Shown here: in pieces, positions 1 to 64,000 of the stretch
How the letters are laid out: each line of letters begins with the position of its first letter
How positions within the stretch are numbered: position 1 is the first letter of the stretch
Virus record (IMG/VR): IMGVR_UViG_3300020112_001004
Coordinates: 48,403-112,402 of that record
DNA length: 64,000 nt
Direction: 5' to 3' (one strand)
Source of the DNA: a virus
Taxonomy: Duplodnaviria; Caudoviricetes
The notes under the pieces: generated by a model
Told to the model about the DNA's origin: nothing
Databases searched by the model: none
Seen by the model: the letters and a program-made list of their open reading frames with translations, nothing else
Position numbers and translations under genes: made by a program

Positions 1-2
1 AA

Positions 3-1976
3 GTAGCAAGAGAATTAGATGACAGAAGTCAAGCAAGAGAAAGAATAGAAGTATTTTTTGGTTCAAGAGAACAATTTGAGCATGGATTGAAAGAATGTTT
101 GGCTAACGCCAGTGATGAAATAAATAATAATTTTGACAACGGGGTTGTTGTTGTGAAACTATCAGACGACCTCAAAACAATATCAGTATCTGATACTGGA
201 AGAGGTATTAATATAGAAGATGTAAATGAAGTAGGGAAGCCATATTACGATATATATTTTAGAACACTTTTTGGAGGAACTAAATTTGATAAAAGTCCAG
301 ATTCAAAAAATATAGGGGCTAACGGTTGTGGGACTTGCTGTCTGAATTATACAAGTGATTATTTTAGTGTAGAATCTATAAGAAATGGCAAAAAATATAC
401 TGTGACATTTGAAAATGGTGGAATATTAAAAGAACCAATGAAGATTGAAGATTGTGAAGGGCATGGTTCTACATTTACATTTAAATTAGACCCAACTATT
501 TATACTAATACAATTTATAATCCAGAAAGTGTAAAAGCAATAATTTCAAAAGTGTCTGGAGTTAATAATAAAATATTGTATAAATTTATACACCGAAACG
601 AGGAAATGGAGTTTCATTATTCTTCTTTTGAGGAATATTATATAAGTGAGTATGGAGAGGAAAATAAAATAGGGTTAACAACTAAAAATTATAAAACAGA
701 ATATGATAAGGAAGTTAAACAATTTGATGAAGAAACATTGACTTGGAACACAAAAACAGTGCACGTAATAGAAGATACCGAGATAACATGTATCTTAGGA
801 ATAAGAAAAGAGGGAGTAAACCAAGACGGGTATTTAAATGGTAATTATCTTCCTTTAGGTGGTACGATAAATGACGGTGTGTTAGAAGGGGTTGCTGAAT
901 TTACCAACAAGTATTGTAAAGACAATGCGTTATATAAAAAAACCGACAAGGGTATAAGAAGTAAAAATTTAGAATCTATATTAAGCTTTGCCGTGTCATT
1001 GAGTAATAGCATACCAGAGTTCCAATCTCAAACTAAGTTGCGTACTGAAAAGAAATTGTATAAAACTCTAGTAAAAGATTATATAAAAGAAAAGTTGCAA
1101 ATTTTTTCATTAGAAAACCAAGCAAGTTTTAACAAATTTGTGGAAACAATTCTTATATTTAACCGTGCAAATGAAAAAGCGAGTGCAGTGTTATCTGACG
1201 TTAAAAAGAGATTAGAAAAAGAATTAACAGCGAAAGAAAGAATAGCTATAAAGAATTATATGTCAGCTATAAACGACGAAGGAGACGCAGACCTTTATGT
1301 CGTTGAAGGAGGTTCAGCCGGTGGTGGTGTTATATCTGCCAGACTGAAAGAATCCCAAGCAATATTTTCAATCAAAGGTAAATCGTTAAATGTTTCCAAG
1401 AAAGATATAACTAAAATATTAAAAAATGAAGAAATTATGAATCTGTTTACTCTATTAGGATGTGGAATAGAATATAATGGTAAGAAAGCTAAAAATATGC
1501 CAGTTTTTAATATAGATAAATTAAGATTTAGATATATATACTTGTTTGCAGATTCCGACGAAGATGGCAAAGCAGTTAGAACATTACTTGTAAACGTGTT
1601 TAATACTTTAGCCCCAGAACTAATAAAACAGGGGAGGGTAAGAGTGGTATATGCTCCATTATATATTTATAGCACTAAAGAGAAAGATTATTATATATAC
1701 GACGAGAAAGACAAAGGTGAGTTAGAGGATAAATTAAAAAACGATGGAGTTAGATACACCAGAAAAAGATTTAAAGGAATAGGTTCATTAAATTCTAGGG
1801 AATTGCACGAGAGCACAATGAACAATCCCAATAGACCAGAAGTTGTTTTGACTTTAGAAGATGCTGAAAAGACCAACGAGTTATTGGATAATTGGTTTAC
1901 TGACGGAGGTTTACAATACAGAAAAGATTCTATCATAAAATATGCCAAAGAATTTAAAATTTCTGATTTAGAATAA
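3..1976 (+). CDS. gyrB: Type IIA DNA topoisomerase B subunit (GyrB/ParE-like), 5'-truncated by window
   Basis: Frame is open from base 3 (VARELDDRSQARERIEVFFGS..). GHKL motifs ExxxNAxDE, DTGRG, GGTKF, GANGCG; Toprim EGGSA and DSDEDG; RFKGIG. Confidence 0.93.
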   Translation, partial: VARELDDRSQARERIEVFFGSREQFEHGLKECLANASDEINNNFDNGVVVVKLSDDLKTISVSDTGRGINIEDVNEVGKPYYDIYFRTLFGGTKFDKSPDSKNIGANGCGTCCLNYTSDYFSVESIRNGKKYTVTFENGGILKEPMKIEDCEGHGSTFTFKLDPTIYTNTIYNPESVKAIISKVSGVNNKILYKFIHRNEEMEFHYSSFEEYYISEYGEENKIGLTTKNYKTEYDKEVKQFDEETLTWNTKTVHVIEDTEITCILGIRKEGVNQDGYLNGNYLPLGGTINDGVLEGVAEFTNKYCKDNALYKKTDKGIRSKNLESILSFAVSLSNSIPEFQSQTKLRTEKKLYKTLVKDYIKEKLQIFSLENQASFNKFVETILIFNRANEKASAVLSDVKKRLEKELTAKERIAIKNYMSAINDEGDADLYVVEGGSAGGGVISARLKESQAIFSIKGKSLNVSKKDITKILKNEEIMNLFTLLGCGIEYNGKKAKNMPVFNIDKLRFRYIYLFADSDEDGKAVRTLLVNVFNTLAPELIKQGRVRVVYAPLYIYSTKEKDYYIYDEKDKGELEDKLKNDGVRYTRKRFKGIGSLNSRELHESTMNNPNRPEVVLTLEDAEKTNELLDNWFTDGGLQYRKDSIIKYAKEFKISDLE

Positions 1977-2003
1977 TATAAAGATTAAGCAATAATGCGA
2001 CTT

Positions 2004-2036
2004 GTAGAGAGTGTAGACCACTCTCTATTCTTTTTT
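2004..2036 (+). terminator. Probable intrinsic terminator after gyrB
   Basis: agagagtg-tagac-cactctct stem followed by T-run. Confidence 0.65.
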
Positions 2037-2075
2037 ATTTTGGGTGATTAATAAGTGATAAATGCGTCATTAAAA

Positions 2076-2113
2076 GTAACAATTTAAAACGAGTTGATAA
2101 TAATATAATATAA
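2076..2113 (+). promoter_or_regulatory. Repeated promoter-like element GTAACAAwTTAAAA-N-TGATAATAATATAATATAA (first copy)
   Basis: Further copies on + at ~3610, ~5691, ~6446, ~8821 and on - at ~50781-50820, ~51738-51777, ~54451-54488, ~57877-57914, ~59392-59428, ~60378-60417, ~61361-61400, ~61874-61913, ~62322-62360, ~62842-62879; each lies upstream of a gene in sense orientation. Confidence 0.7.
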
Positions 2114-2136
2114 AATAAAATTAGGAGTGTGGAGAA

Positions 2137-2400
2137 GTGAAAAAACTAAAATATGCATTAATTGCTGGTATTGGCATTTGTGTTGGCTTAGGTATTGGAA
2201 TCGGAGTTGGTATGATGACTGGAGGAAAAGTCTATAAAGAACACAAAGAAGAAAACAGAGATGGGGTTATATATTCAATAGACGAGTATAGCTATTTCTC
2301 TAAAGATGGTAATTGGTCTAAACATGTCTATGAAGAAGTGAAAGATGAAAATAGTGTTAAGATATTATATGACAAAATAACCACCGAAGAGAAAGAGTGA
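2137..2400 (+). CDS. Hypothetical protein with N-terminal membrane anchor/signal
   Basis: RBS aggag; MKK followed by a Gly-rich hydrophobic segment. Confidence 0.75.
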   Translation: MKKLKYALIAGIGICVGLGIGIGVGMMTGGKVYKEHKEENRDGVIYSIDEYSYFSKDGNWSKHVYEEVKDENSVKILYDKITTEEKE

Positions 2401-2428
2401 ATGTAGATTTAAATATGGGGGTGTTAAT

Positions 2429-3613
2429 ATGGGAATAGTAAGAACTATACTACTATATTTACAATATTACTTATTAGGTAGTTTTATTGTCAGTTTAATA
2501 ATTTCTTTAATAGGAATTAAAAAACCAAAGAAGATATACTATAGGTCTTTTGAAGAGAAAAATTCTTATCTTATATTAATACCAGCCCATAATGAAGAAC
2601 AGGTTATAGAAAAAAATTTAGATAAAATATATAATTGTAGTTACGATAGAAGAAAATTAAGAGTCGTAGTATGTTGCGATAATTGCACGGATAACACTAT
2701 AAAGGTAGTAAAAAGGTTTGCAAATTCTCACGAAGATTTAGATATAATAACCACAGAGGTGAACGGTGGGACTAAAGGTAAGAATTTAGAGTTAAGTGTT
2801 GAATGGCTTATAGAACATGGGTTATATGATAAAGACAATGTGGTTGTAATAGATGCAGATAATAATATATCTAGCACAATGTTTAATTGTTTTAATTACT
2901 GGAACATTAAAGGAGAAAAAATAGTACAAGTCGCAATAAGAAGTTTAAACGAAGAGAGTTTTATAGCAAAAGGATTCACGGCTTCTTTCTCCTCAATGAA
3001 TGTAGGACACCAATTGGCTAGAATGAGATTAGGTTTATCTGGGTCTTTGTGTGGAACATGTTTTTCAGTGGAGAGAGAATTGTTTTTAAAAGAATTTTTA
3101 AAATGCCAATCTTTAACAGAAGATTTAGAGGCATCAATAGAATGTATATGCAAAGGATATAAAATAAAATTTGACATAAATGAATACGTATTAAATGAGA
3201 ATCTTGATAAATTAAAACCAGCAAATAAGCAAAGAATAAGATGGAACAAAGGTCATATAAATGTAATGTTAACAAAATCCATAAAACTAATGAAATATTT
3301 TTTTAAAAATCCAGTACAAGCCATAGATAGTTTACATTTCATAACTTCGCCCCTAAGATACGTTTTGTTTGTAGTAGGGGTTGTCCTAGGAGTGGTTGTT
3401 AAACCGGTTATTAGTAAGAACATTTTAATAATATCCCTATTATCCTTAATAATATATTTGTTGCATACATTGTATTGTGTAAACTTTAAGATAAGATATT
3501 TATTACCTAGTATTTGGTATAGCATAACTATGATATATTGTATGATGGTGGCAGTGTTTGACTATAGAAATAAAACTTGGGCGAAAACAAAGCATGTTGG
3601 TCAACAAGGGTAA
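2429..3613 (+). CDS. Membrane glycosyltransferase family 2 (processive, cellulose-synthase-like motifs)
   Basis: LIPAHNEE, DNCTD, IDAD, LTED, QRIRW motifs; N- and C-terminal TM helices. Confidence 0.9.
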   Translation: MGIVRTILLYLQYYLLGSFIVSLIISLIGIKKPKKIYYRSFEEKNSYLILIPAHNEEQVIEKNLDKIYNCSYDRRKLRVVVCCDNCTDNTIKVVKRFANSHEDLDIITTEVNGGTKGKNLELSVEWLIEHGLYDKDNVVVIDADNNISSTMFNCFNYWNIKGEKIVQVAIRSLNEESFIAKGFTASFSSMNVGHQLARMRLGLSGSLCGTCFSVERELFLKEFLKCQSLTEDLEASIECICKGYKIKFDINEYVLNENLDKLKPANKQRIRWNKGHINVMLTKSIKLMKYFFKNPVQAIDSLHFITSPLRYVLFVVGVVLGVVVKPVISKNILIISLLSLIIYLLHTLYCVNFKIRYLLPSIWYSITMIYCMMVAVFDYRNKTWAKTKHVGQQG

Positions 3614-3664
3614 CAATTTAAAACGAGTTGGTAATAATGTAATATAAATAATTTGGAGGTTGAA

Positions 3665-5215
3665 ATGAATAGAAAACAAGAAACATTTAATTCAGTAAAC
3701 GAAAATATAAAAGCATTAGCAAGTTTATTTCCATCAGCAGTTAAAGATGGACAAGTAGATTTTGAAGCGCTAAAAGAGGAGTTAGGTCAATTTGAAGAAG
3801 TTGAAAAAGAAAAGTATGAATTAATGTGGTCTGGAAAACAGAACGCTAAAAAACAAGCACAACAAGAAGTTTTAGGAAAGACATTAAAGTATGTACCAGA
3901 AGACAGCAAAAACCCAGAAACAACAGAAAATCTTTATATAGAAGGAGATAACCTAGAGGTATTAAAACTTTTAAGACAAGACTATTATAGTTCTATAAGG
4001 ATAATTTATATTGACCCACCTTATAATACTGGAAACGATTTTGTGTATAATGATAATTTTTCAATGGCTAAAGGAGAAAGTGATATTGCAGAGGGGAATA
4101 CTTCAGACTTAGGTGAAAGGTGTATAGCAAACAAAGACACCAACAACAAATGTCATGCAAATTGGCTTAATATGATATACCCAAGACTTAAAATTGCTAG
4201 GGACTTATTAACAGATGACGGTGTTATATTTATATCTATTGACGATAGTGAACAAGATAGCTTGAAAAAAATTTGTAATGAAATATTTGGTGAAGAAAAT
4301 TTTGTAGGAACATTTTTAAGAAAAACTTCATATGGGGAAAAAACAGCCAAACCTAAAATTAATAGACATCATGAGTATCTTTATATTTATTCAAAAAATA
4401 TCAGTACTTTATCACAATGTGATATTATACACGGAAAGAAAAAGACATTTTCTGATTATAGCAATCCAGACAATGACCCTAATGGGGATTGGAAAAAAGA
4501 TTCTTATTTGATAAAAATTGATACAGGGAGACAAGGATTGGCAAGATATAAAATAACAAATCCTTATCTAAATATAACCCATTATCCACCAGTTTATTAT
4601 AATGAATCAAACAGAAAACAATGGCATTATGTGGAAGAAACTTTCAATAGAATGGTAAGTGAGGGTAGGGTTGTATTCTATAAAACAAAAGAAGAAATGG
4701 GTAATAGTGAATATAGTTTTTTCATAAAAAAATATAAGAAAGATGTTAATGAAATATATAATAATTTGAGTACTATTGAATTTATAGATAATGATTTTAT
4801 TAATGCTAAAGGTACAGATAGTTTAAAAACTCTTTTTGCCGATGTTAATGTTTTTAGCAATTCTTATCCTAAACCTTTAACTTTTATAAAAAAAATAATT
4901 ACTTCAATAAAAGAAAATGAAAACTCAATAATACTAGATTTTTTCAGTGGCTCTTCAACTACAGCACACGCAGTTATGCAACTTAATGCAGAGGATGGTG
5001 GTAATCGTAAATTTATAATGGTTCAACTTCCAGAAGAAACTTCTAAGGAATCGGAGGCTTATAAAGCTGGATATAAAAATATCTGTGAAATTGGCAAAGA
5101 GCGTATTAGACGTGCTGGTGAAAAGATAAAAGAAGAAAACAAGGATAAAGAGGGAATAGAGGGTTTAGATATAGGTTTTAAGGTATTTAGAGTGGAGGAT
5201 AGTGAAAATGAATAA
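3665..5215 (+). CDS. Adenine-specific DNA methyltransferase, type III Mod-like (orphan)
   Basis: YIEGDNLE, IDPPY, FISIDD, YPKP, LDFFSGSSTT; RBS ggagg favours ATG at 3665; no res gene adjacent. Confidence 0.92.
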   Translation: MNRKQETFNSVNENIKALASLFPSAVKDGQVDFEALKEELGQFEEVEKEKYELMWSGKQNAKKQAQQEVLGKTLKYVPEDSKNPETTENLYIEGDNLEVLKLLRQDYYSSIRIIYIDPPYNTGNDFVYNDNFSMAKGESDIAEGNTSDLGERCIANKDTNNKCHANWLNMIYPRLKIARDLLTDDGVIFISIDDSEQDSLKKICNEIFGEENFVGTFLRKTSYGEKTAKPKINRHHEYLYIYSKNISTLSQCDIIHGKKKTFSDYSNPDNDPNGDWKKDSYLIKIDTGRQGLARYKITNPYLNITHYPPVYYNESNRKQWHYVEETFNRMVSEGRVVFYKTKEEMGNSEYSFFIKKYKKDVNEIYNNLSTIEFIDNDFINAKGTDSLKTLFADVNVFSNSYPKPLTFIKKIITSIKENENSIILDFFSGSSTTAHAVMQLNAEDGGNRKFIMVQLPEETSKESEAYKAGYKNICEIGKERIRRAGEKIKEENKDKEGIEGLDIGFKVFRVEDSENE

Positions 5216-5702
5216 TATAAAGTTTAAACAAACAATGAGATTTTATGGAGAGCCAAAGCTTAAAAAACCTGTTGAGTTAAAAGGAGTAAAGAAAAACTTT
5301 TCGGTAGATTATATACCTAAAAAATGTAAGTGCGACGTATATATAGTAGGTAATAATATATGGGTAATGCATAGGGATTATTTTAGCCCTAGCCTAGAAC
5401 TAAAAGAAGAAGATATAGGTGCTCCATTAAGTGTGTTATGTGAAAAGTATTTGGAAAAAAACAGGGGTAAAAAATTTGTATATGATGACGCTTGGGGTGA
5501 TATAGTCCTTAAAAACGAGGCTTGGATATGTATAGAAAACGTAGTTGAGTTTGCTAAAAATAACTTGCCATACAAAACAGTTTCAGAGGTTATTTCTCAA
5601 CAGGAAAGAATAAATGGATTTGAAGAATATGAATTGGTGGGGACATGTATGGAAAGAATGTGGGAAAGTATATTTGCTAGAATTTACAAGGTAACAATTT
5701 AA
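5202..5702 (+). CDS. Hypothetical protein
   Basis: Overlaps MTase stop, RBS ggagg; no recognised motif. Confidence 0.75.
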   Translation: MKMNNIKFKQTMRFYGEPKLKKPVELKGVKKNFSVDYIPKKCKCDVYIVGNNIWVMHRDYFSPSLELKEEDIGAPLSVLCEKYLEKNRGKKFVYDDAWGDIVLKNEAWICIENVVEFAKNNLPYKTVSEVISQQERINGFEEYELVGTCMERMWESIFARIYKVTI

Positions 5703-5793
5703 AACGAGCTGATAATAATATAATATAAGGAGGAGTAATCCCCCTAGTACATACTTGCCTAAAGGTGGGTAAATAATTTAAGGGAGATTAATA

Positions 5794-6426
5794 ATGGGAG
5801 TCAAAGAAATAAATCAATTAATAGCCAAACTCGAGGACGAGTTTAACGCTACAGAGAGAGCCACGCCAAGGAAGTATGATTCTGATTGGAAGCTTCACCT
5901 TGTAGTAGAGAAATATTACTATGTCAACTGTAGATTAAGAGATATTATAACCACTGAGGAAGGGTTAAGAGAGGCTTATTATCAAGTATATCTGAAGTTG
6001 TTTTCTATTTATCTAAAGCGTTTAGTCAAAAAGAACTATAGTGGATTACTATACGAGATAAAATATCTTTGTTGGGTTATTGAGTTTAAGAATGATTTTT
6101 TTGTTGAGAATTGTTGCTCCAGAAAGGGCGTTCTTTGGGTTGTCAAATATAATAATCCTACTAATTACTTAACCAAAGAGCATGGTTACTGTGGTTATGA
6201 TATAACTAGAACACCTTCGGATTACTCGGAGGATATTCTAAAGGAAGCAGTCCAAGTGGTTTATAGTATGATTGGTGGACAGTTTGATAAACAAGTATAT
6301 AAGGATAAAGCAGTGTTAGAACAACCTACAGAGGAGGGATGGCATAAACTTGTCATGTATTGTTTAGATTATTTCCAAGAGGGGAAATTAAAAGACGAAT
6401 TATACCTTGAGTGCATGTTAAGTTAA
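5794..6426 (+). CDS. Hypothetical protein
   Basis: RBS gggag; preceded by repeated promoter-like element; C-terminus YLECML. Confidence 0.75.
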   Translation: MGVKEINQLIAKLEDEFNATERATPRKYDSDWKLHLVVEKYYYVNCRLRDIITTEEGLREAYYQVYLKLFSIYLKRLVKKNYSGLLYEIKYLCWVIEFKNDFFVENCCSRKGVLWVVKYNNPTNYLTKEHGYCGYDITRTPSDYSEDILKEAVQVVYSMIGGQFDKQVYKDKAVLEQPTEEGWHKLVMYCLDYFQEGKLKDELYLECMLS

Positions 6427-6544
6427 TAGCCTACGGTGTCGATAGGTAACAATTTAAAATAAGTTGATAATAATATAATATAAGGAGGAGCAATCCTCCA
6501 GTACATATCTGCTTTTAGCAGATAATAATTCAAGGAGTGATTAT

Positions 6545-8764
6545 ATGGATAATAATAATAATTTAATTTATATTGAAGCTGGGGAGTTCGTAGATGAACA
6601 ACAAAGGGAATTCTCGACCTACACCACAATCCAAAGAGGATTGCCACAATTAGAAGATGGGTTGTTACCAGTTCAGAGAAAAATAGTTTATGGTATGTAC
6701 AAATCCAAGTTTAATTCTAAAAATAAATTTCATAAGTCCAATGAGCTAGTTGCGTCAGCGATGAGATACTATACGCATGGAGATACTGGATTGTATTTAG
6801 CAATATCTAAATTAACAAGTGGATATGAAGGGTTGTTATACCCTCTAGTAATCTCACACGGTATTTTTGGTAAAGCGTATAGCACAGCACCACCTAGTGC
6901 GATGAGATATACTTCTGGTAAACTATCTTCTTTTACAGAGGACGTTATGTTATCAGAATTATCTAAGAACTGTGTAGAATTTATATTAGATGAAGAAGAT
7001 TCTTTATCCCAACCTGTTACACTTCCTTCAGTAATACCGTATATATTGTTAAGAAGTGGTTTAGCTTTAGCTACGGGTTTTAACTCCATATTCCCAAGCT
7101 ATAATTTAAAAGATTTAGTGGAGGCAACTAAAAAACTAATAGATAACCCAACCGAGGACGTGTTAAATCTTTTAGTGCCAGATTTTACAACCAAGGGTAA
7201 ATTAATAAGAAATAAATCAGAATTAAGAAAAATATATGATACTGGTAAAGGGTCTATTGTCCTTCAATCAAGGTATGAATTTGACCCTAAGCAAAATGCT
7301 ATAATAATAACAGAAATACCTTATAGTCCAATGATTAACAAAGAATCTTTGATACAAGAACTGGTAGATAAGATGGATAAGTATAAAGATATAATTGATA
7401 TAAAAGACGCTTCTGAATATGATGCCGTGAGCGATGAAGCCAAACTAGGGATAATGATTAAAGTTAAAAAAGGAGCCAACGTAGATTTGTTAATGAGAAG
7501 ATTATTTAAAGCAACAAAACTTCAATCTTCTTTTGGAGTGAATCAAACCCTACTTGTTGATTTTCAACCTACGACATTAGGGACAAAAGATATAATATTG
7601 AAATGGGTAGAACAAAGAGTTAAAACTTTAAAAAAGGGTATTGAACATGATTTGAACCAAAAGAATAAAAGAATGCATGTACTTGAGGGGTTAAGAAAGA
7701 TTCTTCTAGATATAGATAAAGCTATTAAGGTTATAAGAAACACAGACAACGAAGTAGAGGAAGCTTTAGTTAAAGAGTTTGGAATAGATAAAGAACAAGC
7801 AGAGTTTATATCAAAAATACAACTAAAGAATATTAATAAGAAATATATTTTAAAACAACTTGAGGATATAGATAAACTTAAAGAAGAAATAAGTGGGATA
7901 GAAGAGTTATTGTCTAGCGATGAAAAGGTTAAAAAGCTTATTAAGGAACAAATGGACGAAGTTGTTAAAAAGTATAACAGACCACGTTTAACAGAGATTA
8001 TAGATTATGACGTTACTGATGACCTAGAAGAAAAACATGAGATAGAAGAATATAATTGTAAAGTTATGGTAACAAAACAAGGTTATATTAAGAAAACCAT
8101 TAAAGGTGGTAATCATAATATTAAAGATGGGGATAGTGTTGTAGAAGAGTTATCTTGTAAAAATAGTGACATTGTTTATATATTCACCAAAGAAGGGGCT
8201 AGGTATAGAGTTAAAGTTTGGGAATTAAATCTAAAGAAGCCTAGTGATATTGGAGAGTATATAATTAAAGATGGAGAAGTGACTTATGTATTCATAGTAG
8301 ATGAGTCAAAAGGTAAATTTATATCTGTTTATGGTAATGGTAAAGTGGCTTGTAGTCCTATTGAGTCTTATGCTAAAAAGAATAATAAAATAGTTAATTG
8401 CAAAAATGGTGAACAAGATTTAGTAGATATGTATTATATACAAAAGGATATGAATTTAGGATTAATCAATAAAAATGGTAGATTATTAATAATTGGAACT
8501 GAATTATTATCAATGCAAAAAGCCACCAATAGCCAAGGTGTAGTTGGTATAAATATCGACGACGAAATTGGAGAAGAAGTAGTTGGAGGCTTTTTGTTTG
8601 ACGAAGCTGTTAATTTAACAATTAACACAACAAAAGGCAAGGAGTATCATTTGGGGCTAGGAGCCAAAGCAATGAGTAAATATAAGAAGGGAAGAGGCTC
8701 AAAAGGTTCTTTTGTAAAAGACAGATGTGAAGTTGTAGATTTTAAAATAGAAAAAGATGAATAA
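6545..8764 (+). CDS. gyrA: Type IIA DNA topoisomerase A subunit (GyrA/ParC-like)
   Basis: RGLP..DGLLPVQRKI, HGD, catalytic AMRYT, PDF, ITEIPY; degenerate beta-pinwheel C-terminal repeats. Confidence 0.93.
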   Translation: MDNNNNLIYIEAGEFVDEQQREFSTYTTIQRGLPQLEDGLLPVQRKIVYGMYKSKFNSKNKFHKSNELVASAMRYYTHGDTGLYLAISKLTSGYEGLLYPLVISHGIFGKAYSTAPPSAMRYTSGKLSSFTEDVMLSELSKNCVEFILDEEDSLSQPVTLPSVIPYILLRSGLALATGFNSIFPSYNLKDLVEATKKLIDNPTEDVLNLLVPDFTTKGKLIRNKSELRKIYDTGKGSIVLQSRYEFDPKQNAIIITEIPYSPMINKESLIQELVDKMDKYKDIIDIKDASEYDAVSDEAKLGIMIKVKKGANVDLLMRRLFKATKLQSSFGVNQTLLVDFQPTTLGTKDIILKWVEQRVKTLKKGIEHDLNQKNKRMHVLEGLRKILLDIDKAIKVIRNTDNEVEEALVKEFGIDKEQAEFISKIQLKNINKKYILKQLEDIDKLKEEISGIEELLSSDEKVKKLIKEQMDEVVKKYNRPRLTEIIDYDVTDDLEEKHEIEEYNCKVMVTKQGYIKKTIKGGNHNIKDGDSVVEELSCKNSDIVYIFTKEGARYRVKVWELNLKKPSDIGEYIIKDGEVTYVFIVDESKGKFISVYGNGKVACSPIESYAKKNNKIVNCKNGEQDLVDMYYIQKDMNLGLINKNGRLLIIGTELLSMQKATNSQGVVGINIDDEIGEEVVGGFLFDEAVNLTINTTKGKEYHLGLGAKAMSKYKKGRGSKGSFVKDRCEVVDFKIEKDE

Positions 8765-8767
8765 TTT

Positions 8768-8794
8768 AAGGGGATTTAATCCCCTTATTTTTTT
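8768..8794 (+). terminator. Intrinsic terminator after gyrA
   Basis: aagggga-tttaa-tcccctt followed by T-run. Confidence 0.75.
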
Positions 8795-8877
8795 AATGAG
8801 AATAATTCTCATTAAAAAAAGTAACAAATAGTATAAATATGTATATAATATAATATAAAGATTAGGGGGTGTTTAGT

Positions 8878-9009
8878 ATGTTATTAATACTTTTACTTGG
8901 ATTTATGATATGTTGTGTGACATTTGTAGTAGTGGCTACATTGTCTTTCATAGTGTTGTGGGGTGTGGTTTTGTGGATTAAGTTTTTCTTGAGTAAATTG
9001 ATAAAATAG
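8878..9009 (+). CDS. Small 43-aa hydrophobic membrane peptide (not in ORF track)
   Basis: MLLILLLGFMICCVTFVVVATLSFIVLWGVVLWIKFFLSKLIK; RBS aggggg, promoter-like element at 8821. Confidence 0.65.
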   Translation: MLLILLLGFMICCVTFVVVATLSFIVLWGVVLWIKFFLSKLIK

Positions 9010-9037
9010 GGTTAGGTACTTAATAAGTACCCAACCC
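9009..9037. terminator. Stem-loop at convergence of + and - gene blocks
   Basis: gggttaggtactt-aat-aagtacccaaccc inverted repeat between convergent genes. Confidence 0.55.
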
Positions 9038-9059
9038 AACACTTGATTACCTTTCTAGA

Positions 9060-10508
9060 TTACCCTAGCTCTACAAGTGTATTTTCTTCTATTAGCCACT
9101 TACCATTAAAGCTTATAAGCTTAATGTTTTTATATCCAGCTTCTGCTATGGCTATATCTCTTAATAAAGTTCCTCCCTCTGTTTTTAATGATAGTGTTAT
9201 ATTAGGCGCAGTTGTGTGTAAAACAAGATTTATAACTCTAGAATCATCTATAGAAGGTACTACTATGGAGGTGTTAGCCCCTAGGCTGTCTACAAATTGA
9301 CTGCCCTCTCCAGATACACGCACCACATTATTCCTTATACTTAATTGTTTATTGTTAGGTTTATTTTTTAGAAGTTCCTCGTTTATACTAGCAACTATCA
9401 TATTACAGCCAGTAGGGTTTGGATTGTATCTTGAGTAAATAGGGTAGTTTCTTCCATTGTATACACGAGTTCTACCAGTTGGAGTTTTAGCGTCGGGGCT
9501 ATCGAAGTCATAGTCTCCTTCGCAAGGGAAAAACATAACAAGACAAGGTTTGTTTACGCATCTGCAAACATATGGACATGATTCGTCGGGATATATTGTA
9601 AATTTTTTATTTTGGGTATAATCAAACCACCAAACGTCTCCATCAATATTACCACGACTGCAATAGATATAGTTGGAAGCAAAATCATTGGATTTATCTG
9701 CTCCAAATTCGTTTATTAACGCCAATCTAGTGTTATTGTAGGTAGAATCAGACACTTTTATAACTTGGTATTGGTGTAACATACAATCTTTGAAAAGAAA
9801 AAGATATTTTAAATTACCCTCTTCGTTTAAATATATTGATTTTACACATGTCTTAATTTGTTCAGCGTCCCACCTGTTTATGATTACTCCATCTTTATAT
9901 AGCATCGGTCTAAGAATATTAAAATCTAAACTTAAAGTTTTTTTAACCCCTGTTATAGAATAATAGTTCACATTTAAAACAGTTCCAGTAAAACTGGTAT
10001 CGTCTATTTTTTCTATGAGATGCTTGTTTATATAATCACATTTTTTAGTAACAGTTATTTCCCTTATAGTAGAAAAACTTCCGTCTGCCTCTGTAACCAA
10101 AACGGTTGTAGAGTTTTTTTGGAAGAAAAGTATTTCTTCTTCTTCATCTATACCAATTAAGTCTCCTCCAGTAAAATTAATTTGCTGAGCTAAGTTGGTT
10201 TTTTGATTAATAACGATAGCCTTTCCAGTACTTAAAAAAAGAAAGATTTTATTTTTAAAAACAACAACACGTTTACTAAGTGGGTCTCCAGAACCAATGT
10301 TTTCAACATACCCGTCTTTTGCAAAAACAGTTAAAGGAAGGTTTGTTATTACACTAGTTTTGTAATTCACGTCTTTTTTCAAGGTTGGGGAACACGCCCC
10401 AGCCTTATTTGTCAAATCTGGGGTATTTTTTGAATCAAAAATTAAAGTATTCGTTTTTAATTTTAATTCTCCTAGTTCTTTTTTTACCTCTCTTATTTCT
10501 TGTTCCAT
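9060..10508 (-). CDS. Hypothetical protein, probably tail-associated
   Basis: Last gene of tail module; beta-rich; C-terminal segment resembles a segment of 10692..12653. Confidence 0.7.
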   Translation of the reverse strand: MEQEIREVKKELGELKLKTNTLIFDSKNTPDLTNKAGACSPTLKKDVNYKTSVITNLPLTVFAKDGYVENIGSGDPLSKRVVVFKNKIFLFLSTGKAIVINQKTNLAQQINFTGGDLIGIDEEEEILFFQKNSTTVLVTEADGSFSTIREITVTKKCDYINKHLIEKIDDTSFTGTVLNVNYYSITGVKKTLSLDFNILRPMLYKDGVIINRWDAEQIKTCVKSIYLNEEGNLKYLFLFKDCMLHQYQVIKVSDSTYNNTRLALINEFGADKSNDFASNYIYCSRGNIDGDVWWFDYTQNKKFTIYPDESCPYVCRCVNKPCLVMFFPCEGDYDFDSPDAKTPTGRTRVYNGRNYPIYSRYNPNPTGCNMIVASINEELLKNKPNNKQLSIRNNVVRVSGEGSQFVDSLGANTSIVVPSIDDSRVINLVLHTTAPNITLSLKTEGGTLLRDIAIAEAGYKNIKLISFNGKWLIEENTLVELG

Positions 10509-10705
10509 ACTCTTCCTCCTCTTATGTTGCCAAGGAAATATTGAACTACATAATATTCAACATTCTCCTCAGTAACTTTTTCCATTTCTTCCCCTCTTAA
10601 TACTATCACATGAGATGTTGCTTCAATTAAGGTGTCTCCAGTAAAAACAATTATTTCATTCATTTCTCTTAATATTTTTATTTTAATTATTTTATCTAAT
10701 GACAT
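10493..10705 (-). CDS. Small hypothetical protein
   Basis: Overlaps both neighbours (coupled arrangement). Confidence 0.6.
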   Translation of the reverse strand: MSLDKIIKIKILREMNEIIVFTGDTLIEATSHVIVLRGEEMEKVTEENVEYYVVQYFLGNIRGGRVWNKK

Positions 10706-12653
10706 TAGGTAACTTTACCTCCAATTCTTCAACATTGTTAATTTCTTCCCTATAGTGTAGGAAACGAATAGCACCATATCCTTCTTGAGTAGGTGTTAGA
10801 TTGGAATCTGGACAATCAGTCCTGTGTTTTAGAAAATCTATCAACTCGAAAACATTAGGTGTTTTTCCATATTTTTTCTTATATAAATTACTACCTATCA
10901 TTAAGCATCCTGTTACTGTTGGGGCTGAGCAACTTGTTCCAGAAAATTCGTCATAAGACCAGTGTTCACTATCTGGCATACCATTTCTTGTAAAAATTGA
11001 TGAGTAACCTAAAAAACACAAGCCCCTTGCTCCAGTAGAAACTGAATAGTAAACCATATCATCTTCGTTTTTAGAATATCCATAATAATACTCGCTTCCA
11101 TTGCCTCTTGGGTCATAGTATTCATTACTCCATATATCATGCCTGTCTGTTACTCCTCCTGCACCTATAATTCCATTGGCAAAATAAGGCATTCTAATAG
11201 CTGGAGCCCCGTATTCTGTTTCACAGTCCATAGATTCGTTTCCAGATGAGTTTACAAAGACTCCTCCGGCTGTAATGTATTTTCCAAAAGCAGACATAGA
11301 GGGTATATATTCCTCATGGTCAGAAAGATAGACCGTTCCCCCACCATAGCTCCTATTAACAAACATACAATTCTCTTTTAGCGCTAGTTCACACACTTTA
11401 GAAAACTCGTTGTTGGATGAACTGTCTACCCCTCCTATTTTAATCCATACAAATTCAGCTTTTGGAACTGCTCCATAAGTGCACTCTTTACCAGTCCCCA
11501 ACAGAATATGGCTAACTTGAAATCCATGATTATTTTTCCACTCTTTCATTGGTGTCATATCATTTTGCTTACTTATATCGTTGTTTATATTATAGGTTGC
11601 GACAAGTTTGTCATAATCAATATCTGGGAACTCGTCTCTTCTTGATATATCAGCAAACCCAGAGTCTGCTATGGCAACTCTTAAGCCTTCTCCATATTCG
11701 GCGCTTTCCCACACGTCTTGAACCTCATGATACCAAATATTACCGTCTAGGTGTTTATAAGCCTTTTCATCATAAATAAGTGGAGAACCAAAATACCAAT
11801 CTTTCTTAATAAATTCTAGTTCTATCTCTTTTCTAACATCTTGATTATCTAATACAACACTTCCCCAAGCTCCACCGTTTCTGTCTTTAAGATGTTTACA
11901 CATTCTTAGCAATGAATTTTTATTAGAAGAAAGAGGACAATTTAATAAATGCACTCTTTGTAAGTTATCACAGTCAACAAAAATTAAATCATTTAGTTGA
12001 GTTTCTGTTTTATTTACAAACTTAGTTAGTTGAGAACCTTTTACAATCATCCCTGTGATAGAAGCGTTAGTATTCTCAAATTCTCCTGTTATATCAGCCA
12101 CTTTAGAAATGGAGGCGTTTTCTATTTCATACACCCCGTTTTCTAAAGAGGATAGGTTTATGCTCTCTATAAATTCTAAGGATGGCTCTGCTTCGTCCTC
12201 CTCAGTAGAACCTTCTGGAGAATAATCTATTAATTCTGCGTTAAATTCTCCATTAATTTTAACTATTTTTAGAGCATGTTGTTTATCACAACCAAGCTCT
12301 ATTTCATCAGTAATATCTCCCTCTTTTAGGGTTACTACATTCCCTTTTTGACCTTTAATATATAGTTTTGCTTCCCAGTAGTCTTTTTCTATAGTTGGTA
12401 AATTAATTGTGATATTCTCAGTAATAACAAGTGATTGTAAGGAAGAAGTGGTTAAATTTACCTCTCCATTTTCTGGTGATAGAACTACTAGCCCTTCTTG
12501 AGAATCTGAAGATAATTCTACCCATTCAGCGCCATTCCAAAAAGATACTATATTTTTTTCTGTATCAAAATATTCATATCCTGTATCGTTTGCTGTTAAA
12601 TTATCTGGTCTATTTGCTGTATTACCTATATATCTATACTTGGTTTTTTTCAT
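10692..12653 (-). CDS. Subtilisin-like (S8) serine protease with tail-fibre-type N-terminal domain
   Basis: VAIADSG (Asp), NHG (His), SSGN, SGTSCSAP (Ser); N-terminus shared with 12771..15014. Confidence 0.85.
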   Translation of the reverse strand: MKKTKYRYIGNTANRPDNLTANDTGYEYFDTEKNIVSFWNGAEWVELSSDSQEGLVVLSPENGEVNLTTSSLQSLVITENITINLPTIEKDYWEAKLYIKGQKGNVVTLKEGDITDEIELGCDKQHALKIVKINGEFNAELIDYSPEGSTEEDEAEPSLEFIESINLSSLENGVYEIENASISKVADITGEFENTNASITGMIVKGSQLTKFVNKTETQLNDLIFVDCDNLQRVHLLNCPLSSNKNSLLRMCKHLKDRNGGAWGSVVLDNQDVRKEIELEFIKKDWYFGSPLIYDEKAYKHLDGNIWYHEVQDVWESAEYGEGLRVAIADSGFADISRRDEFPDIDYDKLVATYNINNDISKQNDMTPMKEWKNNHGFQVSHILLGTGKECTYGAVPKAEFVWIKIGGVDSSSNNEFSKVCELALKENCMFVNRSYGGGTVYLSDHEEYIPSMSAFGKYITAGGVFVNSSGNESMDCETEYGAPAIRMPYFANGIIGAGGVTDRHDIWSNEYYDPRGNGSEYYYGYSKNEDDMVYYSVSTGARGLCFLGYSSIFTRNGMPDSEHWSYDEFSGTSCSAPTVTGCLMIGSNLYKKKYGKTPNVFELIDFLKHRTDCPDSNLTPTQEGYGAIRFLHYREEINNVEELEVKLPNVIR

Positions 12654-12770
12654 TATAAATTCCTCCTATTTTAATTTAATGCAATTCATGTATTTTGTTC
12701 ATTCTGATTTTTTTATGGATATAGAGGGGTAGATATAAATGAATAATTTAATATCAACCCCTTGTGATTA

Positions 12771-15014
12771 CTACTCTTCTGTTATATAGTTGCAATCTTC
12801 TATTGTTATATTTGATAAATTATAATCAAATGGTGGAATATTTATCAAGTCACAATCTATAAATTCAAATTGCATATTTCTGTTTTCTTCTTTACTCATA
12901 TCTGTGCGTGTAAAACCAAATTTTCCATTAGGTTTTGTCTTAAGTGTGCAATTTATGAAACAGATTTTAGCTTTCTCATTGTTGGTTACTCTAAATAGAT
13001 TGCCTTCAATAGTATTTATTAAGCAACAATTCTTATAGGTGACATCATTATATGCCATAAAGTTATACATACCATATACATGAGCGTTTTGATGTTGTTT
13101 AAATTCGCAATTATCAAACAATATCTTAGCAACATTTCCTTCCTTAAGACCACTAATTGCAAACGATGGGTTCACTCCATCTCCTATGGTGCAATTTAAG
13201 AATTTTGCGTCACTATTTTTTTGATAAGCAAGTTGGTAACGAGAGAAGTATGAATCCTCAACAATTACTTTTTCTTCGAAGCAAAGAGTAGCATCAATGC
13301 TAGAATTTTTTATTGTGGAATTAAATACGTTTAATTGTTCGGCTGAAGAAGTTATTGTCCCTCCCAGAATAAAATTAAAATTATCCACTGTGCAGTTTCT
13401 TAATCTAAGAGCAAAATTATGAATAGGCTTAATTTCTTGTTTTATAGTAAAATCTCTCACTAGCGCTCCATCTATTGTTAAAGCTTTTGCGTTCTTAACT
13501 CTAATATGGCTTCCAACCAAATTTCCGTTAAGCCTAACCTCATCGCTATCCTCTACGTTTAAATTTTTTACACTAACACACTGAGGCTTATACGCTTCAG
13601 CTTCTGTGGTGCCTGTTAATAAAACAGTCGACCTAAATACTTGATTGTTTTCTATGACAGCTCCACTGGTTGCATTTACAGTCATTGCTATTCCCATATC
13701 TTCAAAGTGATTATTGGAAACTATATGCCCACATCCATCATAACAAATAACTCCGTATGGACAGTCTTTGAAAAAATTCCCCTCGATTATTATACTACGA
13801 GTGGTATGACCTCCATCTTCTATATCTACACAAGCTTGGGGAGCAGTTCCACGAATATTGTACACCGATGAGTTTCTTAATCCACAAGAAATACCCCCTC
13901 CAACAGAGACACCTTGTCTTCTGCAATTATAAATCTCGCATTGTTCAATAAATGAATTTTCTGCGCTACGCCCTATTCTAAACATAAAAGTTAAATCTTG
14001 TTCCACTTCTTCGTGGTCAATATAAACTCTGAAAGATTTTGCACCCTCTGGAATATCACTAGGGTCTGAAAAATAAGACTTTATTGTTTTTATAAAATTT
14101 TCTTCTTCGTCGTAAAACGCTATATAAATGAGTTTTTTAGTAACCCTATATAGAGCACCATAACCATAGGGGTTGCCAGAGTATACATAAAGTTTTTCTT
14201 TTAGTGATAAGCCAATTTTTCTATCTTCTTCATTTAATAAAGAGTCTAGCGATATCTTGTTTGTTAGTCTATATCCGACTCCTTCTGCGTTTGCTCCATT
14301 GCTGTCTATCACTCCATTTTCGCAAGTTTGATTTAAAACATAGTTTGAGGAATAATATGATAAAACACTTCCCATATAGCTCCCATCGCCAGTAAACCCG
14401 TGTATTTTCAAATTCTTACACAAACATCTTCTACTTCCTCTAAAAAGTACCCCGTGTCCATGTTCGTGAGTCTCACTAATAGAAGCGTCATAGTCGTGAT
14501 TATCTCTATCACCAATTAATTCTCCATTTTTTACCATTGTATCTTCGCATAATAATAAGTCTAAAATTCTATACCCAGCATAATTATTGGGTTTTATTTT
14601 TATTATAGCGCCATTTAAATCGTATTCGGTACTTGAGTGTAACATAAGAATAGAAGGGTGGTTGTTCTTACCTTGAGATGAAACAACACCGTCTAATTCA
14701 TCTATAACTTCTATTTCTGTATTCTTAGGGAAAGTCACTCTTCTATATCCTAATTCATAAGCTTCGTCAAACTGTTGTTGAATAGATTTAGTCAATTCCA
14801 CCGAAGATAAAGAATCATCTATTTTTATTATATATTCTAATTCTTCCCCAGAGCCTTCTTGAGACTCTGGTGATAACTCTATCCATTCAGTACCATTCCA
14901 GAAAGATACGATGTTTTTTTCTATATCAAAATATTCATATCCTGTGTCTGCCATCGTTAAATTGTCTGGTCTATTGTTTGTTTTACCACTGTATTTATAT
15001 TTACTTCTAAACAT
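12771..15014 (-). CDS. Right-handed beta-helix (pectate-lyase-like) tailspike/depolymerase
   Basis: LIGDRDNH, HEHGHG, GDG, CRRQGVSV, GTAPQACVDIE and parallel beta-helix periodicity; located in tail module. Confidence 0.8.
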   Translation of the reverse strand: MFRSKYKYSGKTNNRPDNLTMADTGYEYFDIEKNIVSFWNGTEWIELSPESQEGSGEELEYIIKIDDSLSSVELTKSIQQQFDEAYELGYRRVTFPKNTEIEVIDELDGVVSSQGKNNHPSILMLHSSTEYDLNGAIIKIKPNNYAGYRILDLLLCEDTMVKNGELIGDRDNHDYDASISETHEHGHGVLFRGSRRCLCKNLKIHGFTGDGSYMGSVLSYYSSNYVLNQTCENGVIDSNGANAEGVGYRLTNKISLDSLLNEEDRKIGLSLKEKLYVYSGNPYGYGALYRVTKKLIYIAFYDEEENFIKTIKSYFSDPSDIPEGAKSFRVYIDHEEVEQDLTFMFRIGRSAENSFIEQCEIYNCRRQGVSVGGGISCGLRNSSVYNIRGTAPQACVDIEDGGHTTRSIIIEGNFFKDCPYGVICYDGCGHIVSNNHFEDMGIAMTVNATSGAVIENNQVFRSTVLLTGTTEAEAYKPQCVSVKNLNVEDSDEVRLNGNLVGSHIRVKNAKALTIDGALVRDFTIKQEIKPIHNFALRLRNCTVDNFNFILGGTITSSAEQLNVFNSTIKNSSIDATLCFEEKVIVEDSYFSRYQLAYQKNSDAKFLNCTIGDGVNPSFAISGLKEGNVAKILFDNCEFKQHQNAHVYGMYNFMAYNDVTYKNCCLINTIEGNLFRVTNNEKAKICFINCTLKTKPNGKFGFTRTDMSKEENRNMQFEFIDCDLINIPPFDYNLSNITIEDCNYITEE

Positions 15015-15029
15015 TATAATCCTCCTCTA

Positions 15030-18008
15030 CTATTCTTCAGCGATAACTATTGAATCTATCAAAATATTATCTAAATTGTAATCTGGCGCTTTAAGATTTA
15101 TTAGTTTACAGTCTATAAGTTCAAATTTTTTGCAAGTAGCCCCTTCGTTTGAAAAAATTTTGCAGGCGTTATTTTTACCAATAAGTTCACAACCATGAAA
15201 AGCAACGCTAGGAGTTTCATTATCTGCTACACGGAATAAATAACCATCCACCCTATCTATTATTCGACAATTTTCATAGGTTGCGTCAACGTTGGAAGCT
15301 AGTAGTCCAATCCCATAGACAGAAGGGGTTTGTTGTTCTAGTACAGAGTTTTTAATTATAAGGTTTAAACTGCCCCCAGTTGGCATTCCAAAACCTATTG
15401 AATCGAATTTCATATTGTCTAGTTCCAAATCAAAGGCTTGAGATTCATAAATAACACATATCTTTTTTATATACCCATCGGAAATTTTAGAATTAGCCAA
15501 TCTAATCTCTGAATTTACGGTTACTTGTTTCAATACACTATTTTTTATATTTAAAATTTTATTGTTTGGGTTTAGTAATTCAAAATGATTCAATTCCACA
15601 TTGTCCCAATATCCATATCCTATTTTGTTTATCTTAAAATTAGATAATGTACTATTGTTTATTGTCACAACGTTTCCGTTTTCTAAAAGTATTTTATCCC
15701 CATGAGAATTCCCTCCTATTGATAAGTTACAAGGCACTTCTTCTCCGGATATAGTTAGGTTTGTTATATTACTGTTTGTAAATGAGGCGTTTTTAACATT
15801 ATGCAATACAATCCCTTGTATATCTTTATTATTAACTTGTATTTCATCACAATCCTTACAATATACTCCAGAGACAGTTCCAATCCCTTTTAAGCGTACG
15901 TTTCCTACCATATAACAAGTTAAATTGTTTACATATACATTTTGAGGATTGTAAAGAGGAGAGTTAATTTCAGTGTCTAAAACAACCTGCGAACTTCTTT
16001 CTACTGTACAATTTTGCACAGTGGCATTAACCCCAGCGTATATGGATATTGCATGCCATTCTATTCCACTAATCCTACAATTCTCCATAATATGTCCTCT
16101 ACCGTCATAGAAAATAACTCCAAATTTTGAATCTTCAAAATTGTTATTTAACAACACAACTCCTCTTGTTAAATGCCCAGCGTCCTCGATATCTACACAG
16201 GCTTGTGGAGGTGTACCTTGTATATTTCTAATTGTTGAGTCTACTACTCCACTGACATACGCTCCTCCGATTGACACTCCTTGTCTTCTGCAAGACTCTA
16301 TAAGGCAGTTTTTTATATATGAATTTTTACTAACCCTAACAACTCTGCTCATTAAAATAAGTTGCGAAGAGTCAACACTTAGTAAATCAGCGTTAGGGAA
16401 ATGAAGTTTAAAATAACGTCCTCCTTCTGGTATTTGTAAAGGTGTGCACACCTCTCCTTTTGTGTAGGATATAAAACTTTTATCTTCATCATACCAAAAA
16501 ATATTAGCCTCTTGATTTGAAAATACCCCACCAGCGCCAACACCAGTTGAGTTAGCTGGTACTAAAGTTATCCCATCTTTCAATGAGAAACCTGCTTGTT
16601 TATCTTCCTCATTTAGTAAATCTAACAAATCATAATATCTATTACTTCTAGTCTCTTCTTCGCTATCTTCCGGTTCTCCTGTCTCAGTGTTTATTTTCCC
16701 AACTTCTACATACTCCCTCCAAAGCATTCCCTTGCCTTCGTAATGACCTACACCAATGCCTATATATGCACCGTCACCAGTTCCTAGTTTCAAGTGGCAA
16801 TTCATTATTAAGCAGTTTTCACACCCAGACATTTGAACACATGTTCCCCACTCATGGGAGGCAAAGTTTCCATTTGTGTAATTAGTATAAATATGTTCTT
16901 CTTTATCTCCTACTATTGTTCCGTTTTTTAATATAGTATTGGTTAGATTATTCATACTAATGATGGTATATCCGGCATAGTTATTATCTTTTATTTTTAT
17001 AACACTATCGTTTAAATCATATGTGGTGTTATTACTTAGCCTTAACATGGGTTTATCCAAAAACCCTTGAGAAGGGGCGCACACCCCGTCTAATTCGTCT
17101 ATAACTTCTATTTCTGTATTCTTAGGGAAAGTTACTCTTCTATATCCTAACTCATAAGCTTCATCAAATTGTTGTTGAATAGATTTGGTTAAATTTACTG
17201 AGGATAAAGAACTATCTATTTTTATTATATATTCTAATTTCTCTTCGTTGATTAATACTTTAGTTGCTTCAATGACAGTATCTTCAACCAAAGATTTGCC
17301 ATCAACTTTATCTACTTTGTCTGCTAACTCGGTTTTCTTAGCGTAAGAGGTTAAATCCACCTCTCCTCCTAAAGTGGCATTAGCTATTTTAGAATCCACC
17401 TCTGAACCAGTAATAAAATCGGAGTCGTTTGTTAATTGTGAAGTTTTTGTAGGTATATTTAATTGAGATAATGAAGTATCAACAATAGATTGGACAACCT
17501 CTTCATTTACAGCACCAGCGTTAGCTATTTTAGTATCAACTTCAGTGCCAGTTACAAAACCAGAGTCATTTGTTAATTGAGAAGTTTTTGTTGGTATATT
17601 TAATTGAGACAAAGATTCGTTAACAATTAATTGAACAGCTTCTTCATCTACAGTACCACTTATTTCTTTTTCCTCTAAAACTCCCTCTACTATTGTTTTT
17701 ATTTCTTCTTCGGTGTAGTGTTTTTTAGCATTGACAGCATTGTCTACATAGGTCTTGTTTGCTAAATTTAAATCGTTTTGTAATTCAGATATTTTAGTAG
17801 GAATATCTAAAGCTTCTAATAAAGCTTGTACTTCCTCTTCGGTTAAAAAATTTTTTATGGCATTTGATATTTGAGTAGATACTTCTGATTTCTTAGCATA
17901 AGTGCTTAAGTCCAACCCATCAGTTTGGATTTTAGCAACTTCTGCAACTATAAGTTCAATTACTTGAGCTTTTGAGATACCATTATTGCCTTTATATCCT
18001 TTATTCAT
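15030..18008 (-). CDS. Tail fibre/spike with IPTKTSQLTNDS repeats and beta-helix domain
   Basis: Fibre repeats IPTK(T/I)S(Q/E)LxND and DKVDKVDGKSL; beta-helix paralogous to 12771..15014. Confidence 0.82.
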   Translation of the reverse strand: MNKGYKGNNGISKAQVIELIVAEVAKIQTDGLDLSTYAKKSEVSTQISNAIKNFLTEEEVQALLEALDIPTKISELQNDLNLANKTYVDNAVNAKKHYTEEEIKTIVEGVLEEKEISGTVDEEAVQLIVNESLSQLNIPTKTSQLTNDSGFVTGTEVDTKIANAGAVNEEVVQSIVDTSLSQLNIPTKTSQLTNDSDFITGSEVDSKIANATLGGEVDLTSYAKKTELADKVDKVDGKSLVEDTVIEATKVLINEEKLEYIIKIDSSLSSVNLTKSIQQQFDEAYELGYRRVTFPKNTEIEVIDELDGVCAPSQGFLDKPMLRLSNNTTYDLNDSVIKIKDNNYAGYTIISMNNLTNTILKNGTIVGDKEEHIYTNYTNGNFASHEWGTCVQMSGCENCLIMNCHLKLGTGDGAYIGIGVGHYEGKGMLWREYVEVGKINTETGEPEDSEEETRSNRYYDLLDLLNEEDKQAGFSLKDGITLVPANSTGVGAGGVFSNQEANIFWYDEDKSFISYTKGEVCTPLQIPEGGRYFKLHFPNADLLSVDSSQLILMSRVVRVSKNSYIKNCLIESCRRQGVSIGGAYVSGVVDSTIRNIQGTPPQACVDIEDAGHLTRGVVLLNNNFEDSKFGVIFYDGRGHIMENCRISGIEWHAISIYAGVNATVQNCTVERSSQVVLDTEINSPLYNPQNVYVNNLTCYMVGNVRLKGIGTVSGVYCKDCDEIQVNNKDIQGIVLHNVKNASFTNSNITNLTISGEEVPCNLSIGGNSHGDKILLENGNVVTINNSTLSNFKINKIGYGYWDNVELNHFELLNPNNKILNIKNSVLKQVTVNSEIRLANSKISDGYIKKICVIYESQAFDLELDNMKFDSIGFGMPTGGSLNLIIKNSVLEQQTPSVYGIGLLASNVDATYENCRIIDRVDGYLFRVADNETPSVAFHGCELIGKNNACKIFSNEGATCKKFELIDCKLINLKAPDYNLDNILIDSIVIAEE

Positions 18009-18037
18009 CTAAATTGTTTCCTCCTTTTTATACTATC

Positions 18038-18313
18038 TTATAATCCTATTCTTCCCTCAACTACTACGCCTTGAGTTAAGAATTTTAATTCTGTGATTGC
18101 TGGACTGTCGAAGTCTAAACATAAATCAAAGTCTGAACTCATCCAACCAGTTAAACCATTTTCAATGTATTCACAATCTTCAGAAACGTGTAAAGTTAGT
18201 TTAATTATTTTTATATTGCTCCAAGTTGGTAATTGTTCTTTTAACATTGCTATTACGTCATATCCCTCGGCTGGAACTGTAAATTTAACATTTAATTCTT
18301 TAGTTGTTTTCAT
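18038..18313 (-). CDS. Hypothetical protein
   Basis: RBS aggag; overlaps upstream stop. Confidence 0.7.
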   Translation of the reverse strand: MKTTKELNVKFTVPAEGYDVIAMLKEQLPTWSNIKIIKLTLHVSEDCEYIENGLTGWMSSDFDLCLDFDSPAITELKFLTQGVVVEGRIGL

Positions 18314-19011
18314 TTTATTATCTCCTTTTCGTTTAATATATATAAATTATTTTTTTGTACCAAACCATTATTATCAAATAAATAGTTCAGCACATTTTCC
18401 TTATTAATAGAAAACCCTTGTTCTTTTAAATCTTCAGCCACATAGGATAAATATCCTGTTACAATAGCACAAGCCATAGAGGTGCCTGTTCTAACCAAGC
18501 TCTCTTGTGCTAAAGTTATACATGATTGTTTCTCTCCAAAAGTGTAGATATCAGCGCTATTGGAAAAAGTGGATTTATTATAATTATCACTTACACTACC
18601 AACACTTAGAGTAGATTCGTAAAACGCTGGGTAGTATTTAGATTTATCATAATTATTACCAGAGGCGCAAATTAATAAAACTTTCCTTGATAACATAGTG
18701 CACATAGCCTCTAGCCTAGAATAGTTTTTAATAGTTCCCATAGAAAAATTAACTATGTCTAAATTGTCAAGTTCAGCCTTTCTAAATCCTCTTAGCAAGT
18801 CATCTATTGACCCACCTTTTTCTTGAAGAACCTTATAGACATAAAGTTCTACATTGGGATTAATATTATATATTTTAGTAGTTACCCATGTGCCATGCCC
18901 ACTTTTATCTTTACTTGTTTCTTCTGTTAAATTTTTTCTTATTACATTATCTTCTGGTATAACCCTAAAATCCAACCCAGAGTCTAATACTCCTATTTTA
19001 ACCTTCATCAT
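18310..19011 (-). CDS. Subtilisin-like (S8) serine protease, catalytic domain only
   Basis: IGVLDSG, GHGT, ASGN, GTSMA; RBS ggaggt favours ATG at 19011. Confidence 0.88.
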   Translation of the reverse strand: MMKVKIGVLDSGLDFRVIPEDNVIRKNLTEETSKDKSGHGTWVTTKIYNINPNVELYVYKVLQEKGGSIDDLLRGFRKAELDNLDIVNFSMGTIKNYSRLEAMCTMLSRKVLLICASGNNYDKSKYYPAFYESTLSVGSVSDNYNKSTFSNSADIYTFGEKQSCITLAQESLVRTGTSMACAIVTGYLSYVAEDLKEQGFSINKENVLNYLFDNNGLVQKNNLYILNEKEIIK

Positions 19012-19070
19012 CCACCTCCCATATATTGAAGGATTACCTGCCAAGCAATCTTGGTGGGTTCCTTCAAGTT

Positions 19071-19298
19071 TTATAAAAATATTGCTAATAATAATAATAA
19101 ATAGTTACTTGTTTCACCACAACTAAAACATTTAAAAAAATTAGAATGAGTAAACAAGTAAAATAGAATAGCTGATTTTATAAAGTACCTTATGAAGCTG
19201 TATATCATGCCTATTAGAAAAGCTAGGTTGCACTTCTTTTGCGCATCTTTTGCTTGAGTTATCAACTCTTTAAAACACTTATCAAGATTATTGGGCAC
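19071..19298 (-). CDS. Small membrane protein in lysis cluster
   Basis: Hydrophobic segments; coupled to upstream gene. Confidence 0.5.
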   Translation of the reverse strand: MPNNLDKCFKELITQAKDAQKKCNLAFLIGMIYSFIRYFIKSAILFYLFTHSNFFKCFSCGETSNYLLLLLAIFL

Positions 19299-19564
19299 TA
19301 TACTATTGTTGGTAAAATTAATCCAATAAGAGTAGTTATGGTGGCTGTTATAATAGCTGTCATAATTATTGCTCCAGTCTTGGATATTAATTTATTCCCT
19401 TTGATTTTTTCTTCTTCGTGCCATGAATTAATTGCGTCAATAGACTCTTTCATACTATTAATGCTAACATTAGAAAGTTTAACCTCCGCTTCTATGGTAT
19501 ACATTCTATGGTTCAACACGTCTATTCTATCCCTAAGATTATCTATTTTTTCCTCGTTACTCAT
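19298..19564 (-). CDS. XhlA/holin-like protein (coiled coil plus C-terminal TM)
   Basis: Coiled-coil N-terminus, C-terminal hydrophobic helix, adjacent to holin. Confidence 0.65.
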   Translation of the reverse strand: MSNEEKIDNLRDRIDVLNHRMYTIEAEVKLSNVSINSMKESIDAINSWHEEEKIKGNKLISKTGAIIMTAIITATITTLIGLILPTIV

Positions 19565-19823
19565 TTGTTTCTCCCTTCAATCTTTTAGTTTCTTTATCTC
19601 CATCTTTTAATCCTTTTGAAGTAGGGTCTACTAAGGCTGATATGCAAGTTAACGCAAGACATATAACTTTAGAGGGAGAAGAGAATATAAACCCTAATCC
19701 AATAAATAATTCTTTCCAACTGTTTAATGCTCCTATATCTAATCCAGTAGCTAGTAGCACAGCAGATATCAACCCTATATACATATAAATGTTTGTTAAT
19801 CTAGTTTTCCATTTGCTATTCAT
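19557..19823 (-). CDS. Holin (phi LC3-like)
   Basis: WKTRLTN start, TM helices, LVDPTSKGLKD motif. Confidence 0.8.
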   Translation of the reverse strand: MNSKWKTRLTNIYMYIGLISAVLLATGLDIGALNSWKELFIGLGFIFSSPSKVICLALTCISALVDPTSKGLKDGDKETKRLKGETNE

Positions 19824-19825
19824 TA

Positions 19826-22800
19826 TTACACCTCCTCCCTAGTTGATAATTTACTACATAATTCTTCAAGTTTTGCTATTCTCGCTTCTAAGTCGTCTAT
19901 TTTACTTTGTTGCTCGGTGATGGTTTTTTCTTGAATATCTATTTTTTCTTTTAAATTATTTATCTCTTTTTCTTGGTCTTGAGTAATATTTGTGAGTTCT
20001 TGGATAGCTAATGTTATATGAGGGAACATTCTGTTTGTTACTATTTGCATAATGTATTCATCTATAGGGTTGCCCTCTTCGTCTTTCTGTTGTATACTCC
20101 TAGTAAACTGTTTTGGCATATCTTGTGCTATATATCCAACGTCATTATAATTTTCATCCATATTGAAAGTGTAATGATTTATAGTATTAATCAACTCTAA
20201 GCCAGTTAAACCCTCTCTTAGTTCTTTTAATTCCTCAGATTCTTCATATTCTTCTATACTACCTCTAATAGTTTTAAAATTCTTCTTAATTTCTTGAGTA
20301 TTTTCCAACTCTTTTCCAAACAGTCTGTTTACACCTTTTAAAACAAGTGCCACATCTTGTTTAAATTTTTTATCTGAGACATAAACCCCGTCTATTCCTA
20401 AAGCGTGACCTCCAACTGCGCCTAGTTCTAAATAATATCCATTATTTCCTTGTATTTGTATAGTGTCTACTTGGTAAACGCCGTATGGTGTCGAACCAAC
20501 AACACGTTTATTGTATTGAAAATACATAGGACTATCACAGGATATACTTCCTGTTGAGGACAAACTGCCTTTAACAGTTAAAGCACCTGTTGAAGTTTCG
20601 TTTAGTTCAGTATATCCTGTATTTGATAAATAGGAACAGGTTAATCCACTAGCTGCGTTTACTGTGCCTAGGCAATTAAGATTCCCATTACAAGCCATAT
20701 TCCCAGTGGAACCTAGATAACTTGCTGTTAATTCGGCATTTTTCATGTAAACGTCGCCATTGAATGTGGCAGTGCCCCCAACTGTCATGGTACTATCCAT
20801 AACCATTTTATCTGTTCTAAGGTTGTGAAACCACCCTTGGTTAAATCTAGTATACTCTTTTCCTATTCCCCCGTTGTTGTCGACTACTGGGTAATAAAAA
20901 CCATTATCCCATCTACAGTTTACATTATATCCCACGCTACTAGAGTCTGTATGGAATATACAGTTATTTGATATATGAGTTCCTTCGTAGTTTACCCAAA
21001 AGTATTTGGCACCACCCACAGACTCTGAAATTATATCAAATTCTCCATATCTTTGGTCTCCTCCCAGTGCAACAATCATTTGAGCTGAACCAGCTCCTCC
21101 GGTGGCATAAAGAGAAACATAATCTGTTGAAGTCGGATAAGGTCTAAAGGTTAAAGAACCATTTAAGAAAGTGTTTCCGTCTATTTCAAGTTTTGATGTA
21201 CTTATTTTCACTGATTCTGCACTAGTGTTTATGCTTGAAATCAACTCATCTTTGCCAACCTTTTGGCTTACTGAAAGATTTATATTGTCTGCTGATTGAC
21301 TTATGGCACTGTTTACTTGAGTTATTGTTGGTCTATTAGAAACAGCGTCGTCAGCGTAGCCTTGTGCTTCACGTTTAGTAGCATAGGTGGCACTGAATGA
21401 AGAAGTTAAATTTGAAGCTGAAGCGCTTATGGCACTGTTCATTTCCAATACTGTTGGTTTATCCTCCACTGCTTCTTCGATTGACTCTTGAACTTCTGTT
21501 TTTGTAGCATAATCCTCTTCTAATGAGGTAGTAACATCGGATATAGCTTCATCTGTATAGTCTTTATATTCTTCTTTGGTAGCGTATGTTTTGCCAAAAG
21601 AAACTGTTAATCCCTCAAGAGAGCTATTAATAGCACTTGTTACATAAGCTTCAGTAGCAACCCCTTCTAAAACTTCTTGTTTAGCTTCGTCGGTTAAAGT
21701 TATATAAAAGCTTTCTCCATCAAACCCAACTTTTCCTCCAAAGTTAAAGGTTCCATCCTCCATATTAATCCATGTAGTACCGTTTAGAGAGGATAGCATT
21801 CCACTTCTTATAATGGCTGCGTCAAGATTACCTGTGGTAATATAGTCAGCTACGATTTGACCATCCATAGTTATGGCAGTACCGTACGTGCCATTATACC
21901 CCGTTGAAGAGTAACCAAACCCATTTGCATTCCATCTCCAGACATTCTTTGCCGTATCTTTATCGTCCGTGTCCATGATTAATATTTCGTTAGAATTAAC
22001 AACAACATATCCATTAAATCCTGTTCTAATTAATTCACTGGCATGGTCTTTTGCTGTCTGAAGGACTTGTTCCCAAGTATCGTCCTCTTTTATATCTGTT
22101 ATAGCATCCTGTATGTCATTTACCCTCTCTATCATGTCTTCTAAGTAGTCACCATACATAATCTCTGAGGTTAGAGTTACATTAAGTGTTAATTTATCGT
22201 CATAATCTCTACTGATAGAGGTAACTCTTGTGTCTATAAGTTCATCTGTTTGGCTATCCCATATTTTATAGCTATAATTTAAGTCTATTTCGGTCTCATC
22301 ATCAACCGAAGCCGTCATGGTGGTCTCTATTATGGGTCTTGATTTTTTTGCTAATTCTCTCTTTGTTTTATCTAAAAGTTCTTGAGCGTCCCCAATCGCC
22401 TCATCAGTAAAGTATTCTTCTCTATAAAAAATGGCAGGGTTATCTAAAATATAGTCTAGACTATATCCCAATTTTAAAAAATATGAATAGTCCTCTACAT
22501 AATCTTTTCCATCATTCAAGTCTGAAAAAGTAAGAGCATTCCCCTCTTCATCCTTAATTCCTCTACCATACATTCTTGTTATTATATCTCCACCGTCCAC
22601 TGGCGTATTTGCTATCAAACAGTTATTAACTACAAGTCTTTTACCATAGTTCATGTATATATCTATTGTGTCTTTTCTAAATATACACACAGCTCCCATT
22701 CTTTTGAGCATAGCCAATAGACAGTTCATAACAGTATCTTTTTCCCTTATATAGTAGGTCATTGTTATTCCGTCCATGTCATGACTGCCCACACTCCACC

Positions 22801-23152
22801 CAGTGTTTTCTAGGATATAATTGAATATTTCTATTGGAGATTGTTTTATAAACACTTTTGAATCCATATATATTCTTGATAGATTCATACAGTTTTGCTC
22901 ACATGAAACGTCTACGGTTCTTTTTTCAGTTCCCTCTTCAACCACTTCATTTACTCTATCAACTATAAATATTAAATCTTCAAACTCTACAACTTCTCCT
23001 ATTTTAAAGTTGGCGTTTTCTTCATTGCTTGTTTTTAAAATAGAAAAGTTTAAAGTTGCTGGTTCGTTCAGCTTTCTATTTATCTGAATAGAATAGGGGT
23101 CTGTATTCCATTTTTGCTCCTCAAAAGTTATACTATTGTTCATATAATACAC
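19826..23152 (-). CDS. Tail tip/hub (Tal-like) protein with C-terminal S74 intramolecular chaperone
   Basis: IITRMYGRG, VWRWNANGFGYS..G.NG...TAITMDGQIVAD; SDKKFK..GYIAQD plus terminal coiled coil. Confidence 0.85.
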   Translation of the reverse strand: MYYMNNSITFEEQKWNTDPYSIQINRKLNEPATLNFSILKTSNEENANFKIGEVVEFEDLIFIVDRVNEVVEEGTEKRTVDVSCEQNCMNLSRIYMDSKVFIKQSPIEIFNYILENTGWSVGSHDMDGITMTYYIREKDTVMNCLLAMLKRMGAVCIFRKDTIDIYMNYGKRLVVNNCLIANTPVDGGDIITRMYGRGIKDEEGNALTFSDLNDGKDYVEDYSYFLKLGYSLDYILDNPAIFYREEYFTDEAIGDAQELLDKTKRELAKKSRPIIETTMTASVDDETEIDLNYSYKIWDSQTDELIDTRVTSISRDYDDKLTLNVTLTSEIMYGDYLEDMIERVNDIQDAITDIKEDDTWEQVLQTAKDHASELIRTGFNGYVVVNSNEILIMDTDDKDTAKNVWRWNANGFGYSSTGYNGTYGTAITMDGQIVADYITTGNLDAAIIRSGMLSSLNGTTWINMEDGTFNFGGKVGFDGESFYITLTDEAKQEVLEGVATEAYVTSAINSSLEGLTVSFGKTYATKEEYKDYTDEAISDVTTSLEEDYATKTEVQESIEEAVEDKPTVLEMNSAISASASNLTSSFSATYATKREAQGYADDAVSNRPTITQVNSAISQSADNINLSVSQKVGKDELISSINTSAESVKISTSKLEIDGNTFLNGSLTFRPYPTSTDYVSLYATGGAGSAQMIVALGGDQRYGEFDIISESVGGAKYFWVNYEGTHISNNCIFHTDSSSVGYNVNCRWDNGFYYPVVDNNGGIGKEYTRFNQGWFHNLRTDKMVMDSTMTVGGTATFNGDVYMKNAELTASYLGSTGNMACNGNLNCLGTVNAASGLTCSYLSNTGYTELNETSTGALTVKGSLSSTGSISCDSPMYFQYNKRVVGSTPYGVYQVDTIQIQGNNGYYLELGAVGGHALGIDGVYVSDKKFKQDVALVLKGVNRLFGKELENTQEIKKNFKTIRGSIEEYEESEELKELREGLTGLELINTINHYTFNMDENYNDVGYIAQDMPKQFTRSIQQKDEEGNPIDEYIMQIVTNRMFPHITLAIQELTNITQDQEKEINNLKEKIDIQEKTITEQQSKIDDLEARIAKLEELCSKLSTREEV

Positions 23153-23164
23153 CTCCTTTGTGTT

Positions 23165-23653
23165 TTAAACTTCTATTATTTTGAAATCCTTTATAGTGAA
23201 TTGTGGGTTATAATTGTTTGAGGGGGATTGATAACCCAATCCTATATCTAAAGAGACACTATCAATATTGGAGAAAGTTTTTTCTATTACTTGTTCTTGA
23301 GTGCTAATTATATAAGTTTCGCTCTGAGAGCCAACCACTAGACGTAATGTGTGTTTCCCAGAATTTAAACTACATTTAAATGACACCTTGTAATTTTTAT
23401 TTTTTTCAAGTATTCTGGTTGTAAGATAAGCGTCACTCCAACTATCCCCGTCTCCATATAATTGAATAACAGCCCCCTTGTCTTTATAGGTTATATCGCC
23501 TTCAACACGCCAAAAATAGCTTGTGAAATCTTCTAAACCTTGCGTAACCACAATTTCATTGCATAATAGTGGAATAACTCCACTATACACTTGTGAACAG
23601 GGTTTATTTCCAATATAAACCCCAATAATATTTTTTCCTTTTATGGTTATCAT
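23165..23653 (-). CDS. Putative tail accessory/carbohydrate-binding protein
   Basis: N-terminal IxxVYIGNK motif; beta-sandwich-like C-terminus; lies between Dit and Tal. Confidence 0.6.
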   Translation of the reverse strand: MITIKGKNIIGVYIGNKPCSQVYSGVIPLLCNEIVVTQGLEDFTSYFWRVEGDITYKDKGAVIQLYGDGDSWSDAYLTTRILEKNKNYKVSFKCSLNSGKHTLRLVVGSQSETYIISTQEQVIEKTFSNIDSVSLDIGLGYQSPSNNYNPQFTIKDFKIIEV

Positions 23654-23670
23654 TGTTCTCCTCCATATTA

Positions 23671-25581
23671 TTATTCTTCTGTAACGAAATATATTGTATT
23701 ATTATCTTTATTTGCTATTGCGTCATATTGTGCTTGAGTTCCAGTCCAAAACTTGAAATTATTCAATCTTGTTTCAACTTGAGTTGAAGTCATATAATCC
23801 CCACTATAGACAGATATTATAATTGGAGTAGTTGAATTAGAAGTGTTATCTGTATAAGTTTCTTTTATATATTGCCATAAATATCTATTAGTGCTCGAAG
23901 TTGATTGAGGAGTTGTTTTCCAACTACCACTAGTAGTACTTGGGGTAGAAGTTGAGTTGTTTACTAGGTAAAAATGTTCTACTTTAGATATACCTTTACC
24001 AGTATCGCCCTTGTCCCCCTTGGTACCTTTTAGAGAGGCTAGTTGGCTTTGGGTAAAATCTGAGTAAACAAAAGCGTCACCCTTATCGCCCTTCTCACCT
24101 TTAAGAGAGTTTAGTTGTTCTTGGGTAAAGTCTGTATACTTAAACGCCTCCCCTCTGTCCCCCTTGGCTCCTTTAAGATTATTTAATTGCTCTTGGGTAA
24201 AGTCTGAATAGGTAAAAGCGTCACCTTTGTCCCCCTTGGCTCCTTTAAGATTATTTAATTGCTCTTGGGTGAAATCTGAGTAAACAAAAGCGTCCCCTTT
24301 ATCTCCTTTGTCCCCCTTGGCTCCTTTTAAAGAGGCTAATTGTTGTTGAGTAAAATCTGAATAGGTAAAAGCCTCCCCTCTATCGCCTTTTTCCCCTCTT
24401 AAAGATTCTAACCACTCCTCTTGGCTACCTTTGAAACCTCCCATGACAGCTAATTCATAAGCCGACTTACCATCTATAACCTCGATTGGAGAACCATCTT
24501 CTTTTACAAGGACAGCGTCTTTTCCTTTAGGTATTCCAAGATTTAATTTATATGTGTTGTTTCCAGCGTCCACTAAAGTAGCTGTAGCATTCTCATTCTG
24601 TCCCAATCCAGTAACTGTTCCTATTGTCAGTTTTGGTACGTCGCCCGTATTACCCTTGTCCCCTTTTTCGCCCTTAAGATTATTTAATTGCTCTTGGGTA
24701 AAATCTGAGTAAACAAAAGCGTCGCCCCTATCTCCCTTATCTCCTTTTTCCCCTTTAAGGAAAGATAATTGCTCTTGGGTAAAATCGCTGTATTTAAAAG
24801 CGTCTCCCCTGTCCCCTTTTTCGCCCCTAAGGTTATTTAATTGTTCTTGAGTGAAATCAGAATAAACAAAAGCGTCGCCTTTGTCCCCCTTGTCCCCTTT
24901 ATCCCCTTGAGGGATTGAGAAATCCACGGTATAAGAGCTTGCACCAGTTTGGGTTAGTTTAGTTATGGCTTTTGAGCCGGATTGTAGGGTTTTAGTTTCT
25001 CCCAAAACAAAGGTTGGGGTATCTCCTCTTTCCCCTTTTAGAGAAGCTAACCACTCTTCTTCTGTTCCCTCAAACCCATTGTTATAAGCGACTTTATAAG
25101 CAGAATCTCCGTCGTCACCTTTTCTTCCTTCTACCACTGCTACTTTTTCCTCTAAATATTCTCTAGTAACATAATTAGTATTGGAGTAAACATAGTCATA
25201 TTCTTTAAATGTAATTGTAGCTAAAATAGAATAAAACACACCATTTTGGTACATATCCACTTCTGCATAGTCTGTCATGGAAACTTTGATATCTCCAACA
25301 TTACATATATCGTCAATAAATCTAAATACTTTTGGCTCTGCTGTATCTAACCATAGTCTAATATCTTCTGGGTCTCTTATTTTTTCAAAAAATACTTTTA
25401 TGGAAAACTCGTATGGGTCTCTAATTTTCTTAATAAATTGTTCCCCTCCAATGTTGGGAACTTTATGAGTAATAATAGTATAGGTAGGGGTAAGTTTATA
25501 AATTTCTTCGTTTTCAGAAGTTACCACGCCACCCATTTCAGAAAGCTTTTTTCTATTAAACATAAAATCTGTTATTAACAT
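23671..25581 (-). CDS. Distal tail protein (Dit-like) fused to collagen-like repeats
   Basis: Dit-like N-terminus directly after TMP; 8 copies of KGD(K/R)G(D/E)AFxY(S/T)DFTQxQL; WTGTQAQYDAI..KD..TIYF C-terminus; RBS favours 25581. Confidence 0.78.
   Translation of the reverse strand: MLITDFMFNRKKLSEMGGVVTSENEEIYKLTPTYTIITHKVPNIGGEQFIKKIRDPYEFSIKVFFEKIRDPEDIRLWLDTAEPKVFRFIDDICNVGDIKVSMTDYAEVDMYQNGVFYSILATITFKEYDYVYSNTNYVTREYLEEKVAVVEGRKGDDGDSAYKVAYNNGFEGTEEEWLASLKGERGDTPTFVLGETKTLQSGSKAITKLTQTGASSYTVDFSIPQGDKGDKGDKGDAFVYSDFTQEQLNNLRGEKGDRGDAFKYSDFTQEQLSFLKGEKGDKGDRGDAFVYSDFTQEQLNNLKGEKGDKGNTGDVPKLTIGTVTGLGQNENATATLVDAGNNTYKLNLGIPKGKDAVLVKEDGSPIEVIDGKSAYELAVMGGFKGSQEEWLESLRGEKGDRGEAFTYSDFTQQQLASLKGAKGDKGDKGDAFVYSDFTQEQLNNLKGAKGDKGDAFTYSDFTQEQLNNLKGAKGDRGEAFKYTDFTQEQLNSLKGEKGDKGDAFVYSDFTQSQLASLKGTKGDKGDTGKGISKVEHFYLVNNSTSTPSTTSGSWKTTPQSTSSTNRYLWQYIKETYTDNTSNSTTPIIISVYSGDYMTSTQVETRLNNFKFWTGTQAQYDAIANKDNNTIYFVTEE
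24000..24905 (-). repeat. Intragenic collagen-like tandem repeats
   Basis: Eight ~66-75 bp units in two blocks (3+5). Confidence 0.85.
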
Positions 25582-25630
25582 TTTTTCCTCCAATCGGGCA
25601 AGATATGTAAAGTAGGGGTTTTATCCCCTA

Positions 25631-28600
25631 CTATTTTTTCTTCCCTAACCTTCTTAATTCTCTTGATTGTTTTTGCATTAATTTATCTATTGCTTTATCT
25701 ACATCAATTTCTTTCCTTATGTCTGCGTCCACGTTGTTGTTAATTGTTATTTTTGGTTCACTAGCTACTGGTTTTTGTGGATTTGGTACACTATTGAACC
25801 TACTAGCTATTCCATTTATTACATTGTTTAATAAGGCATCAAAACTAGACATGTACTGACTATTCATGTTCTTATTGTCTAAAGCGGTTACATCAACGCC
25901 TCCATTAAAATCACTTAAAGACATAAATCCTTCTCCTAAAGGTTGTACCTCTGGCACTGAAGAAGGTGTATCTGTATCTACTCCAGTAGAATATTGATTA
26001 GTCATTTGTTGCATTGTTTCTAAATGGTTTTTATAATCTTCTTCTCTTTGTTTGTAAATATCTTTAAGTTTTTTCGTATCTTCCTCTGCAACGGTAAGGT
26101 CTATATTGTTGGTTAGAATAGATTGTTGCTCTATTTCATTAACGGATTCAAGGCTACCACCCTTGATTGTGTTTACAACATTACTTACGACATTCTTTAC
26201 GGTGTTTATAGTATTGTTAACAAAGTTGGTTGTTACGGTAATCGTTTTACTAACAAGTCTACCTATTGCACTTCTTAGGTTTTCAACCATACCAGAAGCG
26301 CCTTGTGCTGCTCCCCCAACATTGTTAAAGTTAGACACAGAAGCTCCACCATTATAGTTAGGTACATTTTGTAAAACACCACCATAATTTTTAACTCTGC
26401 CTCCATTTGAATCGGCTGCTCCTCCAACATTATTAAACTGTCCTACAGAAGCTCCACCATTATAGTTAGGTGTATTTTGTAAAGTACCACCATAATTTTG
26501 AACCTTGCCTCCATTGGTATCGGCTGCATTACCAACATTATTTAACTGACTTTGAGATTGTGAACCATCATAGTTAGGAGTGCTTTGAAGGGTACTTCCA
26601 TAATTTTGAACCTTGCCTCCATTGGTGTCGGCTGCGTTACCAACGTTGTCCATTTGACCTTGAGATTGTGAGCCATCATAATCTGGCACCCCTTCTATTT
26701 TGTTTCCAAATTCGTCAACTTTAGGTGTGGCGTTACCAGCCGAGGTTCCCACATTATCCATTTGACTAGAAGTTTGAGAACCATCATAATCTGGTACCCC
26801 TTCTATTTTCTTACCAGTCTCATCTACTCTTTGTCCAGCTTCTTCTGAACTAGTTGCAACATTGTTAAAACCTTGTTCTGTAGGTGCGCCGTTATAATCC
26901 GGTACGCCTTCTATTTTTTTACCAGCGTCTTCTACTTTTTGTCCACTTTGTTCAGCACTATCTCCAACCCCGTTGAATCCATTCATTATAGATTGAACTA
27001 CGTCTGCTGGTAATCCAAGACTATCCAGTTTAGCTTGAAGTTCGTCTTTAGAAACGCCACATTTAATAAATTCGTCGATAACTTGATTAATTTCATCAGT
27101 CATACCACTAGCAAAGTCTGGATTCGCTTTTAATTCGTTTAATTTATTTTGGAACTCTTCAGTGCTAATTTTACCCTCACCATAGGCTTGGATAAGTTGA
27201 GTCATTTGTGTTTTTGCAGACTCGGACAAGTTACTATTCATTACTAAACTGTTTAATTTATTTTGAAGTTCTTGAGTAGAAGTGTCACAGCTTTTCATAG
27301 AATCATTAATTTGAGCCATTTCTAGGGCTATCTCTGGAGCAAGATTAGGGTTCATTTTAATAGCCATCAAAGCATCGTTTAAAACTTTAGCACTTGCCTC
27401 ACCATTAACAAAAGCTTGTACCATATTTGATATTGACTCAGCAGATAGCGTACCTAATTGACTTATCGCCTCGTTGGATAATCCCATAGAATGTCCCATA
27501 GACTCTCCAAATTGTTGGGCAGTTATCTCACCTTTTGCAAATTGTTGTATTGCTTTTGTCATAGTTTGTTGGACACCCTTGTCCAATGTGGTGAAACTTG
27601 CACTAGTTGTCATTTCCATCATTTTCATACCCATAGCGAACTCTTGTGCTGTTACATTACCTTGGGCGAACTGTTGAACTAGGGAATCTAAAGCTTTTTG
27701 GGAGTCTTTGGATAAGACATTGTAAAATGATTCCATATCATTCTCGACAAGTTTAACACCTTCGGCAAAATCTTTAGCTCCAACGTCTCCTCTTTGGAAA
27801 CCTTCTAAAATAGCAGTCATGGCAGTTTGAGTGCTTTCTTTTAACTTACCCATGTTTTGGGCTGAGAAACTAGACATTGCAGAAACTGCTTCGCCATAGT
27901 CCTTTATGTTAACACTACCATCGGAATATCCTTTGTTTAATTTTTCTAGGCAACCACCGGCTGTTTGCTCTAACGAACCAAAGTCTAGTTTACTTACCTC
28001 GCAAAAGTCTTGGATAGCTCTTTTTCCTTCGTCGATATTTATTGCTCCACGCTCGAAGTCGTCAATCATCTTATTTATTGCTTTACTAGAAGCCTCTGGA
28101 ATTTCGCCTAGTGCTTCAACTTCTTCTCTTAAAGCTTTTGCAGTTTTACCTCTATATATTTCTAGACCTTCATATCCTTTAATAACGTGGTCTGCACTAT
28201 CTCCAACTTCATAGTTAGCTTCGGCTAGTTGCTTTAATAGGTCGTATTCCTTCTGCTCTGAGACTGATAGTTTTTCATTATTATCCAACTTGGCTTGATA
28301 TGCTTGTAGAGATTGCTCTAAGTATGTCTTTTCATCTTCTGCGCTTTTCTTTACTGTTTCTTTTGTTTTTTCAAGTTCTTCTCTTAACTCTTTAGCAGAT
28401 TTAGTTTTTGCGTGGCTACCTTCACCATAAGCAACTTTTTCGTCATCTTCTAGTTGATAAAGTTGGTGTAAGGCACTATCTATATCTTTAATTTCTCCAT
28501 TATATTCAGACAGTTCTTTTGAAGCTTCATTAACATTCTTTTTGTTATCAGCAAAGAATTTATCTGCTTCTTTGGCTGCTAACCTTTTGTTATTTTGTTC

Positions 28601-31600
28601 AGCTTCTTGTTGGGCTTTTATATAATTTTTTAGAGCGTCTGTTAAATGATTGATAGCATTTTCTTCACTGCCATAAGCACTTACAAGCTCTGGCATAGAC
28701 TTAACTATATTAGATTTAGCATCGGCTAATATTTTTGAATTTTCTTCATATTCTTTTGAACTTTTTGAATTCGCAAGTTTTTGCTCTAACTCGTGGATTT
28801 GAGCCAAACTTTCTTTAGCTGTCTTAACGTTATTAGCATTTTCTTTAGCAAGGTTACTATAGTTGTTCATGTTTTCTATAGTGTGTTTGTTGGTTTCCAT
28901 AAGTCTTTCGTCAGCTTTGGATATATAGTTATAAAGCTCATATAAACCAAAACCTACGGCTGCTATTGCTACTAGTAAACCACCAGCCATTAATGAAGAG
29001 GCTATAGTGGAAGCCTTAGTTAAAGTTTGTATCTCACCAGCTAAAGTGCCTAATATACCAACTCCAGAACTACATGCGTTTAAGAATGAGGATATTCCTT
29101 TTTCTGCTATACCAATTGCTGTTGAGGCTACTCCTATTCCTGCCCCAAAAGTTGTAAAGTCTATTAGTAGGTTTTTAGTACCGTCGGACATATTATTTAA
29201 ATTGTTTACAAAATCTGTAGCACCTTGAGCGAATCCTCTAAGTTTTCCCTCTATTAATTCACCAAATGATTCACCTAGGGCACTAACAGCAGATTTTAAA
29301 ATATCCATGTCTCCTTTTAAATTCAATGTGTTATCCTAAAAGCTTTTTATCTTTTAGTTCTAGGAGTTTCCTCCATTATACCACGTCGGTTCGTGGCTAG
29401 TTCAGCATATATCATCTTCCCTGTAGGGAAGCCGAACACTCGTGCAGATATTATATTCCTATTTAAATTAGGGTTCAATCTGTATGCGTTACGATGTTAA
29501 AAGATTTTAATCTTTTAATTATCTCGGTATTAACATATATTTTTTATATAAGTGTTACACTTTATAAAAAATACTTAGCCTTCACCGATATTGCTCGGTT
29601 ATTCGATACACATTACTGTGTAAAGGGACAAATTTTATCCAACATAATATTTTGCATGTTCTGTGCTGCACCATTACAGTTTTCAATAGAACCTGTTAAA
29701 CTACCAAATTCTTCGTCTGTTGCGTTCATAATCGCCAACAGACCTGCCATCAATTTTGTTACCGTAGAGGCTTTTTATCCTCTACCTCTAGGAGTTTCCT
29801 CCATTATACCACGTCAATTCGTGGCTAGTTCAGCATATATCATCACCTAGAATAAGGTGGTCGAGACTCGTGGGTGGATTATTGCTCCTAATTATCGCTC
29901 ACCACCTATGCGTTACAAAAAAGGATTAGTATTCCTCTCTCTCGATGTTAGCATATATAATTATTTAAATAACTCTTTTAAAATTATACTTAGCCTTCTT
30001 CGATTTTCCCGACTTATTCAATATATATTTCTATATAAGGGGGCTGACATGTTAACCCGTTTTACCAGATATTGTTTCTGCATTCTGCATTTTCTGACTA
30101 GCTGTTAGTTGACCAAAACCACTTCTAAGGTCTCCCAATATGTCACCAAGGTCTCTCATTGAGCCATCAGCGTTTTGCGTTTCTATTACTATGTCTGCCA
30201 TGCCTTCTCTGGTTAAGTGTATAGGTTCTGACATTTCTGTGAATAAACGTCTTAAGGCTTGTCCTGCTGTTGTTGATTTTCGATTTTGTTATCGTTAAGC
30301 TTTTTATCTTAACCTCTAGGAGTTTCCCCCATTATGCCATGTTGTTTCATGGCTAGTCCAGCATATATCATCTTCCTTATAGGAAGGAAATCACTCGTGG
30401 AAGTATTTTTGCTCTCTTAACGCTCAACCTCTATGCGTTACGGTGGTAGGTGATGTTCCTACTTACCTCGGTGTTGCCATGTTCTATATTATATAAAATT
30501 TAGGTTTTCACCGATTTTGATTTCTTTTTCTCATTGTATATTACTATACAAGGGGACTATTATGTTAATCCCAGCATTTGCCATTAGTCCTAATGCCACG
30601 GACACATCCTCTATTGAAAAGCCCAGAGAACCTGCGACAGGGGCACACATTTGGAATGCGTACCCTAGTTGTTCTACTGAAGTATTACTATGTGTCGCTG
30701 TTGTTGCTAAAATATCGCAGAATTTTCCCGCATCTGAAGCCGAGTAGCCCATTGCGGTTATTGCGTCCAATAGTTATTAACTCTAGGCTCTTTATCCTAG
30801 ACTCTGGAGGTTTCCCTCATTTTCATCGACTGGTTATCCAGTCCAGTTTAGACTATATCTTCACCCTTAACTTAATAATAGGGTGTCGGAGACTCGTGGA
30901 GGTATTTTTGCTCTCTTAACGCTCAACCTCTAGTCGTTACAGGGATTTATTGATTTTAAACCCCCTAGATGTTTACATATGGTTTTAGTATAGTTTCTAT
31001 ATTATTAATATCCCAATGTGGTATTCTTATTAGTTTTATATTATTATCCAAACAGAATTGAGTTTTTATATTGTCTCTTCTTTTTGTATTTGCTAAATTT
31101 TCCTCGGCTTCTTCTTGTGTTATTTCTCCTATAACCCAAGGTTCATAGTGCTGTCTACCATCAAATTCGACAAGTAGTTTTAAATTATTATCTTTATCAA
31201 ACACTGCAAAATCAAAAGGCAATTCTTTTTTATCTCTGCACTCTTTTATTTTATATTGCTGTTTAAAATTAATATTATTTTCTTGTAAAAAGTTTAAAAT
31301 TTTTAATTCTCCAAAACTTATTTTCTTCGTACACACGTCGCACCTAACTTTGTTCTGAGATTTTACTGAGTCCCATGTGGTACAAAATTCATTACCACAT
31401 TTACATTTAAACCTCATAAAAGTTTTAGCATTTACATATTCTGACGATAAACATGTTATATTTAAGTCTTTGCACTTCTCTCTAATCTCCTCTATGGTGA
31501 AAACACATCTATCTCTGGTTTTTCTTCCCTTACATTTTAAACAATTCCTTTGTCTACCATGTTTAACATCACTCCAAGTACGCTCGAAAATTTCCCCACA

Positions 31601-33423
31601 ATTACATTTAAACAACAATTTTTCTTTTTCGTTTTTATAAGTCTCAGATAAACATTCAATACCCCACTCTTGGCATTCTAACTTAACTCCTTCTATGGTG
31701 TAATGTTTTTTACCAGAGCATTCCGAACACTTAATCCTCCCATTTTTAACTTTATTCCATACTCTTTCAAACTGATTACCACATTTACACTTAAATTTTA
31801 GTTTGGTAAATCTGTCTATATATTTATCAGATAGACATTCTATTCCTAATTCTTTGCATTTTTCCTTTATTATTTCTATTGTTAATCTCACCTAATCACT
31901 CCCTCCATAGCATAAAATTATAACTTAAAAACTATAAACCACTTAGTATTTCTTCTAATATTCCCCGATATTTTTTGAAAAGCATTACTGCTTAACCGAC
32001 CAACTGTTTAGTCACTATATCTGATGCGATACCTAGGTCTAAATTCCCAGCAGCTGCCAAAGCTACCACTGAATCAAGGGCTGCCAACTGTTTGGAACTA
32101 TCCCAACCAGCCATACCCATATAGTACAATGCCTCCAATGTTGTTACCCTATAGGCTTTTTGTCCTATAGCTCTTATAGTTTCCTATAAGTTCGGCATAT
32201 ATCATCTTCCCAGTGGGAAGTCGAGCACTCGTGGATTACTACTTGTTGGTAGTAAATAGTAAAACTATAACATTATATTCTTTTTATATTTAATATAAAA
32301 AGTTTCAGTTTCTATGCTCTACACTACTAAATACTTTTTAATTTATTTAGTTAGCTCGGTATCACCATATAATATTATATACACTAAAGTATAGATTATT
32401 ACTTAGGTTTCACCGATTTTGCTCGATTGTTCGATATACATTACTGTATAAAGGGGCAATTCTACCCGCTTGAGTTGCACTATATTTAGTTGATGCTCCA
32501 ACTCTTTTAGCAGCCGATTCTAATAGTTGCATTTCTGAAGTTGTTGCTCCAGAAACAGCTTCTACCATGCTCATTTGAGCAGTAAATTCCATCATTTCGT
32601 TTACGGCATATCCAATACCAGCCATTCCAGCACCAAAAGCTGTTGTCATAGCAGTACCAAAAGCTATAGCATTATCTCCACTTGCCTTAAGTGACCTTGC
32701 CATATCTTCAACACTACCAGCTGCTGTTTTCGCCTCACTAGTTATGCCTCTAATTGCTGTTTGGGCTTCTCTTAAATTACCTGTTTGTATGTTATTAATT
32801 TTATCTGTAAAACTAGTAATTTCGTTCGCAGAAAGCCCTTTTAGACTTGTTACATACTCGGTTGCTTGAGTTTTCATCTGGCTTAATTGTGTGCTATTTT
32901 TAGCTAATGCACTTTCATAAGCTCTTTCTTTTTGTTCTCTAGTATTAAGTAAATTGTTGAATTGAGTTACGCTTGAGTTTAATTTTCCTCTTTCAGCCAA
33001 CTCAAATCCTACTGCATTTTGTTGTTTTGTTACAGTGTCTAAAGCACCTTGTAAGTTGGTTTTATATTCTCCTGTTGCACTTATTAAATTCTTTCTAATT
33101 GCAAACTCTTCATTTTGTAGTTTATTTAATTGTGCATATAAAGATACAATTTCATTTAATCCAGCTTTACTACCAGAAATACCGTCAGTGTCTAATTTCG
33201 AGCTGGTCGGAGTATCTGTGTTTATCCCAACATTAACATTTGCTCCAGCATCTTGTAATTCCTTAATTTTAGCCAAGGCATCGTCAAGATTCCCCATGTC
33301 CACGTCTACTGCCACAGCTATGGTTTGACCATCAAAGTTTTTGATTAAAGCCTGTAACTGGTCAGCCACACCAGCGTCATTCAACTCTACGGACACTGTT
33401 ACTTTTAAATCGCCACTTGCCAT
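25631..33423 (-). CDS. Tail tape measure protein, spliced from 6 exons (1772 aa)
   Basis: Exons 33423-32464, 32135-32010, 30767-30568, 30280-30055, 29750-29637, 29323-25631 join in frame (5319 nt), giving TP901-type TMP core: SATQAG|EALYYMGMAGW..SDIVT|DAITAMG..MANAGI|KSTTAGQALR..GKTG|MAGLLAIMN..MLD|NLKGD. Confidence 0.92.
26300..26920 (-). repeat. Six 36-aa (108 bp) repeats in TMP C-terminal region
   Basis: P(D/N)Y(N/D)G...NV(G/A) units at 36-aa period. Confidence 0.85.
29324..29636 (-). ncRNA. Group I intron 5 of TMP gene (313 nt, ORF-less)
   Basis: 5' exon GGAU pairs with intron GUCC (U.G); R GUAACGCAUA, S GAUAUAUGC; ends ..ACAUUG. Confidence 0.9.
29751..30054 (-). ncRNA. Group I intron 4 of TMP gene (304 nt, ORF-less)
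   Basis: 5' exon GGGU pairs with GCCC; R GUAACGCAUAG, S GAUAUAUGC; ends AACAAAAUUG. Confidence 0.9.
30281..30567 (-). ncRNA. Group I intron 3 of TMP gene (287 nt, phase 2, ORF-less)
   Basis: 5' exon GGGAU pairs with GUCCC; P AAAAUCGGUGAAA, R GUAACGCAUAG, S GAUAUAUGC; ends AACAAAAUCG. Confidence 0.9.
30768..32009 (-). mobile_element. Group I intron 2 of TMP gene (1242 nt) carrying an endonuclease ORF
   Basis: 5' exon GACU pairs with GGUC; canonical R GUAACGACUAG and S GAAGAUAUAGUC; ends ACUAUUG. Confidence 0.9.
30965..31891 (-). CDS. Intron-encoded putative homing endonuclease (3 Cys repeats plus Vsr/DUF559-like PD-(D/E)XK domain)
   Basis: Three CxCG..F...W..VK...CxxC repeats; SFGE, LPFDF, VEFDGRQH, DNIK..FC...LIRIP; RBS ggagg. 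Confidence 0.82.
   Translation of the reverse strand: MRLTIEIIKEKCKELGIECLSDKYIDRFTKLKFKCKCGNQFERVWNKVKNGRIKCSECSGKKHYTIEGVKLECQEWGIECLSETYKNEKEKLLFKCNCGEIFERTWSDVKHGRQRNCLKCKGRKTRDRCVFTIEEIREKCKDLNITCLSSEYVNAKTFMRFKCKCGNEFCTTWDSVKSQNKVRCDVCTKKISFGELKILNFLQENNINFKQQYKIKECRDKKELPFDFAVFDKDNNLKLLVEFDGRQHYEPWVIGEITQEEAEENLANTKRRDNIKTQFCLDNNIKLIRIPHWDINNIETILKPYVNI
32136..32463 (-). ncRNA. Group I intron 1 of TMP gene (328 nt, ORF-less)
   Basis: 5' exon GGGU pairs with GCCC; P AAAAUCGGUGAAAC, Q GAUACCGAG, R GUAGAGCAUAG, S GAUAUAUGC; ends AACAUUG. Confidence 0.9.
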
Positions 33424-33470
33424 TTTATCCCTCCTTTTAATCTTAGGGCTAAGCCTTAACTAGCCTAACC

Positions 33471-33890
33471 CTAGCCAACTTCAAATCCAGCAGATTCCAA
33501 TGCTTCCCTAACAATATCCACGTGCTTGGTTCCCATTTCATCTACTGTAGCAGATATAAAGTCTCTCGGAGGTACATTAATCCAATGATAACCAGTAGCA
33601 TATAAGATTATATCGTCCAGTCTTCTTCCATTAAATCTACCCACTGTATTATTTACTAAATTCATTTCATACCCGTTTCCTCCTCCAGAAACAGATACGT
33701 TAAAGTTACCCATATCTGAGAAACCACCACCGTCCATACGTCTACCATAATAGTCATTAACTGGAGTATATGCTCCATATACAGAAGAATGAACAGCTTT
33801 ATTGTGTGCTTCTTTTAATGCTTTTTCCATATTACCTTGTGTAGAGTCTATTGTTTTTCTTATTTTATCTAAGATTTGTTCTATATCCAT
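33471..33890 (-). CDS. Putative tail component
   Basis: Position before TMP; VYGAYTP..Y.RR and PRDF motifs. Confidence 0.6.
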   Translation of the reverse strand: MDIEQILDKIRKTIDSTQGNMEKALKEAHNKAVHSSVYGAYTPVNDYYGRRMDGGGFSDMGNFNVSVSGGGNGYEMNLVNNTVGRFNGRRLDDIILYATGYHWINVPPRDFISATVDEMGTKHVDIVREALESAGFEVG

Positions 33891-34540
33891 TATTCACCCT
33901 TCTCTTCGGCTCTTTTAATTTGATTTTGCATTCTAGCTAAAATTTCTTCTGGAGTTTCTCCTCTTTTTCTTCTTTTTGGTTTTGGTGTTGGTTTAATAGA
34001 TTCTTGTTTAGCAATTTGTTCTTCTTTGTTCTTTTTTCTGTTTTGTTCTTTAACTATTTCTTTATTTACTTTTTCAAAATCTTCTAGAAGCTTTTTGTCC
34101 TTAGATTTAGTTTCCTCTATACTGTCAACGATTTCTTGTAAAAACTCCTTGTAAGTTTCTGAGCACATAACTCCTAAAACCTTTATAGCTGTTTCTAATA
34201 GAACACTAGGGTTTAAAGATACTTGAGCCAATATCAATCCCCTGTTTTCATCTTGAGGGAATTCTATATCACTAACCCTTTCTAGTAGGTCTAATATTTC
34301 TAAATTTTTTGTTTGAATTATTAGCTCTGCATTTTCTTCGTCTACCTTTTTTGGGGCAAAAATTTGTCTTGCTATTTGTTTATCGGCTGGTTGAAATTCA
34401 TATATCATTATTTTTTCTTCTATATCTGCATACTTATCAAAGTCCTTATCAACAACTAAAATATTGCTTTTATCTTTTTGTACTATTAAGTATTTAATTC
34501 TTCTTTCTTCTTTTTTTGCTATTAAGTCTATTAATTGCAT
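33890..34540 (-). CDS. Hypothetical protein (possible tail assembly chaperone)
   Basis: Between tail tube gene and TMP; function inferred from synteny only. Confidence 0.55.
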   Translation of the reverse strand: MQLIDLIAKKEERRIKYLIVQKDKSNILVVDKDFDKYADIEEKIMIYEFQPADKQIARQIFAPKKVDEENAELIIQTKNLEILDLLERVSDIEFPQDENRGLILAQVSLNPSVLLETAIKVLGVMCSETYKEFLQEIVDSIEETKSKDKKLLEDFEKVNKEIVKEQNRKKNKEEQIAKQESIKPTPKPKRRKRGETPEEILARMQNQIKRAEEKGE

Positions 34541-34572
34541 AAAAAATATCCCTTCCTTGTTTGAAATTTGGT

Positions 34573-34598
34573 AAAAAAAATAGGGGATAAATCCCCTA
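34573..34598 (-). terminator. Intrinsic terminator after major tail gene
   Basis: taggggat-tt-atccccta followed by T-run on - strand. Confidence 0.7.
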
Positions 34599-34632
34599 AA
34601 TATGTATAAAAGGAGAGATTGCTCTCCTTTTC

Positions 34633-35388
34633 TTATGCGTCTACTCTTTCACTTAAGTAAATTTTTCCTAAGCTACCATCATTACCAGCTAGAACGGTAA
34701 ACTCATATTTAGAGTTGTTACCAGTTCTTTCAGCACTCATGGAAGAACTAAAGTCAGCACTCATCTTTACAGATGGGAATTCATAAGTTAAATCAACTAC
34801 TTTTTTATCTTCTGTAGAAATTATATAAGTTGTTAAATACATAGCTACACCACTTGGGAAGTTGTTAGCGTTAATTTCTATTATTTCAGTCTTATCACTT
34901 GTTATAGCTTCATAGACTACTCTAACTTTATCGTTTTCTGCTACATCTTCTAAAGTTAATTCTTTAGCGTCTCCTTCGAATGCTATTTCTCCATCTTTAG
35001 TGTAAACCTTTAATAATCCACCAACAACTCTTTCGCAATCTATGGTTACTTTATTTTGAGCATCTACGATTTTAGATTCAATTCTAACTGTCTTTCCTGC
35101 TCCTTTTATAACCTTAGCTCCGTTTTGTCTAGCTAATAGCTCATAATTAAACACTGGTGTTTCTGCGCTTACTTTTATTTCTTTAGAAGAAGATAATGTA
35201 GCTATTACACCATTACCTTTACCACCTTGTATGTTTATGCTAGAAGTTGATTGAGTTATTTCTGAACTTACTAGTTTGTCAGCTACTATTATTTCGTTAG
35301 TATCTCTGTCTATTATGATTAAGTCATAGATGTCTGTTTGTAAATAGTTATTATAGTTACTATTTAATAAGCTTTGTACTGTTCCCAT
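34633..35388 (-). CDS. Major tail (tube) protein
   Basis: IQGGKGNG motif, size, synteny, followed by terminator. Confidence 0.72.
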   Translation of the reverse strand: MGTVQSLLNSNYNNYLQTDIYDLIIIDRDTNEIIVADKLVSSEITQSTSSINIQGGKGNGVIATLSSSKEIKVSAETPVFNYELLARQNGAKVIKGAGKTVRIESKIVDAQNKVTIDCERVVGGLLKVYTKDGEIAFEGDAKELTLEDVAENDKVRVVYEAITSDKTEIIEINANNFPSGVAMYLTTYIISTEDKKVVDLTYEFPSVKMSADFSSSMSAERTGNNSKYEFTVLAGNDGSLGKIYLSERVDA

Positions 35389-35416
35389 TTTATTATTCCT
35401 CTCTTAAATTATTTTT

Positions 35417-36166
35417 TTATATAAGAGTTCCACCAAATTTCTTTAATAGACCCTTATCTTCTTCGGGGATTAGTTCTATTCCACCCGATAAATTTGGTAT
35501 GGTTACTCCTTTTGTTCCCACTACACAAGCAAAAGCCACCATATCCTCGTGGGAACTTATCTGATGTATTCTCATAAAATCAGACATAATTTGATAATAT
35601 GTTTCTTGCGCCAACATACTATAACTATTTCCTGTTTTTATTCTTATAGTAGAAATAACATCTTCTATAGTGATGTTGTCTCCACCATTTTTCCTCTTGT
35701 GGACTTCTCTAACTTCTTTCATTAAGTTTTCTATAGTCTCTGAACCGTAGGAAATTTTTTTAGGTATTAAATTTTGTTCCATTACAACAATTCTAAATTC
35801 GTCGTAATTATTTTTATCTATTATTATATTATTTTTAATTAAGAATTTTTCTCCATCATACACTATTTCATTGTCCTTAAGTTTTAAACTCATAGCCATA
35901 ACCATCATGATACAGTTTATTTTATATCTAATTATTTTATCATCATCATAGCCTAACTCGTATAAAATATCTATTACATTATCTTCTACTTCTCCGAATA
36001 TAACTGCCTCTAAGTTGGTTTCATATTCACAATCATAAACACTTTCCTTGGAGTATTTAAGAATCCAACTGTACTGTGAAAACTTTTCATAATCTGTTAT
36101 TAGTATTGGATAAACTAATCCTATACCTTGTATTTTCCTAGGTTGTCCTAAAAGGTCACATAACAT
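35417..36166 (-). CDS. Structural-module hypothetical protein
   Basis: IDKNNYDEFR..VM.QN and TYYQ motifs; between head completion and tail tube genes. Confidence 0.6.
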   Translation of the reverse strand: MLCDLLGQPRKIQGIGLVYPILITDYEKFSQYSWILKYSKESVYDCEYETNLEAVIFGEVEDNVIDILYELGYDDDKIIRYKINCIMMVMAMSLKLKDNEIVYDGEKFLIKNNIIIDKNNYDEFRIVVMEQNLIPKKISYGSETIENLMKEVREVHKRKNGGDNITIEDVISTIRIKTGNSYSMLAQETYYQIMSDFMRIHQISSHEDMVAFACVVGTKGVTIPNLSGGIELIPEEDKGLLKKFGGTLI

Positions 36167-36726
36167 TACAATCTTACTCCATTAAAATTCATACTAGGGG
36201 TAACTATCTCGAAAAACAGAGTTAATCCAACAAAATCTGGCTGTTTGCTAATTCTATAGTGCTGATGTTTTTTAAGTTCTGCCTTAGAAGCCCCAACAAT
36301 CTCTTTCTTATCTAATAAGGCTGTTACATAGGCTGCTAATTGTAACAAGCGCTCTTGACCCAAGCCTTCTACATTAGCATTTTCTTTAGTAGGGCAAACT
36401 ATATCTATCGCATAACTGTTTTTAGAGAACTCTTGTTCAAAAGTACCTTCTGCGATATGAATTAAAATTAAAGGCGTAGCAGTTTCAACAATTTTGCCAT
36501 AATCCATACGGGGTATAATACTTTTTTCTATAAGAGAATCTTCTATATCGTCCTGTTTTATAAAAGTTCCATCACCCAGTCTAGCCCTTTTGGCGTTTGG
36601 GCAGTCTGTCATATATGTTAAATATCTCTTTATTTCTTGACATTCATCTATCCTTTTAACAATCTCATTTTTAAAGGCTATTACTCTGGCAAATATATTT
36701 TCTTCAGCACTTAGTTCAATTCCCAT
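36166..36726 (-). CDS. Putative tail terminator/head-tail joining protein
   Basis: Synteny and size. Confidence 0.55.
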   Translation of the reverse strand: MGIELSAEENIFARVIAFKNEIVKRIDECQEIKRYLTYMTDCPNAKRARLGDGTFIKQDDIEDSLIEKSIIPRMDYGKIVETATPLILIHIAEGTFEQEFSKNSYAIDIVCPTKENANVEGLGQERLLQLAAYVTALLDKKEIVGASKAELKKHQHYRISKQPDFVGLTLFFEIVTPSMNFNGVRL

Positions 36727-36728
36727 TT

Positions 36729-37691
36729 TTATACCTCCTTGATTAATATATCCTTGAATCCAACTACTTCTCCTTCTCTTTCAACTATTAGTTGTACGTA
36801 TTGTCTTTTCTTTTTACCTTTTATTTTACAAGTTTTACTGTCTAACACTTCAATAGATGCCAACTCTTCATCGTCCAACCTAAATGTTAACCCTTCTAAA
36901 TTAACCTTGTATATGCCCTCTTTTATAATACTATCTTCTCCGATTATGCTTACTTCTTCCACCTCTTTGTGCAACTCTTTCTTCTCTCCATTAAAAGCTA
37001 ACATGTTTTCTATATCATCTTCTTCAACCAAAACCCCTTGCTTGGCGAAAATAGTAACCTTACTAACTGGTGCACAGTCAATTAGTTCTATTTCATAAGC
37101 TTTAGCAGTGTTTAAATGAGGCAATAATATTCTTTGCCCTTCTCTAAAATACTTTTTGGCTATTTCCATTCTTACCTCAAATATCAGCTTTGAATCTGTA
37201 TAGTCAATTATTAAACTAGCTCTCTCATGGATCTCATTTGAATAGTTTTGCATTTTGGAAGAAGAGTGTCTTGAACGAATAGGAATACCTACTATCTTAC
37301 CATCGCTTAATACATTCACCTTGTTATTACATGGTGTTACTTTAAATTTTTTGTGCGATGGAACAGCCAATCCTTCCTCTAAAGTGACCATCCAGATAGT
37401 ACCCTCTTTACAAAAAGAAGCTTCTTCAAAGACAACATAATCCCCTATATTTAGTTTTGAGTCTGGTAGTGTGGTAATATATTTTTCATCACCGTAGTTG
37501 TTTTCTGCATTCAAATCTATTACAGCACATTTACCTTGTATTGTTTCATCTTCTAAATTTTTATAAATAGAAACATTAGGTGTAGAATCTAAATAGAGTT
37601 TAAAATCCTCTATCATCTGCTGGGTTACAGAGTCTTTATCGTTTAAACCAGAGCCACTATTTCTAGCTCTCCATCTATCCATATATCCCAA
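36729..37691 (-). CDS. Putative head closure protein with Ig-like C-terminus
   Basis: Synteny; IGDYV..W motif; Ig-like tail. Confidence 0.55.
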   Translation of the reverse strand: MGYMDRWRARNSGSGLNDKDSVTQQMIEDFKLYLDSTPNVSIYKNLEDETIQGKCAVIDLNAENNYGDEKYITTLPDSKLNIGDYVVFEEASFCKEGTIWMVTLEEGLAVPSHKKFKVTPCNNKVNVLSDGKIVGIPIRSRHSSSKMQNYSNEIHERASLIIDYTDSKLIFEVRMEIAKKYFREGQRILLPHLNTAKAYEIELIDCAPVSKVTIFAKQGVLVEEDDIENMLAFNGEKKELHKEVEEVSIIGEDSIIKEGIYKVNLEGLTFRLDDEELASIEVLDSKTCKIKGKKKRQYVQLIVEREGEVVGFKDILIKEV

Positions 37692-37699
37692 CTCAACAC

Positions 37700-38116
37700 C
37701 TACTTTCTATTAAATTTCTTTTTAAATTTTTCTGTAGAATATCTACTTAAAAAGTAGTGAAAATCTTTACTTGCGTCTTCTTTAAGTTCTCTCATAGCTG
37801 ATATGAACTTAGCTTGAGAAAATATACTGTAATCTTTGTCAGAAACCCTGTTTCTCATGTTATCGGCATTCAATATCTTTGGAGTTATCCATTCCAATAC
37901 CATACCCAAGGAAATTAAATCTTTCTCTAGGTATGTTAGTTCTCTATTAAAACTATCCCCCACTATATCAACGTCATCTATGGGAATACATCTCCCTAGA
38001 GATACTTGCACATACATGTCTAGCTGTTCTAACATTTCCTCTTCTGCCATTAAGGCTAAATCTCTATCTTTTATTCTACTTAAAAACAATTCATAAACTT
38101 CTATTAAAGTAGTCAT
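37700..38116 (-). CDS. Putative head-tail adaptor
   Basis: MT...EVYELFL..IKD, FN.ELT..E..L...M..EW, DYSIFSQA pattern; synteny. Confidence 0.62.
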   Translation of the reverse strand: MTTLIEVYELFLSRIKDRDLALMAEEEMLEQLDMYVQVSLGRCIPIDDVDIVGDSFNRELTYLEKDLISLGMVLEWITPKILNADNMRNRVSDKDYSIFSQAKFISAMRELKEDASKDFHYFLSRYSTEKFKKKFNRK

Positions 38117-38127
38117 TATAGCACTTC

Positions 38128-38844
38128 CTATCTAGCGTCTAAGAGTGACTTCCCAAGAATCTCTTCTAGTTCTTGTATCATATAGATATTGCCGTAGCCT
38201 TCTTCTTTGTATTTTCTATATACCATACTAGCCACTAGTTCTTTATATAGATTAGTAGACTTATTTAATATTCTTTTAATTTCTTCAACGTCATAGTCTA
38301 ATAACTCTTCTATTGGTATCATTCTTTCTTCCACGTCTCTAAGGTTTAAATAATCTTTTAACATTTCGATGATTTTTCCGTCCATAGAATCTTCGACCAT
38401 AACTAATTCCGGAGTTGTAAGGTAAGCCTTGCTTCTGCTGTGAAGAGATAACACTTCCCCAACTGTTAAAGTTTCTTCTGCTCCAGATTCGTCCCAATAA
38501 TACTCGCTCTCTGTTTTTTTATCTTTATAGACAACTTTTCCATTAACGATAGACATTAAAGTCACTGACTCTTTTGCTAATTTGTTTAAATCTTGGCGTG
38601 TTACTCTTGCCTTCTTTTTTACTTCTTTGCTAACCTTTTTTATTGCTTCATTCTTTTCTTCTTCTTCTTTTTCTGACTGCCCTTGTAAGACCCCTTGAAT
38701 CATAGCCCCCAACATTGGTGTCATGGCTTCTAATACACCCTTTATTATTTCTTGAGTGTCTACGTTGGCATTTTTATTACTCTTAGAATCTGCTTCTCCT
38801 GTCTTTTTTGTTGTTCTTTTTTTTGTTGTTTTATTTTCTTCCAT
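38128..38844 (-). CDS. Hypothetical protein after capsid gene
   Basis: RBS ggagg; K-rich N-terminus; YYWDE.G motif. Confidence 0.65.
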   Translation of the reverse strand: MEENKTTKKRTTKKTGEADSKSNKNANVDTQEIIKGVLEAMTPMLGAMIQGVLQGQSEKEEEEKNEAIKKVSKEVKKKARVTRQDLNKLAKESVTLMSIVNGKVVYKDKKTESEYYWDESGAEETLTVGEVLSLHSRSKAYLTTPELVMVEDSMDGKIIEMLKDYLNLRDVEERMIPIEELLDYDVEEIKRILNKSTNLYKELVASMVYRKYKEEGYGNIYMIQELEEILGKSLLDAR

Positions 38845-38909
38845 AAAATCCTCCTATAATATCTTGTGGGTATGAAGCCACTCCAATATTACAGGAGTGG
38901 GATTCAATA

Positions 38910-39929
38910 CTATTGTAATACTATTTTACCCATCATTTTATTGTAAACAACTTCAGCACCCATCTTGTAGATAACTGTGTGTTCTATTGTTCTATCTCTG
39001 TTTTCTGGAGCGTCAGAAGTGTCTAAAACTTCTACTTGTCCTTCTGTAACTAATTTAACTAATTTATCATTACCTGTTAAAATATATAATTCATCGTTTG
39101 GTAATATGAATACGTCTTCACCCTTTTTGTGAACTTGTGGTAATTCAACGCATTCTACACCTTGCCATATAGGTAATACACCTTTGTTGTTTAAAGTGTT
39201 CTTCATATCGTCAGAGTAAGCGATGTGTTGTATATCTTGTAATTTTCTTAAAGCAACTCTAGTACCAACTATTCTAGCTTTTTGTTTAGTACTAGCTTCA
39301 ACATGTGCAACAACTTCTAATATCTTTTCTACGTCGTATGCTCCTGTGAATAAATAAGGAGTTGGTAATCCTGCTAAAGCTAAAGTTAAAGTAGAAACTA
39401 CTAAATTAACTTTTTCTTTTAATAAAGCTTCTGAAATTAAAGCAACGAATTGGTTGAAAGTAACTCTTCCTGCTGCAACTCTTTCAACAAATTCATAAAC
39501 CTTAATACCAAAGTTTCTCATGCTAACTCCAAATTTTTGTCCTATGTCTATTCTTTGTCTTCTGATATCGAAGTGAGAACCAGAAAATTCTGCAACTTCT
39601 AAAGCATTTTCTCCTTCAATGTAGAATTCATTAGTGTCACCTAAAGCTAAGTTTCTTTCTTCAACGAAAGATAACCAGAAAGCGTCAACCTCTTTTTCTC
39701 CATCTTGAATGTTTTGTTCTATAACGTCTTCTATAATGTTGAATACGATATCGCTGTGACTTCTCATAGCTCTTCTAAAAGCTTTAGCGTCGTATTTTGA
39801 CATTCCTAACATATTTAATAATTCTTCTCTTAATATTTCATCTCTTTCAGCTAAAGAAATACCAGCAAATCTTGATGGTACTACTCCTTTGTAGTTTTCG
39901 TAAATTATTTGTCCAAAAGTTTTACTCAT
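38910..39929 (-). CDS. Major capsid protein
   Basis: 339 aa, FNIIE, FVEERN.ALGD..EF, IRRQRI; position after protease and decoration genes; followed by hairpin. Confidence 0.82.
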   Translation of the reverse strand: MSKTFGQIIYENYKGVVPSRFAGISLAERDEILREELLNMLGMSKYDAKAFRRAMRSHSDIVFNIIEDVIEQNIQDGEKEVDAFWLSFVEERNLALGDTNEFYIEGENALEVAEFSGSHFDIRRQRIDIGQKFGVSMRNFGIKVYEFVERVAAGRVTFNQFVALISEALLKEKVNLVVSTLTLALAGLPTPYLFTGAYDVEKILEVVAHVEASTKQKARIVGTRVALRKLQDIQHIAYSDDMKNTLNNKGVLPIWQGVECVELPQVHKKGEDVFILPNDELYILTGNDKLVKLVTEGQVEVLDTSDAPENRDRTIEHTVIYKMGAEVVYNKMMGKIVLQ

Positions 39930-39978
39930 AATTATTAATCCCCTCTATCGTTTTTAAATTATTTTTTTCTCTATATTA

Positions 39979-40563
39979 TTAAGCTATGATTACTTCTAAA
40001 GAAACCATTTTGTAAGGTGCTGGTTTTCTAACAGCTTTTCCAGTTACTTTGTCGTAAACAACTGTTACAGCTTTGCTAGAATCTTTGATTTGGATAACTT
40101 TAAAGTTAACTTGTCCTGCTACTACAGCATTAGTTTTTTCAAGTTGAGCACCTTCTGCTAAAGTAGCGTTTATTTTAACTACGTCCCCAACTTTTAATCC
40201 TGCTATTCCACCAACGAAATAATCTTCAGAAAATCCTAATACGTCGTGGTTTGATAATATAACACAAGCAAGTGGAGCACCTTCTCTGTTTCTGAAATCT
40301 CCTAAAGCTCTATCAACTCTTGAATCGTCTTTGTAGTTAATTTCTGGCATTTGCACTACTGCAATTTCTGTTCCCTCTGGAGCTAATGCAACATGTATTT
40401 CTCTTTCAGCTACTTTGTTTGGAGTAGTTTCAGCTAATTCCATGTCTCCTAATTTTACTAAAGTTCCGTTAGGTAAAGCCATAGCCTCCTCTGGACGGCA
40501 AGTCATCATTCTTACTCTTAAATTTGCGATATTTTCGCTATCAAATCTTAAATATTTACTCAT
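39979..40563 (-). CDS. Capsid decoration/minor head protein
   Basis: NG.LVKLG motif; immediately upstream of MCP. Confidence 0.65.
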   Translation of the reverse strand: MSKYLRFDSENIANLRVRMMTCRPEEAMALPNGTLVKLGDMELAETTPNKVAEREIHVALAPEGTEIAVVQMPEINYKDDSRVDRALGDFRNREGAPLACVILSNHDVLGFSEDYFVGGIAGLKVGDVVKINATLAEGAQLEKTNAVVAGQVNFKVIQIKDSSKAVTVVYDKVTGKAVRKPAPYKMVSLEVIIA

Positions 40564-40607
40564 GAATATAATCTCCCTTTTTTAAATTATTTTTTTTTAA
40601 TTTGTTT

Positions 40608-41831
40608 TTATTGTCCTAAATATTTGTTCATAAACTCCCAACCAGTTTCATTTTTAGTTGGTTGTTTACCATTAGAATTATCATCTAATGGAGCACAAGA
40701 AAAATGTTTAGAGTTGTTTTTCTTTTCTTTTTTGTTTAATACAATGTTATTATCGAAACAGAATATTTTTATGTTTCTAATTAACTCTTCTAAATCAGTG
40801 TTGTATTTATCTTTGACTAAGTCTTTATACTCTTCATAAGATTCTAATTCTGCGTATTTTTCTAAAGCTTTGTCAACTTCTTCCATATGAGCCTTGTCTT
40901 CGACCTCTTTTTTAAATTGTTTTAAGGATTCATTTTCAGACTCCATTGCAGAAAATTTTTCTTTTAAATCCTCAAAAGAAACTTTTAAATCTTCATTTTC
41001 TTTTATAACTGCATCAAATTTAACTAGTAAATCGTTATATTTATTTTCTAGTTCTGCAAATTTATCCTCTTCTGGTTCTTCATGAGGTTCTTCAACTGGT
41101 TCGTTTTTAGGTTCTTCAGTTGGTTCTTCAACTGGTTCGTTTTTAGGGTCTTCAGTTCCATTTTCTATTCCTTTGTTTTCTTCCACATTGTCACCTCCTT
41201 CTTCGCTAACATTGCAGTAAGCTCTGAAAGCCTCCATTAATTCACTATAATTTTTGTCTTCTGAATATTGATTTGAAGTTCTTATTTTAGCAAGATTAAA
41301 AGCTGGTGTTACGTCTTCTCCAAGAATACATAAAGCTCCAAAATTAAATTCATTCACTTCATAGTAGCCTTCTTCAAAATTATAACTACCATTTTTTACT
41401 GAAACTTCCATTGACTGATTGCACTTATTATCTTTAACTCTATTAACAGCTTCTGCATATCTTTTCCAAAGATAACAATCAGCCACAAGGTAATCCTCCT
41501 CTTCGCCATTATCTGCCATTCTGCCCTCCCAACGAGCAGTGTCTGAAATAACAACCCCAAAAGGAACTGTGTTAACAACTTCCTCGAATTCATCACGAGT
41601 AATTCTATATTCTATTCCGTGGTCACCAAAGTCTCCATCTTTAAATACTCCAATTACTGGTGCGTAGTTAAGAGTGCTTTTAGCTCCCTCAACACCTTTT
41701 TTTACAAACTTAGTACCATTAGCTACTTGGTCACAAGACATAATGTCTACAGTGCATTTTAGAAACTCTTCATTAACTTTTTCTTCTGTAAAGCTTATTT
41801 TTACTGGTATTTTCTTGTTTGAATCTTCCAT
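40608..41831 (-). CDS. Prohead protease/scaffold fusion
   Basis: LWKRY, QSMEV, F.F.ALCILG..V.PAF, followed by acidic coiled-coil scaffold. Confidence 0.8.
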   Translation of the reverse strand: MEDSNKKIPVKISFTEEKVNEEFLKCTVDIMSCDQVANGTKFVKKGVEGAKSTLNYAPVIGVFKDGDFGDHGIEYRITRDEFEEVVNTVPFGVVISDTARWEGRMADNGEEEDYLVADCYLWKRYAEAVNRVKDNKCNQSMEVSVKNGSYNFEEGYYEVNEFNFGALCILGEDVTPAFNLAKIRTSNQYSEDKNYSELMEAFRAYCNVSEEGGDNVEENKGIENGTEDPKNEPVEEPTEEPKNEPVEEPHEEPEEDKFAELENKYNDLLVKFDAVIKENEDLKVSFEDLKEKFSAMESENESLKQFKKEVEDKAHMEEVDKALEKYAELESYEEYKDLVKDKYNTDLEELIRNIKIFCFDNNIVLNKKEKKNNSKHFSCAPLDDNSNGKQPTKNETGWEFMNKYLGQ

Positions 41832-41844
41832 TTTTTCACCCCCT

Positions 41845-42021
41845 TTAAAAATATAGTTTATTAGTTATGTGGTAATTAATATCTAAGTTTTCATAGTTGT
41901 ATTTTTTATTAAACTCGAAAACAAAAATATTTTTACCATCGTGTTTTGCTACACATAAAAGCAAGAAACCTTTATCAAGCAAAACTTGTTTCTCTTCTTC
42001 TTTAAAAACATATAAGAACAT
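41845..42021 (-). CDS. 58-aa hypothetical protein between portal and protease (not in ORF track)
   Basis: MFLYVFKEEEKQVLLDKGFLLL...TNKLYF; fills the gap between the two genes. Confidence 0.65.
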   Translation of the reverse strand: MFLYVFKEEEKQVLLDKGFLLLCVAKHDGKNIFVFEFNKKYNYENLDINYHITNKLYF

Positions 42022-42033
42022 AAATTTCCATCC

Positions 42034-43572
42034 TTACTTACTATCTCTCTTCTTTTGCCCTTCTGTAGATAGCTTACTAGCATCTTTCTCTGGTCTACCC
42101 TCTCCACCTTCTTCATTATCTCCAGATTGGACATTGGCAGAGTTTAAAGGTTTCCATGTTTCTGTTATTTGTAATAATTCATTCTCTAAGAAACTATATC
42201 CTTCTAATTCTACTTGACTTGTTCCAGATAGTTCTGCTAATTTAATCTTACTACCAGCTACCCCGTACTGAGCCTCTTTAAGTAGTGTTTCTCTTTCTTT
42301 TGCTACAGAATAGTTAGTAACCTTCATTAAATCTACTAATACTCTTTTGTCAAATTTTATTTTAAATTTCTTTTTTAACCATCTTTCTAGTTGGTCATAA
42401 ACCTTTAATAATCTATCAGAATCTATCTTGTTAGATATTTCTACTGTTCCAGCCACACTAGCACTTTTACCAAAATTCACACCGGCAATACCAGAGCTAG
42501 AATAAATATTATTTTCTGCTTCTAATATGTCATTTTTCGCCCCAACTGTACTCCCAGCAAATTGCAAATCTTTAACTTCTGTAGCTGTTAGAAAAGCACC
42601 TATTCCAGCAGGTAGGTTGTCTATTAAAGCAGAATAAAAATCGTAAGCAGTGTCTGGAGAAACGGCGAAATCATCAACTTTATTACTGTTGTTTAACATA
42701 GGGATTTTTAAAGCTATTAGTTTATAAGCCTCCATTTCCTTGTTAGCCAAACCTAAATCTTTATATTTTTGTAAATCTACTATATCGTTATATAAGGAAG
42801 CGAAAGGTGGAAATACAAAAGGTAATGTTTCATTCCATTTTATACAAATAGAAGTTTCGTGGTTGATTTGTTGCCATCTATTAGTTAACATATTTTCTCT
42901 ATATTTATTAAATTTTTGCTTAAACTCGTCTGGGTACGATTCTAATACTTTTGCATTAATCATACTATCTTCAATAGTTCCTGCGCTTCTTATAGAGCCT
43001 TTTGCCTCGTCTGATACTCTCACATTCAAGAAATAACTAAAGTCAAAAGCAAAAGCGAAACAGCCATCTACTATACCAACAATCTTACAATAATCTGGGT
43101 CTAATCTTCTTATAAAATAACTATTCTTATCTTCCACCTCTATTCCATAGAACACATCTTCTTTAAGACAATGAGAGATAATTTGAGTAAATTCGTGTTG
43201 AATATTCATTTTTTGTATTAAATTAACCCCTTCGTTATAGTCGCTTTTAACTCTTTTTAAATTGCTATTTGAGTATGCTGACATGTTTGGGACTACTAAG
43301 GCATGAAAGTTACACAATCCTGTAAAATAATTTAATATAGATTCATATTGTGGTGATATTGTTAATAGTTTTGTTGACAACGCTCTTAATAAGCTCTCAA
43401 ATTTAGTTGGATTATCAAGGTATCGAATAACATCTTCTTGAGTGAAACTTTTTCCACACATATGTCTAGTATTTTTTACAATAGCATTATCAGATAGTGT
43501 TTGTTTAAGTTTACGAGTGAATTTTTCATACATAAGTCTTTTTTGTTCTTGTTCAGAATTTTGTTGCTCCAC
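42034..43572 (-). CDS. Portal protein
   Basis: Follows terL; 512 aa; L.PDYCKI.G, FDFSYF, C-terminal GRP. Confidence 0.82.
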   Translation of the reverse strand: MEQQNSEQEQKRLMYEKFTRKLKQTLSDNAIVKNTRHMCGKSFTQEDVIRYLDNPTKFESLLRALSTKLLTISPQYESILNYFTGLCNFHALVVPNMSAYSNSNLKRVKSDYNEGVNLIQKMNIQHEFTQIISHCLKEDVFYGIEVEDKNSYFIRRLDPDYCKIVGIVDGCFAFAFDFSYFLNVRVSDEAKGSIRSAGTIEDSMINAKVLESYPDEFKQKFNKYRENMLTNRWQQINHETSICIKWNETLPFVFPPFASLYNDIVDLQKYKDLGLANKEMEAYKLIALKIPMLNNSNKVDDFAVSPDTAYDFYSALIDNLPAGIGAFLTATEVKDLQFAGSTVGAKNDILEAENNIYSSSGIAGVNFGKSASVAGTVEISNKIDSDRLLKVYDQLERWLKKKFKIKFDKRVLVDLMKVTNYSVAKERETLLKEAQYGVAGSKIKLAELSGTSQVELEGYSFLENELLQITETWKPLNSANVQSGDNEEGGEGRPEKDASKLSTEGQKKRDSK

Positions 43573-43589
43573 GGTTTCACCCCTTTTTC

Positions 43590-46577
43590 TTATATTCTAG
43601 AATTTCTAGTTGGAGCTCTAAATTGTAATAATTTAGATATATCTTTCTTTTTGTCTGGTTTGTTTCTAATTTGTCCTTGGCGTACATTTGCCAAGTAAAA
43701 ACAAAGTAAAGCTAGTACAAAACAACGGTCATCGTGGTACTTACGTTTCTCTGGTGGATATTGGTAAGTATGACCTGTATTTGTTGGATTATCTACCCTT
43801 TGCATCATATAAGCTTCCTCTTTAGCTAAATCAATATTTTTTAATGCTAGTGCTTCTTCAAAAGCAAGGGTATGTTTATGGTAAACGACTTCTCCATCTT
43901 TCTCTTCTGGTATCATGATATAGTCTTTGGTTTCATCAAATTCACTAGTGAACTCAACTAATCCTAAATTTATCATTTCGATTGCTTTATCAAACATTTC
44001 TGTCCTATATTTTCTAGGGTCTACCACCCATAGTTTTTCTGATGCGTTCGGGAATCTATGAAGATATTCCTCACTATATTGAGGGTCTATTATTCCCTTA
44101 TGTTTAATTCCGTTGGCGTCTTCCCAATCTTCCATAAAGTAATCTGGTATAATAGTTCCTCCACCACCTGCTCCAGCATCTACCATAAGAATTTCCAAAT
44201 TTTCATAGTCTGCATAACCTTCACCGTTGTAGTCTAGTATCATTTTTTTAATATATGCTGTTTGCTCTGGTGAACGCATTGGTGTTTTATTCTTCAATCC
44301 TATATCTACTAAAGACACAAAGTTTTGTATTCTTAGTTTTGTGCCTAACACTTCGTCTTCTATTAATTCTGCTACTCCAACAATAGAGTTATCGTTTGTT
44401 CTAGCTGGGTCATATGCCATGATTATTCTTCTTTTCTCGTTGCCCTCATTGATTAACATTGGTGGTCTAATTGCGCTATTACGCATTATTACTGAACGCT
44501 TAAAAGGGTAATCATTACCACCTTCTGTAGTAAACTTGTTATAGTATTCTCGTCTCGCCTTTTCTGGGTTGGCTTTCATTGCATGGTCAACCTTATCTTG
44601 AGTAAGTAATGGCACTGCTAAATTTTTACCATGATTGGTCGCCCCTATAACCATATCACATGATATATCTGCGACAAAATAACTAGGGTTTCCCATTAGC
44701 ATCTCTTTAGCACAGTTCTTATACATACTGAAAAAATGTGTATCGGTCGAAGAGGCTGAAGAACAATACAATATTTGGTTAGGTAACATTTTTGGAATAG
44801 TTCCGTTGTCTATACCTTTACCCATTTTAAAACTGGCATTTTGAGTGCAAAACGCTTCAGTAACAAGGCAATATTCCTCGCTTAAAAACCCAGCCTCGTC
44901 GTAAACGTTTAGTTGAGAACGCTTCAATTTGTTATCTCACTAGCTTTTTATCTAGTGATTCTTATGATTGTATTTCTCATAAGTTCGGCATATCTTTTCA
45001 CCTTTGGCATTATCCATTAAGGGACGGGGACTCGTGGGCGTGTTATATTCTATTAAATAGTTTCAACGCCTATGCTCTGCACGTGTTACTAATATTACTT
45101 AATAACTTCCGTTCTGATTAGCATTTCAGCTTTCCAGATTTTTCCCCGTTTTAATTTAACTATACATTTCTGTATAGAGAGGCAATACGTTCTTCTAAAT
45201 TATATTCTTTATAGTAAAATAATTTTTTTTCATGTTTCCTGTCTAAATAAACTGAAGAATCTTTATAAATATATTCTAAAAACTCATGTGTGTTTTTTAA
45301 TCCACCTATTCTTAGTCTATAATGATTTTTTTCTTGACATATATAAGATTTTATTCCTGCTTCGTACAAGATTTTTCTCAGTTGACCAACAAAATCTATA
45401 CTACCACAAGCAAAGTCAGCTTTTATGACATCTTGTGTGCAATTTTTAGACCTAGTTTTATCATGCGTTAAACATCCATCTCCATCAAAAAATCCTCTTA
45501 TAAAATGTCTCATTAACTCTTTCGGAATGTTTGGTAAATCTATCACTTTAGATTTGTTTGGCATCACCCCTTGGTTTACTAGGTGTTCTACAAACTGCTT
45601 TTTATGAATTTTTAAACAACACGTTTCATAGTCTTTATTTGTTACTTCTAAATGTCTTACTCTTCTTGTAGTATTAAAATTCCCATGTATAGATTTATTA
45701 AATTTTTTAAGATGATTTTCATCAACTGCTGATAGTTCGATGCCTAGAGTTCCACCTTTGCCAACCGAATATTCAACATATCCATCAGCATAAATAAATC
45801 CTAGCCAATAAGCTTTCTCTTCATTGTTTATATTTTCAAAATAATCTAAATCACAGGTATATTTAGTGCTTTTAAGTCCAAGCTTGTTCGCCTTAGTATC
45901 TATTGCACTTTTTGTCCTTCCAATTAATTCCCCTAATTGTTTATTTGTCATTTCACCATAATATTTTTTTAATATATTTATTTCTTCTTCAGTCCATTGT
46001 GTACGCATTAAAAATTTCCTCCTTTTGATTTAATCTAATTAATACGATATTTTTTAAAATAATCTTTACCTCTTAAATTCGTCTCGTCTCCGGAGCAAGT
46101 GGTAACACTACTACCATTAAACAATTTGAACGTAAACCCACTTGGGGCATGAATAAAACCATTCCCGTTTACTGATGGTTGTACCTGTTGAATCATAAAA
46201 TCAGTCAAACCCACCATTGACTCTATTTGCCTTAAAGCCATCTTTTCCATCTTCAAAAATGTATCTTGTGATTGTTGTGCTGTAACAGAAAGAATATAAG
46301 AAGTAAAATTAGGGAACAGTAACATTTTAGTAAATGTAAAAGGTGCGATATAGAACGACTTACCCCCGTTTCTCGACATCGTTATACAACTAAATTGTTT
46401 ATTCCAACTTTCAGCAAAACAATATCTTTGATAATCAAGGAATTCTATCCCTATTACTTCTTCGGCAAAAAGAACTGGGTTCTTTCTTCCCCACTGTATT
46501 AAATTGCCATATTTATCGTAAGCTTCTTTTTTCTTTTGCGATAATTCTAAATCTGTTTTTCTAACATAAAAGTCCAT
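43590..46577 (-). CDS. terL: Terminase large subunit, spliced from 2 exons (614 aa)
   Basis: Exons 46577-46068 and 44924-43590 join as NLRG|KRSQLNVYDEAG; Walker A SRNGGKS, Walker B YDEAG, nuclease YDPAR..D and HDDR. Confidence 0.92.
44925..46067 (-). mobile_element. Group I intron in terL (1143 nt) with LAGLIDADG ORF in P1 loop
   Basis: 5' exon AGAGGU pairs with GCCUCU at 45178-45183; R GCAGAGCAUAG, S AAGAUAUGCC; ends AACAAAUUG. Confidence 0.9.
45160..46008 (-). CDS. LAGLIDADG homing endonuclease (double motif) with N-terminal HTH
   Basis: KAYWLGFIYADG and HFIRGFFDGDG; own RBS aggagg. Confidence 0.9.
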   Translation of the reverse strand: MRTQWTEEEINILKKYYGEMTNKQLGELIGRTKSAIDTKANKLGLKSTKYTCDLDYFENINNEEKAYWLGFIYADGYVEYSVGKGGTLGIELSAVDENHLKKFNKSIHGNFNTTRRVRHLEVTNKDYETCCLKIHKKQFVEHLVNQGVMPNKSKVIDLPNIPKELMRHFIRGFFDGDGCLTHDKTRSKNCTQDVIKADFACGSIDFVGQLRKILYEAGIKSYICQEKNHYRLRIGGLKNTHEFLEYIYKDSSVYLDRKHEKKLFYYKEYNLEERIASLYRNV

Positions 46578-46752
46578 AGATACTAACCATCCCCTTCCTG
46601 TGCATAAATTTATATAAAATTTTTATATACGCAAAAAAATCGTGATATAATCACGATTACTATATGTATTGGGGATTGCTCCCCTCAAAAAAATCAAGAA
46701 TGGTACAGGTACCCTCTTGATAAAAACATAGTGTTTTTGTTCACCTTTACTA

Positions 46753-47715
46753 TTAGCATCCACCAAATTCTACAAACCCAGCTTTAATCTCTTGGTCGTT
46801 TTCATATATTATAAAATACATACCGTTCTCTTTCTTTAAAACTGTAGCCGTTTTATGTGGTGGTAAAGTGTCTATATGTCCTGCTTTATTATTATCTCCA
46901 TAAACTTTTTCTACTGAGCCACCATTTATCCATTTATCTTTATTTATTAAAGATATATTGCTATCACAAGGGATAAAGCCTGTGATACCATTAACTTCAA
47001 CAAGCATCATTTTTAACTCATTGCTAAAGTCTTTTATTTTAATTTTGTCTCCTTTTTTTATGTTACCTAATACACTGCTTCTATCTATAGTAACTAAACT
47101 CATATCAACGTCAGCTATTGCGTTGTAATTTTCCTCAACAACAGGTTTCTCGGCGTTTACTGTGACACTATCAAAATCAACCCCTGTCACTGCTTTGAAT
47201 ATAGCCCTTGCAACAACCTCTTTATTGTATTTTCCCATGTCTGATTTTGAATCAACAAAAGCTATCTCCATTAACACGCAAGAATTGTTTGTTTTTCTTG
47301 GTACATATAAACTGTTTCCAGATACTTTAACCCCTCTGTTTTTATATCCAGTAGCCTTAACCATTTCTGATTGTAATTGTCTGGCAAACTGTTCAGCATT
47401 TCCACCATTTGCATATATCCATTGCTCAGTGCCTTCTCCCCCACCAGCATTAAAGTGTATGCAAAGATGTAGTTTAGCATTATAAGAGTTTGCAAGTGCT
47501 ACTTCTTTTTGTAGTTGAGAGTTTACAGAATAGCTACCATTTGGAGGTGTACAATCTTTTGCGTTATAACCTTTTTCTCTTAGCATTTGTACTATTCTTT
47601 CGCATAAAGCTCTAGCTAAAGTAGTTTCATCTCCATATTGAGAACACGCACCTTTTTGTGGATAATGCCCCGAAGCAATAGTTATAATTTCTCCTTTTTG
47701 TACGTATATGCTCAT
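46753..47715 (-). CDS. N-acetylmuramoyl-L-alanine amidase (Amidase_3), probable endolysin
   Basis: GH, E, CIHFNA, GTE, NRGVK, LMEIAFVD; RBS favours ATG at 47715. Confidence 0.88.
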   Translation of the reverse strand: MSIYVQKGEIITIASGHYPQKGACSQYGDETTLARALCERIVQMLREKGYNAKDCTPPNGSYSVNSQLQKEVALANSYNAKLHLCIHFNAGGGEGTEQWIYANGGNAEQFARQLQSEMVKATGYKNRGVKVSGNSLYVPRKTNNSCVLMEIAFVDSKSDMGKYNKEVVARAIFKAVTGVDFDSVTVNAEKPVVEENYNAIADVDMSLVTIDRSSVLGNIKKGDKIKIKDFSNELKMMLVEVNGITGFIPCDSNISLINKDKWINGGSVEKVYGDNNKAGHIDTLPPHKTATVLKKENGMYFIIYENDQEIKAGFVEFGGC

Positions 47716-47716
47716 C

Positions 47717-49009
47717 TTAATAATCCTCTCCTTCAATTTTTAAATTAATATTGTAATTAACTCTCAATTCTTCTCTTATCTTAGTTATCATGTTTTCTAA
47801 ATCGCTATTAATCTTTTTAGCGATTCTTAATTCTTCTTCTAAAGCCTCTTTATCTCTGTCAGCTTTTACTCTCTCTTCTCTAGCTTGTTTTAACATATCA
47901 ACATATTCTGCTTCTGTAAAACTTAATTGATTCATTATAGCCTGTGCACTCATGTCAGCAACCTGTTGCATACCCCTAGAAGTATTAATATCAAAAGCAT
48001 TTATTTCTACTGCATCATACCCTATAATACTTAATTTACTTAATATACCAGCCAAAGTATTACCACCTTGAGCTTTGTTTTTATTAAATCTTTGGGTTAT
48101 CCCATTATCAGCACATAGTTTTAGAATTGTTTCATTAACTATCTTTTTAATATCAACTAATTTCTTTAATTGCGAAGTGTCAGTTTCTACAGTAGCCATA
48201 TTCTTCATTATTTCAGCTATTGCTGAATCTATATACTTTCTTTGATTCATAGTTTTTATTATAGATATAACACTATCCAACTTCTGAACATCTTCAATTA
48301 AATCACTATCGCCCATAAAATCTATTAGCTGATTGAATAACACTGGTCTGTCACTTCGGTTTTCCCCTTCGAACGGGTCATAACCTAATTGCCTTATAAT
48401 AGACTCTTCATTTTTTATATCCAAATCTGTCCTATGGTCTACAAAATTATCTTCTTTCTTACCCTCCAACTCTGGTCTAGCAACAAAACAGGTGGAGTTC
48501 TCAAAAGTAAATCCTCTGAATTGAGGCAATGTATTTACTTTAGCAATATACCATCCTATTATTTTCTTAATATATACAGCACTCGTTTTATCGAACCCTT
48601 GTTCCCCGATATTTACAACTGCTTGGGTGACCAAATCAGCATAAGCATCGGATTGTCTTATATAAGGTAAATCTAATAATCTACACAGTCTAAAGATAGT
48701 ATTGTATATATCTACATCTTCTTTATATAGTTCATATCCAGCTTCCACGATGCAATCTTTACATATATTCATTCTTTTAGTAAACCTATTTGTTATAGAG
48801 TTACTTTTGTAAAAATGCCTCTCTTCTTTTATAGCCCCACAAAAAGTACATTGAACTTGAATACTCTCTGGCTTTTCCTCTCTACCAATAGTTTTCTTTG
48901 GCTCTTCTGTTTTTTTCTTAGTTGTCTTTTTGGTAGTGGTTGTTTTCTTTTTTGTAGAAGTGGTCTTTTTTGTTGTTCCTTTACTTATTTTCTTTTTTTC
49001 TTCTGCCAT
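47717..49009 (-). CDS. Zn-finger protein upstream of terL (candidate terminase small subunit)
   Basis: CTFC..FY.S..ICKDC; C-terminal coiled coil; synteny. Confidence 0.55.
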   Translation of the reverse strand: MAEEKKKISKGTTKKTTSTKKKTTTTKKTTKKKTEEPKKTIGREEKPESIQVQCTFCGAIKEERHFYKSNSITNRFTKRMNICKDCIVEAGYELYKEDVDIYNTIFRLCRLLDLPYIRQSDAYADLVTQAVVNIGEQGFDKTSAVYIKKIIGWYIAKVNTLPQFRGFTFENSTCFVARPELEGKKEDNFVDHRTDLDIKNEESIIRQLGYDPFEGENRSDRPVLFNQLIDFMGDSDLIEDVQKLDSVISIIKTMNQRKYIDSAIAEIMKNMATVETDTSQLKKLVDIKKIVNETILKLCADNGITQRFNKNKAQGGNTLAGILSKLSIIGYDAVEINAFDINTSRGMQQVADMSAQAIMNQLSFTEAEYVDMLKQAREERVKADRDKEALEEELRIAKKINSDLENMITKIREELRVNYNINLKIEGEDY

Positions 49010-49226
49010 ATCTTCTCCTCCTAAAAATTATTTGACTATAAAAGTCAAAATTTATGTAAACTAAAAAAATAATAAAAACTGACGCTCTGCCAAATGTAAC
49101 AATCTGGGGCAACGTCGGTTATATACATACCTACCTGTCAAGTAAAAACCCGAGGCTCGGTACAATTATCAATTATATAATAAAAAATTCCCCGAGGATA
49201 GGAGTGTGAAATCCCCGAGGCAAGTT

Positions 49227-49817
49227 TTATATGCGGAATAAATTAATTATAAATTCAACATTACTTTCTAAATCTTTTTCTGTTACATTTTTAAGTGTAA
49301 TATCTAATTTATTTTTTGCTATTAACACTTTTCTACTATCATCTATTAATCTTCTACACATTTCCTCAACTTGTTCATCACTAGCTTCTGGCTCCCTTGA
49401 TAAACTTCTTTGTAACCTTATTGAAGAAGGACAATCAATAAATATTCCAACTAGCATATCTTTTTTACCTATAAATTCTAGGTAATTTTTTAACTCTTTA
49501 TATCCGTGATAGTCTAGTATTACTATTTGGTTTAATCTCGTATTTATACTTCTTAAATTAACCCCGTAATACACCAAGCCCTCATCTGATTTATTATAAG
49601 TTCTATGCTCCACATAAAGTCCTTTATTTATATTATCCTCAAACTTATCTTTGGATATAAAATTATACTCTTTTCCCTGTGTTTCCCCTTCTCTTTTCTT
49701 CCTACTTGTATCAGATACTATTTTATGAATAGAGTTATCTTTAGATATAACTTTTTCTAGTAAACTATCTTTACCACTTGCAGAACACCCAACTAAAACA
49801 ACCAATTTATTACTCAT
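49227..49817 (-). CDS. gmk: Guanylate kinase-like protein
   Basis: GCSASGKD P-loop; TSRKKREGE..GKEYNF; YYG. Confidence 0.88.
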   Translation of the reverse strand: MSNKLVVLVGCSASGKDSLLEKVISKDNSIHKIVSDTSRKKREGETQGKEYNFISKDKFEDNINKGLYVEHRTYNKSDEGLVYYGVNLRSINTRLNQIVILDYHGYKELKNYLEFIGKKDMLVGIFIDCPSSIRLQRSLSREPEASDEQVEEMCRRLIDDSRKVLIAKNKLDITLKNVTEKDLESNVEFIINLFRI

Positions 49818-50023
49818 AAATCATACTCCTTGCTTAAATTACTATCTAATCTAATAATTATAGGGTTTGAACAACTTGAACAATATAAAACAATAACGTC
49901 TCCTTCTATTTCTCCATTTTCTAGCAAATCTTTTACGCTATGTCTTTGGTTACACTCTGGACATTTAAAAGTATCTCTGCCATTTAATTCTATTATTTTT
50001 ATTTTTTTATTCACAATTCCCAC
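49814..50023 (-). CDS. Small zinc-ribbon protein
   Basis: CPEC...CSSC; overlaps gmk start. Confidence 0.7.
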   Translation of the reverse strand: MGIVNKKIKIIELNGRDTFKCPECNQRHSVKDLLENGEIEGDVIVLYCSSCSNPIIIRLDSNLSKEYDL

Positions 50024-50076
50024 CCCTTAAAATTATTTTTATATGTACTGGGGCACAAGCCCCTATTAATCTATAA

Positions 50077-50691
50077 TTACATTAAACCTTGTTTCTTTTG
50101 TTGTACTGCACCTAATTTAATCATTCTTTCTTCGTGTGCCTTATTGCTTTGGTCAACAGCTAAACCGACAGCAGAGTTGCTATCTAACCCAGCTTGTTTT
50201 AATATTTTTATTGATTCCACTAATGCGTATGCTCTTGCTTTTGCCTCGTCCACCATTTCTATGCTTTTGTAGTCTTTTGGTGTTTTTGCATTATTTAATT
50301 TTTCCTCGTCAATAGTTGAGCTTTGTTGTGCTCCACTTAATGAACCCATTAAATCTTTTAATGCCTTCTCATCTTCTGGACTTAATTCCTCTTTTGGTTG
50401 TTCTTCTGATTCTTCTCCATGTCCTGTATCAAATATTTCTTCTGCTTCTTCCATGAATTCAATCTCCTCTTCAGTTAGACTGTCATTAACGAAATCGCAG
50501 AATTGCTCAAACACTTCTTCGTCATTTCCTATTTTATATAATATTGCTAATTCTCTTTCGCCGATTAAATTTATTAACACTTCTTCTTGTGTTAATGCAT
50601 AAGTTTCAACTATTCTAATAAATTCAATTAATTCTTTTTCACTTACTACATCGAATAAATTTTTAACATTTTTAATATTTTCATTTTCCAT
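50077..50691 (-). CDS. Acidic hypothetical protein
   Basis: RBS aggag favours ATG at 50691. Confidence 0.72.
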   Translation of the reverse strand: MENENIKNVKNLFDVVSEKELIEFIRIVETYALTQEEVLINLIGERELAILYKIGNDEEVFEQFCDFVNDSLTEEEIEFMEEAEEIFDTGHGEESEEQPKEELSPEDEKALKDLMGSLSGAQQSSTIDEEKLNNAKTPKDYKSIEMVDEAKARAYALVESIKILKQAGLDSNSAVGLAVDQSNKAHEERMIKLGAVQQKKQGLM

Positions 50692-50820
50692 ATACAACAC
50701 ACTCCTAAATTTAACCCCTCTATTGAGTAGGTACATGCCTTTTTGGCTATGTATTGGAAGTCTTTGTCGACTTCCTTTATCTTATATTATATTATTATCA
50801 AGTTATTTTAATTTGTTACC

Positions 50821-51606
50821 TTATTCTCTTCCACCCATTATTTTATACGCCTCTTCTATTCTTTCGTTACAAACGTCAATTAAATCTATTTTTTGTTTTT
50901 TATATAATTGAATATCTTCATTTTTTTCTATTCCTATAAAATTACGTTTTTCCATTATTGCTGAAATTAAAAAACTCCCACTTCCACAAGCATTGTCTAA
51001 AACAACTGCATTTTCATCTGTAAAAGTCCTTATTAAATATCTTCCCAGCTCAACAGGCTTTTGTGTAGAGTGATATACTTTACCCTCTGATTCAGCAGTT
51101 TTAAAATACACAACATCCGTAGGATATCTCATTCCTTCACTTTTAACATGTACAGGATTAAAGTCTCCATAGCTTCCAGTTAATTGGTTTTTTCTAACCC
51201 CTTTATCATAAGGTTCTCCCTCTGTCATTTGGGGATTGTATTGGGGTTGTTTATTATAAAAAACACATATATCTTCATGCTTTCTTAAAGGTTGTTTTTT
51301 GGCATTTAAAAAATTAGTTGCTTTAGATTTTACCCAAACTAATTTATATTTAAACCATTTTTCATTACTTAATATAAGCTTTGCTGTAAATATCCCCTGC
51401 GAAGTAAGTACAATTACTCCATTATCTTTAATTATTCTTTTATATTCCTTCCAAAGCTCGTCAAGGGGTATAACAGAGTCCCATTTATTTTGTGTAGTAC
51501 CATAAGGTAAATCACACAGTATCATATCTATAGATTTATCTTCGAAATTCTTCATAACTTGCAGACAATCTCCTTGAATTACCTTGTTTAAATAATTTTG
51601 TAACAT
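50821..51606 (-). CDS. N4/N6 DNA methyltransferase (beta class, orphan)
   Basis: GDCL, DLPYG, HSTQKP, LDNACGSGS, FIGIE. Confidence 0.92.
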   Translation of the reverse strand: MLQNYLNKVIQGDCLQVMKNFEDKSIDMILCDLPYGTTQNKWDSVIPLDELWKEYKRIIKDNGVIVLTSQGIFTAKLILSNEKWFKYKLVWVKSKATNFLNAKKQPLRKHEDICVFYNKQPQYNPQMTEGEPYDKGVRKNQLTGSYGDFNPVHVKSEGMRYPTDVVYFKTAESEGKVYHSTQKPVELGRYLIRTFTDENAVVLDNACGSGSFLISAIMEKRNFIGIEKNEDIQLYKKQKIDLIDVCNERIEEAYKIMGGRE

Positions 51607-51777
51607 TATTTTCCTCCTGTATTCAAAATAAACTATTTAGCTATACTTATTTTTTCTCTTTTGAATAAAAGGTATAATCCATAAGCGCTACAGTATAATG
51701 ACGTGTATTAACGGAAGTCTTTGTTGGCTTCCTCTATCTTATATTATATTATTATCAAGTTATTTTAATTTGTTACC

Positions 51778-52359
51778 TTAGAATACTCCAAGATTTCTTA
51801 AGATATTATAGGTATCTATTATCTCTTTTAACTCCTCTGCATTTCTTGCTCTTTGGAACACGTCATTATCTCTATTATATTTGTTCCAACCGAACAACGC
51901 TTTTATTTTGGCATTGCAACTCTCCAAAGCATATGGATTATCGTCAATCATTATATCAAACTCTTTACCAATACAACTCTTATCTAGCTTACCATCTTCT
52001 CTGTGAGGTAATAAAATCAAGTTAACACTAGGGAACGTGCTCTCGATATATTTTCTTTTATTCTCAAAACCATTCTCGTCGGTGTAACTACATATTGTTA
52101 TATCATGCCCTTTGTCAGATAGCTCTTGAACCAACTCTTTCATGCCTTCGATTGGTTTAAGATACTCATAGAACTCTTTACAACTAAAGAAATGTTTTAT
52201 ATCTTCTTCGGTTATCATTGGGAGAATGTTCCGAAAATCCCAATCGCATTCACTTGCTTTATACTTGGGAACTTTTTGATTATATTTCTTATTGTATAAT
52301 GCAATTATACTTTCTACTGAAGAGACTAGCGTTGAGTCAAAATCAAATACCAAATTCAA
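51778..52359 (-). CDS. 5'(3')-deoxyribonucleotidase-like HAD hydrolase
   Basis: DFDSTL, DKS, IDDN, YN motifs. Confidence 0.82.
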   Translation of the reverse strand: MNLVFDFDSTLVSSVESIIALYNKKYNQKVPKYKASECDWDFRNILPMITEEDIKHFFSCKEFYEYLKPIEGMKELVQELSDKGHDITICSYTDENGFENKRKYIESTFPSVNLILLPHREDGKLDKSCIGKEFDIMIDDNPYALESCNAKIKALFGWNKYNRDNDVFQRARNAEELKEIIDTYNILRNLGVF

Positions 52360-52389
52360 CTAATCCAACCCCTTTCCAATATATAATGT

Positions 52390-53574
52390 CTATTGTAATA
52401 TCATTCTATGGACTGATTCGTCTCCATCTTCTGAATATATGACAACTACTTGTTCTGCTTTGGTTGAATATCTTAGGTTTTGTGAGTAGTTATCTGAACC
52501 TTTTACACTTCCACCATAAATGACTTTTTGCCTAGTTATTTCTGTTTGATGATAGTGTCCAGAGTGTACTTCATTCACATAAGCATAGTTCTCTAGGTAA
52601 TTGTTTAACATATCTCTAGCGCCATTCTTACGTTCCAAATGTCCATGAGTACAAGCTATTGTTTTATCAAATACTTGTATTATGGCAACACTATCAGATA
52701 TTTCATTTTCTATAAAATCAACATTCTTAACTTCTTTTAATCTTGATTTTATTAAAGGTTTCATTATCTTCGTGAAAGTTTCACCATAAGCTCCCTCTTC
52801 TTTTTTAATAGATATTCTATCGTGGTTACCAGAAACCATGACAACATGTACTGGAACTTTTGTTTCTTTTGCTATACTATAGATAAATTCACTTAGTAAT
52901 TCAAAACACTCTACAAACTGGTCGGCTATATTTTTATCGGCATCTATTCTACATGTTGGATGTAAAGCATTCTCTAGTAAATCACCTAATAGTTCTATAT
53001 TTATTTCTTTTATATTATTTTTTTGAAATAACTTAATTATTTTATCCTTATATTTTAGTACTCTTTCTTTAGCAATCTCAGAATTGAAACTATTTAATGG
53101 AGTATTGAATAAAGCACCATAGTGTAAATCTGATAACATAACACACATTATTTCGTCTTTATCTTTTACCATGTTGGATTCGTCACTTACCATTGGCTTC
53201 ATAATGCATAACTCTTCCATTTTCTTCTCTAGTGTTTCTAATATATTTTGTCTTCTGGCTTCTTCTCTTAATACTGCTTTTAACGCTCTTTTCTCATCTG
53301 CTATTTGTATCTTTTTTATTTCTATTTCTCTTATCTTCTCGTTTAACTTATCTATTTCTTCTTGAGTTCCATTTGGGTGTTCTTTTTTGAACTCTTCCAT
53401 TTCTCTATATGCATAACTTAATTTTCTAAGGTGGGTACCACTACATCCAGCGTCTACTAGTTCTGCTATTTCATCCCACTCTAGGTTTATTACTCTATCT
53501 AATTTCAGTAGACATATACGCACTTTATACTCGAAGTCTGATTCATTTTCTTTTCTTTTTAAATTATTATCCAT
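52390..53574 (-). CDS. Calcineurin-like metallophosphoesterase with N-terminal coiled coil
   Basis: SDLH, LGD, GNHD, HGH, GHYH. Confidence 0.88.
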   Translation of the reverse strand: MDNNLKRKENESDFEYKVRICLLKLDRVINLEWDEIAELVDAGCSGTHLRKLSYAYREMEEFKKEHPNGTQEEIDKLNEKIREIEIKKIQIADEKRALKAVLREEARRQNILETLEKKMEELCIMKPMVSDESNMVKDKDEIMCVMLSDLHYGALFNTPLNSFNSEIAKERVLKYKDKIIKLFQKNNIKEINIELLGDLLENALHPTCRIDADKNIADQFVECFELLSEFIYSIAKETKVPVHVVMVSGNHDRISIKKEEGAYGETFTKIMKPLIKSRLKEVKNVDFIENEISDSVAIIQVFDKTIACTHGHLERKNGARDMLNNYLENYAYVNEVHSGHYHQTEITRQKVIYGGSVKGSDNYSQNLRYSTKAEQVVVIYSEDGDESVHRMILQ

Positions 53575-53667
53575 ATCTACACTCCTAAAAATAAATTAAT
53601 TACTCACCTAACCCAAGGCGAGACATATTACTATGTACAGGAAACCATGAGGTTTCCTAGTTATTAT

Positions 53668-54342
53668 TTAAATTATTTCGTCAGCTATTCCTAATTTAAC
53701 AGCAGTCTTAGCGTCTATCCACCAATCTATCTTCTTTTCTTGAATCTCTTGTAATCTTTCCTCTGTTACCTTGGTATTCTTTAGTATTAGTTCTTTTAAT
53801 TCTTCCCATAATTGTCTAGTAAATTCGACTTCTCTTTGCATATCTTCATAGGTGCCACCACAACCGGAACTTACTTGGTGAATTAATACTCTTGCATGTC
53901 TGCCAATTTTTCTATGACCTATTGAACCAGTTATAAATGATATACTACCACAGCTTATTGCGTAAGTGTGTGTTACTGTTTCTATAATATAGCCTTTTTC
54001 CTTAAGTTGTTCTACTTTGTCCCACATTTGAAAAGCGTCTAAAACACTTCCACCATAACTTCCAATCTCTAAAGTTATTTTCTCTGGTTTATATTTATCT
54101 GGTCTTAAACTTAATGACCTCTCTAGGTCGTCTAACTCTTCTATCTTCTCTAGTACACCTAAACACCAGTTGCATTGAATTCTGTCAAACTCGAAGTTAA
54201 ATTTAATAACTCTATTGTGGACTGCTTCTAATTCTTGCATTTGTAATACTTGTAACATATAAGCATCCGTTGGCTTTTGTACTCCTCCATTATTAAATTG
54301 TTCTCTTCCAAATCCTGTTTGATTAAAACTATTAATTAACAT
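53668..54342 (-). CDS. ClpP-like protease
   Basis: SYGGSV, AISCGS (catalytic Ser), LIHQ, DWWI.A..A..LGIADEI. Confidence 0.85.
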   Translation of the reverse strand: MLINSFNQTGFGREQFNNGGVQKPTDAYMLQVLQMQELEAVHNRVIKFNFEFDRIQCNWCLGVLEKIEELDDLERSLSLRPDKYKPEKITLEIGSYGGSVLDAFQMWDKVEQLKEKGYIIETVTHTYAISCGSISFITGSIGHRKIGRHARVLIHQVSSGCGGTYEDMQREVEFTRQLWEELKELILKNTKVTEERLQEIQEKKIDWWIDAKTAVKLGIADEII

Positions 54343-54492
54343 TAACAACACCCCTTATAGTTCAATTTTACCACATTCAAATATTTTTTTTACACCTAGT
54401 CAATATTTATCGTCATTTCGTTAAATATTTATTAATTTATCTTTCGTTGTTATATTATATTATTATCCAACTTGTCCAAATTGTTACCTCGT

Positions 54493-55953
54493 CTATAAGG
54501 TAATTTGCATGTTCTTTTTCGTTATAATTATCTTATTAGTTTTGTTCATTTTTCTCAATTCTTCTTCTGCTACTCTTTTAAGTTCTTCCTTAGCCGAAGA
54601 ATCACCATGGTGTAATACCACTGTGCAATTATCACTCATTCCCTTTATATAGTTTACAAGTGTTTTTTGTTGAGCGTGTCCAGAGAATGTATTATATCTT
54701 TTTATATCACATCTTCTTAATACTTTACTACCATTAACCTCTATAACTTCTTTTCCGTCTAGAATCTCTCTTCCTATTGTGCCACTTCCACAATATCCTA
54801 CAAAAGCTATTAGCGACCCTGTTTGCCCTAATAATCTCTCTGCCCATATTTGGCTTCTTCCTCCACTAATCATACCAGAGGAGGATAATACTAAACATGG
54901 TATCTTCTTTTGCATAAAAGCCACACTACTTTTATAGTCCCTTAAGAACTCAAAGTGACCCCATGAACACACTTCATTCCAATAGTCCAACTCTTCATCT
55001 TTAAGTATTTTTCTATATACTTCATTTATTTTATTCGCTAAAGTGCTATCAATCACTATAGTGGCATTAAAAGTTTTATCCCCTTTAAACCTGTCGTATA
55101 ATAAGCACATTAAATTTTGAGTTCTTCCTAAAGCGAAACTAGGGATTAACATATTTTTTCTGTCTTTAACCACATATTTTATTATAGTATTAAATAAATC
55201 TTCTTGTTCTTTTTTAACCTCTTCTTTTGTGTATGCTTGTTTATTTCCATAGGTGCTTTCTATCAATAATAAATCAGCCTTGCTTATAGGTTCTTGTTCA
55301 CCCACAAAGTAATTACTTGCTTTATTGCTCATATCCCCTAAGTCAGAGGTGTATACTATTTTTTTTACAATCCCACTTCTTTTCTTTATAAATAATTCTA
55401 ATTGAGTTGAAGCAATAAGATGACATGTATTAGTGAATCTAAAAGAAATTTTATCAGTTAATTTATGAATCTCATTGGTACTATAGGTATCTATTTTATC
55501 ATATACATTCCAAAAGTCTGGTTCTTTGTATAGATGTTTAACTCTTTTTCCTCTTCCGTTAAGGTACTCCACTGTTTTATCGTGAACATAACATCCATCT
55601 AACAACATTGGCTTACATATCTCTTTATTTTCTTCAGTCATTATAATTCTCACCTTATCATTGCATGATAGTGCTGGTAGGTTCATCGAATGGTCTGCGT
55701 GGAGATGAAGGTTGAAACAGTAATCAATGCTTTTTAATGGTATATTTTCAAGCAAATCTCTGTTGGCTCTGTAGTCATCAAATATATCTCCCTCGCCTTG
55801 TACCATTCCCAACTCTATTAGAACATTAGTCCTCGTGAAACCATCGTCATTTAATATAGATACTAAAGTAGCGCTTCCTGTTACAATTTCCGATTGTGCG
55901 CCTAGAAATGAAACCACTATCTCATCTTTTATTTTTTTCTTTTTACTCCCCAT
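54493..55953 (-). CDS. MBL-fold beta-CASP metallohydrolase (probable nuclease)
   Basis: VTGS, HLHADH, YTSD, ESTYG, IPSFALGRTQ, SSSGM..GGR, FSGHA. Confidence 0.88.
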   Translation of the reverse strand: MGSKKKKIKDEIVVSFLGAQSEIVTGSATLVSILNDDGFTRTNVLIELGMVQGEGDIFDDYRANRDLLENIPLKSIDYCFNLHLHADHSMNLPALSCNDKVRIIMTEENKEICKPMLLDGCYVHDKTVEYLNGRGKRVKHLYKEPDFWNVYDKIDTYSTNEIHKLTDKISFRFTNTCHLIASTQLELFIKKRSGIVKKIVYTSDLGDMSNKASNYFVGEQEPISKADLLLIESTYGNKQAYTKEEVKKEQEDLFNTIIKYVVKDRKNMLIPSFALGRTQNLMCLLYDRFKGDKTFNATIVIDSTLANKINEVYRKILKDEELDYWNEVCSWGHFEFLRDYKSSVAFMQKKIPCLVLSSSGMISGGRSQIWAERLLGQTGSLIAFVGYCGSGTIGREILDGKEVIEVNGSKVLRRCDIKRYNTFSGHAQQKTLVNYIKGMSDNCTVVLHHGDSSAKEELKRVAEEELRKMNKTNKIIITKKNMQITL

Positions 55954-56054
55954 AATTTACTCCCCAATCTATAATTTAGTATTTGTTTTGCACTAGTTTG
56001 TTTAACCTACTATTAGCGTCAACACTAATAGTTAAGGCTAAATTGGGCAACCCC

Positions 56055-56477
56055 TTATAATAACATCTCCAAATAAGCTTCTGGAAATTCTTCTCTATTA
56101 TCAGCCACATATTGCTTCATTATTTTATTTTCTACTTCCCATCTGAAGTGTTCCTTCCTTTGTAAAAACTTTTGTGCAGTATATTCTCCGTAATTAACAA
56201 GCATAAAATCAGTACCTATCTGTAACCAATGTATAGCTTCTTTAGTAACACTTTCACCAGAAGGAGTTTCTCCATAAAACTTATCAAAATCTTCTAGTTT
56301 TAAACAGTCAGTGTCATATATATATTCATTTTTTAGTAAATAATCTATTAAATTACGTTCAATCATATATCCAATCCAAACTATTTCAAATTCACTTTCA
56401 AATGCTTCATTAATTCCACCCGATGACTTTATCCAACTTGTTATTTTGTTCATATCAACGTCATATTTTACTCTCAT
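56055..56477 (-). CDS. Array paralog, subfamily C
   Basis: MRVKY..WLQIGTDF..EEFPEAYLEMLL. Confidence 0.85.
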   Translation of the reverse strand: MRVKYDVDMNKITSWIKSSGGINEAFESEFEIVWIGYMIERNLIDYLLKNEYIYDTDCLKLEDFDKFYGETPSGESVTKEAIHWLQIGTDFMLVNYGEYTAQKFLQRKEHFRWEVENKIMKQYVADNREEFPEAYLEMLL

Positions 56478-56540
56478 ACAACCACTCCTTTTCTTATATT
56501 ATATTATTGTCACTCCTATGTACCCAGAACAAAGTTCTGG

Positions 56541-56954
56541 TTATAGCAATAGCTCCAAATAAGCATCTGGGAACTCTTCTTTATTATCAATCACATATTG
56601 CCTTATTACTTTATTTTCTTTCCCCCATACGAACTCTTCCTTTTTTTGTAAAAACAGTATAATATAATCTCTGTAATTCGTAAGCATAAAATCTGTACCT
56701 ATTTGTAGCCATTGTGTGGCTTCTTTAGTGAGACCTCCTCTAGGAACAGCATTTCCATAAAATTTATCAAAACCTTCTAGTTTTAAATAGTCAGTGGTGT
56801 GTTCATTTTTTAGAAAATGGTCTATAAAACCATATTTAATTATATATCCAATCCAAACTATTTCAAATTCACTTTTAAATATTTCATTAACTCCACCAAA
56901 AGACTCTATCCAGCTTGTCGTTTTGTTCGTATCAATATCATATTTTATCCTCAT
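56541..56954 (-). CDS. Array paralog, subfamily C
   Basis: MRIKY..WLQIGTDF..EEFPDAYLELLL. Confidence 0.85.
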   Translation of the reverse strand: MRIKYDIDTNKTTSWIESFGGVNEIFKSEFEIVWIGYIIKYGFIDHFLKNEHTTDYLKLEGFDKFYGNAVPRGGLTKEATQWLQIGTDFMLTNYRDYIILFLQKKEEFVWGKENKVIRQYVIDNKEEFPDAYLELLL

Positions 56955-56972
56955 AAAATCACACCCCTCTAG

Positions 56973-57425
56973 TTACAACATTAAATCTAAATAAGCTTCT
57001 GGGAACTCTTCTTTATTATCAAACACATATTGCTTCATCACTTTATTTTCTTTATTCCATGTGAATCCTTCCTTTCTTTGTAAAAACGTTTGTATAGTGT
57101 ACTCTCTATAGTTAGTAAGCATAAAATCTGTACCTATTTGTAACCAATGTATGGCTTCTTTGGTGAGACTTCTAGTAGTAGGAATTTTTCCATAAAATTT
57201 ATTAAAATCTTTCAACTCTGGATAGTCAGTGACAAGTTCACATGCATAAGGTTCACATTCGTAATAAATTTCTTTAGATTTTAGAAAATAATCTATTAAA
57301 TTATATTTAATTATATATCCAATCCAAACTATTTCATATTCACTTCTAGATATTTTATTAACTCCACCCAAAGACTCTATCATACCTGTTATTTTGTTCA
57401 TATCAACTTCATATTTTACTCTCAT
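56973..57425 (-). CDS. Array paralog, subfamily C
   Basis: MRVKY..WLQIGTDF..EEFPEAYLDLML. Confidence 0.85.
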   Translation of the reverse strand: MRVKYEVDMNKITGMIESLGGVNKISRSEYEIVWIGYIIKYNLIDYFLKSKEIYYECEPYACELVTDYPELKDFNKFYGKIPTTRSLTKEAIHWLQIGTDFMLTNYREYTIQTFLQRKEGFTWNKENKVMKQYVFDNKEEFPEAYLDLML

Positions 57426-57441
57426 AAAACCACCCCTCTAG

Positions 57442-57858
57442 TTATAACATCATTTCCAAATAAGCATCTGGGAATTCATCCTTGTTGTCTATTATATATT
57501 CTTCTATAATGTTTTTTTCTGCAAGTGCACTGTTACCTAGATATCCCTCTTGCAAAGTTGCGAATAATTCTCCATATTTTTTTATATAAGATAAACAAAA
57601 ATCAGTTCCGATTTTTGTCCATTCTATAAACTCTTCGTCCTTTGACCCTGTAGTAAATCTCATGGATTTATTATGATATTGTCCTGCGTCTGGCACAGTG
57701 TCTGATAAATGTGCTATTGGTTCGATGGGTTCGATGGTAAAATCACCATATACAATAAGATATCCGATATAAGACATTCTATAATAATTAATTGCGTCAT
57801 CCTTGATGGATAAATCAATTTTTCTTTCTAAATTATTTAATGGATATTTGACTCTCAT
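57442..57858 (-). CDS. Array paralog, subfamily B
   Basis: MRVKYPL..WTKIGTDF..DEFPDAYLEMML. Confidence 0.85.
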   Translation of the reverse strand: MRVKYPLNNLERKIDLSIKDDAINYYRMSYIGYLIVYGDFTIEPIEPIAHLSDTVPDAGQYHNKSMRFTTGSKDEEFIEWTKIGTDFCLSYIKKYGELFATLQEGYLGNSALAEKNIIEEYIIDNKDEFPDAYLEMML

Positions 57859-57973
57859 AAAACCACTCCTTTTAGTTTATATTATATTATTATCACTCGT
57901 TTTTGGTTTGTTACTTTTATGTACCCAGAACAAAGGTTCTGGAATCTCTTCTTTAGAGTCCGTAACTCCAAAC

Positions 57974-58288
57974 TTATCTTTTCTTCTTTCTTTTTTTAAG
58001 CTTTTTGTATTTCATTTTAACGTTAATCTTATCATTTAGCCTTTGTAGTTTTTTAGTTTTGGGGTTAGTGTAATCTCTGGCTTCCCTGTCTATAGTGTAA
58101 ACCTCAATATCACCCAATCTTACTATGTCGGCTTCTTCTTCCTCCATTATTTCTATAGCTAAATCTAATATAACACTAAAATCCTTAATTACCTCCCTTA
58201 CACTTACCTTGGTTACTTCCATCCTCTCTGCTAATTTTGTAACCATATCTTCTCTTAATATTCTTTTTTTATCTTTGCTCTTTCCCAT
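57974..58288 (-). CDS. HU/IHF-like DNA-binding protein
   Basis: Helical N-terminus, VRLG, REAR..NPKT arm motif, Lys-rich tail. Confidence 0.72.
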   Translation of the reverse strand: MGKSKDKKRILREDMVTKLAERMEVTKVSVREVIKDFSVILDLAIEIMEEEEADIVRLGDIEVYTIDREARDYTNPKTKKLQRLNDKINVKMKYKKLKKRKKKR

Positions 58289-58486
58289 AGTTTCCTCCTT
58301 CTAGTCTCATTGAGAGACTTTTGGAACTATAGTTAGATTATGTTTTTTTTATTATATCATATTACCATAGGTGATTATAATTTCTATAACACCCAATATC
58401 TAACGTAATTACGTTAATTTTTATAGTTTTTCTTGTTGCTGTAAAAATATAAAAACCCATGTAAAAACATAGGTTTTGTTGGTGGC

Positions 58487-58894
58487 TTATAATATCAATT
58501 CTAAATAAGCATCCGGAAACTCGTCTTTGTTAGCAATTATATAATTTTTTACAATGTTTTCTTCTGTAAGTAAACCTTCACCAATACATTTACTTTGAAA
58601 AGTTTGGAATAATTCTCTATATTTTTTCATATAAAATAAACAAACATCAGTTCCAATTTTTATCCACTCTATGAATTCTTTATCTCTTGGCACTTCTTCA
58701 AGCCCCACGGCTTTAACCTCATATAATCCTATCTCTGGTGTAACGTCTGATAAACGTTTTAATGATTTATTGGTAAAATCACCGTGCATAATAAGATATC
58801 CGATATAAGACATTCTATAGTTTTTAACTGCTTCAATCTTGGTAAGGAAATCAATTTTTCTTTTTAAATTATTTAATGGGTATTCAACTCTCAT
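58487..58894 (-). CDS. Array paralog, subfamily B
   Basis: MRVEYPL..WIKIGTDV..DEFPDAYLELIL. Confidence 0.85.
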   Translation of the reverse strand: MRVEYPLNNLKRKIDFLTKIEAVKNYRMSYIGYLIMHGDFTNKSLKRLSDVTPEIGLYEVKAVGLEEVPRDKEFIEWIKIGTDVCLFYMKKYRELFQTFQSKCIGEGLLTEENIVKNYIIANKDEFPDAYLELIL

Positions 58895-58931
58895 ATAATC
58901 ACTCCTTTTTAATTTGTTACCTATTACTGGT

Positions 58932-59372
58932 TTATAACATTAAATCTAAATAAACTTCTGGGAACTCTTCTTTATTATCAATCACATATTGCCTAATCAT
59001 TTCATGTTCTTCTTCATGGTCACCGTCACCTTTCAATACCTTTGTGGTTACATCCTTTTTACAATTTGTAAGCATAAAATCTGCACCTATTTTTATCCAC
59101 TTAACACATTCCTTTCCAAGTGGGATATTCTCGGGTCTTTCTAAATAATACCCAAGCAAATCTTCTATCTCGTGCATAGTAGACCTATAAACAGAAACCC
59201 TCCCCCTACATAAATCCATAAGGATATCAAAAGAATGGTTTACTAAATTTTTGTCAATAATATATCCAAATATCACAACAGAGTAGTCATCTATCAATAA
59301 TTTATTTGTAGCATAAACATAATCTAAAAACTTAACCATTTTATCTTTATCAACTTCGTATTTAACTCTCAT
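58932..59372 (-). CDS. Array paralog, subfamily A
   Basis: Start MRVKY at 59372; WIKIGADF; EEFPEVYLDLML. Confidence 0.85.
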   Translation of the reverse strand: MRVKYEVDKDKMVKFLDYVYATNKLLIDDYSVVIFGYIIDKNLVNHSFDILMDLCRGRVSVYRSTMHEIEDLLGYYLERPENIPLGKECVKWIKIGADFMLTNCKKDVTTKVLKGDGDHEEEHEMIRQYVIDNKEEFPEVYLDLML

Positions 59373-59438
59373 ACAAACACCCCTTTTCTTCATATTATAT
59401 TATTATCACCATTTTTTAATTTGTTACCTGTTATTGGT

Positions 59439-59879
59439 TTATAGCACCAATTCTAAATACACATCTGGAAACTCCTCTTTGTTATCTATTATATATTCTC
59501 TAATTGCTTTATTTTCTTTTTTGTAAGCATTTTTATTCTTCAATACCCCTATTGGAATATATTTTTTACAATTTGTAAGCATAAAATCTATGCCTACTTT
59601 TACCCATCTAGTACTTTTATTTGTAAGAGGAACATCCAATGGTAGACCCAAATAGGATTTAGATAATTCCCCCACCACTGGTACAACAGGGTTTTTATGA
59701 TGAATCTTTCCTTTGCATAAATCCCTAAGTGCGTCAAAAGGGTAATTTGTCAAGTCACGGTCAATAATATATCCGAACACCACAACGAAGAACTCATCTA
59801 TGATTGGATTATTTGAGGCATAAACATAATTTAAAAACATAACCATTTTATCTTTATCAACTTCGTATTTAACTCTCAT
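59439..59879 (-). CDS. Array paralog, subfamily A
   Basis: MRVKYEVDKDKM..EEFPDVYLELVL. Confidence 0.85.
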   Translation of the reverse strand: MRVKYEVDKDKMVMFLNYVYASNNPIIDEFFVVVFGYIIDRDLTNYPFDALRDLCKGKIHHKNPVVPVVGELSKSYLGLPLDVPLTNKSTRWVKVGIDFMLTNCKKYIPIGVLKNKNAYKKENKAIREYIIDNKEEFPDVYLELVL

Positions 59880-59915
59880 GTAGTCACTCCTTTTAATTTG
59901 TTACCTATTATTAGT

Positions 59916-60362
59916 TTATAGTGGTAGTAGTAGTTCTAAATACATATCTGGAAATTCGTCTTTATTCTCTATAATATAGCCCTTAATCACTTCATTCTCT
60001 TCTTTATAAATAGTTTTCTTTCTCAATACTTCTATTAGTATATATTCTTTACAATTTGTAACTATAAAATCTACACCTATTTTTAGCCACCTAATACTTT
60101 TCTCTGGGAGAGGAGCTTCTGATGGTAAATCCAAACAGAACTTAACCAAGTCTTTCGTCGCAAGTGCAATAGGACTTTTATGGTGAATTTCTCCTTTACA
60201 TAAATCCCCAAGGTCATCAAAAGAATAATTTACTAAATTATAGTCAATAATATATCCAAACATCATAACAAAGTATTCATCTATGGGCGATTTATATGTG
60301 GTATAAAAATAATCTAAAAACTTACACATTTTATCTTTATTAACTTCGTATTCAATCCTCAT
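59916..60362 (-). CDS. Array paralog, subfamily A
   Basis: MRIEYEVNKDKM..DEFPDMYLELLLPL. Confidence 0.85.
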   Translation of the reverse strand: MRIEYEVNKDKMCKFLDYFYTTYKSPIDEYFVMMFGYIIDYNLVNYSFDDLGDLCKGEIHHKSPIALATKDLVKFCLDLPSEAPLPEKSIRWLKIGVDFIVTNCKEYILIEVLRKKTIYKEENEVIKGYIIENKDEFPDMYLELLLPL

Positions 60363-60427
60363 ACAAACACTCCTTTTCTTATATTATATTATTATCATTC
60401 ATTTTTAATTTGTTACCTATTAGTAGC

Positions 60428-60868
60428 TTATAACATTAATTCTAAATACATGTCTGGAAATTCATCTTTATTCTTTATAATATATTCTCTAATTGCTTTA
60501 TTTTCTTGATTGTAAAAAATTTTATTTTTCAGTATTTTTATTAGCATATATTCTTTACAATTTGTAAGTATAAAATCTACACCTATCTCTAGCCACCTAA
60601 TACTTTTCTCTGTAAGTGGAACATTTGACGGCAAATCCCAATAGAATTTAGTCAAATCCTCTATCACTGGTGCCATAGGGCTTTCATCATGGACGTCTCC
60701 TTCACATAAATCCGTAAGTACTTCAAAAGGATAGTTTAGTAAATTATTGTCAATAATATATCCAGATACCACAACAAAGAACTCGTCTATGGTTGGGTTA
60801 TTTGTGGCATAAAGATAATCTAAAAATTTATTCATTTTATCTTTATCAACTTCATATTCAACTCTCAT
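60428..60868 (-). CDS. Array paralog, subfamily A
   Basis: MRVEYEVDKDKM..DEFPDMYLELML. Confidence 0.85.
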   Translation of the reverse strand: MRVEYEVDKDKMNKFLDYLYATNNPTIDEFFVVVSGYIIDNNLLNYPFEVLTDLCEGDVHDESPMAPVIEDLTKFYWDLPSNVPLTEKSIRWLEIGVDFILTNCKEYMLIKILKNKIFYNQENKAIREYIIKNKDEFPDMYLELML

Positions 60869-60904
60869 GTAATCACTCCTTTTAATTTGTTACCTACTAT
60901 TAGT

Positions 60905-61345
60905 TTATAACATTAAATCTAAATATGCTTCTGGAAATTCTTCTTTGTTCTCTATAACATATTCTTTAATTATTTTATTTTCTTCTCTGTAAACATTTTT
61001 ATTCTTCAATGCTTCTATTACTATATATTCTTTACAATTTGCAAGTATAAAATCTACGCCTATTTTTAACCACCCAATACTTTTATCTGTAAGTGGAACA
61101 TTTAATGATAAATCAAAATAGAATTCAGTCAAATCTTCCACAGCCGATTCAATACGGCTTTTATAACGAACATCTCCCTTGGTTAAATCCTCAAGGACGC
61201 TAAAAGAATAATTTTGTAATTTATTACTAATAATATATCCAAGCACCACAAGGGAGTACCCATTTATGGAAGATTTATCTGTGGTATAAAGATAGTCTAA
61301 AAACTTAACCATTCTTTTTTTATTAACTTCATACTCAACCCTCAT
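60905..61345 (-). CDS. Array paralog, subfamily A
   Basis: MRVEYEVNKKRM..EEFPEAYLDLML. Confidence 0.85.
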   Translation of the reverse strand: MRVEYEVNKKRMVKFLDYLYTTDKSSINGYSLVVLGYIISNKLQNYSFSVLEDLTKGDVRYKSRIESAVEDLTEFYFDLSLNVPLTDKSIGWLKIGVDFILANCKEYIVIEALKNKNVYREENKIIKEYVIENKEEFPEAYLDLML

Positions 61346-61410
61346 GTAATCACTCCTTTTCTTATATTATATTATTATCACCATTTTTTAATTTGTTGCC
61401 TGTTAGTAGC

Positions 61411-61857
61411 TTATAGCGCCAATTCTAAATACATATCTGGGAACTCTTCTCCGTTGTTTATTATATATTCTCTAATTACTTTATTTTCTTCTTCATAAAG
61501 AATTGTTTTATTACCCCTTAATATTTCTATCAGTATATGCTCTTTACAATTTGTAAGCATAAAATCTACACCTATTTTTAACCACCTAATACTTTTATCC
61601 GTAAGTGGGGTATCTGAAGATAGCTCCCAATAGAATTTATCCAAATCTTCCACATAGAGCACAAGAGGACTTTTATCACCAATGTTTCCTTCACATAAAC
61701 CCCTAAGTATATCAAAGGGATAATTTACTAAATTATTATCAATAATATATCCAAACATCACAACGAGGAACTCGTCTATCAATAATTTATCTATAGTGTA
61801 AAAATAATCTAAAAACTTACACATTTTATCTTTGTCAACTTCGTATTCAACTCTCAT
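61411..61857 (-). CDS. Array paralog, subfamily A
   Basis: MRVEYEVDKDKM..EEFPDMYLELAL. Confidence 0.85.
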   Translation of the reverse strand: MRVEYEVDKDKMCKFLDYFYTIDKLLIDEFLVVMFGYIIDNNLVNYPFDILRGLCEGNIGDKSPLVLYVEDLDKFYWELSSDTPLTDKSIRWLKIGVDFMLTNCKEHILIEILRGNKTILYEEENKVIREYIINNGEEFPDMYLELAL

Positions 61858-61923
61858 GTAATCACTCCTTTTTCTTATATTATATTATTATCATTCATTT
61901 TTAATTTGTTACCTATTATTAGT

Positions 61924-62304
61924 TTATAACATTAAATCCAAATACATATCTGGGAACTCTTCCTTGTTGTCTATTATATACTGTCTACAAATTTTTGTCA
62001 CTGACGCATGTAGGTTTTTAATTTCAGCTCTCAGATAATATAAATCATTACTCAAATATTTTACAGAAAAATCCAATCCTATCTGTATATATAATGAATC
62101 ACCATAAGGAGCCTTAAGTTCACGATTTATACTTCCTGTAGAAATCTTCCCGTTTCTCGTTTTAATCTCATTGATGCTAGAAAGTGGCGCACACACCAAT
62201 ATTCCTACATACACCAAATCAAAAACACTAACTTGACCGAGACAAAACTCTTTAATTAAACTTGTTTTTTCTTCCAAATCTTCTAGAGGATATTTAACTC
62301 TCAT
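61924..62304 (-). CDS. Array paralog, divergent subfamily B-like
   Basis: MRVKYPL..YIQIGLDF..EEFPDMYLDLML. Confidence 0.85.
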   Translation of the reverse strand: MRVKYPLEDLEEKTSLIKEFCLGQVSVFDLVYVGILVCAPLSSINEIKTRNGKISTGSINRELKAPYGDSLYIQIGLDFSVKYLSNDLYYLRAEIKNLHASVTKICRQYIIDNKEEFPDMYLDLML

Positions 62305-62370
62305 GTAATCACTCCTTTTTCTTATATTATATTATTATCATTCATTTTTAATTTGTTGCCTATTATTAGC

Positions 62371-62808
62371 TTATAACATTAATTCTAAATACATATCTGG
62401 AAATTCATCTTTATTCTTTATAATATATTCTTTAATTACTTTATTTTCTTGCTTAAAAGCATTTTTATTTTTCAATACTTCTGTTGAAATATATTCTTTA
62501 TAGCTTATGAGCATAAAATCTATACCTATTTTTAGCCACATAATAGCTTTGTTTGTAAGTGGAGCCTTCAATGGTATCTGCCAATAGGATTTAGCCAAAT
62601 CTTCCACTTCGGACATAATAGGACTTTTAAAATCGACATATCCTCGGGTTAAACATTTAAGGACTTCAAAAGAATAATCCAGTAAATTATTGTCAATAAT
62701 ATATCCAAGCACTACAAGGGTATACTCGTCTATGGGCGATTTATCTGTATAAAGGTAATCTAAAAACTTAGCCATTTTATCTTTATCAACTTCGTATTTA
62801 ACTCTCAT
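62371..62808 (-). CDS. Array paralog, subfamily A (first in transcription order)
   Basis: MRVKYEVDKDKM..WLKIGIDF..DEFPDMYLELML. Confidence 0.85.
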   Translation of the reverse strand: MRVKYEVDKDKMAKFLDYLYTDKSPIDEYTLVVLGYIIDNNLLDYSFEVLKCLTRGYVDFKSPIMSEVEDLAKSYWQIPLKAPLTNKAIMWLKIGIDFMLISYKEYISTEVLKNKNAFKQENKVIKEYIIKNKDEFPDMYLELML

Positions 62809-63604
62809 GTAATCACTCCTTTTAATTTTAGGTATTTTATCTATATTATATTATTATCTTTAGTGGCAAAATTGTTACCTTTTTTACTGTAGGGTATTCC
62901 TTTATTTTCTAGTTTTCCAGAGAAATCTACCATAAATATTTTTCTGGGTGAATTCCATAGAAATGTGAGTAACGTAAATACGTTGTTTTTTAAGGGTATA
63001 AGTCCTTTAGAATTAAAGTTTTTAATTGGGGATTGAAAGTGATAAACTTTTTATTTAAACACAAACTACAGAGGATTTTAAATGTTTTTTCGTTAATTCC
63101 CTTTATTTATTATATTTCATATTAACTTTTAGGGGTTTTTTGATGTTTTTATGCAATATTTAACGTTTTTTCGTTAGTTTTTCATGGTTTTTCATAGAAA
63201 ATAATTAGTGGAGTGGAGGGGCTTTATGGGGTATTTTTTGGGGTAGGAGGGATTTTTTAATGTTTTTGCGAGGATTTTTGGGTGCTATATTAAAGGGGTG
63301 ATAGTTATTAGGGGGTTATGATTCAAGGAAAGAGATTTAGGATTATTATAAAAAATAGTTTTTATGGGTGTTAGGGGTAGAAAAAGAAAGGGGTTTTAGA
63401 GTGTTTTCGTAGGAGGGGTATCTAGATTTAATATTTTTAAGGGGATTAATAAGTGATAGAAAAGGGAAATAGGAGGGGAATGGAGGGGATTTATGGGGTT
63501 GGGAATGGGATTATTACTAGGGTGGGAATTGGGGGAAATGGGAATGGGTTGGAAAAGGGGTGGAAAATGATTGGGATGTTGATGGAATAAGGGGTTTGGG
63601 TAGA

Positions 63605-63688
63605 TGATACACGTGGGTAAGTTGGTTAATATGATACACGTGGGTAAGTTTATGTGGGGTTGATGAATGTGATACACGTGGGTAAGTT
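63605..63688 (+). repeat. Three exact 19-bp direct repeats TGATACACGTGGGTAAGTT
   Basis: Copies at 63605, 63632 and 63670 in non-coding DNA. Confidence 0.9.
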
Positions 63689-64000
63689 TATTGATGATTG
63701 TAGGAATTGTAGAAAATTGTAGGGAAATGTTGTGGTATTGAATAGACTTGGCTATTTATAATGTAGGGAAATCAACCCCCTCCCTCGACAAGAAACGACG
63801 TAAAAACCCACGCCCCCACCTTGACTATATGAAATAGTTGTTTCTTATTGTCAAAACTCGAAAAAATTTCTGTTTTTGTCGACGGCGATAGGAATTTTTT
63901 TCACCCTACCCACTTCAATGCACCTTATACCCTTTTATTACTAACCACCCTATCGCCTATCATTATTCCTTTTTATATTACAAATTCCCTTACTACATAC

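Follow-up and report, generated by a model that had tools for sequence, protein, structure and literature searches.

Five group I introns in the tape measure gene of an uncultured SPbeta-like siphophage

A tape measure gene in six exons

The window analysed here is a stretch of 64,000 nucleotides (positions 48,403 to 112,402 of the metagenomic contig IMGVR_UViG_3300020112_001004, estimated by CheckV to be 76% complete) from an uncultured ~150-kb SPbeta-like siphophage of Gram-positive bacteria. Its minus strand, on which all checks were made and on which every exon and intron described below is located, carries a gene that is, judged by its sequence, a TP901-type tape measure gene (PF10145 / TIGR01760). 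Portal and virion protein genes and two small ORFs are found upstream on the same strand, and the downstream gene (23671-25593) bears a Phage_tail_C domain; this position fits a siphophage late operon.

Five inserts (32136-32463, 30768-32009, 30281-30567, 29751-30054 and 29324-29636) interrupt the frame 33423..25631. Their excision leaves 5319 nt, namely 1772 codons and a single terminal stop, in agreement with the original prediction, and the junction peptide quoted there (...YSATQAGEALYYMGMAGWDSSK...) is found in the joined translation. Exon 1 (32464..33423; 320 codons) runs from the ATG at 33423 to a 3' end in ...GCGGGU and was delimited from the ORF list and the joined translation. The four internal exons, whose recomputed sizes are those first given and amount to 666 nt, are exon 2 (32010..32135; 126 nt, 42 codons), identified with PF10145 and by tblastn with intron-free homologues; exon 3 (30568..30767; 200 nt), with PF10145 (E 2.5e-16) and TIGR01760; exon 4 (30055..30280; 226 nt), with the same two profiles; and exon 5 (29637..29750; 114 nt, 38 codons), by tblastn with the homologues and by its colinearity with the related Logan contig L040. 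Exon 6 (25631..29323; 1230 codons and the stop), taken from the ORF list and matched by TIGR01760 and by protein P0001 (73% identity), encodes the last part of the TP901-type core and then the coiled, repeat-rich ruler part.

The claim that this core continues across every junction holds on two grounds. The family profiles tile the exons in order: exons 2, 3 and 4 correspond to segments 20-62, 64-128 and 131-201 of PF10145, and the C-terminal end of exon 1 and exons 3, 4 and 6 to segments 2-59, 105-168, 173-241 and 282-345 of TIGR01760 (tape_meas_TP901). Exons 3 and 4 pass the Pfam cut-off singly, and exons 3, 4 and 6 that of TIGR01760. The intron-free tape measure proteins of PV036444, MT136606 and PV036433 also match the six exons in order (tblastn), and their alignments are gap-free at all five exon joints. 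The conserved motifs of the family are kept across the six exons, which are devoid of stops and frameshifts, and all five introns fall within the ~280-codon conserved core.

Architecture and detection of the introns

As described at the outset, each 5' exon ends in T, the corresponding U.G wobble closes a P1 helix of 4-5 bp (RNAalifold and a check), and each insert ends in G (omega G, as ...UUG or ...UCG). The introns likewise contain the originally noted R/S (P7) elements and terminal GAUAAAAAGC-type hairpin. The scores given below refer to CM R1, a covariance model built from the 3' halves (3' domains) of these introns. Intron 1 (32136..32463; 328 nt, ORF-free; 103 bits) has P1 GGGU/GCCC, a P2 with a GUAA loop, P3 UCGAG/CUCGA, P7 GCAUA/UAUGC, a P9 that is a single hairpin with a GAAA loop, and the terminal G. 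Intron 2 (30768..32009; 1242 nt, ORF-bearing; 84 bits, nhmmer E 2.4e-21) has P1 UGACU/GGUCG, P3 UCGGGG/CUCCGA and P7 GACUA/UAGUC. Intron 3 (30281..30567; 287 nt, ORF-free; 98 bits), which is in phase 2 and splits an Ile codon, shows P1 GGGAU/GUCCC, P3 GAAAUC/GAUUUC and a single-sequence fold z of -4.5. Intron 4 (29751..30054; 304 nt, ORF-free; 115 bits) starts with an in-frame UAA and contains P1 GGGU/GCCC and P3 GUCGGG/CUCGAC, and intron 5 (29324..29636; 313 nt, ORF-free; 106 bits) contains P1 GGAU/GUCC and P3 CCGAG/UUCGG. The five sequences are AT-rich (30-36% GC) and share ~70% mutual identity, with long tree branches (0.25-0.6); P10 pairing is clear only in introns 5 and 4.

Given introns 1, 3, 4 and 5, RNAalifold recovered P1, P2, P3, P4, P5, P6, P7.1, P8, P9 and P9.1 unaided. 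After P7 had been added as a pseudoknot with P3, 63 pairs in 11 helices were counted, in which 96.7% of the structure cells are paired, as against 33-46% in slid-partner controls. Compensatory changes, on both sides of the pair, affect 28 of the 63 pairs (2-7 in the slid controls), and none of 500 shuffles reached the observed covariation. P3 differs in sequence between all four of these introns and pairs in every one. P7 is invariant among them, and in intron 2 two of its pairs are altered on both sides. The P7.1 helix has three fully covarying pairs, and the P9/P9.1 hairpins are present. Based on this architecture, its covariation and the homology to proven self-splicing phage introns described below, the five inserts are group I introns, as proposed; they appear to be Twort-like introns of the IA2 type, a label given by resemblance to the Twort introns only.

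The borders of introns 1-4 are based on protein alignments and group I rules, and those of intron 5 also on an intron-less DNA allele. In L040, which is 94% identical over the compared stretch, exon 5 is fused to exon 6 precisely at the predicted borders of intron 5; a natural allele without this intron therefore exists. At this joint a C in L040 takes the place of the U that the intron-bearing allele needs for the U.G pair. The 3' end of intron 4 is also found in L040, at the same site and with 46 of 47 nt identical, and the contig breaks off within that intron.

An Infernal scan with group I models, proposed as a check, gave a divided outcome. The Rfam model RF00028 (Intron_gpI) matched none of the five introns at its gathering score or at E<=10. 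In the control it detected introns 1-3 of Twort orf142 (64-101 bits, the sites matched by our own profile being at 97-101 bits). However, this negative result has limited weight, since RF00028 also misses both annotated AR9 gyrA introns and scores homologous introns from tape measure and capsid genes at no more than 34-37 bits, for a cut-off of 50; a scan with that model alone would therefore wrongly refute the group I reading. CM R1, in contrast, matches introns 2 and 3 of Twort orf142 over the full model length (45 bits, E 3e-7) and the annotated AR9 gyrA introns (E 1e-10 to 1e-11). An nhmmer profile of the same introns matches Twort intron 2 (E 3.3e-5) and both annotated AR9 gyrA introns, and in the alignment with orf142-I2 and I3 the P1'/P2 and P7'/P9 segments are nearly identical. 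Gene finders and the standard Rfam model miss the locus and would report a truncated tape measure gene with small orphan ORFs, which is relevant to the annotation of large Gram-positive phages and to the counting of group I introns in viromes.

Proposed splicing, mobility and alternative explanations

The tape measure gene is very probably interrupted by five group I introns that are spliced to yield one mRNA. Every intron RNA would fold into its own ribozyme, whose guide sequence would pair with the final 4-5 nt of the upstream exon and close this helix with the U.G wobble; free guanosine would then attack the 5' site, and the released exon would attack behind the intron's last nucleotide, G. 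In this way one mRNA for the 1772-aa protein would be assembled from the six exons. On unspliced RNA, ribosomes would meet a stop early in each intron: an in-frame stop occurs at intron nt 1-52 (0-17 codons in) in all five, ahead of P3 in introns 2-5 and inside the 5' strand of P4 in intron 1.

The inserts could instead be decayed, non-splicing remnants of introns in a dead gene, that is a tape measure pseudogene of a defective phage or prophage remnant. Such decay would be in line with the loss of any endonuclease ORF from four of the five introns, the failure of RF00028 to recognise them and the incompleteness of the contig, and splicing itself is something that we infer. We nevertheless regard it as very unlikely, because all five introns have kept their core helices and differ from one another by compensatory changes in them, the six exons have retained an open frame and the family motifs, four of the six differences from L040 in exon 5 are synonymous, and the late module is otherwise intact (portal, capsid-region genes, tail genes, lysin). 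An assembly artefact, in which intron copies of several phages were stitched together into a five-intron gene present in no real genome, seems extremely unlikely. The break of L040 inside intron 4 does indicate that such repeats disturb assembly; however, introns with only ~70% identity and such long branches are too different for mis-joins, and the exons between them are unique and exactly in the order of the protein family.

A less extreme alternative, possible but doubtful, is that the introns are real and that some of them are factor-dependent rather than autocatalytic, needing a protein helper or in vivo conditions. Four of eight spliced Bastillevirinae genes were spliced only in infected cells (PMC11878797), and the low GC content of the present introns and their short P1 helices point in the same direction. 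Against this, the four short introns lack a maturase-like ORF, and the core is close to that of Twort orf142-I2, a phage ribozyme of which a ribozyme-product complex has been crystallised (cited in PMC3984707).

Intron 2 carries an ORF (30965..31891, minus strand) for a 308-aa putative homing endonuclease (phrog_559, E 2e-60) with zinc-ribbon repeats and a Vsr-like nuclease and with weak matches to Pfam DUF2726 and MTES_1575. This ORF occupies the P5 loop, with its stop codon inside the 3' strand of P4. PHROG 559 has been reported as intron-encoded and of Vsr fold (PMC11878797). Since it encodes such a Vsr-fold homing endonuclease, intron 2 is presumably mobile in the classical way. The ORF list shows no ORF inside introns 1, 3, 4 and 5; their probable origin is either recombination with the intron-containing tape measure genes of other, co-infecting phages or reverse splicing into GGRU sites. 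The relative without intron 5 offers a way to study the spread of such ORF-less introns. A sixth intron of the same family is found in a probable large terminase gene.

The 5' splice-site/guide pairs of introns 1, 3, 4 and 5 (GGRU with GYCC) are interchangeable, so that an upstream exon could be joined to the 3' exon of a downstream intron. The frame would be kept on skipping of exon 2 (126 nt), exon 5 (114 nt), exons 3 and 4 (426 nt) or exons 2-4 (552 nt), and Twort orf142 and a SIOphi polymerase gene are reported to show exon skipping between their tandem group I introns (PMC11878797). That the introns are not only passengers, and either give shorter tape measure isoforms by skipping or couple the yield of full-length ruler, and hence tail assembly, to GTP level and RNA folding through five serial splicing steps, is an idea that we consider unlikely. 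Its combination of five related ribozymes with four exons in the range 114-226 nt makes the locus a compact natural system in which the folding and ordered splicing of tandem group I introns on a bacterial transcript, free of exon skipping, could be studied.

Relation to known multi-intron phage genes

Intron interruption of this kind is well known, and five introns exceed the maximum of three per phage gene that we found in the literature searched. Three are in print for orf142 of Twort, for the ICP1 tape measure gene (PMC10448857) and, in the Bastillevirinae, for genes of polymerase and terminase (PMC11878797). The statement in the original prediction that no case of five introns in one phage gene was known agrees with the literature searched but does not hold for public sequence data. 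The IMG/VR contig IMGVR_UViG_3300025087_000044 (L051), which is unpublished, has five CM R1 matches inside one HK97-type capsid gene, all on the same strand and within 3.9 kb. The capsid exons between the matches are ordered as in an intron-free homologue, and three of the gaps contain HNH ORFs. This major capsid gene appears to hold four to five members of the same intron family, the first exon and first intron being weakly supported; in the present phage the host gene is the tape measure gene.

Group I introns were, as had been stated, already known in phage tape measure genes; those in prophages of the Bacillus cereus group are TMP-IVS1, IVS2 and IVS3, with at most two per gene (Tourasse and Kolsto 2008, PMC2504315). 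These share with our locus the gene family, the Gram-positive setting, IA-type introns mostly without endonuclease genes, the insertion in the conserved part of the gene, and related introns at different sites with site-adapted P1 guides; however, they occupy three sites with no more than two introns per gene, whereas here 1.6 kb of coding sequence holds five. The tape measure gene of Vibrio phage ICP1, with four exons and three introns whose splicing was established by RNA-seq and RT-PCR (Barth et al. 2023, PMC10448857), is by its published description also a multi-intron tape measure gene in which only some introns have a homing endonuclease. It differs in its three introns, Gram-negative host and HNH-3 endonucleases.

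The closest relatives in sequence and structure are in Staphylococcus phage Twort orf142, a tail tube gene, which also combines short ORF-less introns with short exons in a tail gene. Its introns, three in number as the original prediction had noted, are matched by RF00028, whereas those described here are invisible to that model and have AT-rich extensions of P5 and P7.1 that are longer. The Bastillevirinae (Weglewska et al. 2025, PMC11878797) likewise have IA-type introns with PHROG 559 Vsr-fold endonucleases in intron loops, but only in genes for DNA metabolism and packaging, with up to three per gene, for which reasons have been discussed. In the present phage the load falls on a tail structural gene, at odds with the notion, raised in 2025, that genes for DNA metabolism and packaging are the preferred sites of phage introns. 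The locus also suggests that a low-copy structural gene can tolerate an intron number above the three so far in print for a phage gene.

Exon structure and phage context

On the minus strand of the window, the reading frame that runs from 33423 to 25631 is broken five times, and removal of five inserts (I1, 32136-32463; I2, 30768-32009; I3, 30281-30567; I4, 29751-30054; I5, 29324-29636) leaves 5319 nt that encode 1772 aa and contain no stop but the terminal one. The internal exons measure 126, 200, 226 and 114 nt, every upstream exon ends in U and every insert in G, all as originally predicted. The predicted TP901-type core was also recovered, since the exons match consecutive stretches of PF10145 (exon 2, 20-62; exon 3, 64-128; exon 4, 131-201) and of TIGR01760 tape_meas_TP901 (exon 1, 2-59; exon 3, 105-168; exon 4, 173-241; exon 6, 282-345). 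In tblastn, the six exons are matched in order by the intron-free tape measure proteins of three phages, Clostridium phage NatCom_42228, Ruminococcus phage NatCom_23091 and Bacillus phage KLEB30-3S. The claim of continuity across the junctions is borne out by a multiple alignment with intron-free tape measure proteins, in which there are 0 gaps at the five joints; these sit within conserved motifs (TQAG|EALYYMG, DIVT|DA, NAGI|K, GKTG|M, MLD|NL). Reading the inserts as inteins, insertion sequences or separate polypeptides is ruled out by the stop codons found 0-17 codons past each 5' splice site, and by the endonuclease of I2 being the only coding-strand ORF of at least 100 aa within the introns.

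The source record (112,402 bases, of which the window represents bases 48403-112402) is 76% complete according to CheckV. Its late genes lie on the minus strand and include a portal gene (phrog_2739, E 7e-89), virion proteins, an Amidase_3 lysin and, just downstream of the tape measure gene, a tail-tip gene with a Phage_tail_C domain. The nearest phage relatives of the portal, Brevibacillus phage Sundance and SPbeta-like phages of Staphylococcus/Mammaliicoccus, are only ~30% identical, which points to a large siphophage that infects a Gram-positive (Bacillota) host and has no close cultured relative.

RNA architecture and intron family

The four short inserts (I1, I3, I4 and I5) share ~70% mutual identity. 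When they were folded together with RNAalifold, unguided, P1 was found to pair the exon end with an internal guide, followed by P2 with GNRA loop caps, a long-range P3, P4, P5, P6, P7.1, P8, two P9 hairpins (one with a GAAA loop) and a terminal P9.1 hairpin; P7 (GCAUA/UAUGC, the R and S elements) was added by hand as a pseudoknot before pairs were counted. Paired cells amount to 96.7%, against 33-46% with partners slid by 1-3 columns, and both partners change in 28 of 63 pairs, where the slid controls give 2-7; none of 500 shuffles reached the observed values. The clearest single case is P3, which reads UCGAG/CUCGA in I1, GAAAUC/GAUUUC in I3, GUCGGG/CUCGAC in I4 and CCGAG/UUCGG in I5. Helices and pair counts together confirm the P1, R/S (P7) and terminal hairpin elements that had been noticed in the sequence. 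Intron 2 has the same helix set, with two pairs of its P7 (GACUA/UAGUC) altered on both sides relative to the others, and its 308-aa ORF occupies the P5 loop and terminates within the 3' strand of P4. Folding I3 as a single sequence recovers most helices (z = -4.5). The predicted architecture of the inserts is that of group I ribozymes.

The proposed scan with group I models was negative: RF00028, the Rfam group I intron model, has no match in the window at its gathering score, nor in 28800-33000 at E<=10. We do not take this result as a refutation because of the controls on Twort, AR9 and phiCP13O. RF00028 recovers, at 64-101 bits, all three introns of Twort orf142, a phage cited in the original prediction for three introns in one gene, and finds neither AR9 gyrA intron (L010, KU878088 34696-37791; CDS annotated as a three-piece join). 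With a cut-off of 50, it gives only 34-37 bits to two introns that are clearly homologous to the present ones, one in the tape measure gene of a C. perfringens phage and one in a crAss-like capsid gene. The AR9 result documents a blind spot of RF00028 for this phage intron lineage. A profile made from the present introns matches the two AR9 introns as well as Twort I2 (E 3.3e-5). R1, a covariance model of the 3' domain, matches Twort I2 and I3 along the whole model (E 3e-7) and both AR9 gyrA introns (E 1e-10 to 1e-11). Alignment with Twort orf142-I2 reveals near identity in the P1'/P2 and P7'/P9 segments. Helix covariation and homology to the Twort and AR9 introns uphold the group I identity, and the five inserts are filed as Twort-like IA-type group I introns, a subgroup label given by resemblance only, the curated model having no match. 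R1 also has a weak match in Twort downstream of orf142 (L009:19901-20007 (+), 20 bits, E 0.056), where the annotation has the protein-coding TwortORF125 (19849-20154).

Distribution, polymorphism and origin of the introns

Close relatives of the gene are few. The exon 1 protein retrieved the window's own protein only, with none among longer proteins, and the start of exon 6 (25631..29323) has no related locus among viral contigs. For the C-terminal part of the tape measure, a search with the exon 6 protein found a single close relative, P0001 (73% identical), encoded on L040, a Logan contig from run SRR18398405. Intron presence or absence is therefore readable for I4 and I5 only. L040 begins inside the 3' end of intron 4 (L040:1-47; 46/47 nt identical, same site), and its exon 5 runs directly into exon 6, colinear base for base with the in-silico joint (94% identity across 220 compared nt). 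Intron 5 is thus present in one phage and absent from its relative, with borders exactly as predicted, a polymorphism that shows ongoing intron gain or loss. Exon 5 ends in C in the intron-less allele and, where the intron is present, in U, the base needed at a 5' exon end for group I splicing. The short-read assembly of L040 was probably broken by the similar introns, and multi-intron genes of this kind may therefore be under-represented in assemblies.

Beyond the five, R1 finds a single copy in the genome (window 44925-46067 (-)), in a gene adjoining the portal gene, and none in the first 48.6 kb. The 3' domain of this sixth intron scores 86 bits with R1 (nhmmer, E 1.4e-11). Its 5' exon end AGAGGU (46068) matches the guide GCCUCU near 45183, and thus a 282-aa LAGLIDADG endonuclease ORF (45160-46008; PF14528, E 1.6e-16; phrog_4645, E 1.6e-51) is enclosed in the P1 loop; joining the exons gives the frame ...NLRG|KRSQLNVYDEAG. 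Weak PHROG matches to the upstream part of the host gene (phrog_2, E 2.8e-4) mark it as the probable large terminase; its downstream part has no match among phages (tblastn). Two weak matches outside the six clear copies, L042:9551-9656 (+) (genome 29351-29456) and window 34084-34124 (-), are probably due to chance (R1 E 0.073; nhmmer E 0.086).

The 3' motif of the family occurs at >110 IMG/VR loci. For instance, L051:3887-7757 (+) (IMGVR_UViG_3300025087_000044) has five R1 matches, all on the same strand of a 3.9-kb stretch in an HK97-type capsid gene; the exons of this gene follow the order of an intron-free homologue (PF05065 pieces at 26-79, 81-201 and 206-254), and HNH ORFs occupy three of the gaps. 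The phage, of 99 kb, is unrelated, and its capsid gene probably has four or five introns. In a further contig (L020:3483-5334 (+), IMGVR_UViG_3300016478_000246), an intron of the same family splits a crAss-like major capsid gene (PF23898) at profile positions 285/286; two further group I matches follow, with a tRNA gene just behind.

With respect to mobility, the intron 2 ORF matches phrog_559 (E 2e-60), a Vsr-fold family encoded in terminase introns of Bastillevirinae (Weglewska et al., PMC11878797), and introns 1, 3, 4 and 5 have no ORF. A recent origin of the five introns by copying from each other is ruled out by their mutual identity of ~70%, by long branches and by the interspersion of foreign tape measure introns: in the unrooted 3' domain tree (branch lengths 0.25-0.6), they share a single part, of weak support, with the TPWB06 and phiCP13O tape measure introns. 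These comparisons argue for five old relatives. Neither foreign intron shares an insertion site with them, that of phiCP13O lying ~8 nt downstream of the I3 site and that of TPWB06 splitting PF10145 near position 86. I1, I3, I4 and I5 (four of the five introns) each follow GG(G/A)U and carry a GYCC guide, a pattern which fits spread by reverse splicing and fits equally well recombination among tape measure genes followed by P1 adaptation, as described for TMP-IVS1 and IVS2 (Tourasse and Kolsto, PMC2504315). Clostridium phage phiCP13O (JF767208, L012:555-1650) has its tape measure gene annotated as a pair of 'minor tail protein' genes; the pair is in fact one gene, interrupted by an intron that belongs to the same family.

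Splicing and comparison with known multi-intron genes

By the established group I mechanism, each intron would fold, bind guanosine and be cut at the U.G site before exon ligation, and full-length mRNA would require five such events. The early in-frame stop of every intron lies ahead of P3 in I2-I5, so that ribosomes would leave before the core; that of I1 (intron nt ~52) lies within the 5' strand of P4. In tailed phages the tape measure protein is required at few copies per virion, and this low need may explain how the gene tolerates a multiplicative loss of yield. Since the P1 pairs of I1, I3, I4 and I5 are interchangeable, exon skipping would be mechanically possible, and several skips, with loss of 126, 114, 426 or 552 nt, would preserve the frame; we nevertheless regard its real use as quite unlikely.

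The precedent invoked for Firmicutes phage tape measure genes exists in prophages of the B. cereus group, with three intron sites and at most two introns per gene (PMC2504315). The tape measure gene of ICP1 has three introns, confirmed by RT-PCR (PMC10448857), and genes of Bastillevirinae have up to three (PMC11878797). We found no published report of four or five introns in one phage gene. The statement that no case of five is known is therefore correct for the literature searched, where three is the most, and does not extend to public sequence data, given the five R1 matches in the L051 capsid gene. Annotation can profit from the locus, which is also a useful model of multi-intron splicing. 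Both the observation and its interpretation stand: the gene is not a new kind of system, but an extreme case, real and well supported, of a phenomenon already known.

Follow-up and report, generated by a model that had tools for sequence, protein, structure and literature searches.

The internal proteins IPI-IPIII of phage T4 share a capsid-targeting sequence and are thought to counter host defences. The terminal multigene families of poxviruses, known as 'genomic accordions', are host-interaction genes expanded near the genome ends. Small helical immunity proteins may be encoded in tandem beside toxin loci, and toxin and immunity genes are known from SPbeta-type prophages. Large phages also have early or host-takeover blocks, such as the SPO1 module, the T5 pre-early region, and Rak2-like arrays. 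The locus described here is an array of 13 related genes within a stretch of 64,000 nucleotides (the window) from a linear 112-kb contig (~76% complete), whose ends may not be those of the genome. The phage is a distant SPbeta-like siphovirus, related to Bacillus phage SPbeta, and its host is an animal-gut bacterium, probably clostridial.

An earlier note on this DNA had reported 13 co-oriented genes of 126-150 aa, none disrupted, and the open reading frame (ORF) list of the window gave exactly these: 13 of 13 intact minus-strand ORFs at 56055-62808. They form two blocks, of nine and four paralogs, separated by an HU-like gene and a terminator-like hairpin (Table 1). In g59372 the longest ORF starts seven codons before the MRVKY start, which is the one that the ribosome-binding site (RBS) fits. 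The proteins are mostly mildly acidic, g59879 being the sole basic copy (pI 8.7). At least seven further members lie on the plus strand of the opposite (left) arm of the contig, giving at least 20 in the recovered genome, 13 of them in the array; some left-arm types share only the last ~40 aa with the rest of the family.

Table 1. Coordinates of the paralogs and associated elements, numbered along the window
Feature	Coordinates	Strand	Remarks
Paralog 1 (g62808)	62371..62808	-	Subfamily A, 145 aa; first in block 1
Paralog 2 (g62304)	61924..62304	-	Singleton type, 126 aa
Paralog 3 (g61857)	61411..61857	-	Subfamily A, 148 aa
Paralog 4 (g61345)	60905..61345	-	Subfamily A, 146 aa
Paralog 5 (g60868)	60428..60868	-	Subfamily A, 146 aa; AlphaFold2 model m55a81c166bfc
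Paralog 6 (g60362)	59916..60362	-	Subfamily A, 148 aa
Paralog 7 (g59879)	59439..59879	-	Subfamily A, 146 aa
Paralog 8 (g59372)	58932..59372	-	Subfamily A, 146 aa counted from MRVKY
Paralog 9 (g58894)	58487..58894	-	Subfamily B, 135 aa; last in block 1
Terminator-like hairpin and T run	58452..58477	-	3' of block 1
Sigma-70-like promoter of the HU-like gene	58402-58374	-	The gene's own promoter
HU/IHF-like DNA-binding protein gene	57974..58288	-	PF00216, E 3e-7; interrupts the array
Hairpin CCAGAAC..GTTCTGG, then G and TACATA	57918..57942	-	Upstream of g57858
Paralog 10 (g57858)	57442..57858	-	Subfamily B, 138 aa; opens block 2; AlphaFold2 model m0c927ceac542
Paralog 11 (g57425)	56973..57425	-	Subfamily C, 150 aa
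Paralog 12 (g56954)	56541..56954	-	Subfamily C, 137 aa
Second hairpin and TACATA element	56517..56540	-	Upstream of g56477
Paralog 13 (g56477)	56055..56477	-	Subfamily C, 140 aa
Eight A-type spacers	within 58895..62370	-
Long A-type spacers (5)	62305-62370, 61858-61923, 61346-61410, 60363-60427, 59373-59438	-	65-66 nt
Short A-type spacers (3)	60869-60904, 59880-59915, 58895-58931	-	36-37 nt
Box (T/A)GATAATAATATAATATAA(G/A), eight array copies	56493..62859	-	18-20 nt; starts (low coordinates) 56493, 57876, 59389, 60378, 61361, 61874, 62321, 62840
Upstream non-coding region to contig end	62809..64000	.
Threefold ATGATACACGTGGGTAAGTT repeat	63591-63695		Within the upstream non-coding region

The constant ends described earlier were present in all 13 copies, with MR(V/I)(K/E)Y at the start and N(K/R/G)(E/D)EFP(D/E)xYL(E/D)(L/M)xL at the terminus, followed in g60362 by two extra residues (PL). 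Across the 112-kb contig the C-terminal motif occurred 20 times, always at an ORF end (20/20), and a looser form, scanned in six frames as a chance control, gave just 19 matches. The internal motifs GY(I/L/M)I and W..IG.DF were also found as reported, in weakened form in g62304 (GILV and YIQIGLDF) and g58894 (GTDV). Three subfamilies of seven A, three B, and three C members had been proposed; A and C stood, while B was reduced to two members and the singleton g62304, which has only 23-30% identity to every other copy. The family proved as unfamiliar as first thought. Searches of Pfam, PHROGs, NCBIfam, and PADLOC gave no significant profile match (best E at least 0.013, below cut-offs, with sub-threshold matches scattered over unrelated families) and no PADLOC link to a defence system; PDB and BFVD gave no match, and Foldseek searches with the AlphaFold2 models, a check that the note had proposed, likewise returned nothing. 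Only 10 cluster representatives were present among 1.84 billion proteins. A distant relative retains a pair of beta-CASP and ClpP genes with no family member upstream of the pair. By these sequence comparisons the family appears to be lineage-specific, confined to one lineage of gut phages.

At the DNA level, conserved and variable stretches were indeed found to alternate: identity between subfamilies was 0.65 over the first 12 codons, 0.71 over the last 22, and 0.61 over codons 97-112, compared with 0.40 in the variable stretches. The spacers have a pairwise identity of 88%, and the two flanking g62304 (61858-61923 and 62305-62370) differ at 2 nt, as claimed. The long A-type spacers consist of (i) a post-stop element CTAATAATAGGTAACAAATTAAAA, (ii) the box, and (iii) the RBS AAGGAGTG; the short ones equal a long spacer minus a 29-30-nt box segment, and the spacers upstream of g57425 and g56954 measure only 16 nt and 18 nt, respectively. 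The box, noted earlier as a promoter element of the spacers, is not specific to the array: this 18-nt sequence is found genome-wide in ~34 copies, co-oriented with the genes and only in the non-structural arms, eight of them in the array. The paralogs are placed singly or in pairs behind the box, which marks all non-structural genes of the phage. The region that separates the array from the contig end, 1.2 kb away, has a C-rich minus strand and contains the point at which the GC skew changes sign.

Selection and recombination were examined among the copies. In the constant C-end, pS was 0.50 within subfamily A and 0.70-0.80 between subfamilies, and synonymous divergence was equal to or greater than that of the core; third-codon identity was 0.61-0.68 at the ends versus 0.64 in the core. 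Since the ends are as diverged at synonymous sites as the cores, they are held by selection on the protein and not by homogenisation of the DNA. Strong protein-level purifying selection acts on the N-terminal strand, on H2 (GYII) and H5 (W..IG.DF), and on the C-terminal helix-turn-helix (Y.I.NK[ED]EFP[DE].YL[ED]L.L); H1, H3, H4, and H6 evolve fast and accept indels. By region, dN/dS showed constraint on the ends (0.06-0.25 in the C-end, where pS is saturated), while the variable parts gave 0.6-0.8, with values above 1 in only some short windows; as these values are mostly below 1, diversifying selection is not demonstrated. The idea that recombination keeps the blocks constant was contradicted by the unhomogenised synonymous sites of the ends and by a GENECONV-style test, which detected no significant conversion tracts among array members. 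The wider proposal of a recombination-shuffled repertoire was left partly standing: the lack of tracts speaks against it within the array, and for it in the lineage speaks P0017, an external homolog found to be a two-parent mosaic in which 47 of 48 informative sites fit one breakpoint, at the internal WLQIGTDFML island and not at the gene ends. Recombination between members therefore occurs in the lineage and has given rise to at least one natural recombinant. Two known diversification systems were rejected: (i) a diversity-generating retroelement (DGR) target, as the 112-kb record (~76% of the genome) has no RVT_1 match, and the differences between copies include indels and affect all base types; and (ii) a shufflon, as all junction repeats are direct and neither a resolvase nor a tyrosine recombinase was found in the 112 kb.

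The array is not a recent amplification, because its copies are old (within-subfamily dS 0.4-0.8) and have orthologs in relatives, including P0003 for g60868 (96%), P0011 for g56477 (97%), and P0022 and P0024 for g62304. The anticipated variation in array content among relatives was observed: orthologs of 96-97% identity occur alongside members just 67-84% identical to the best local copy, and relatives carry members that are absent from the present genome. In three DNA studies the contigs of relatives were found to be broken at the junctions, with depth piled up ~10-fold over the spacers, and some metagenome contigs join one junction to another, most of the joints being 20-60 nt inside near-identical spacers. 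A few metatranscriptome contigs contain the family, possibly by DNA carry-over.

AlphaFold2 predicted one compact eight-helix domain for both g60868 (pLDDT 89.3, pTM 0.87) and g57858 (pLDDT 80.4, pTM 0.80). The constant ends were ordered in the models of both subfamilies (pLDDT 88-96), the N terminus MRVKY being modelled as part of the domain (pLDDT 89-92) and the last eight residues as helix H8 (pLDDT 88-96). Mapped onto these structural elements, conservation bore out the proposed constant scaffold with a variable middle: conserved elements, all modelled with confidence, are the N-terminal strand, H2, H5, and H7-H8, and H1, H3, H4, and H6 vary. As judged from pLDDT and secondary structure, the two constant ends may pack together. 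The order predicted for both ends makes a loose targeting peptide or C-terminal degron, as the earlier note had suggested, unlikely. An ssrA-like degron is likewise disfavoured, as the C terminus is predicted to form H8 and not an exposed disordered tail.

We tentatively favour, at somewhat short of even confidence, a lineage-specific, early-expressed repertoire of small putative binder or adaptor proteins that arose by tandem expansion, with function as predicted only. The SPbeta-like setting and the non-structural neighbours are in line with this reading. Expression is suggested by the promoter-like boxes and the few metatranscriptome contigs. Production of the proteins would fall in the early or middle phase of infection, or follow induction, and they would act stoichiometrically as binders or adaptors of host or phage partners. 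The conserved ends would fold together into a constant module, which may be a fold scaffold only or may dock on one shared partner, the latter being suggested because the charged residues of the module are conserved. Through its variable helices each copy would have a target of its own, most plausibly among host defence or takeover proteins. The array may owe its size to duplication, or to unequal crossing-over between the repeated junctions, with a long period of divergence afterwards and no upkeep by ongoing concerted shuffling.

The C-terminal module could instead dock on a hub of the phage's own machinery, such that the family regulates phage expression or RNA processing, the variable part tuning or redirecting the hub and the host not being attacked. 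Candidate hubs would be the YonO-type RNA polymerase, orphan MazF RNases, HU-like proteins, or the beta-CASP RNase; an HU-like gene adjoins members in both arms, as do MazF and RNA polymerase genes in the left arm. In the C-terminal motif, six positions with polar or charged residues are kept across subfamilies otherwise 23-38% identical, and also in the left-arm types whose similarity is limited to the last ~40 aa. We consider this reading unlikely, as 20-plus regulators for one hub would be unusual and the distant relative, which has an RNA polymerase homolog as well as the beta-CASP/ClpP pair, is without the family. It is improbable that the conserved, charged C-terminal helix-turn-helix and the N-terminal strand form a folded plug by which all 20-plus members dock on a single hub (candidates being an RNA polymerase and a Clp protease or unfoldase), with the hypervariable helices capturing different host proteins; if true, these would be phage-encoded modular targeting adaptors, and the neutralisation of many host defences by one effector machine would be novel.

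Capsid-targeted cargo is very unlikely in our estimate. The constant end would direct such proteins to the prohead, where a head protease would trim them before injection with the DNA, and the highly conserved MRVKY N terminus would suit this. A ClpP-family protease filed by PHROGs with head maturation proteases is encoded two genes downstream of the array, and no other head protease was recognisable beside the portal and capsid genes; however, the array bears the box of non-structural genes and is ~12 kb away from the portal, the models place both ends within the ordered domain (pLDDT ~90), and the ClpP and beta-CASP pair is conserved in the relative that is without the family. Equally doubtful is the reading in which the C-terminal YLELML is recognised by a Clp unfoldase or by the phage ClpP, the proteins being short-lived or delivering bound targets for degradation. 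The nearby ClpP gene is catalytically plausible and the hydrophobic extreme C terminus coincides strictly with the end of the ORF in each of the 20 members, but the last eight residues are predicted to be an ordered helix and not an exposed tail and, again, ClpP is present where the family is absent.

The chance is slender that the paralogs are immunity proteins that neutralise polymorphic toxins or bacteriocins to the benefit of the lysogen. Their small, helical, diverged, and tandem character and the SPbeta-like background would fit, as would a structural row to the SPN immunity factor 3qb2, whose Z of 3.4-4.2 is far below significance; the family has no Pfam immunity match and no adjacent toxin gene, the neighbours being an HU-like protein, beta-CASP RNase, ClpP, nuclease, nucleotidase, and methylase, and its box is that of replication and nucleotide-metabolism genes. 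Programmed cassette shuffling at shufflon-like or DGR-like junctions is highly improbable: the 8-12 occurrences, in direct orientation, of the 110-170-nt junctions, the junction-to-junction joints, and the mosaic P0017 favour it, but no reverse transcriptase or serine/tyrosine recombinase was found in the recovered 112 kb, the repeats are not inverted, the coding ends show neither homogenised synonymous sites nor significant tracts, the paralogs have stable orthologs, and most joints are short and lie within near-identical spacers.

The family occupies ~9 kb of the recovered 112 kb, with every copy intact and the ends under strong protein-level constraint. No other part of large phage genomes is as poorly understood as arrays of this kind, which are likely to yield new proteins for host manipulation or anti-defence. 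The clean split into constant and variable modules makes this one a tractable test case for phage binder repertoires, though with an uncultured host immediate experiments are limited in practice.

Like the early and takeover blocks of large phages, the array consists of many small, fast-evolving genes of unassigned function, all in one orientation close to the end of a genome or contig, with a promoter-like element for each gene or pair and a content that varies between relatives; unlike them, it is made up of one family with both ends constant, in a temperate-type SPbeta-like siphovirus. With the T4 internal proteins it shares diverged paralogs that have a common constant terminal segment. 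The T4 signal is a short N-terminal leader that is cleaved off proteins whose genes lie with head functions, whereas the present family is conserved at both ends, which are modelled as ordered within the fold, and is encoded among non-structural genes. Tandem expansion and divergence with strain-dependent copy content are also features of the poxvirus accordions, but those belong to eukaryotic viruses and unrelated proteins, and the present copies are old with orthologs in relatives. In structure comparison with 48,161 chains, the top-ranked architecture for both models was CID/VHS/ENTH (Rtt103 8yf5_E, p15RS 4nac_A, Pcf11 1sz9_A, tepsin 5wfb_B, and GGA2 1mhq_B), peptide-binding superhelices of eight helices and ~140 aa that are similar in size and helix count. 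The best Z was 5.5 for the g57858 model (rmsd 2.6, 76 residues) and 4.3 for that of g60868, and the range of 3.2-5.5, over ~75 aligned residues at 4-14% identity, is below what is meaningful for helical proteins, for which a Z under ~8-13 is not decisive. A likeness to this architecture would fit a peptide- or protein-binding role.

The ORF listing of the array returned 13 open reading frames of 126-150 aa, all on the minus strand and none of them disrupted or carrying internal stops. Together with the A1 alignment of the paralogs, this bears out what the earlier note had said of their position, common orientation, intactness and constant ends. Fourteen columns of A1 are invariant (M1, R2, Y5, G36, G88, D90, Y123, N127, E130, F131, P132, Y135, L136, and L140). 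On the whole contig the C-terminal motif [FY]P[DE]xYL[DE] was found at an ORF end 20 times, while a looser form had only 19 six-frame matches in total; thus, the motif is essentially restricted to ORF ends and a chance pattern is excluded. Pairwise identities uphold a subfamily A of seven copies (49-68%), as had been proposed, but divide the remainder, previously taken as three B and three C, into three C copies (66-69%), two B copies (58%), and the singleton g62304, which is 23-30% identical to every other copy. The tree of the family is mostly unresolved. Similarly, the extent of the array stands but its continuity does not, as an HU-like gene separates a 9-gene block from a 4-gene block. 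Seven more family members are encoded on the opposite strand in the left arm of the contig; their bodies differ, and their C-terminal ending is the same as that of the array copies. The contig has two HU-like genes, one per arm, which share 24% identity and both sit among paralog-family members; the left-arm copy adjoins a MazF-like gene.

The A-type spacers (n = 8) were found to carry, 3′ of the stop codon, a post-stop element (CTAATAATAGGTAACAAATTAAAA) followed by the RBS (AAGGAGTG). In five of the eight, an extra segment of 29-30 nt with a box (TGATAATAATATAATATAAG) lies between the two, while the three short spacers have the same sequence with this segment cleanly absent, such that genes stand single or paired behind one box. 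Spacers of C-type genes span only 16-18 nt. Spacer identity is 0.88, and the two spacers highlighted by the earlier note (61858-61923 and 62305-62370) differ at exactly 2 nt, as claimed. The post-stop element persists in the short, box-less spacers too. Outside the array it occurs only as a partial copy in front of the left-arm member at contig position 11320; a search of 55900-64000 against Rfam gave no match. The box proved to be of wider use: its invariant 18-nt form (GATAATAATATAATATA) occurs in about 34 copies on the contig, every one pointing in the same direction as the genes. These copies are restricted to the two non-structural arms, and the structural module of about 45 kb has none. 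The promoter element described earlier as a feature of the array is, therefore, not array-specific. The box includes a perfect TATAAT without a suitably spaced -35 partner; candidate readers are host sigma-A, a phage polymerase, or a repressor.

Coordinates of the array and associated features (window positions unless marked as contig positions)
Feature	Position	Strand	Remark
Paralog array	56055-62808	-	13 genes
HU-like gene (PF00216)	57974-58288		splits array; own sigma-70-like promoter
Terminator-like hairpin	58477-58452		precedes HU-like gene
Hairpin then TACATA	56517-56540		junction
Hairpin then TACATA	57918-57942		junction
Post-stop element	eight sites, 58907-62369		stop codons in several frames
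Box	2095, 5710, 6465	+	
Box	50781, 51738, 54449, 56493-62840	-	
beta-CASP RNase and ClpP gene pair	53668-55953	-	pair also in distant gut phage MT835469
LAGLIDADG homing-endonuclease ORF	45160-46008		
Non-coding region	62809-64000		
Direct copies of ATGATACACGTGGGTAAGTT	63591-63695		three copies, CACGTG core
RNA contigs of run X19	56082-58690		
Left-arm family members	contig 1737, 2195, 4988, 8600, 9063, 11320, 47081	+	
Left-arm HU-like gene	contig 10490-10813		
L011 gene	contig 5554-8523		

Nucleotide identity between subfamilies is 0.65 in the first 12 codons, 0.61 in an internal island (codons 97-112), and 0.71 in the last 22 codons, compared with about 0.40 in the variable stretches. By the Nei-Gojobori method, pS of the constant C-end (0.50 within A and 0.70-0.80 between subfamilies) was similar to or higher than that of the core (0.44 and 0.72-0.82, respectively). 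The C-end had a pN of 0.13-0.21 and a dN/dS of 0.06-0.25; in the variable parts dN/dS was 0.6-0.8, with values above 1 limited to a small number of short windows that contain few sites. Third-codon identity was 0.61 for the C-end, 0.68 for the N-end, and 0.64 for the A core. Gene conversion inside the array was rejected, as sharing of tracts was not significant in a GENECONV-style permutation test (global p > 0.3 for subfamily A and 0.042 for subfamily C). The high synonymous divergence of the C-end, the spacer identity, and the absence of tracts show that the 'constant DNA block' combines protein-constrained codons with a separately constrained regulatory spacer, as opposed to a recombination cassette that was homogenised recently. 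The C-end pS, third-codon identity, and lack of conversion tracts thus speak against recombination as what keeps these blocks constant, and in this respect the earlier idea of a recombination-shuffled repertoire is not supported.

Family matches were limited to 24 proteins among 5.8 billion clusters, of which 11 are encoded on other short contigs of Logan or ENA, and 10 among 1.84 billion representatives by exhaustive hmmsearch. No relative was detected (i) among 50,697 phage records queried with the array by megablast and tblastn; (ii) in viral contigs scanned with A1, proteins P0028 and P0033, and the beta-CASP neighbour; or (iii) in the genome and metagenome contigs scanned. A broader profile (A3) reached no named protein, and no description of a comparable family was found in the literature. 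Among the external homologs, P0017 is a clean mosaic: its N-part is identical to P0013 at 89 of 91 residues and its C-part to P0014 at 46 of 47, although these parents are alike at only 62/91 and 27/47 residues in the same parts. Of the 48 informative sites, 47 agree with a single breakpoint located at the internal GTDFML island. Two externals each have a single 96-97% ortholog in the window (g60868 for P0003 and g56477 for P0011), while for many others identity to the best local copy is only 67-84%, which is the between-paralog distance here. These values indicate that the paralogs are older than the split of these phages and that relatives carry members absent from this phage, in support of an array content that varies among relatives. 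In three independent DNA studies the cores are covered piecewise, by contigs of 200-620 bp that stop at the junctions; contig depth is about 10-fold higher on the spacers, and several contigs join junction to junction. The stretches bridged by joints from one spacer to another measure 483, 992, and about 2,964 nt, and depth is low over the cores of g59372, g61345, and g62808, though contig depth cannot rank genes. Both observations suggest that content differs in relatives; however, the joints are suggestive only, because most have a shorter side (20-61 nt) that falls within near-identical spacers or conserved C-ends, and neither observation is taken as proof of deletions. RNA contigs of run X19 over part of the array give only a hint of its expression.

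AlphaFold2 modeling of g60868 with a 32-sequence alignment predicted an 8-helix domain (pLDDT 89.3, pTM 0.87), and the B-type g57858 was modeled with the same helix order (pLDDT 80.4, pTM 0.80). In both models the constant ends are ordered (block-mean pLDDT of about 88-96 at the C-end and 89-92 at the N-end), with the variable middle the part of lowest confidence (58-65 in the B model). Mean conservation is 0.80 for the N-terminal strand, 0.78 for H8, 0.66 for H5, 0.60 for H2 and H7, and 0.43-0.48 for H1, H3, H4, and H6. Foldseek returned no match at E < 0.5 against PDB and BFVD; VIA-align ranked CID, VHS, and ENTH domains at the top for both models with Z of 3.2-5.5, below significance for helical proteins; and a PDB sequence profile search gave a best E of 0.38. 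The paralogs thus match no recognised family, in line with the earlier note. The best ESM Atlas match (0.88) was to unnamed clusters, and no longer fused forms of the domain were found, which is weak evidence. A DNA mimic was rejected because the pI of 4.4-5.9 is not extreme. The sliding-clamp motif is QLxLxL; the paralogs end in YLELML, which departs from it at the first residue and is modeled as an ordered helix, so the motif was also set aside and is at most a candidate lead.

The contig, a linear IMG/VR virus record of 112,402 bp with an estimated completeness of 76%, has the window as its right 64 kb, and the array lies 1.2 kb from its end. This remaining stretch is non-coding and C-rich on the minus strand, includes G-rich repeats and the direct copies of ATGATACACGTGGGTAAGTT, has a flip in GC skew, and is a possible origin, operator, or attachment region. 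The portal protein shares 27-33% identity with those of Brevibacillus phage Sundance and of Staphylococcus SPbeta-like, Mammaliicoccus, and Bacillus phages. In the left arm, L011 (989 aa, DYDSD motif) is homologous to phage polymerase-like proteins annotated as RNA-dependent RNA polymerase in Clostridium phage c-st and in Enterocloster, Thomasclavelia, and Bacillus SPbeta-like phages, and is read from this homology as a putative YonO-type polymerase-like protein (YonO is treated in PMC5467207). These relationships point to a distant SPbeta-like siphovirus, whose host is probably a clostridial gut bacterium. The array is followed 3′ on the same strand by genes for a beta-CASP RNase, ClpP, an SbcD-like nuclease, a 5′-nucleotidase, a DNA methylase, a guanylate kinase, and an amidase, and then by structural genes; a LAGLIDADG homing-endonuclease ORF sits between the amidase and head genes. 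The beta-CASP and ClpP pair is kept in a distant 176-kb gut phage with no family member upstream of it. Around the portal and capsid genes no further head protease can be recognised, and this ClpP may therefore also act in head maturation.

Overall, the results fit a repertoire of small helical proteins that is old, specific to the lineage, and maintained by selection. The proteins combine a constant framework with variable surfaces, and their genes would be transcribed along with the non-structural ones. A binder or adaptor role directed mainly at host proteins is our tentative reading, given slightly less than an even chance. The conserved charged residues of the C-terminal motif hint at a common docking partner, and in this folded-module form the earlier idea of a constant targeting tag survives, whereas neither a loose degron nor a loose leader is likely. 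Foremost among the rivals is a hub adaptor, with a constant framework serving the phage's own machinery instead of acting on the host. As capsid cargo, the proteins would belong with the virion, while their genes are placed with the non-structural ones; as Clp adaptors or degron-tagged proteins, they would be recognised by a Clp unfoldase or by the phage ClpP encoded close to the array; and as immunity proteins, they would neutralise toxins or bacteriocins. Programmed shuffling is very unlikely, as the DGR and shufflon mechanisms were rejected with no enzyme found in the recovered 112 kb. The paralog family is new and its fold possibly so, while the kind of feature, small diverged early paralogs arrayed in a large phage, is already known.
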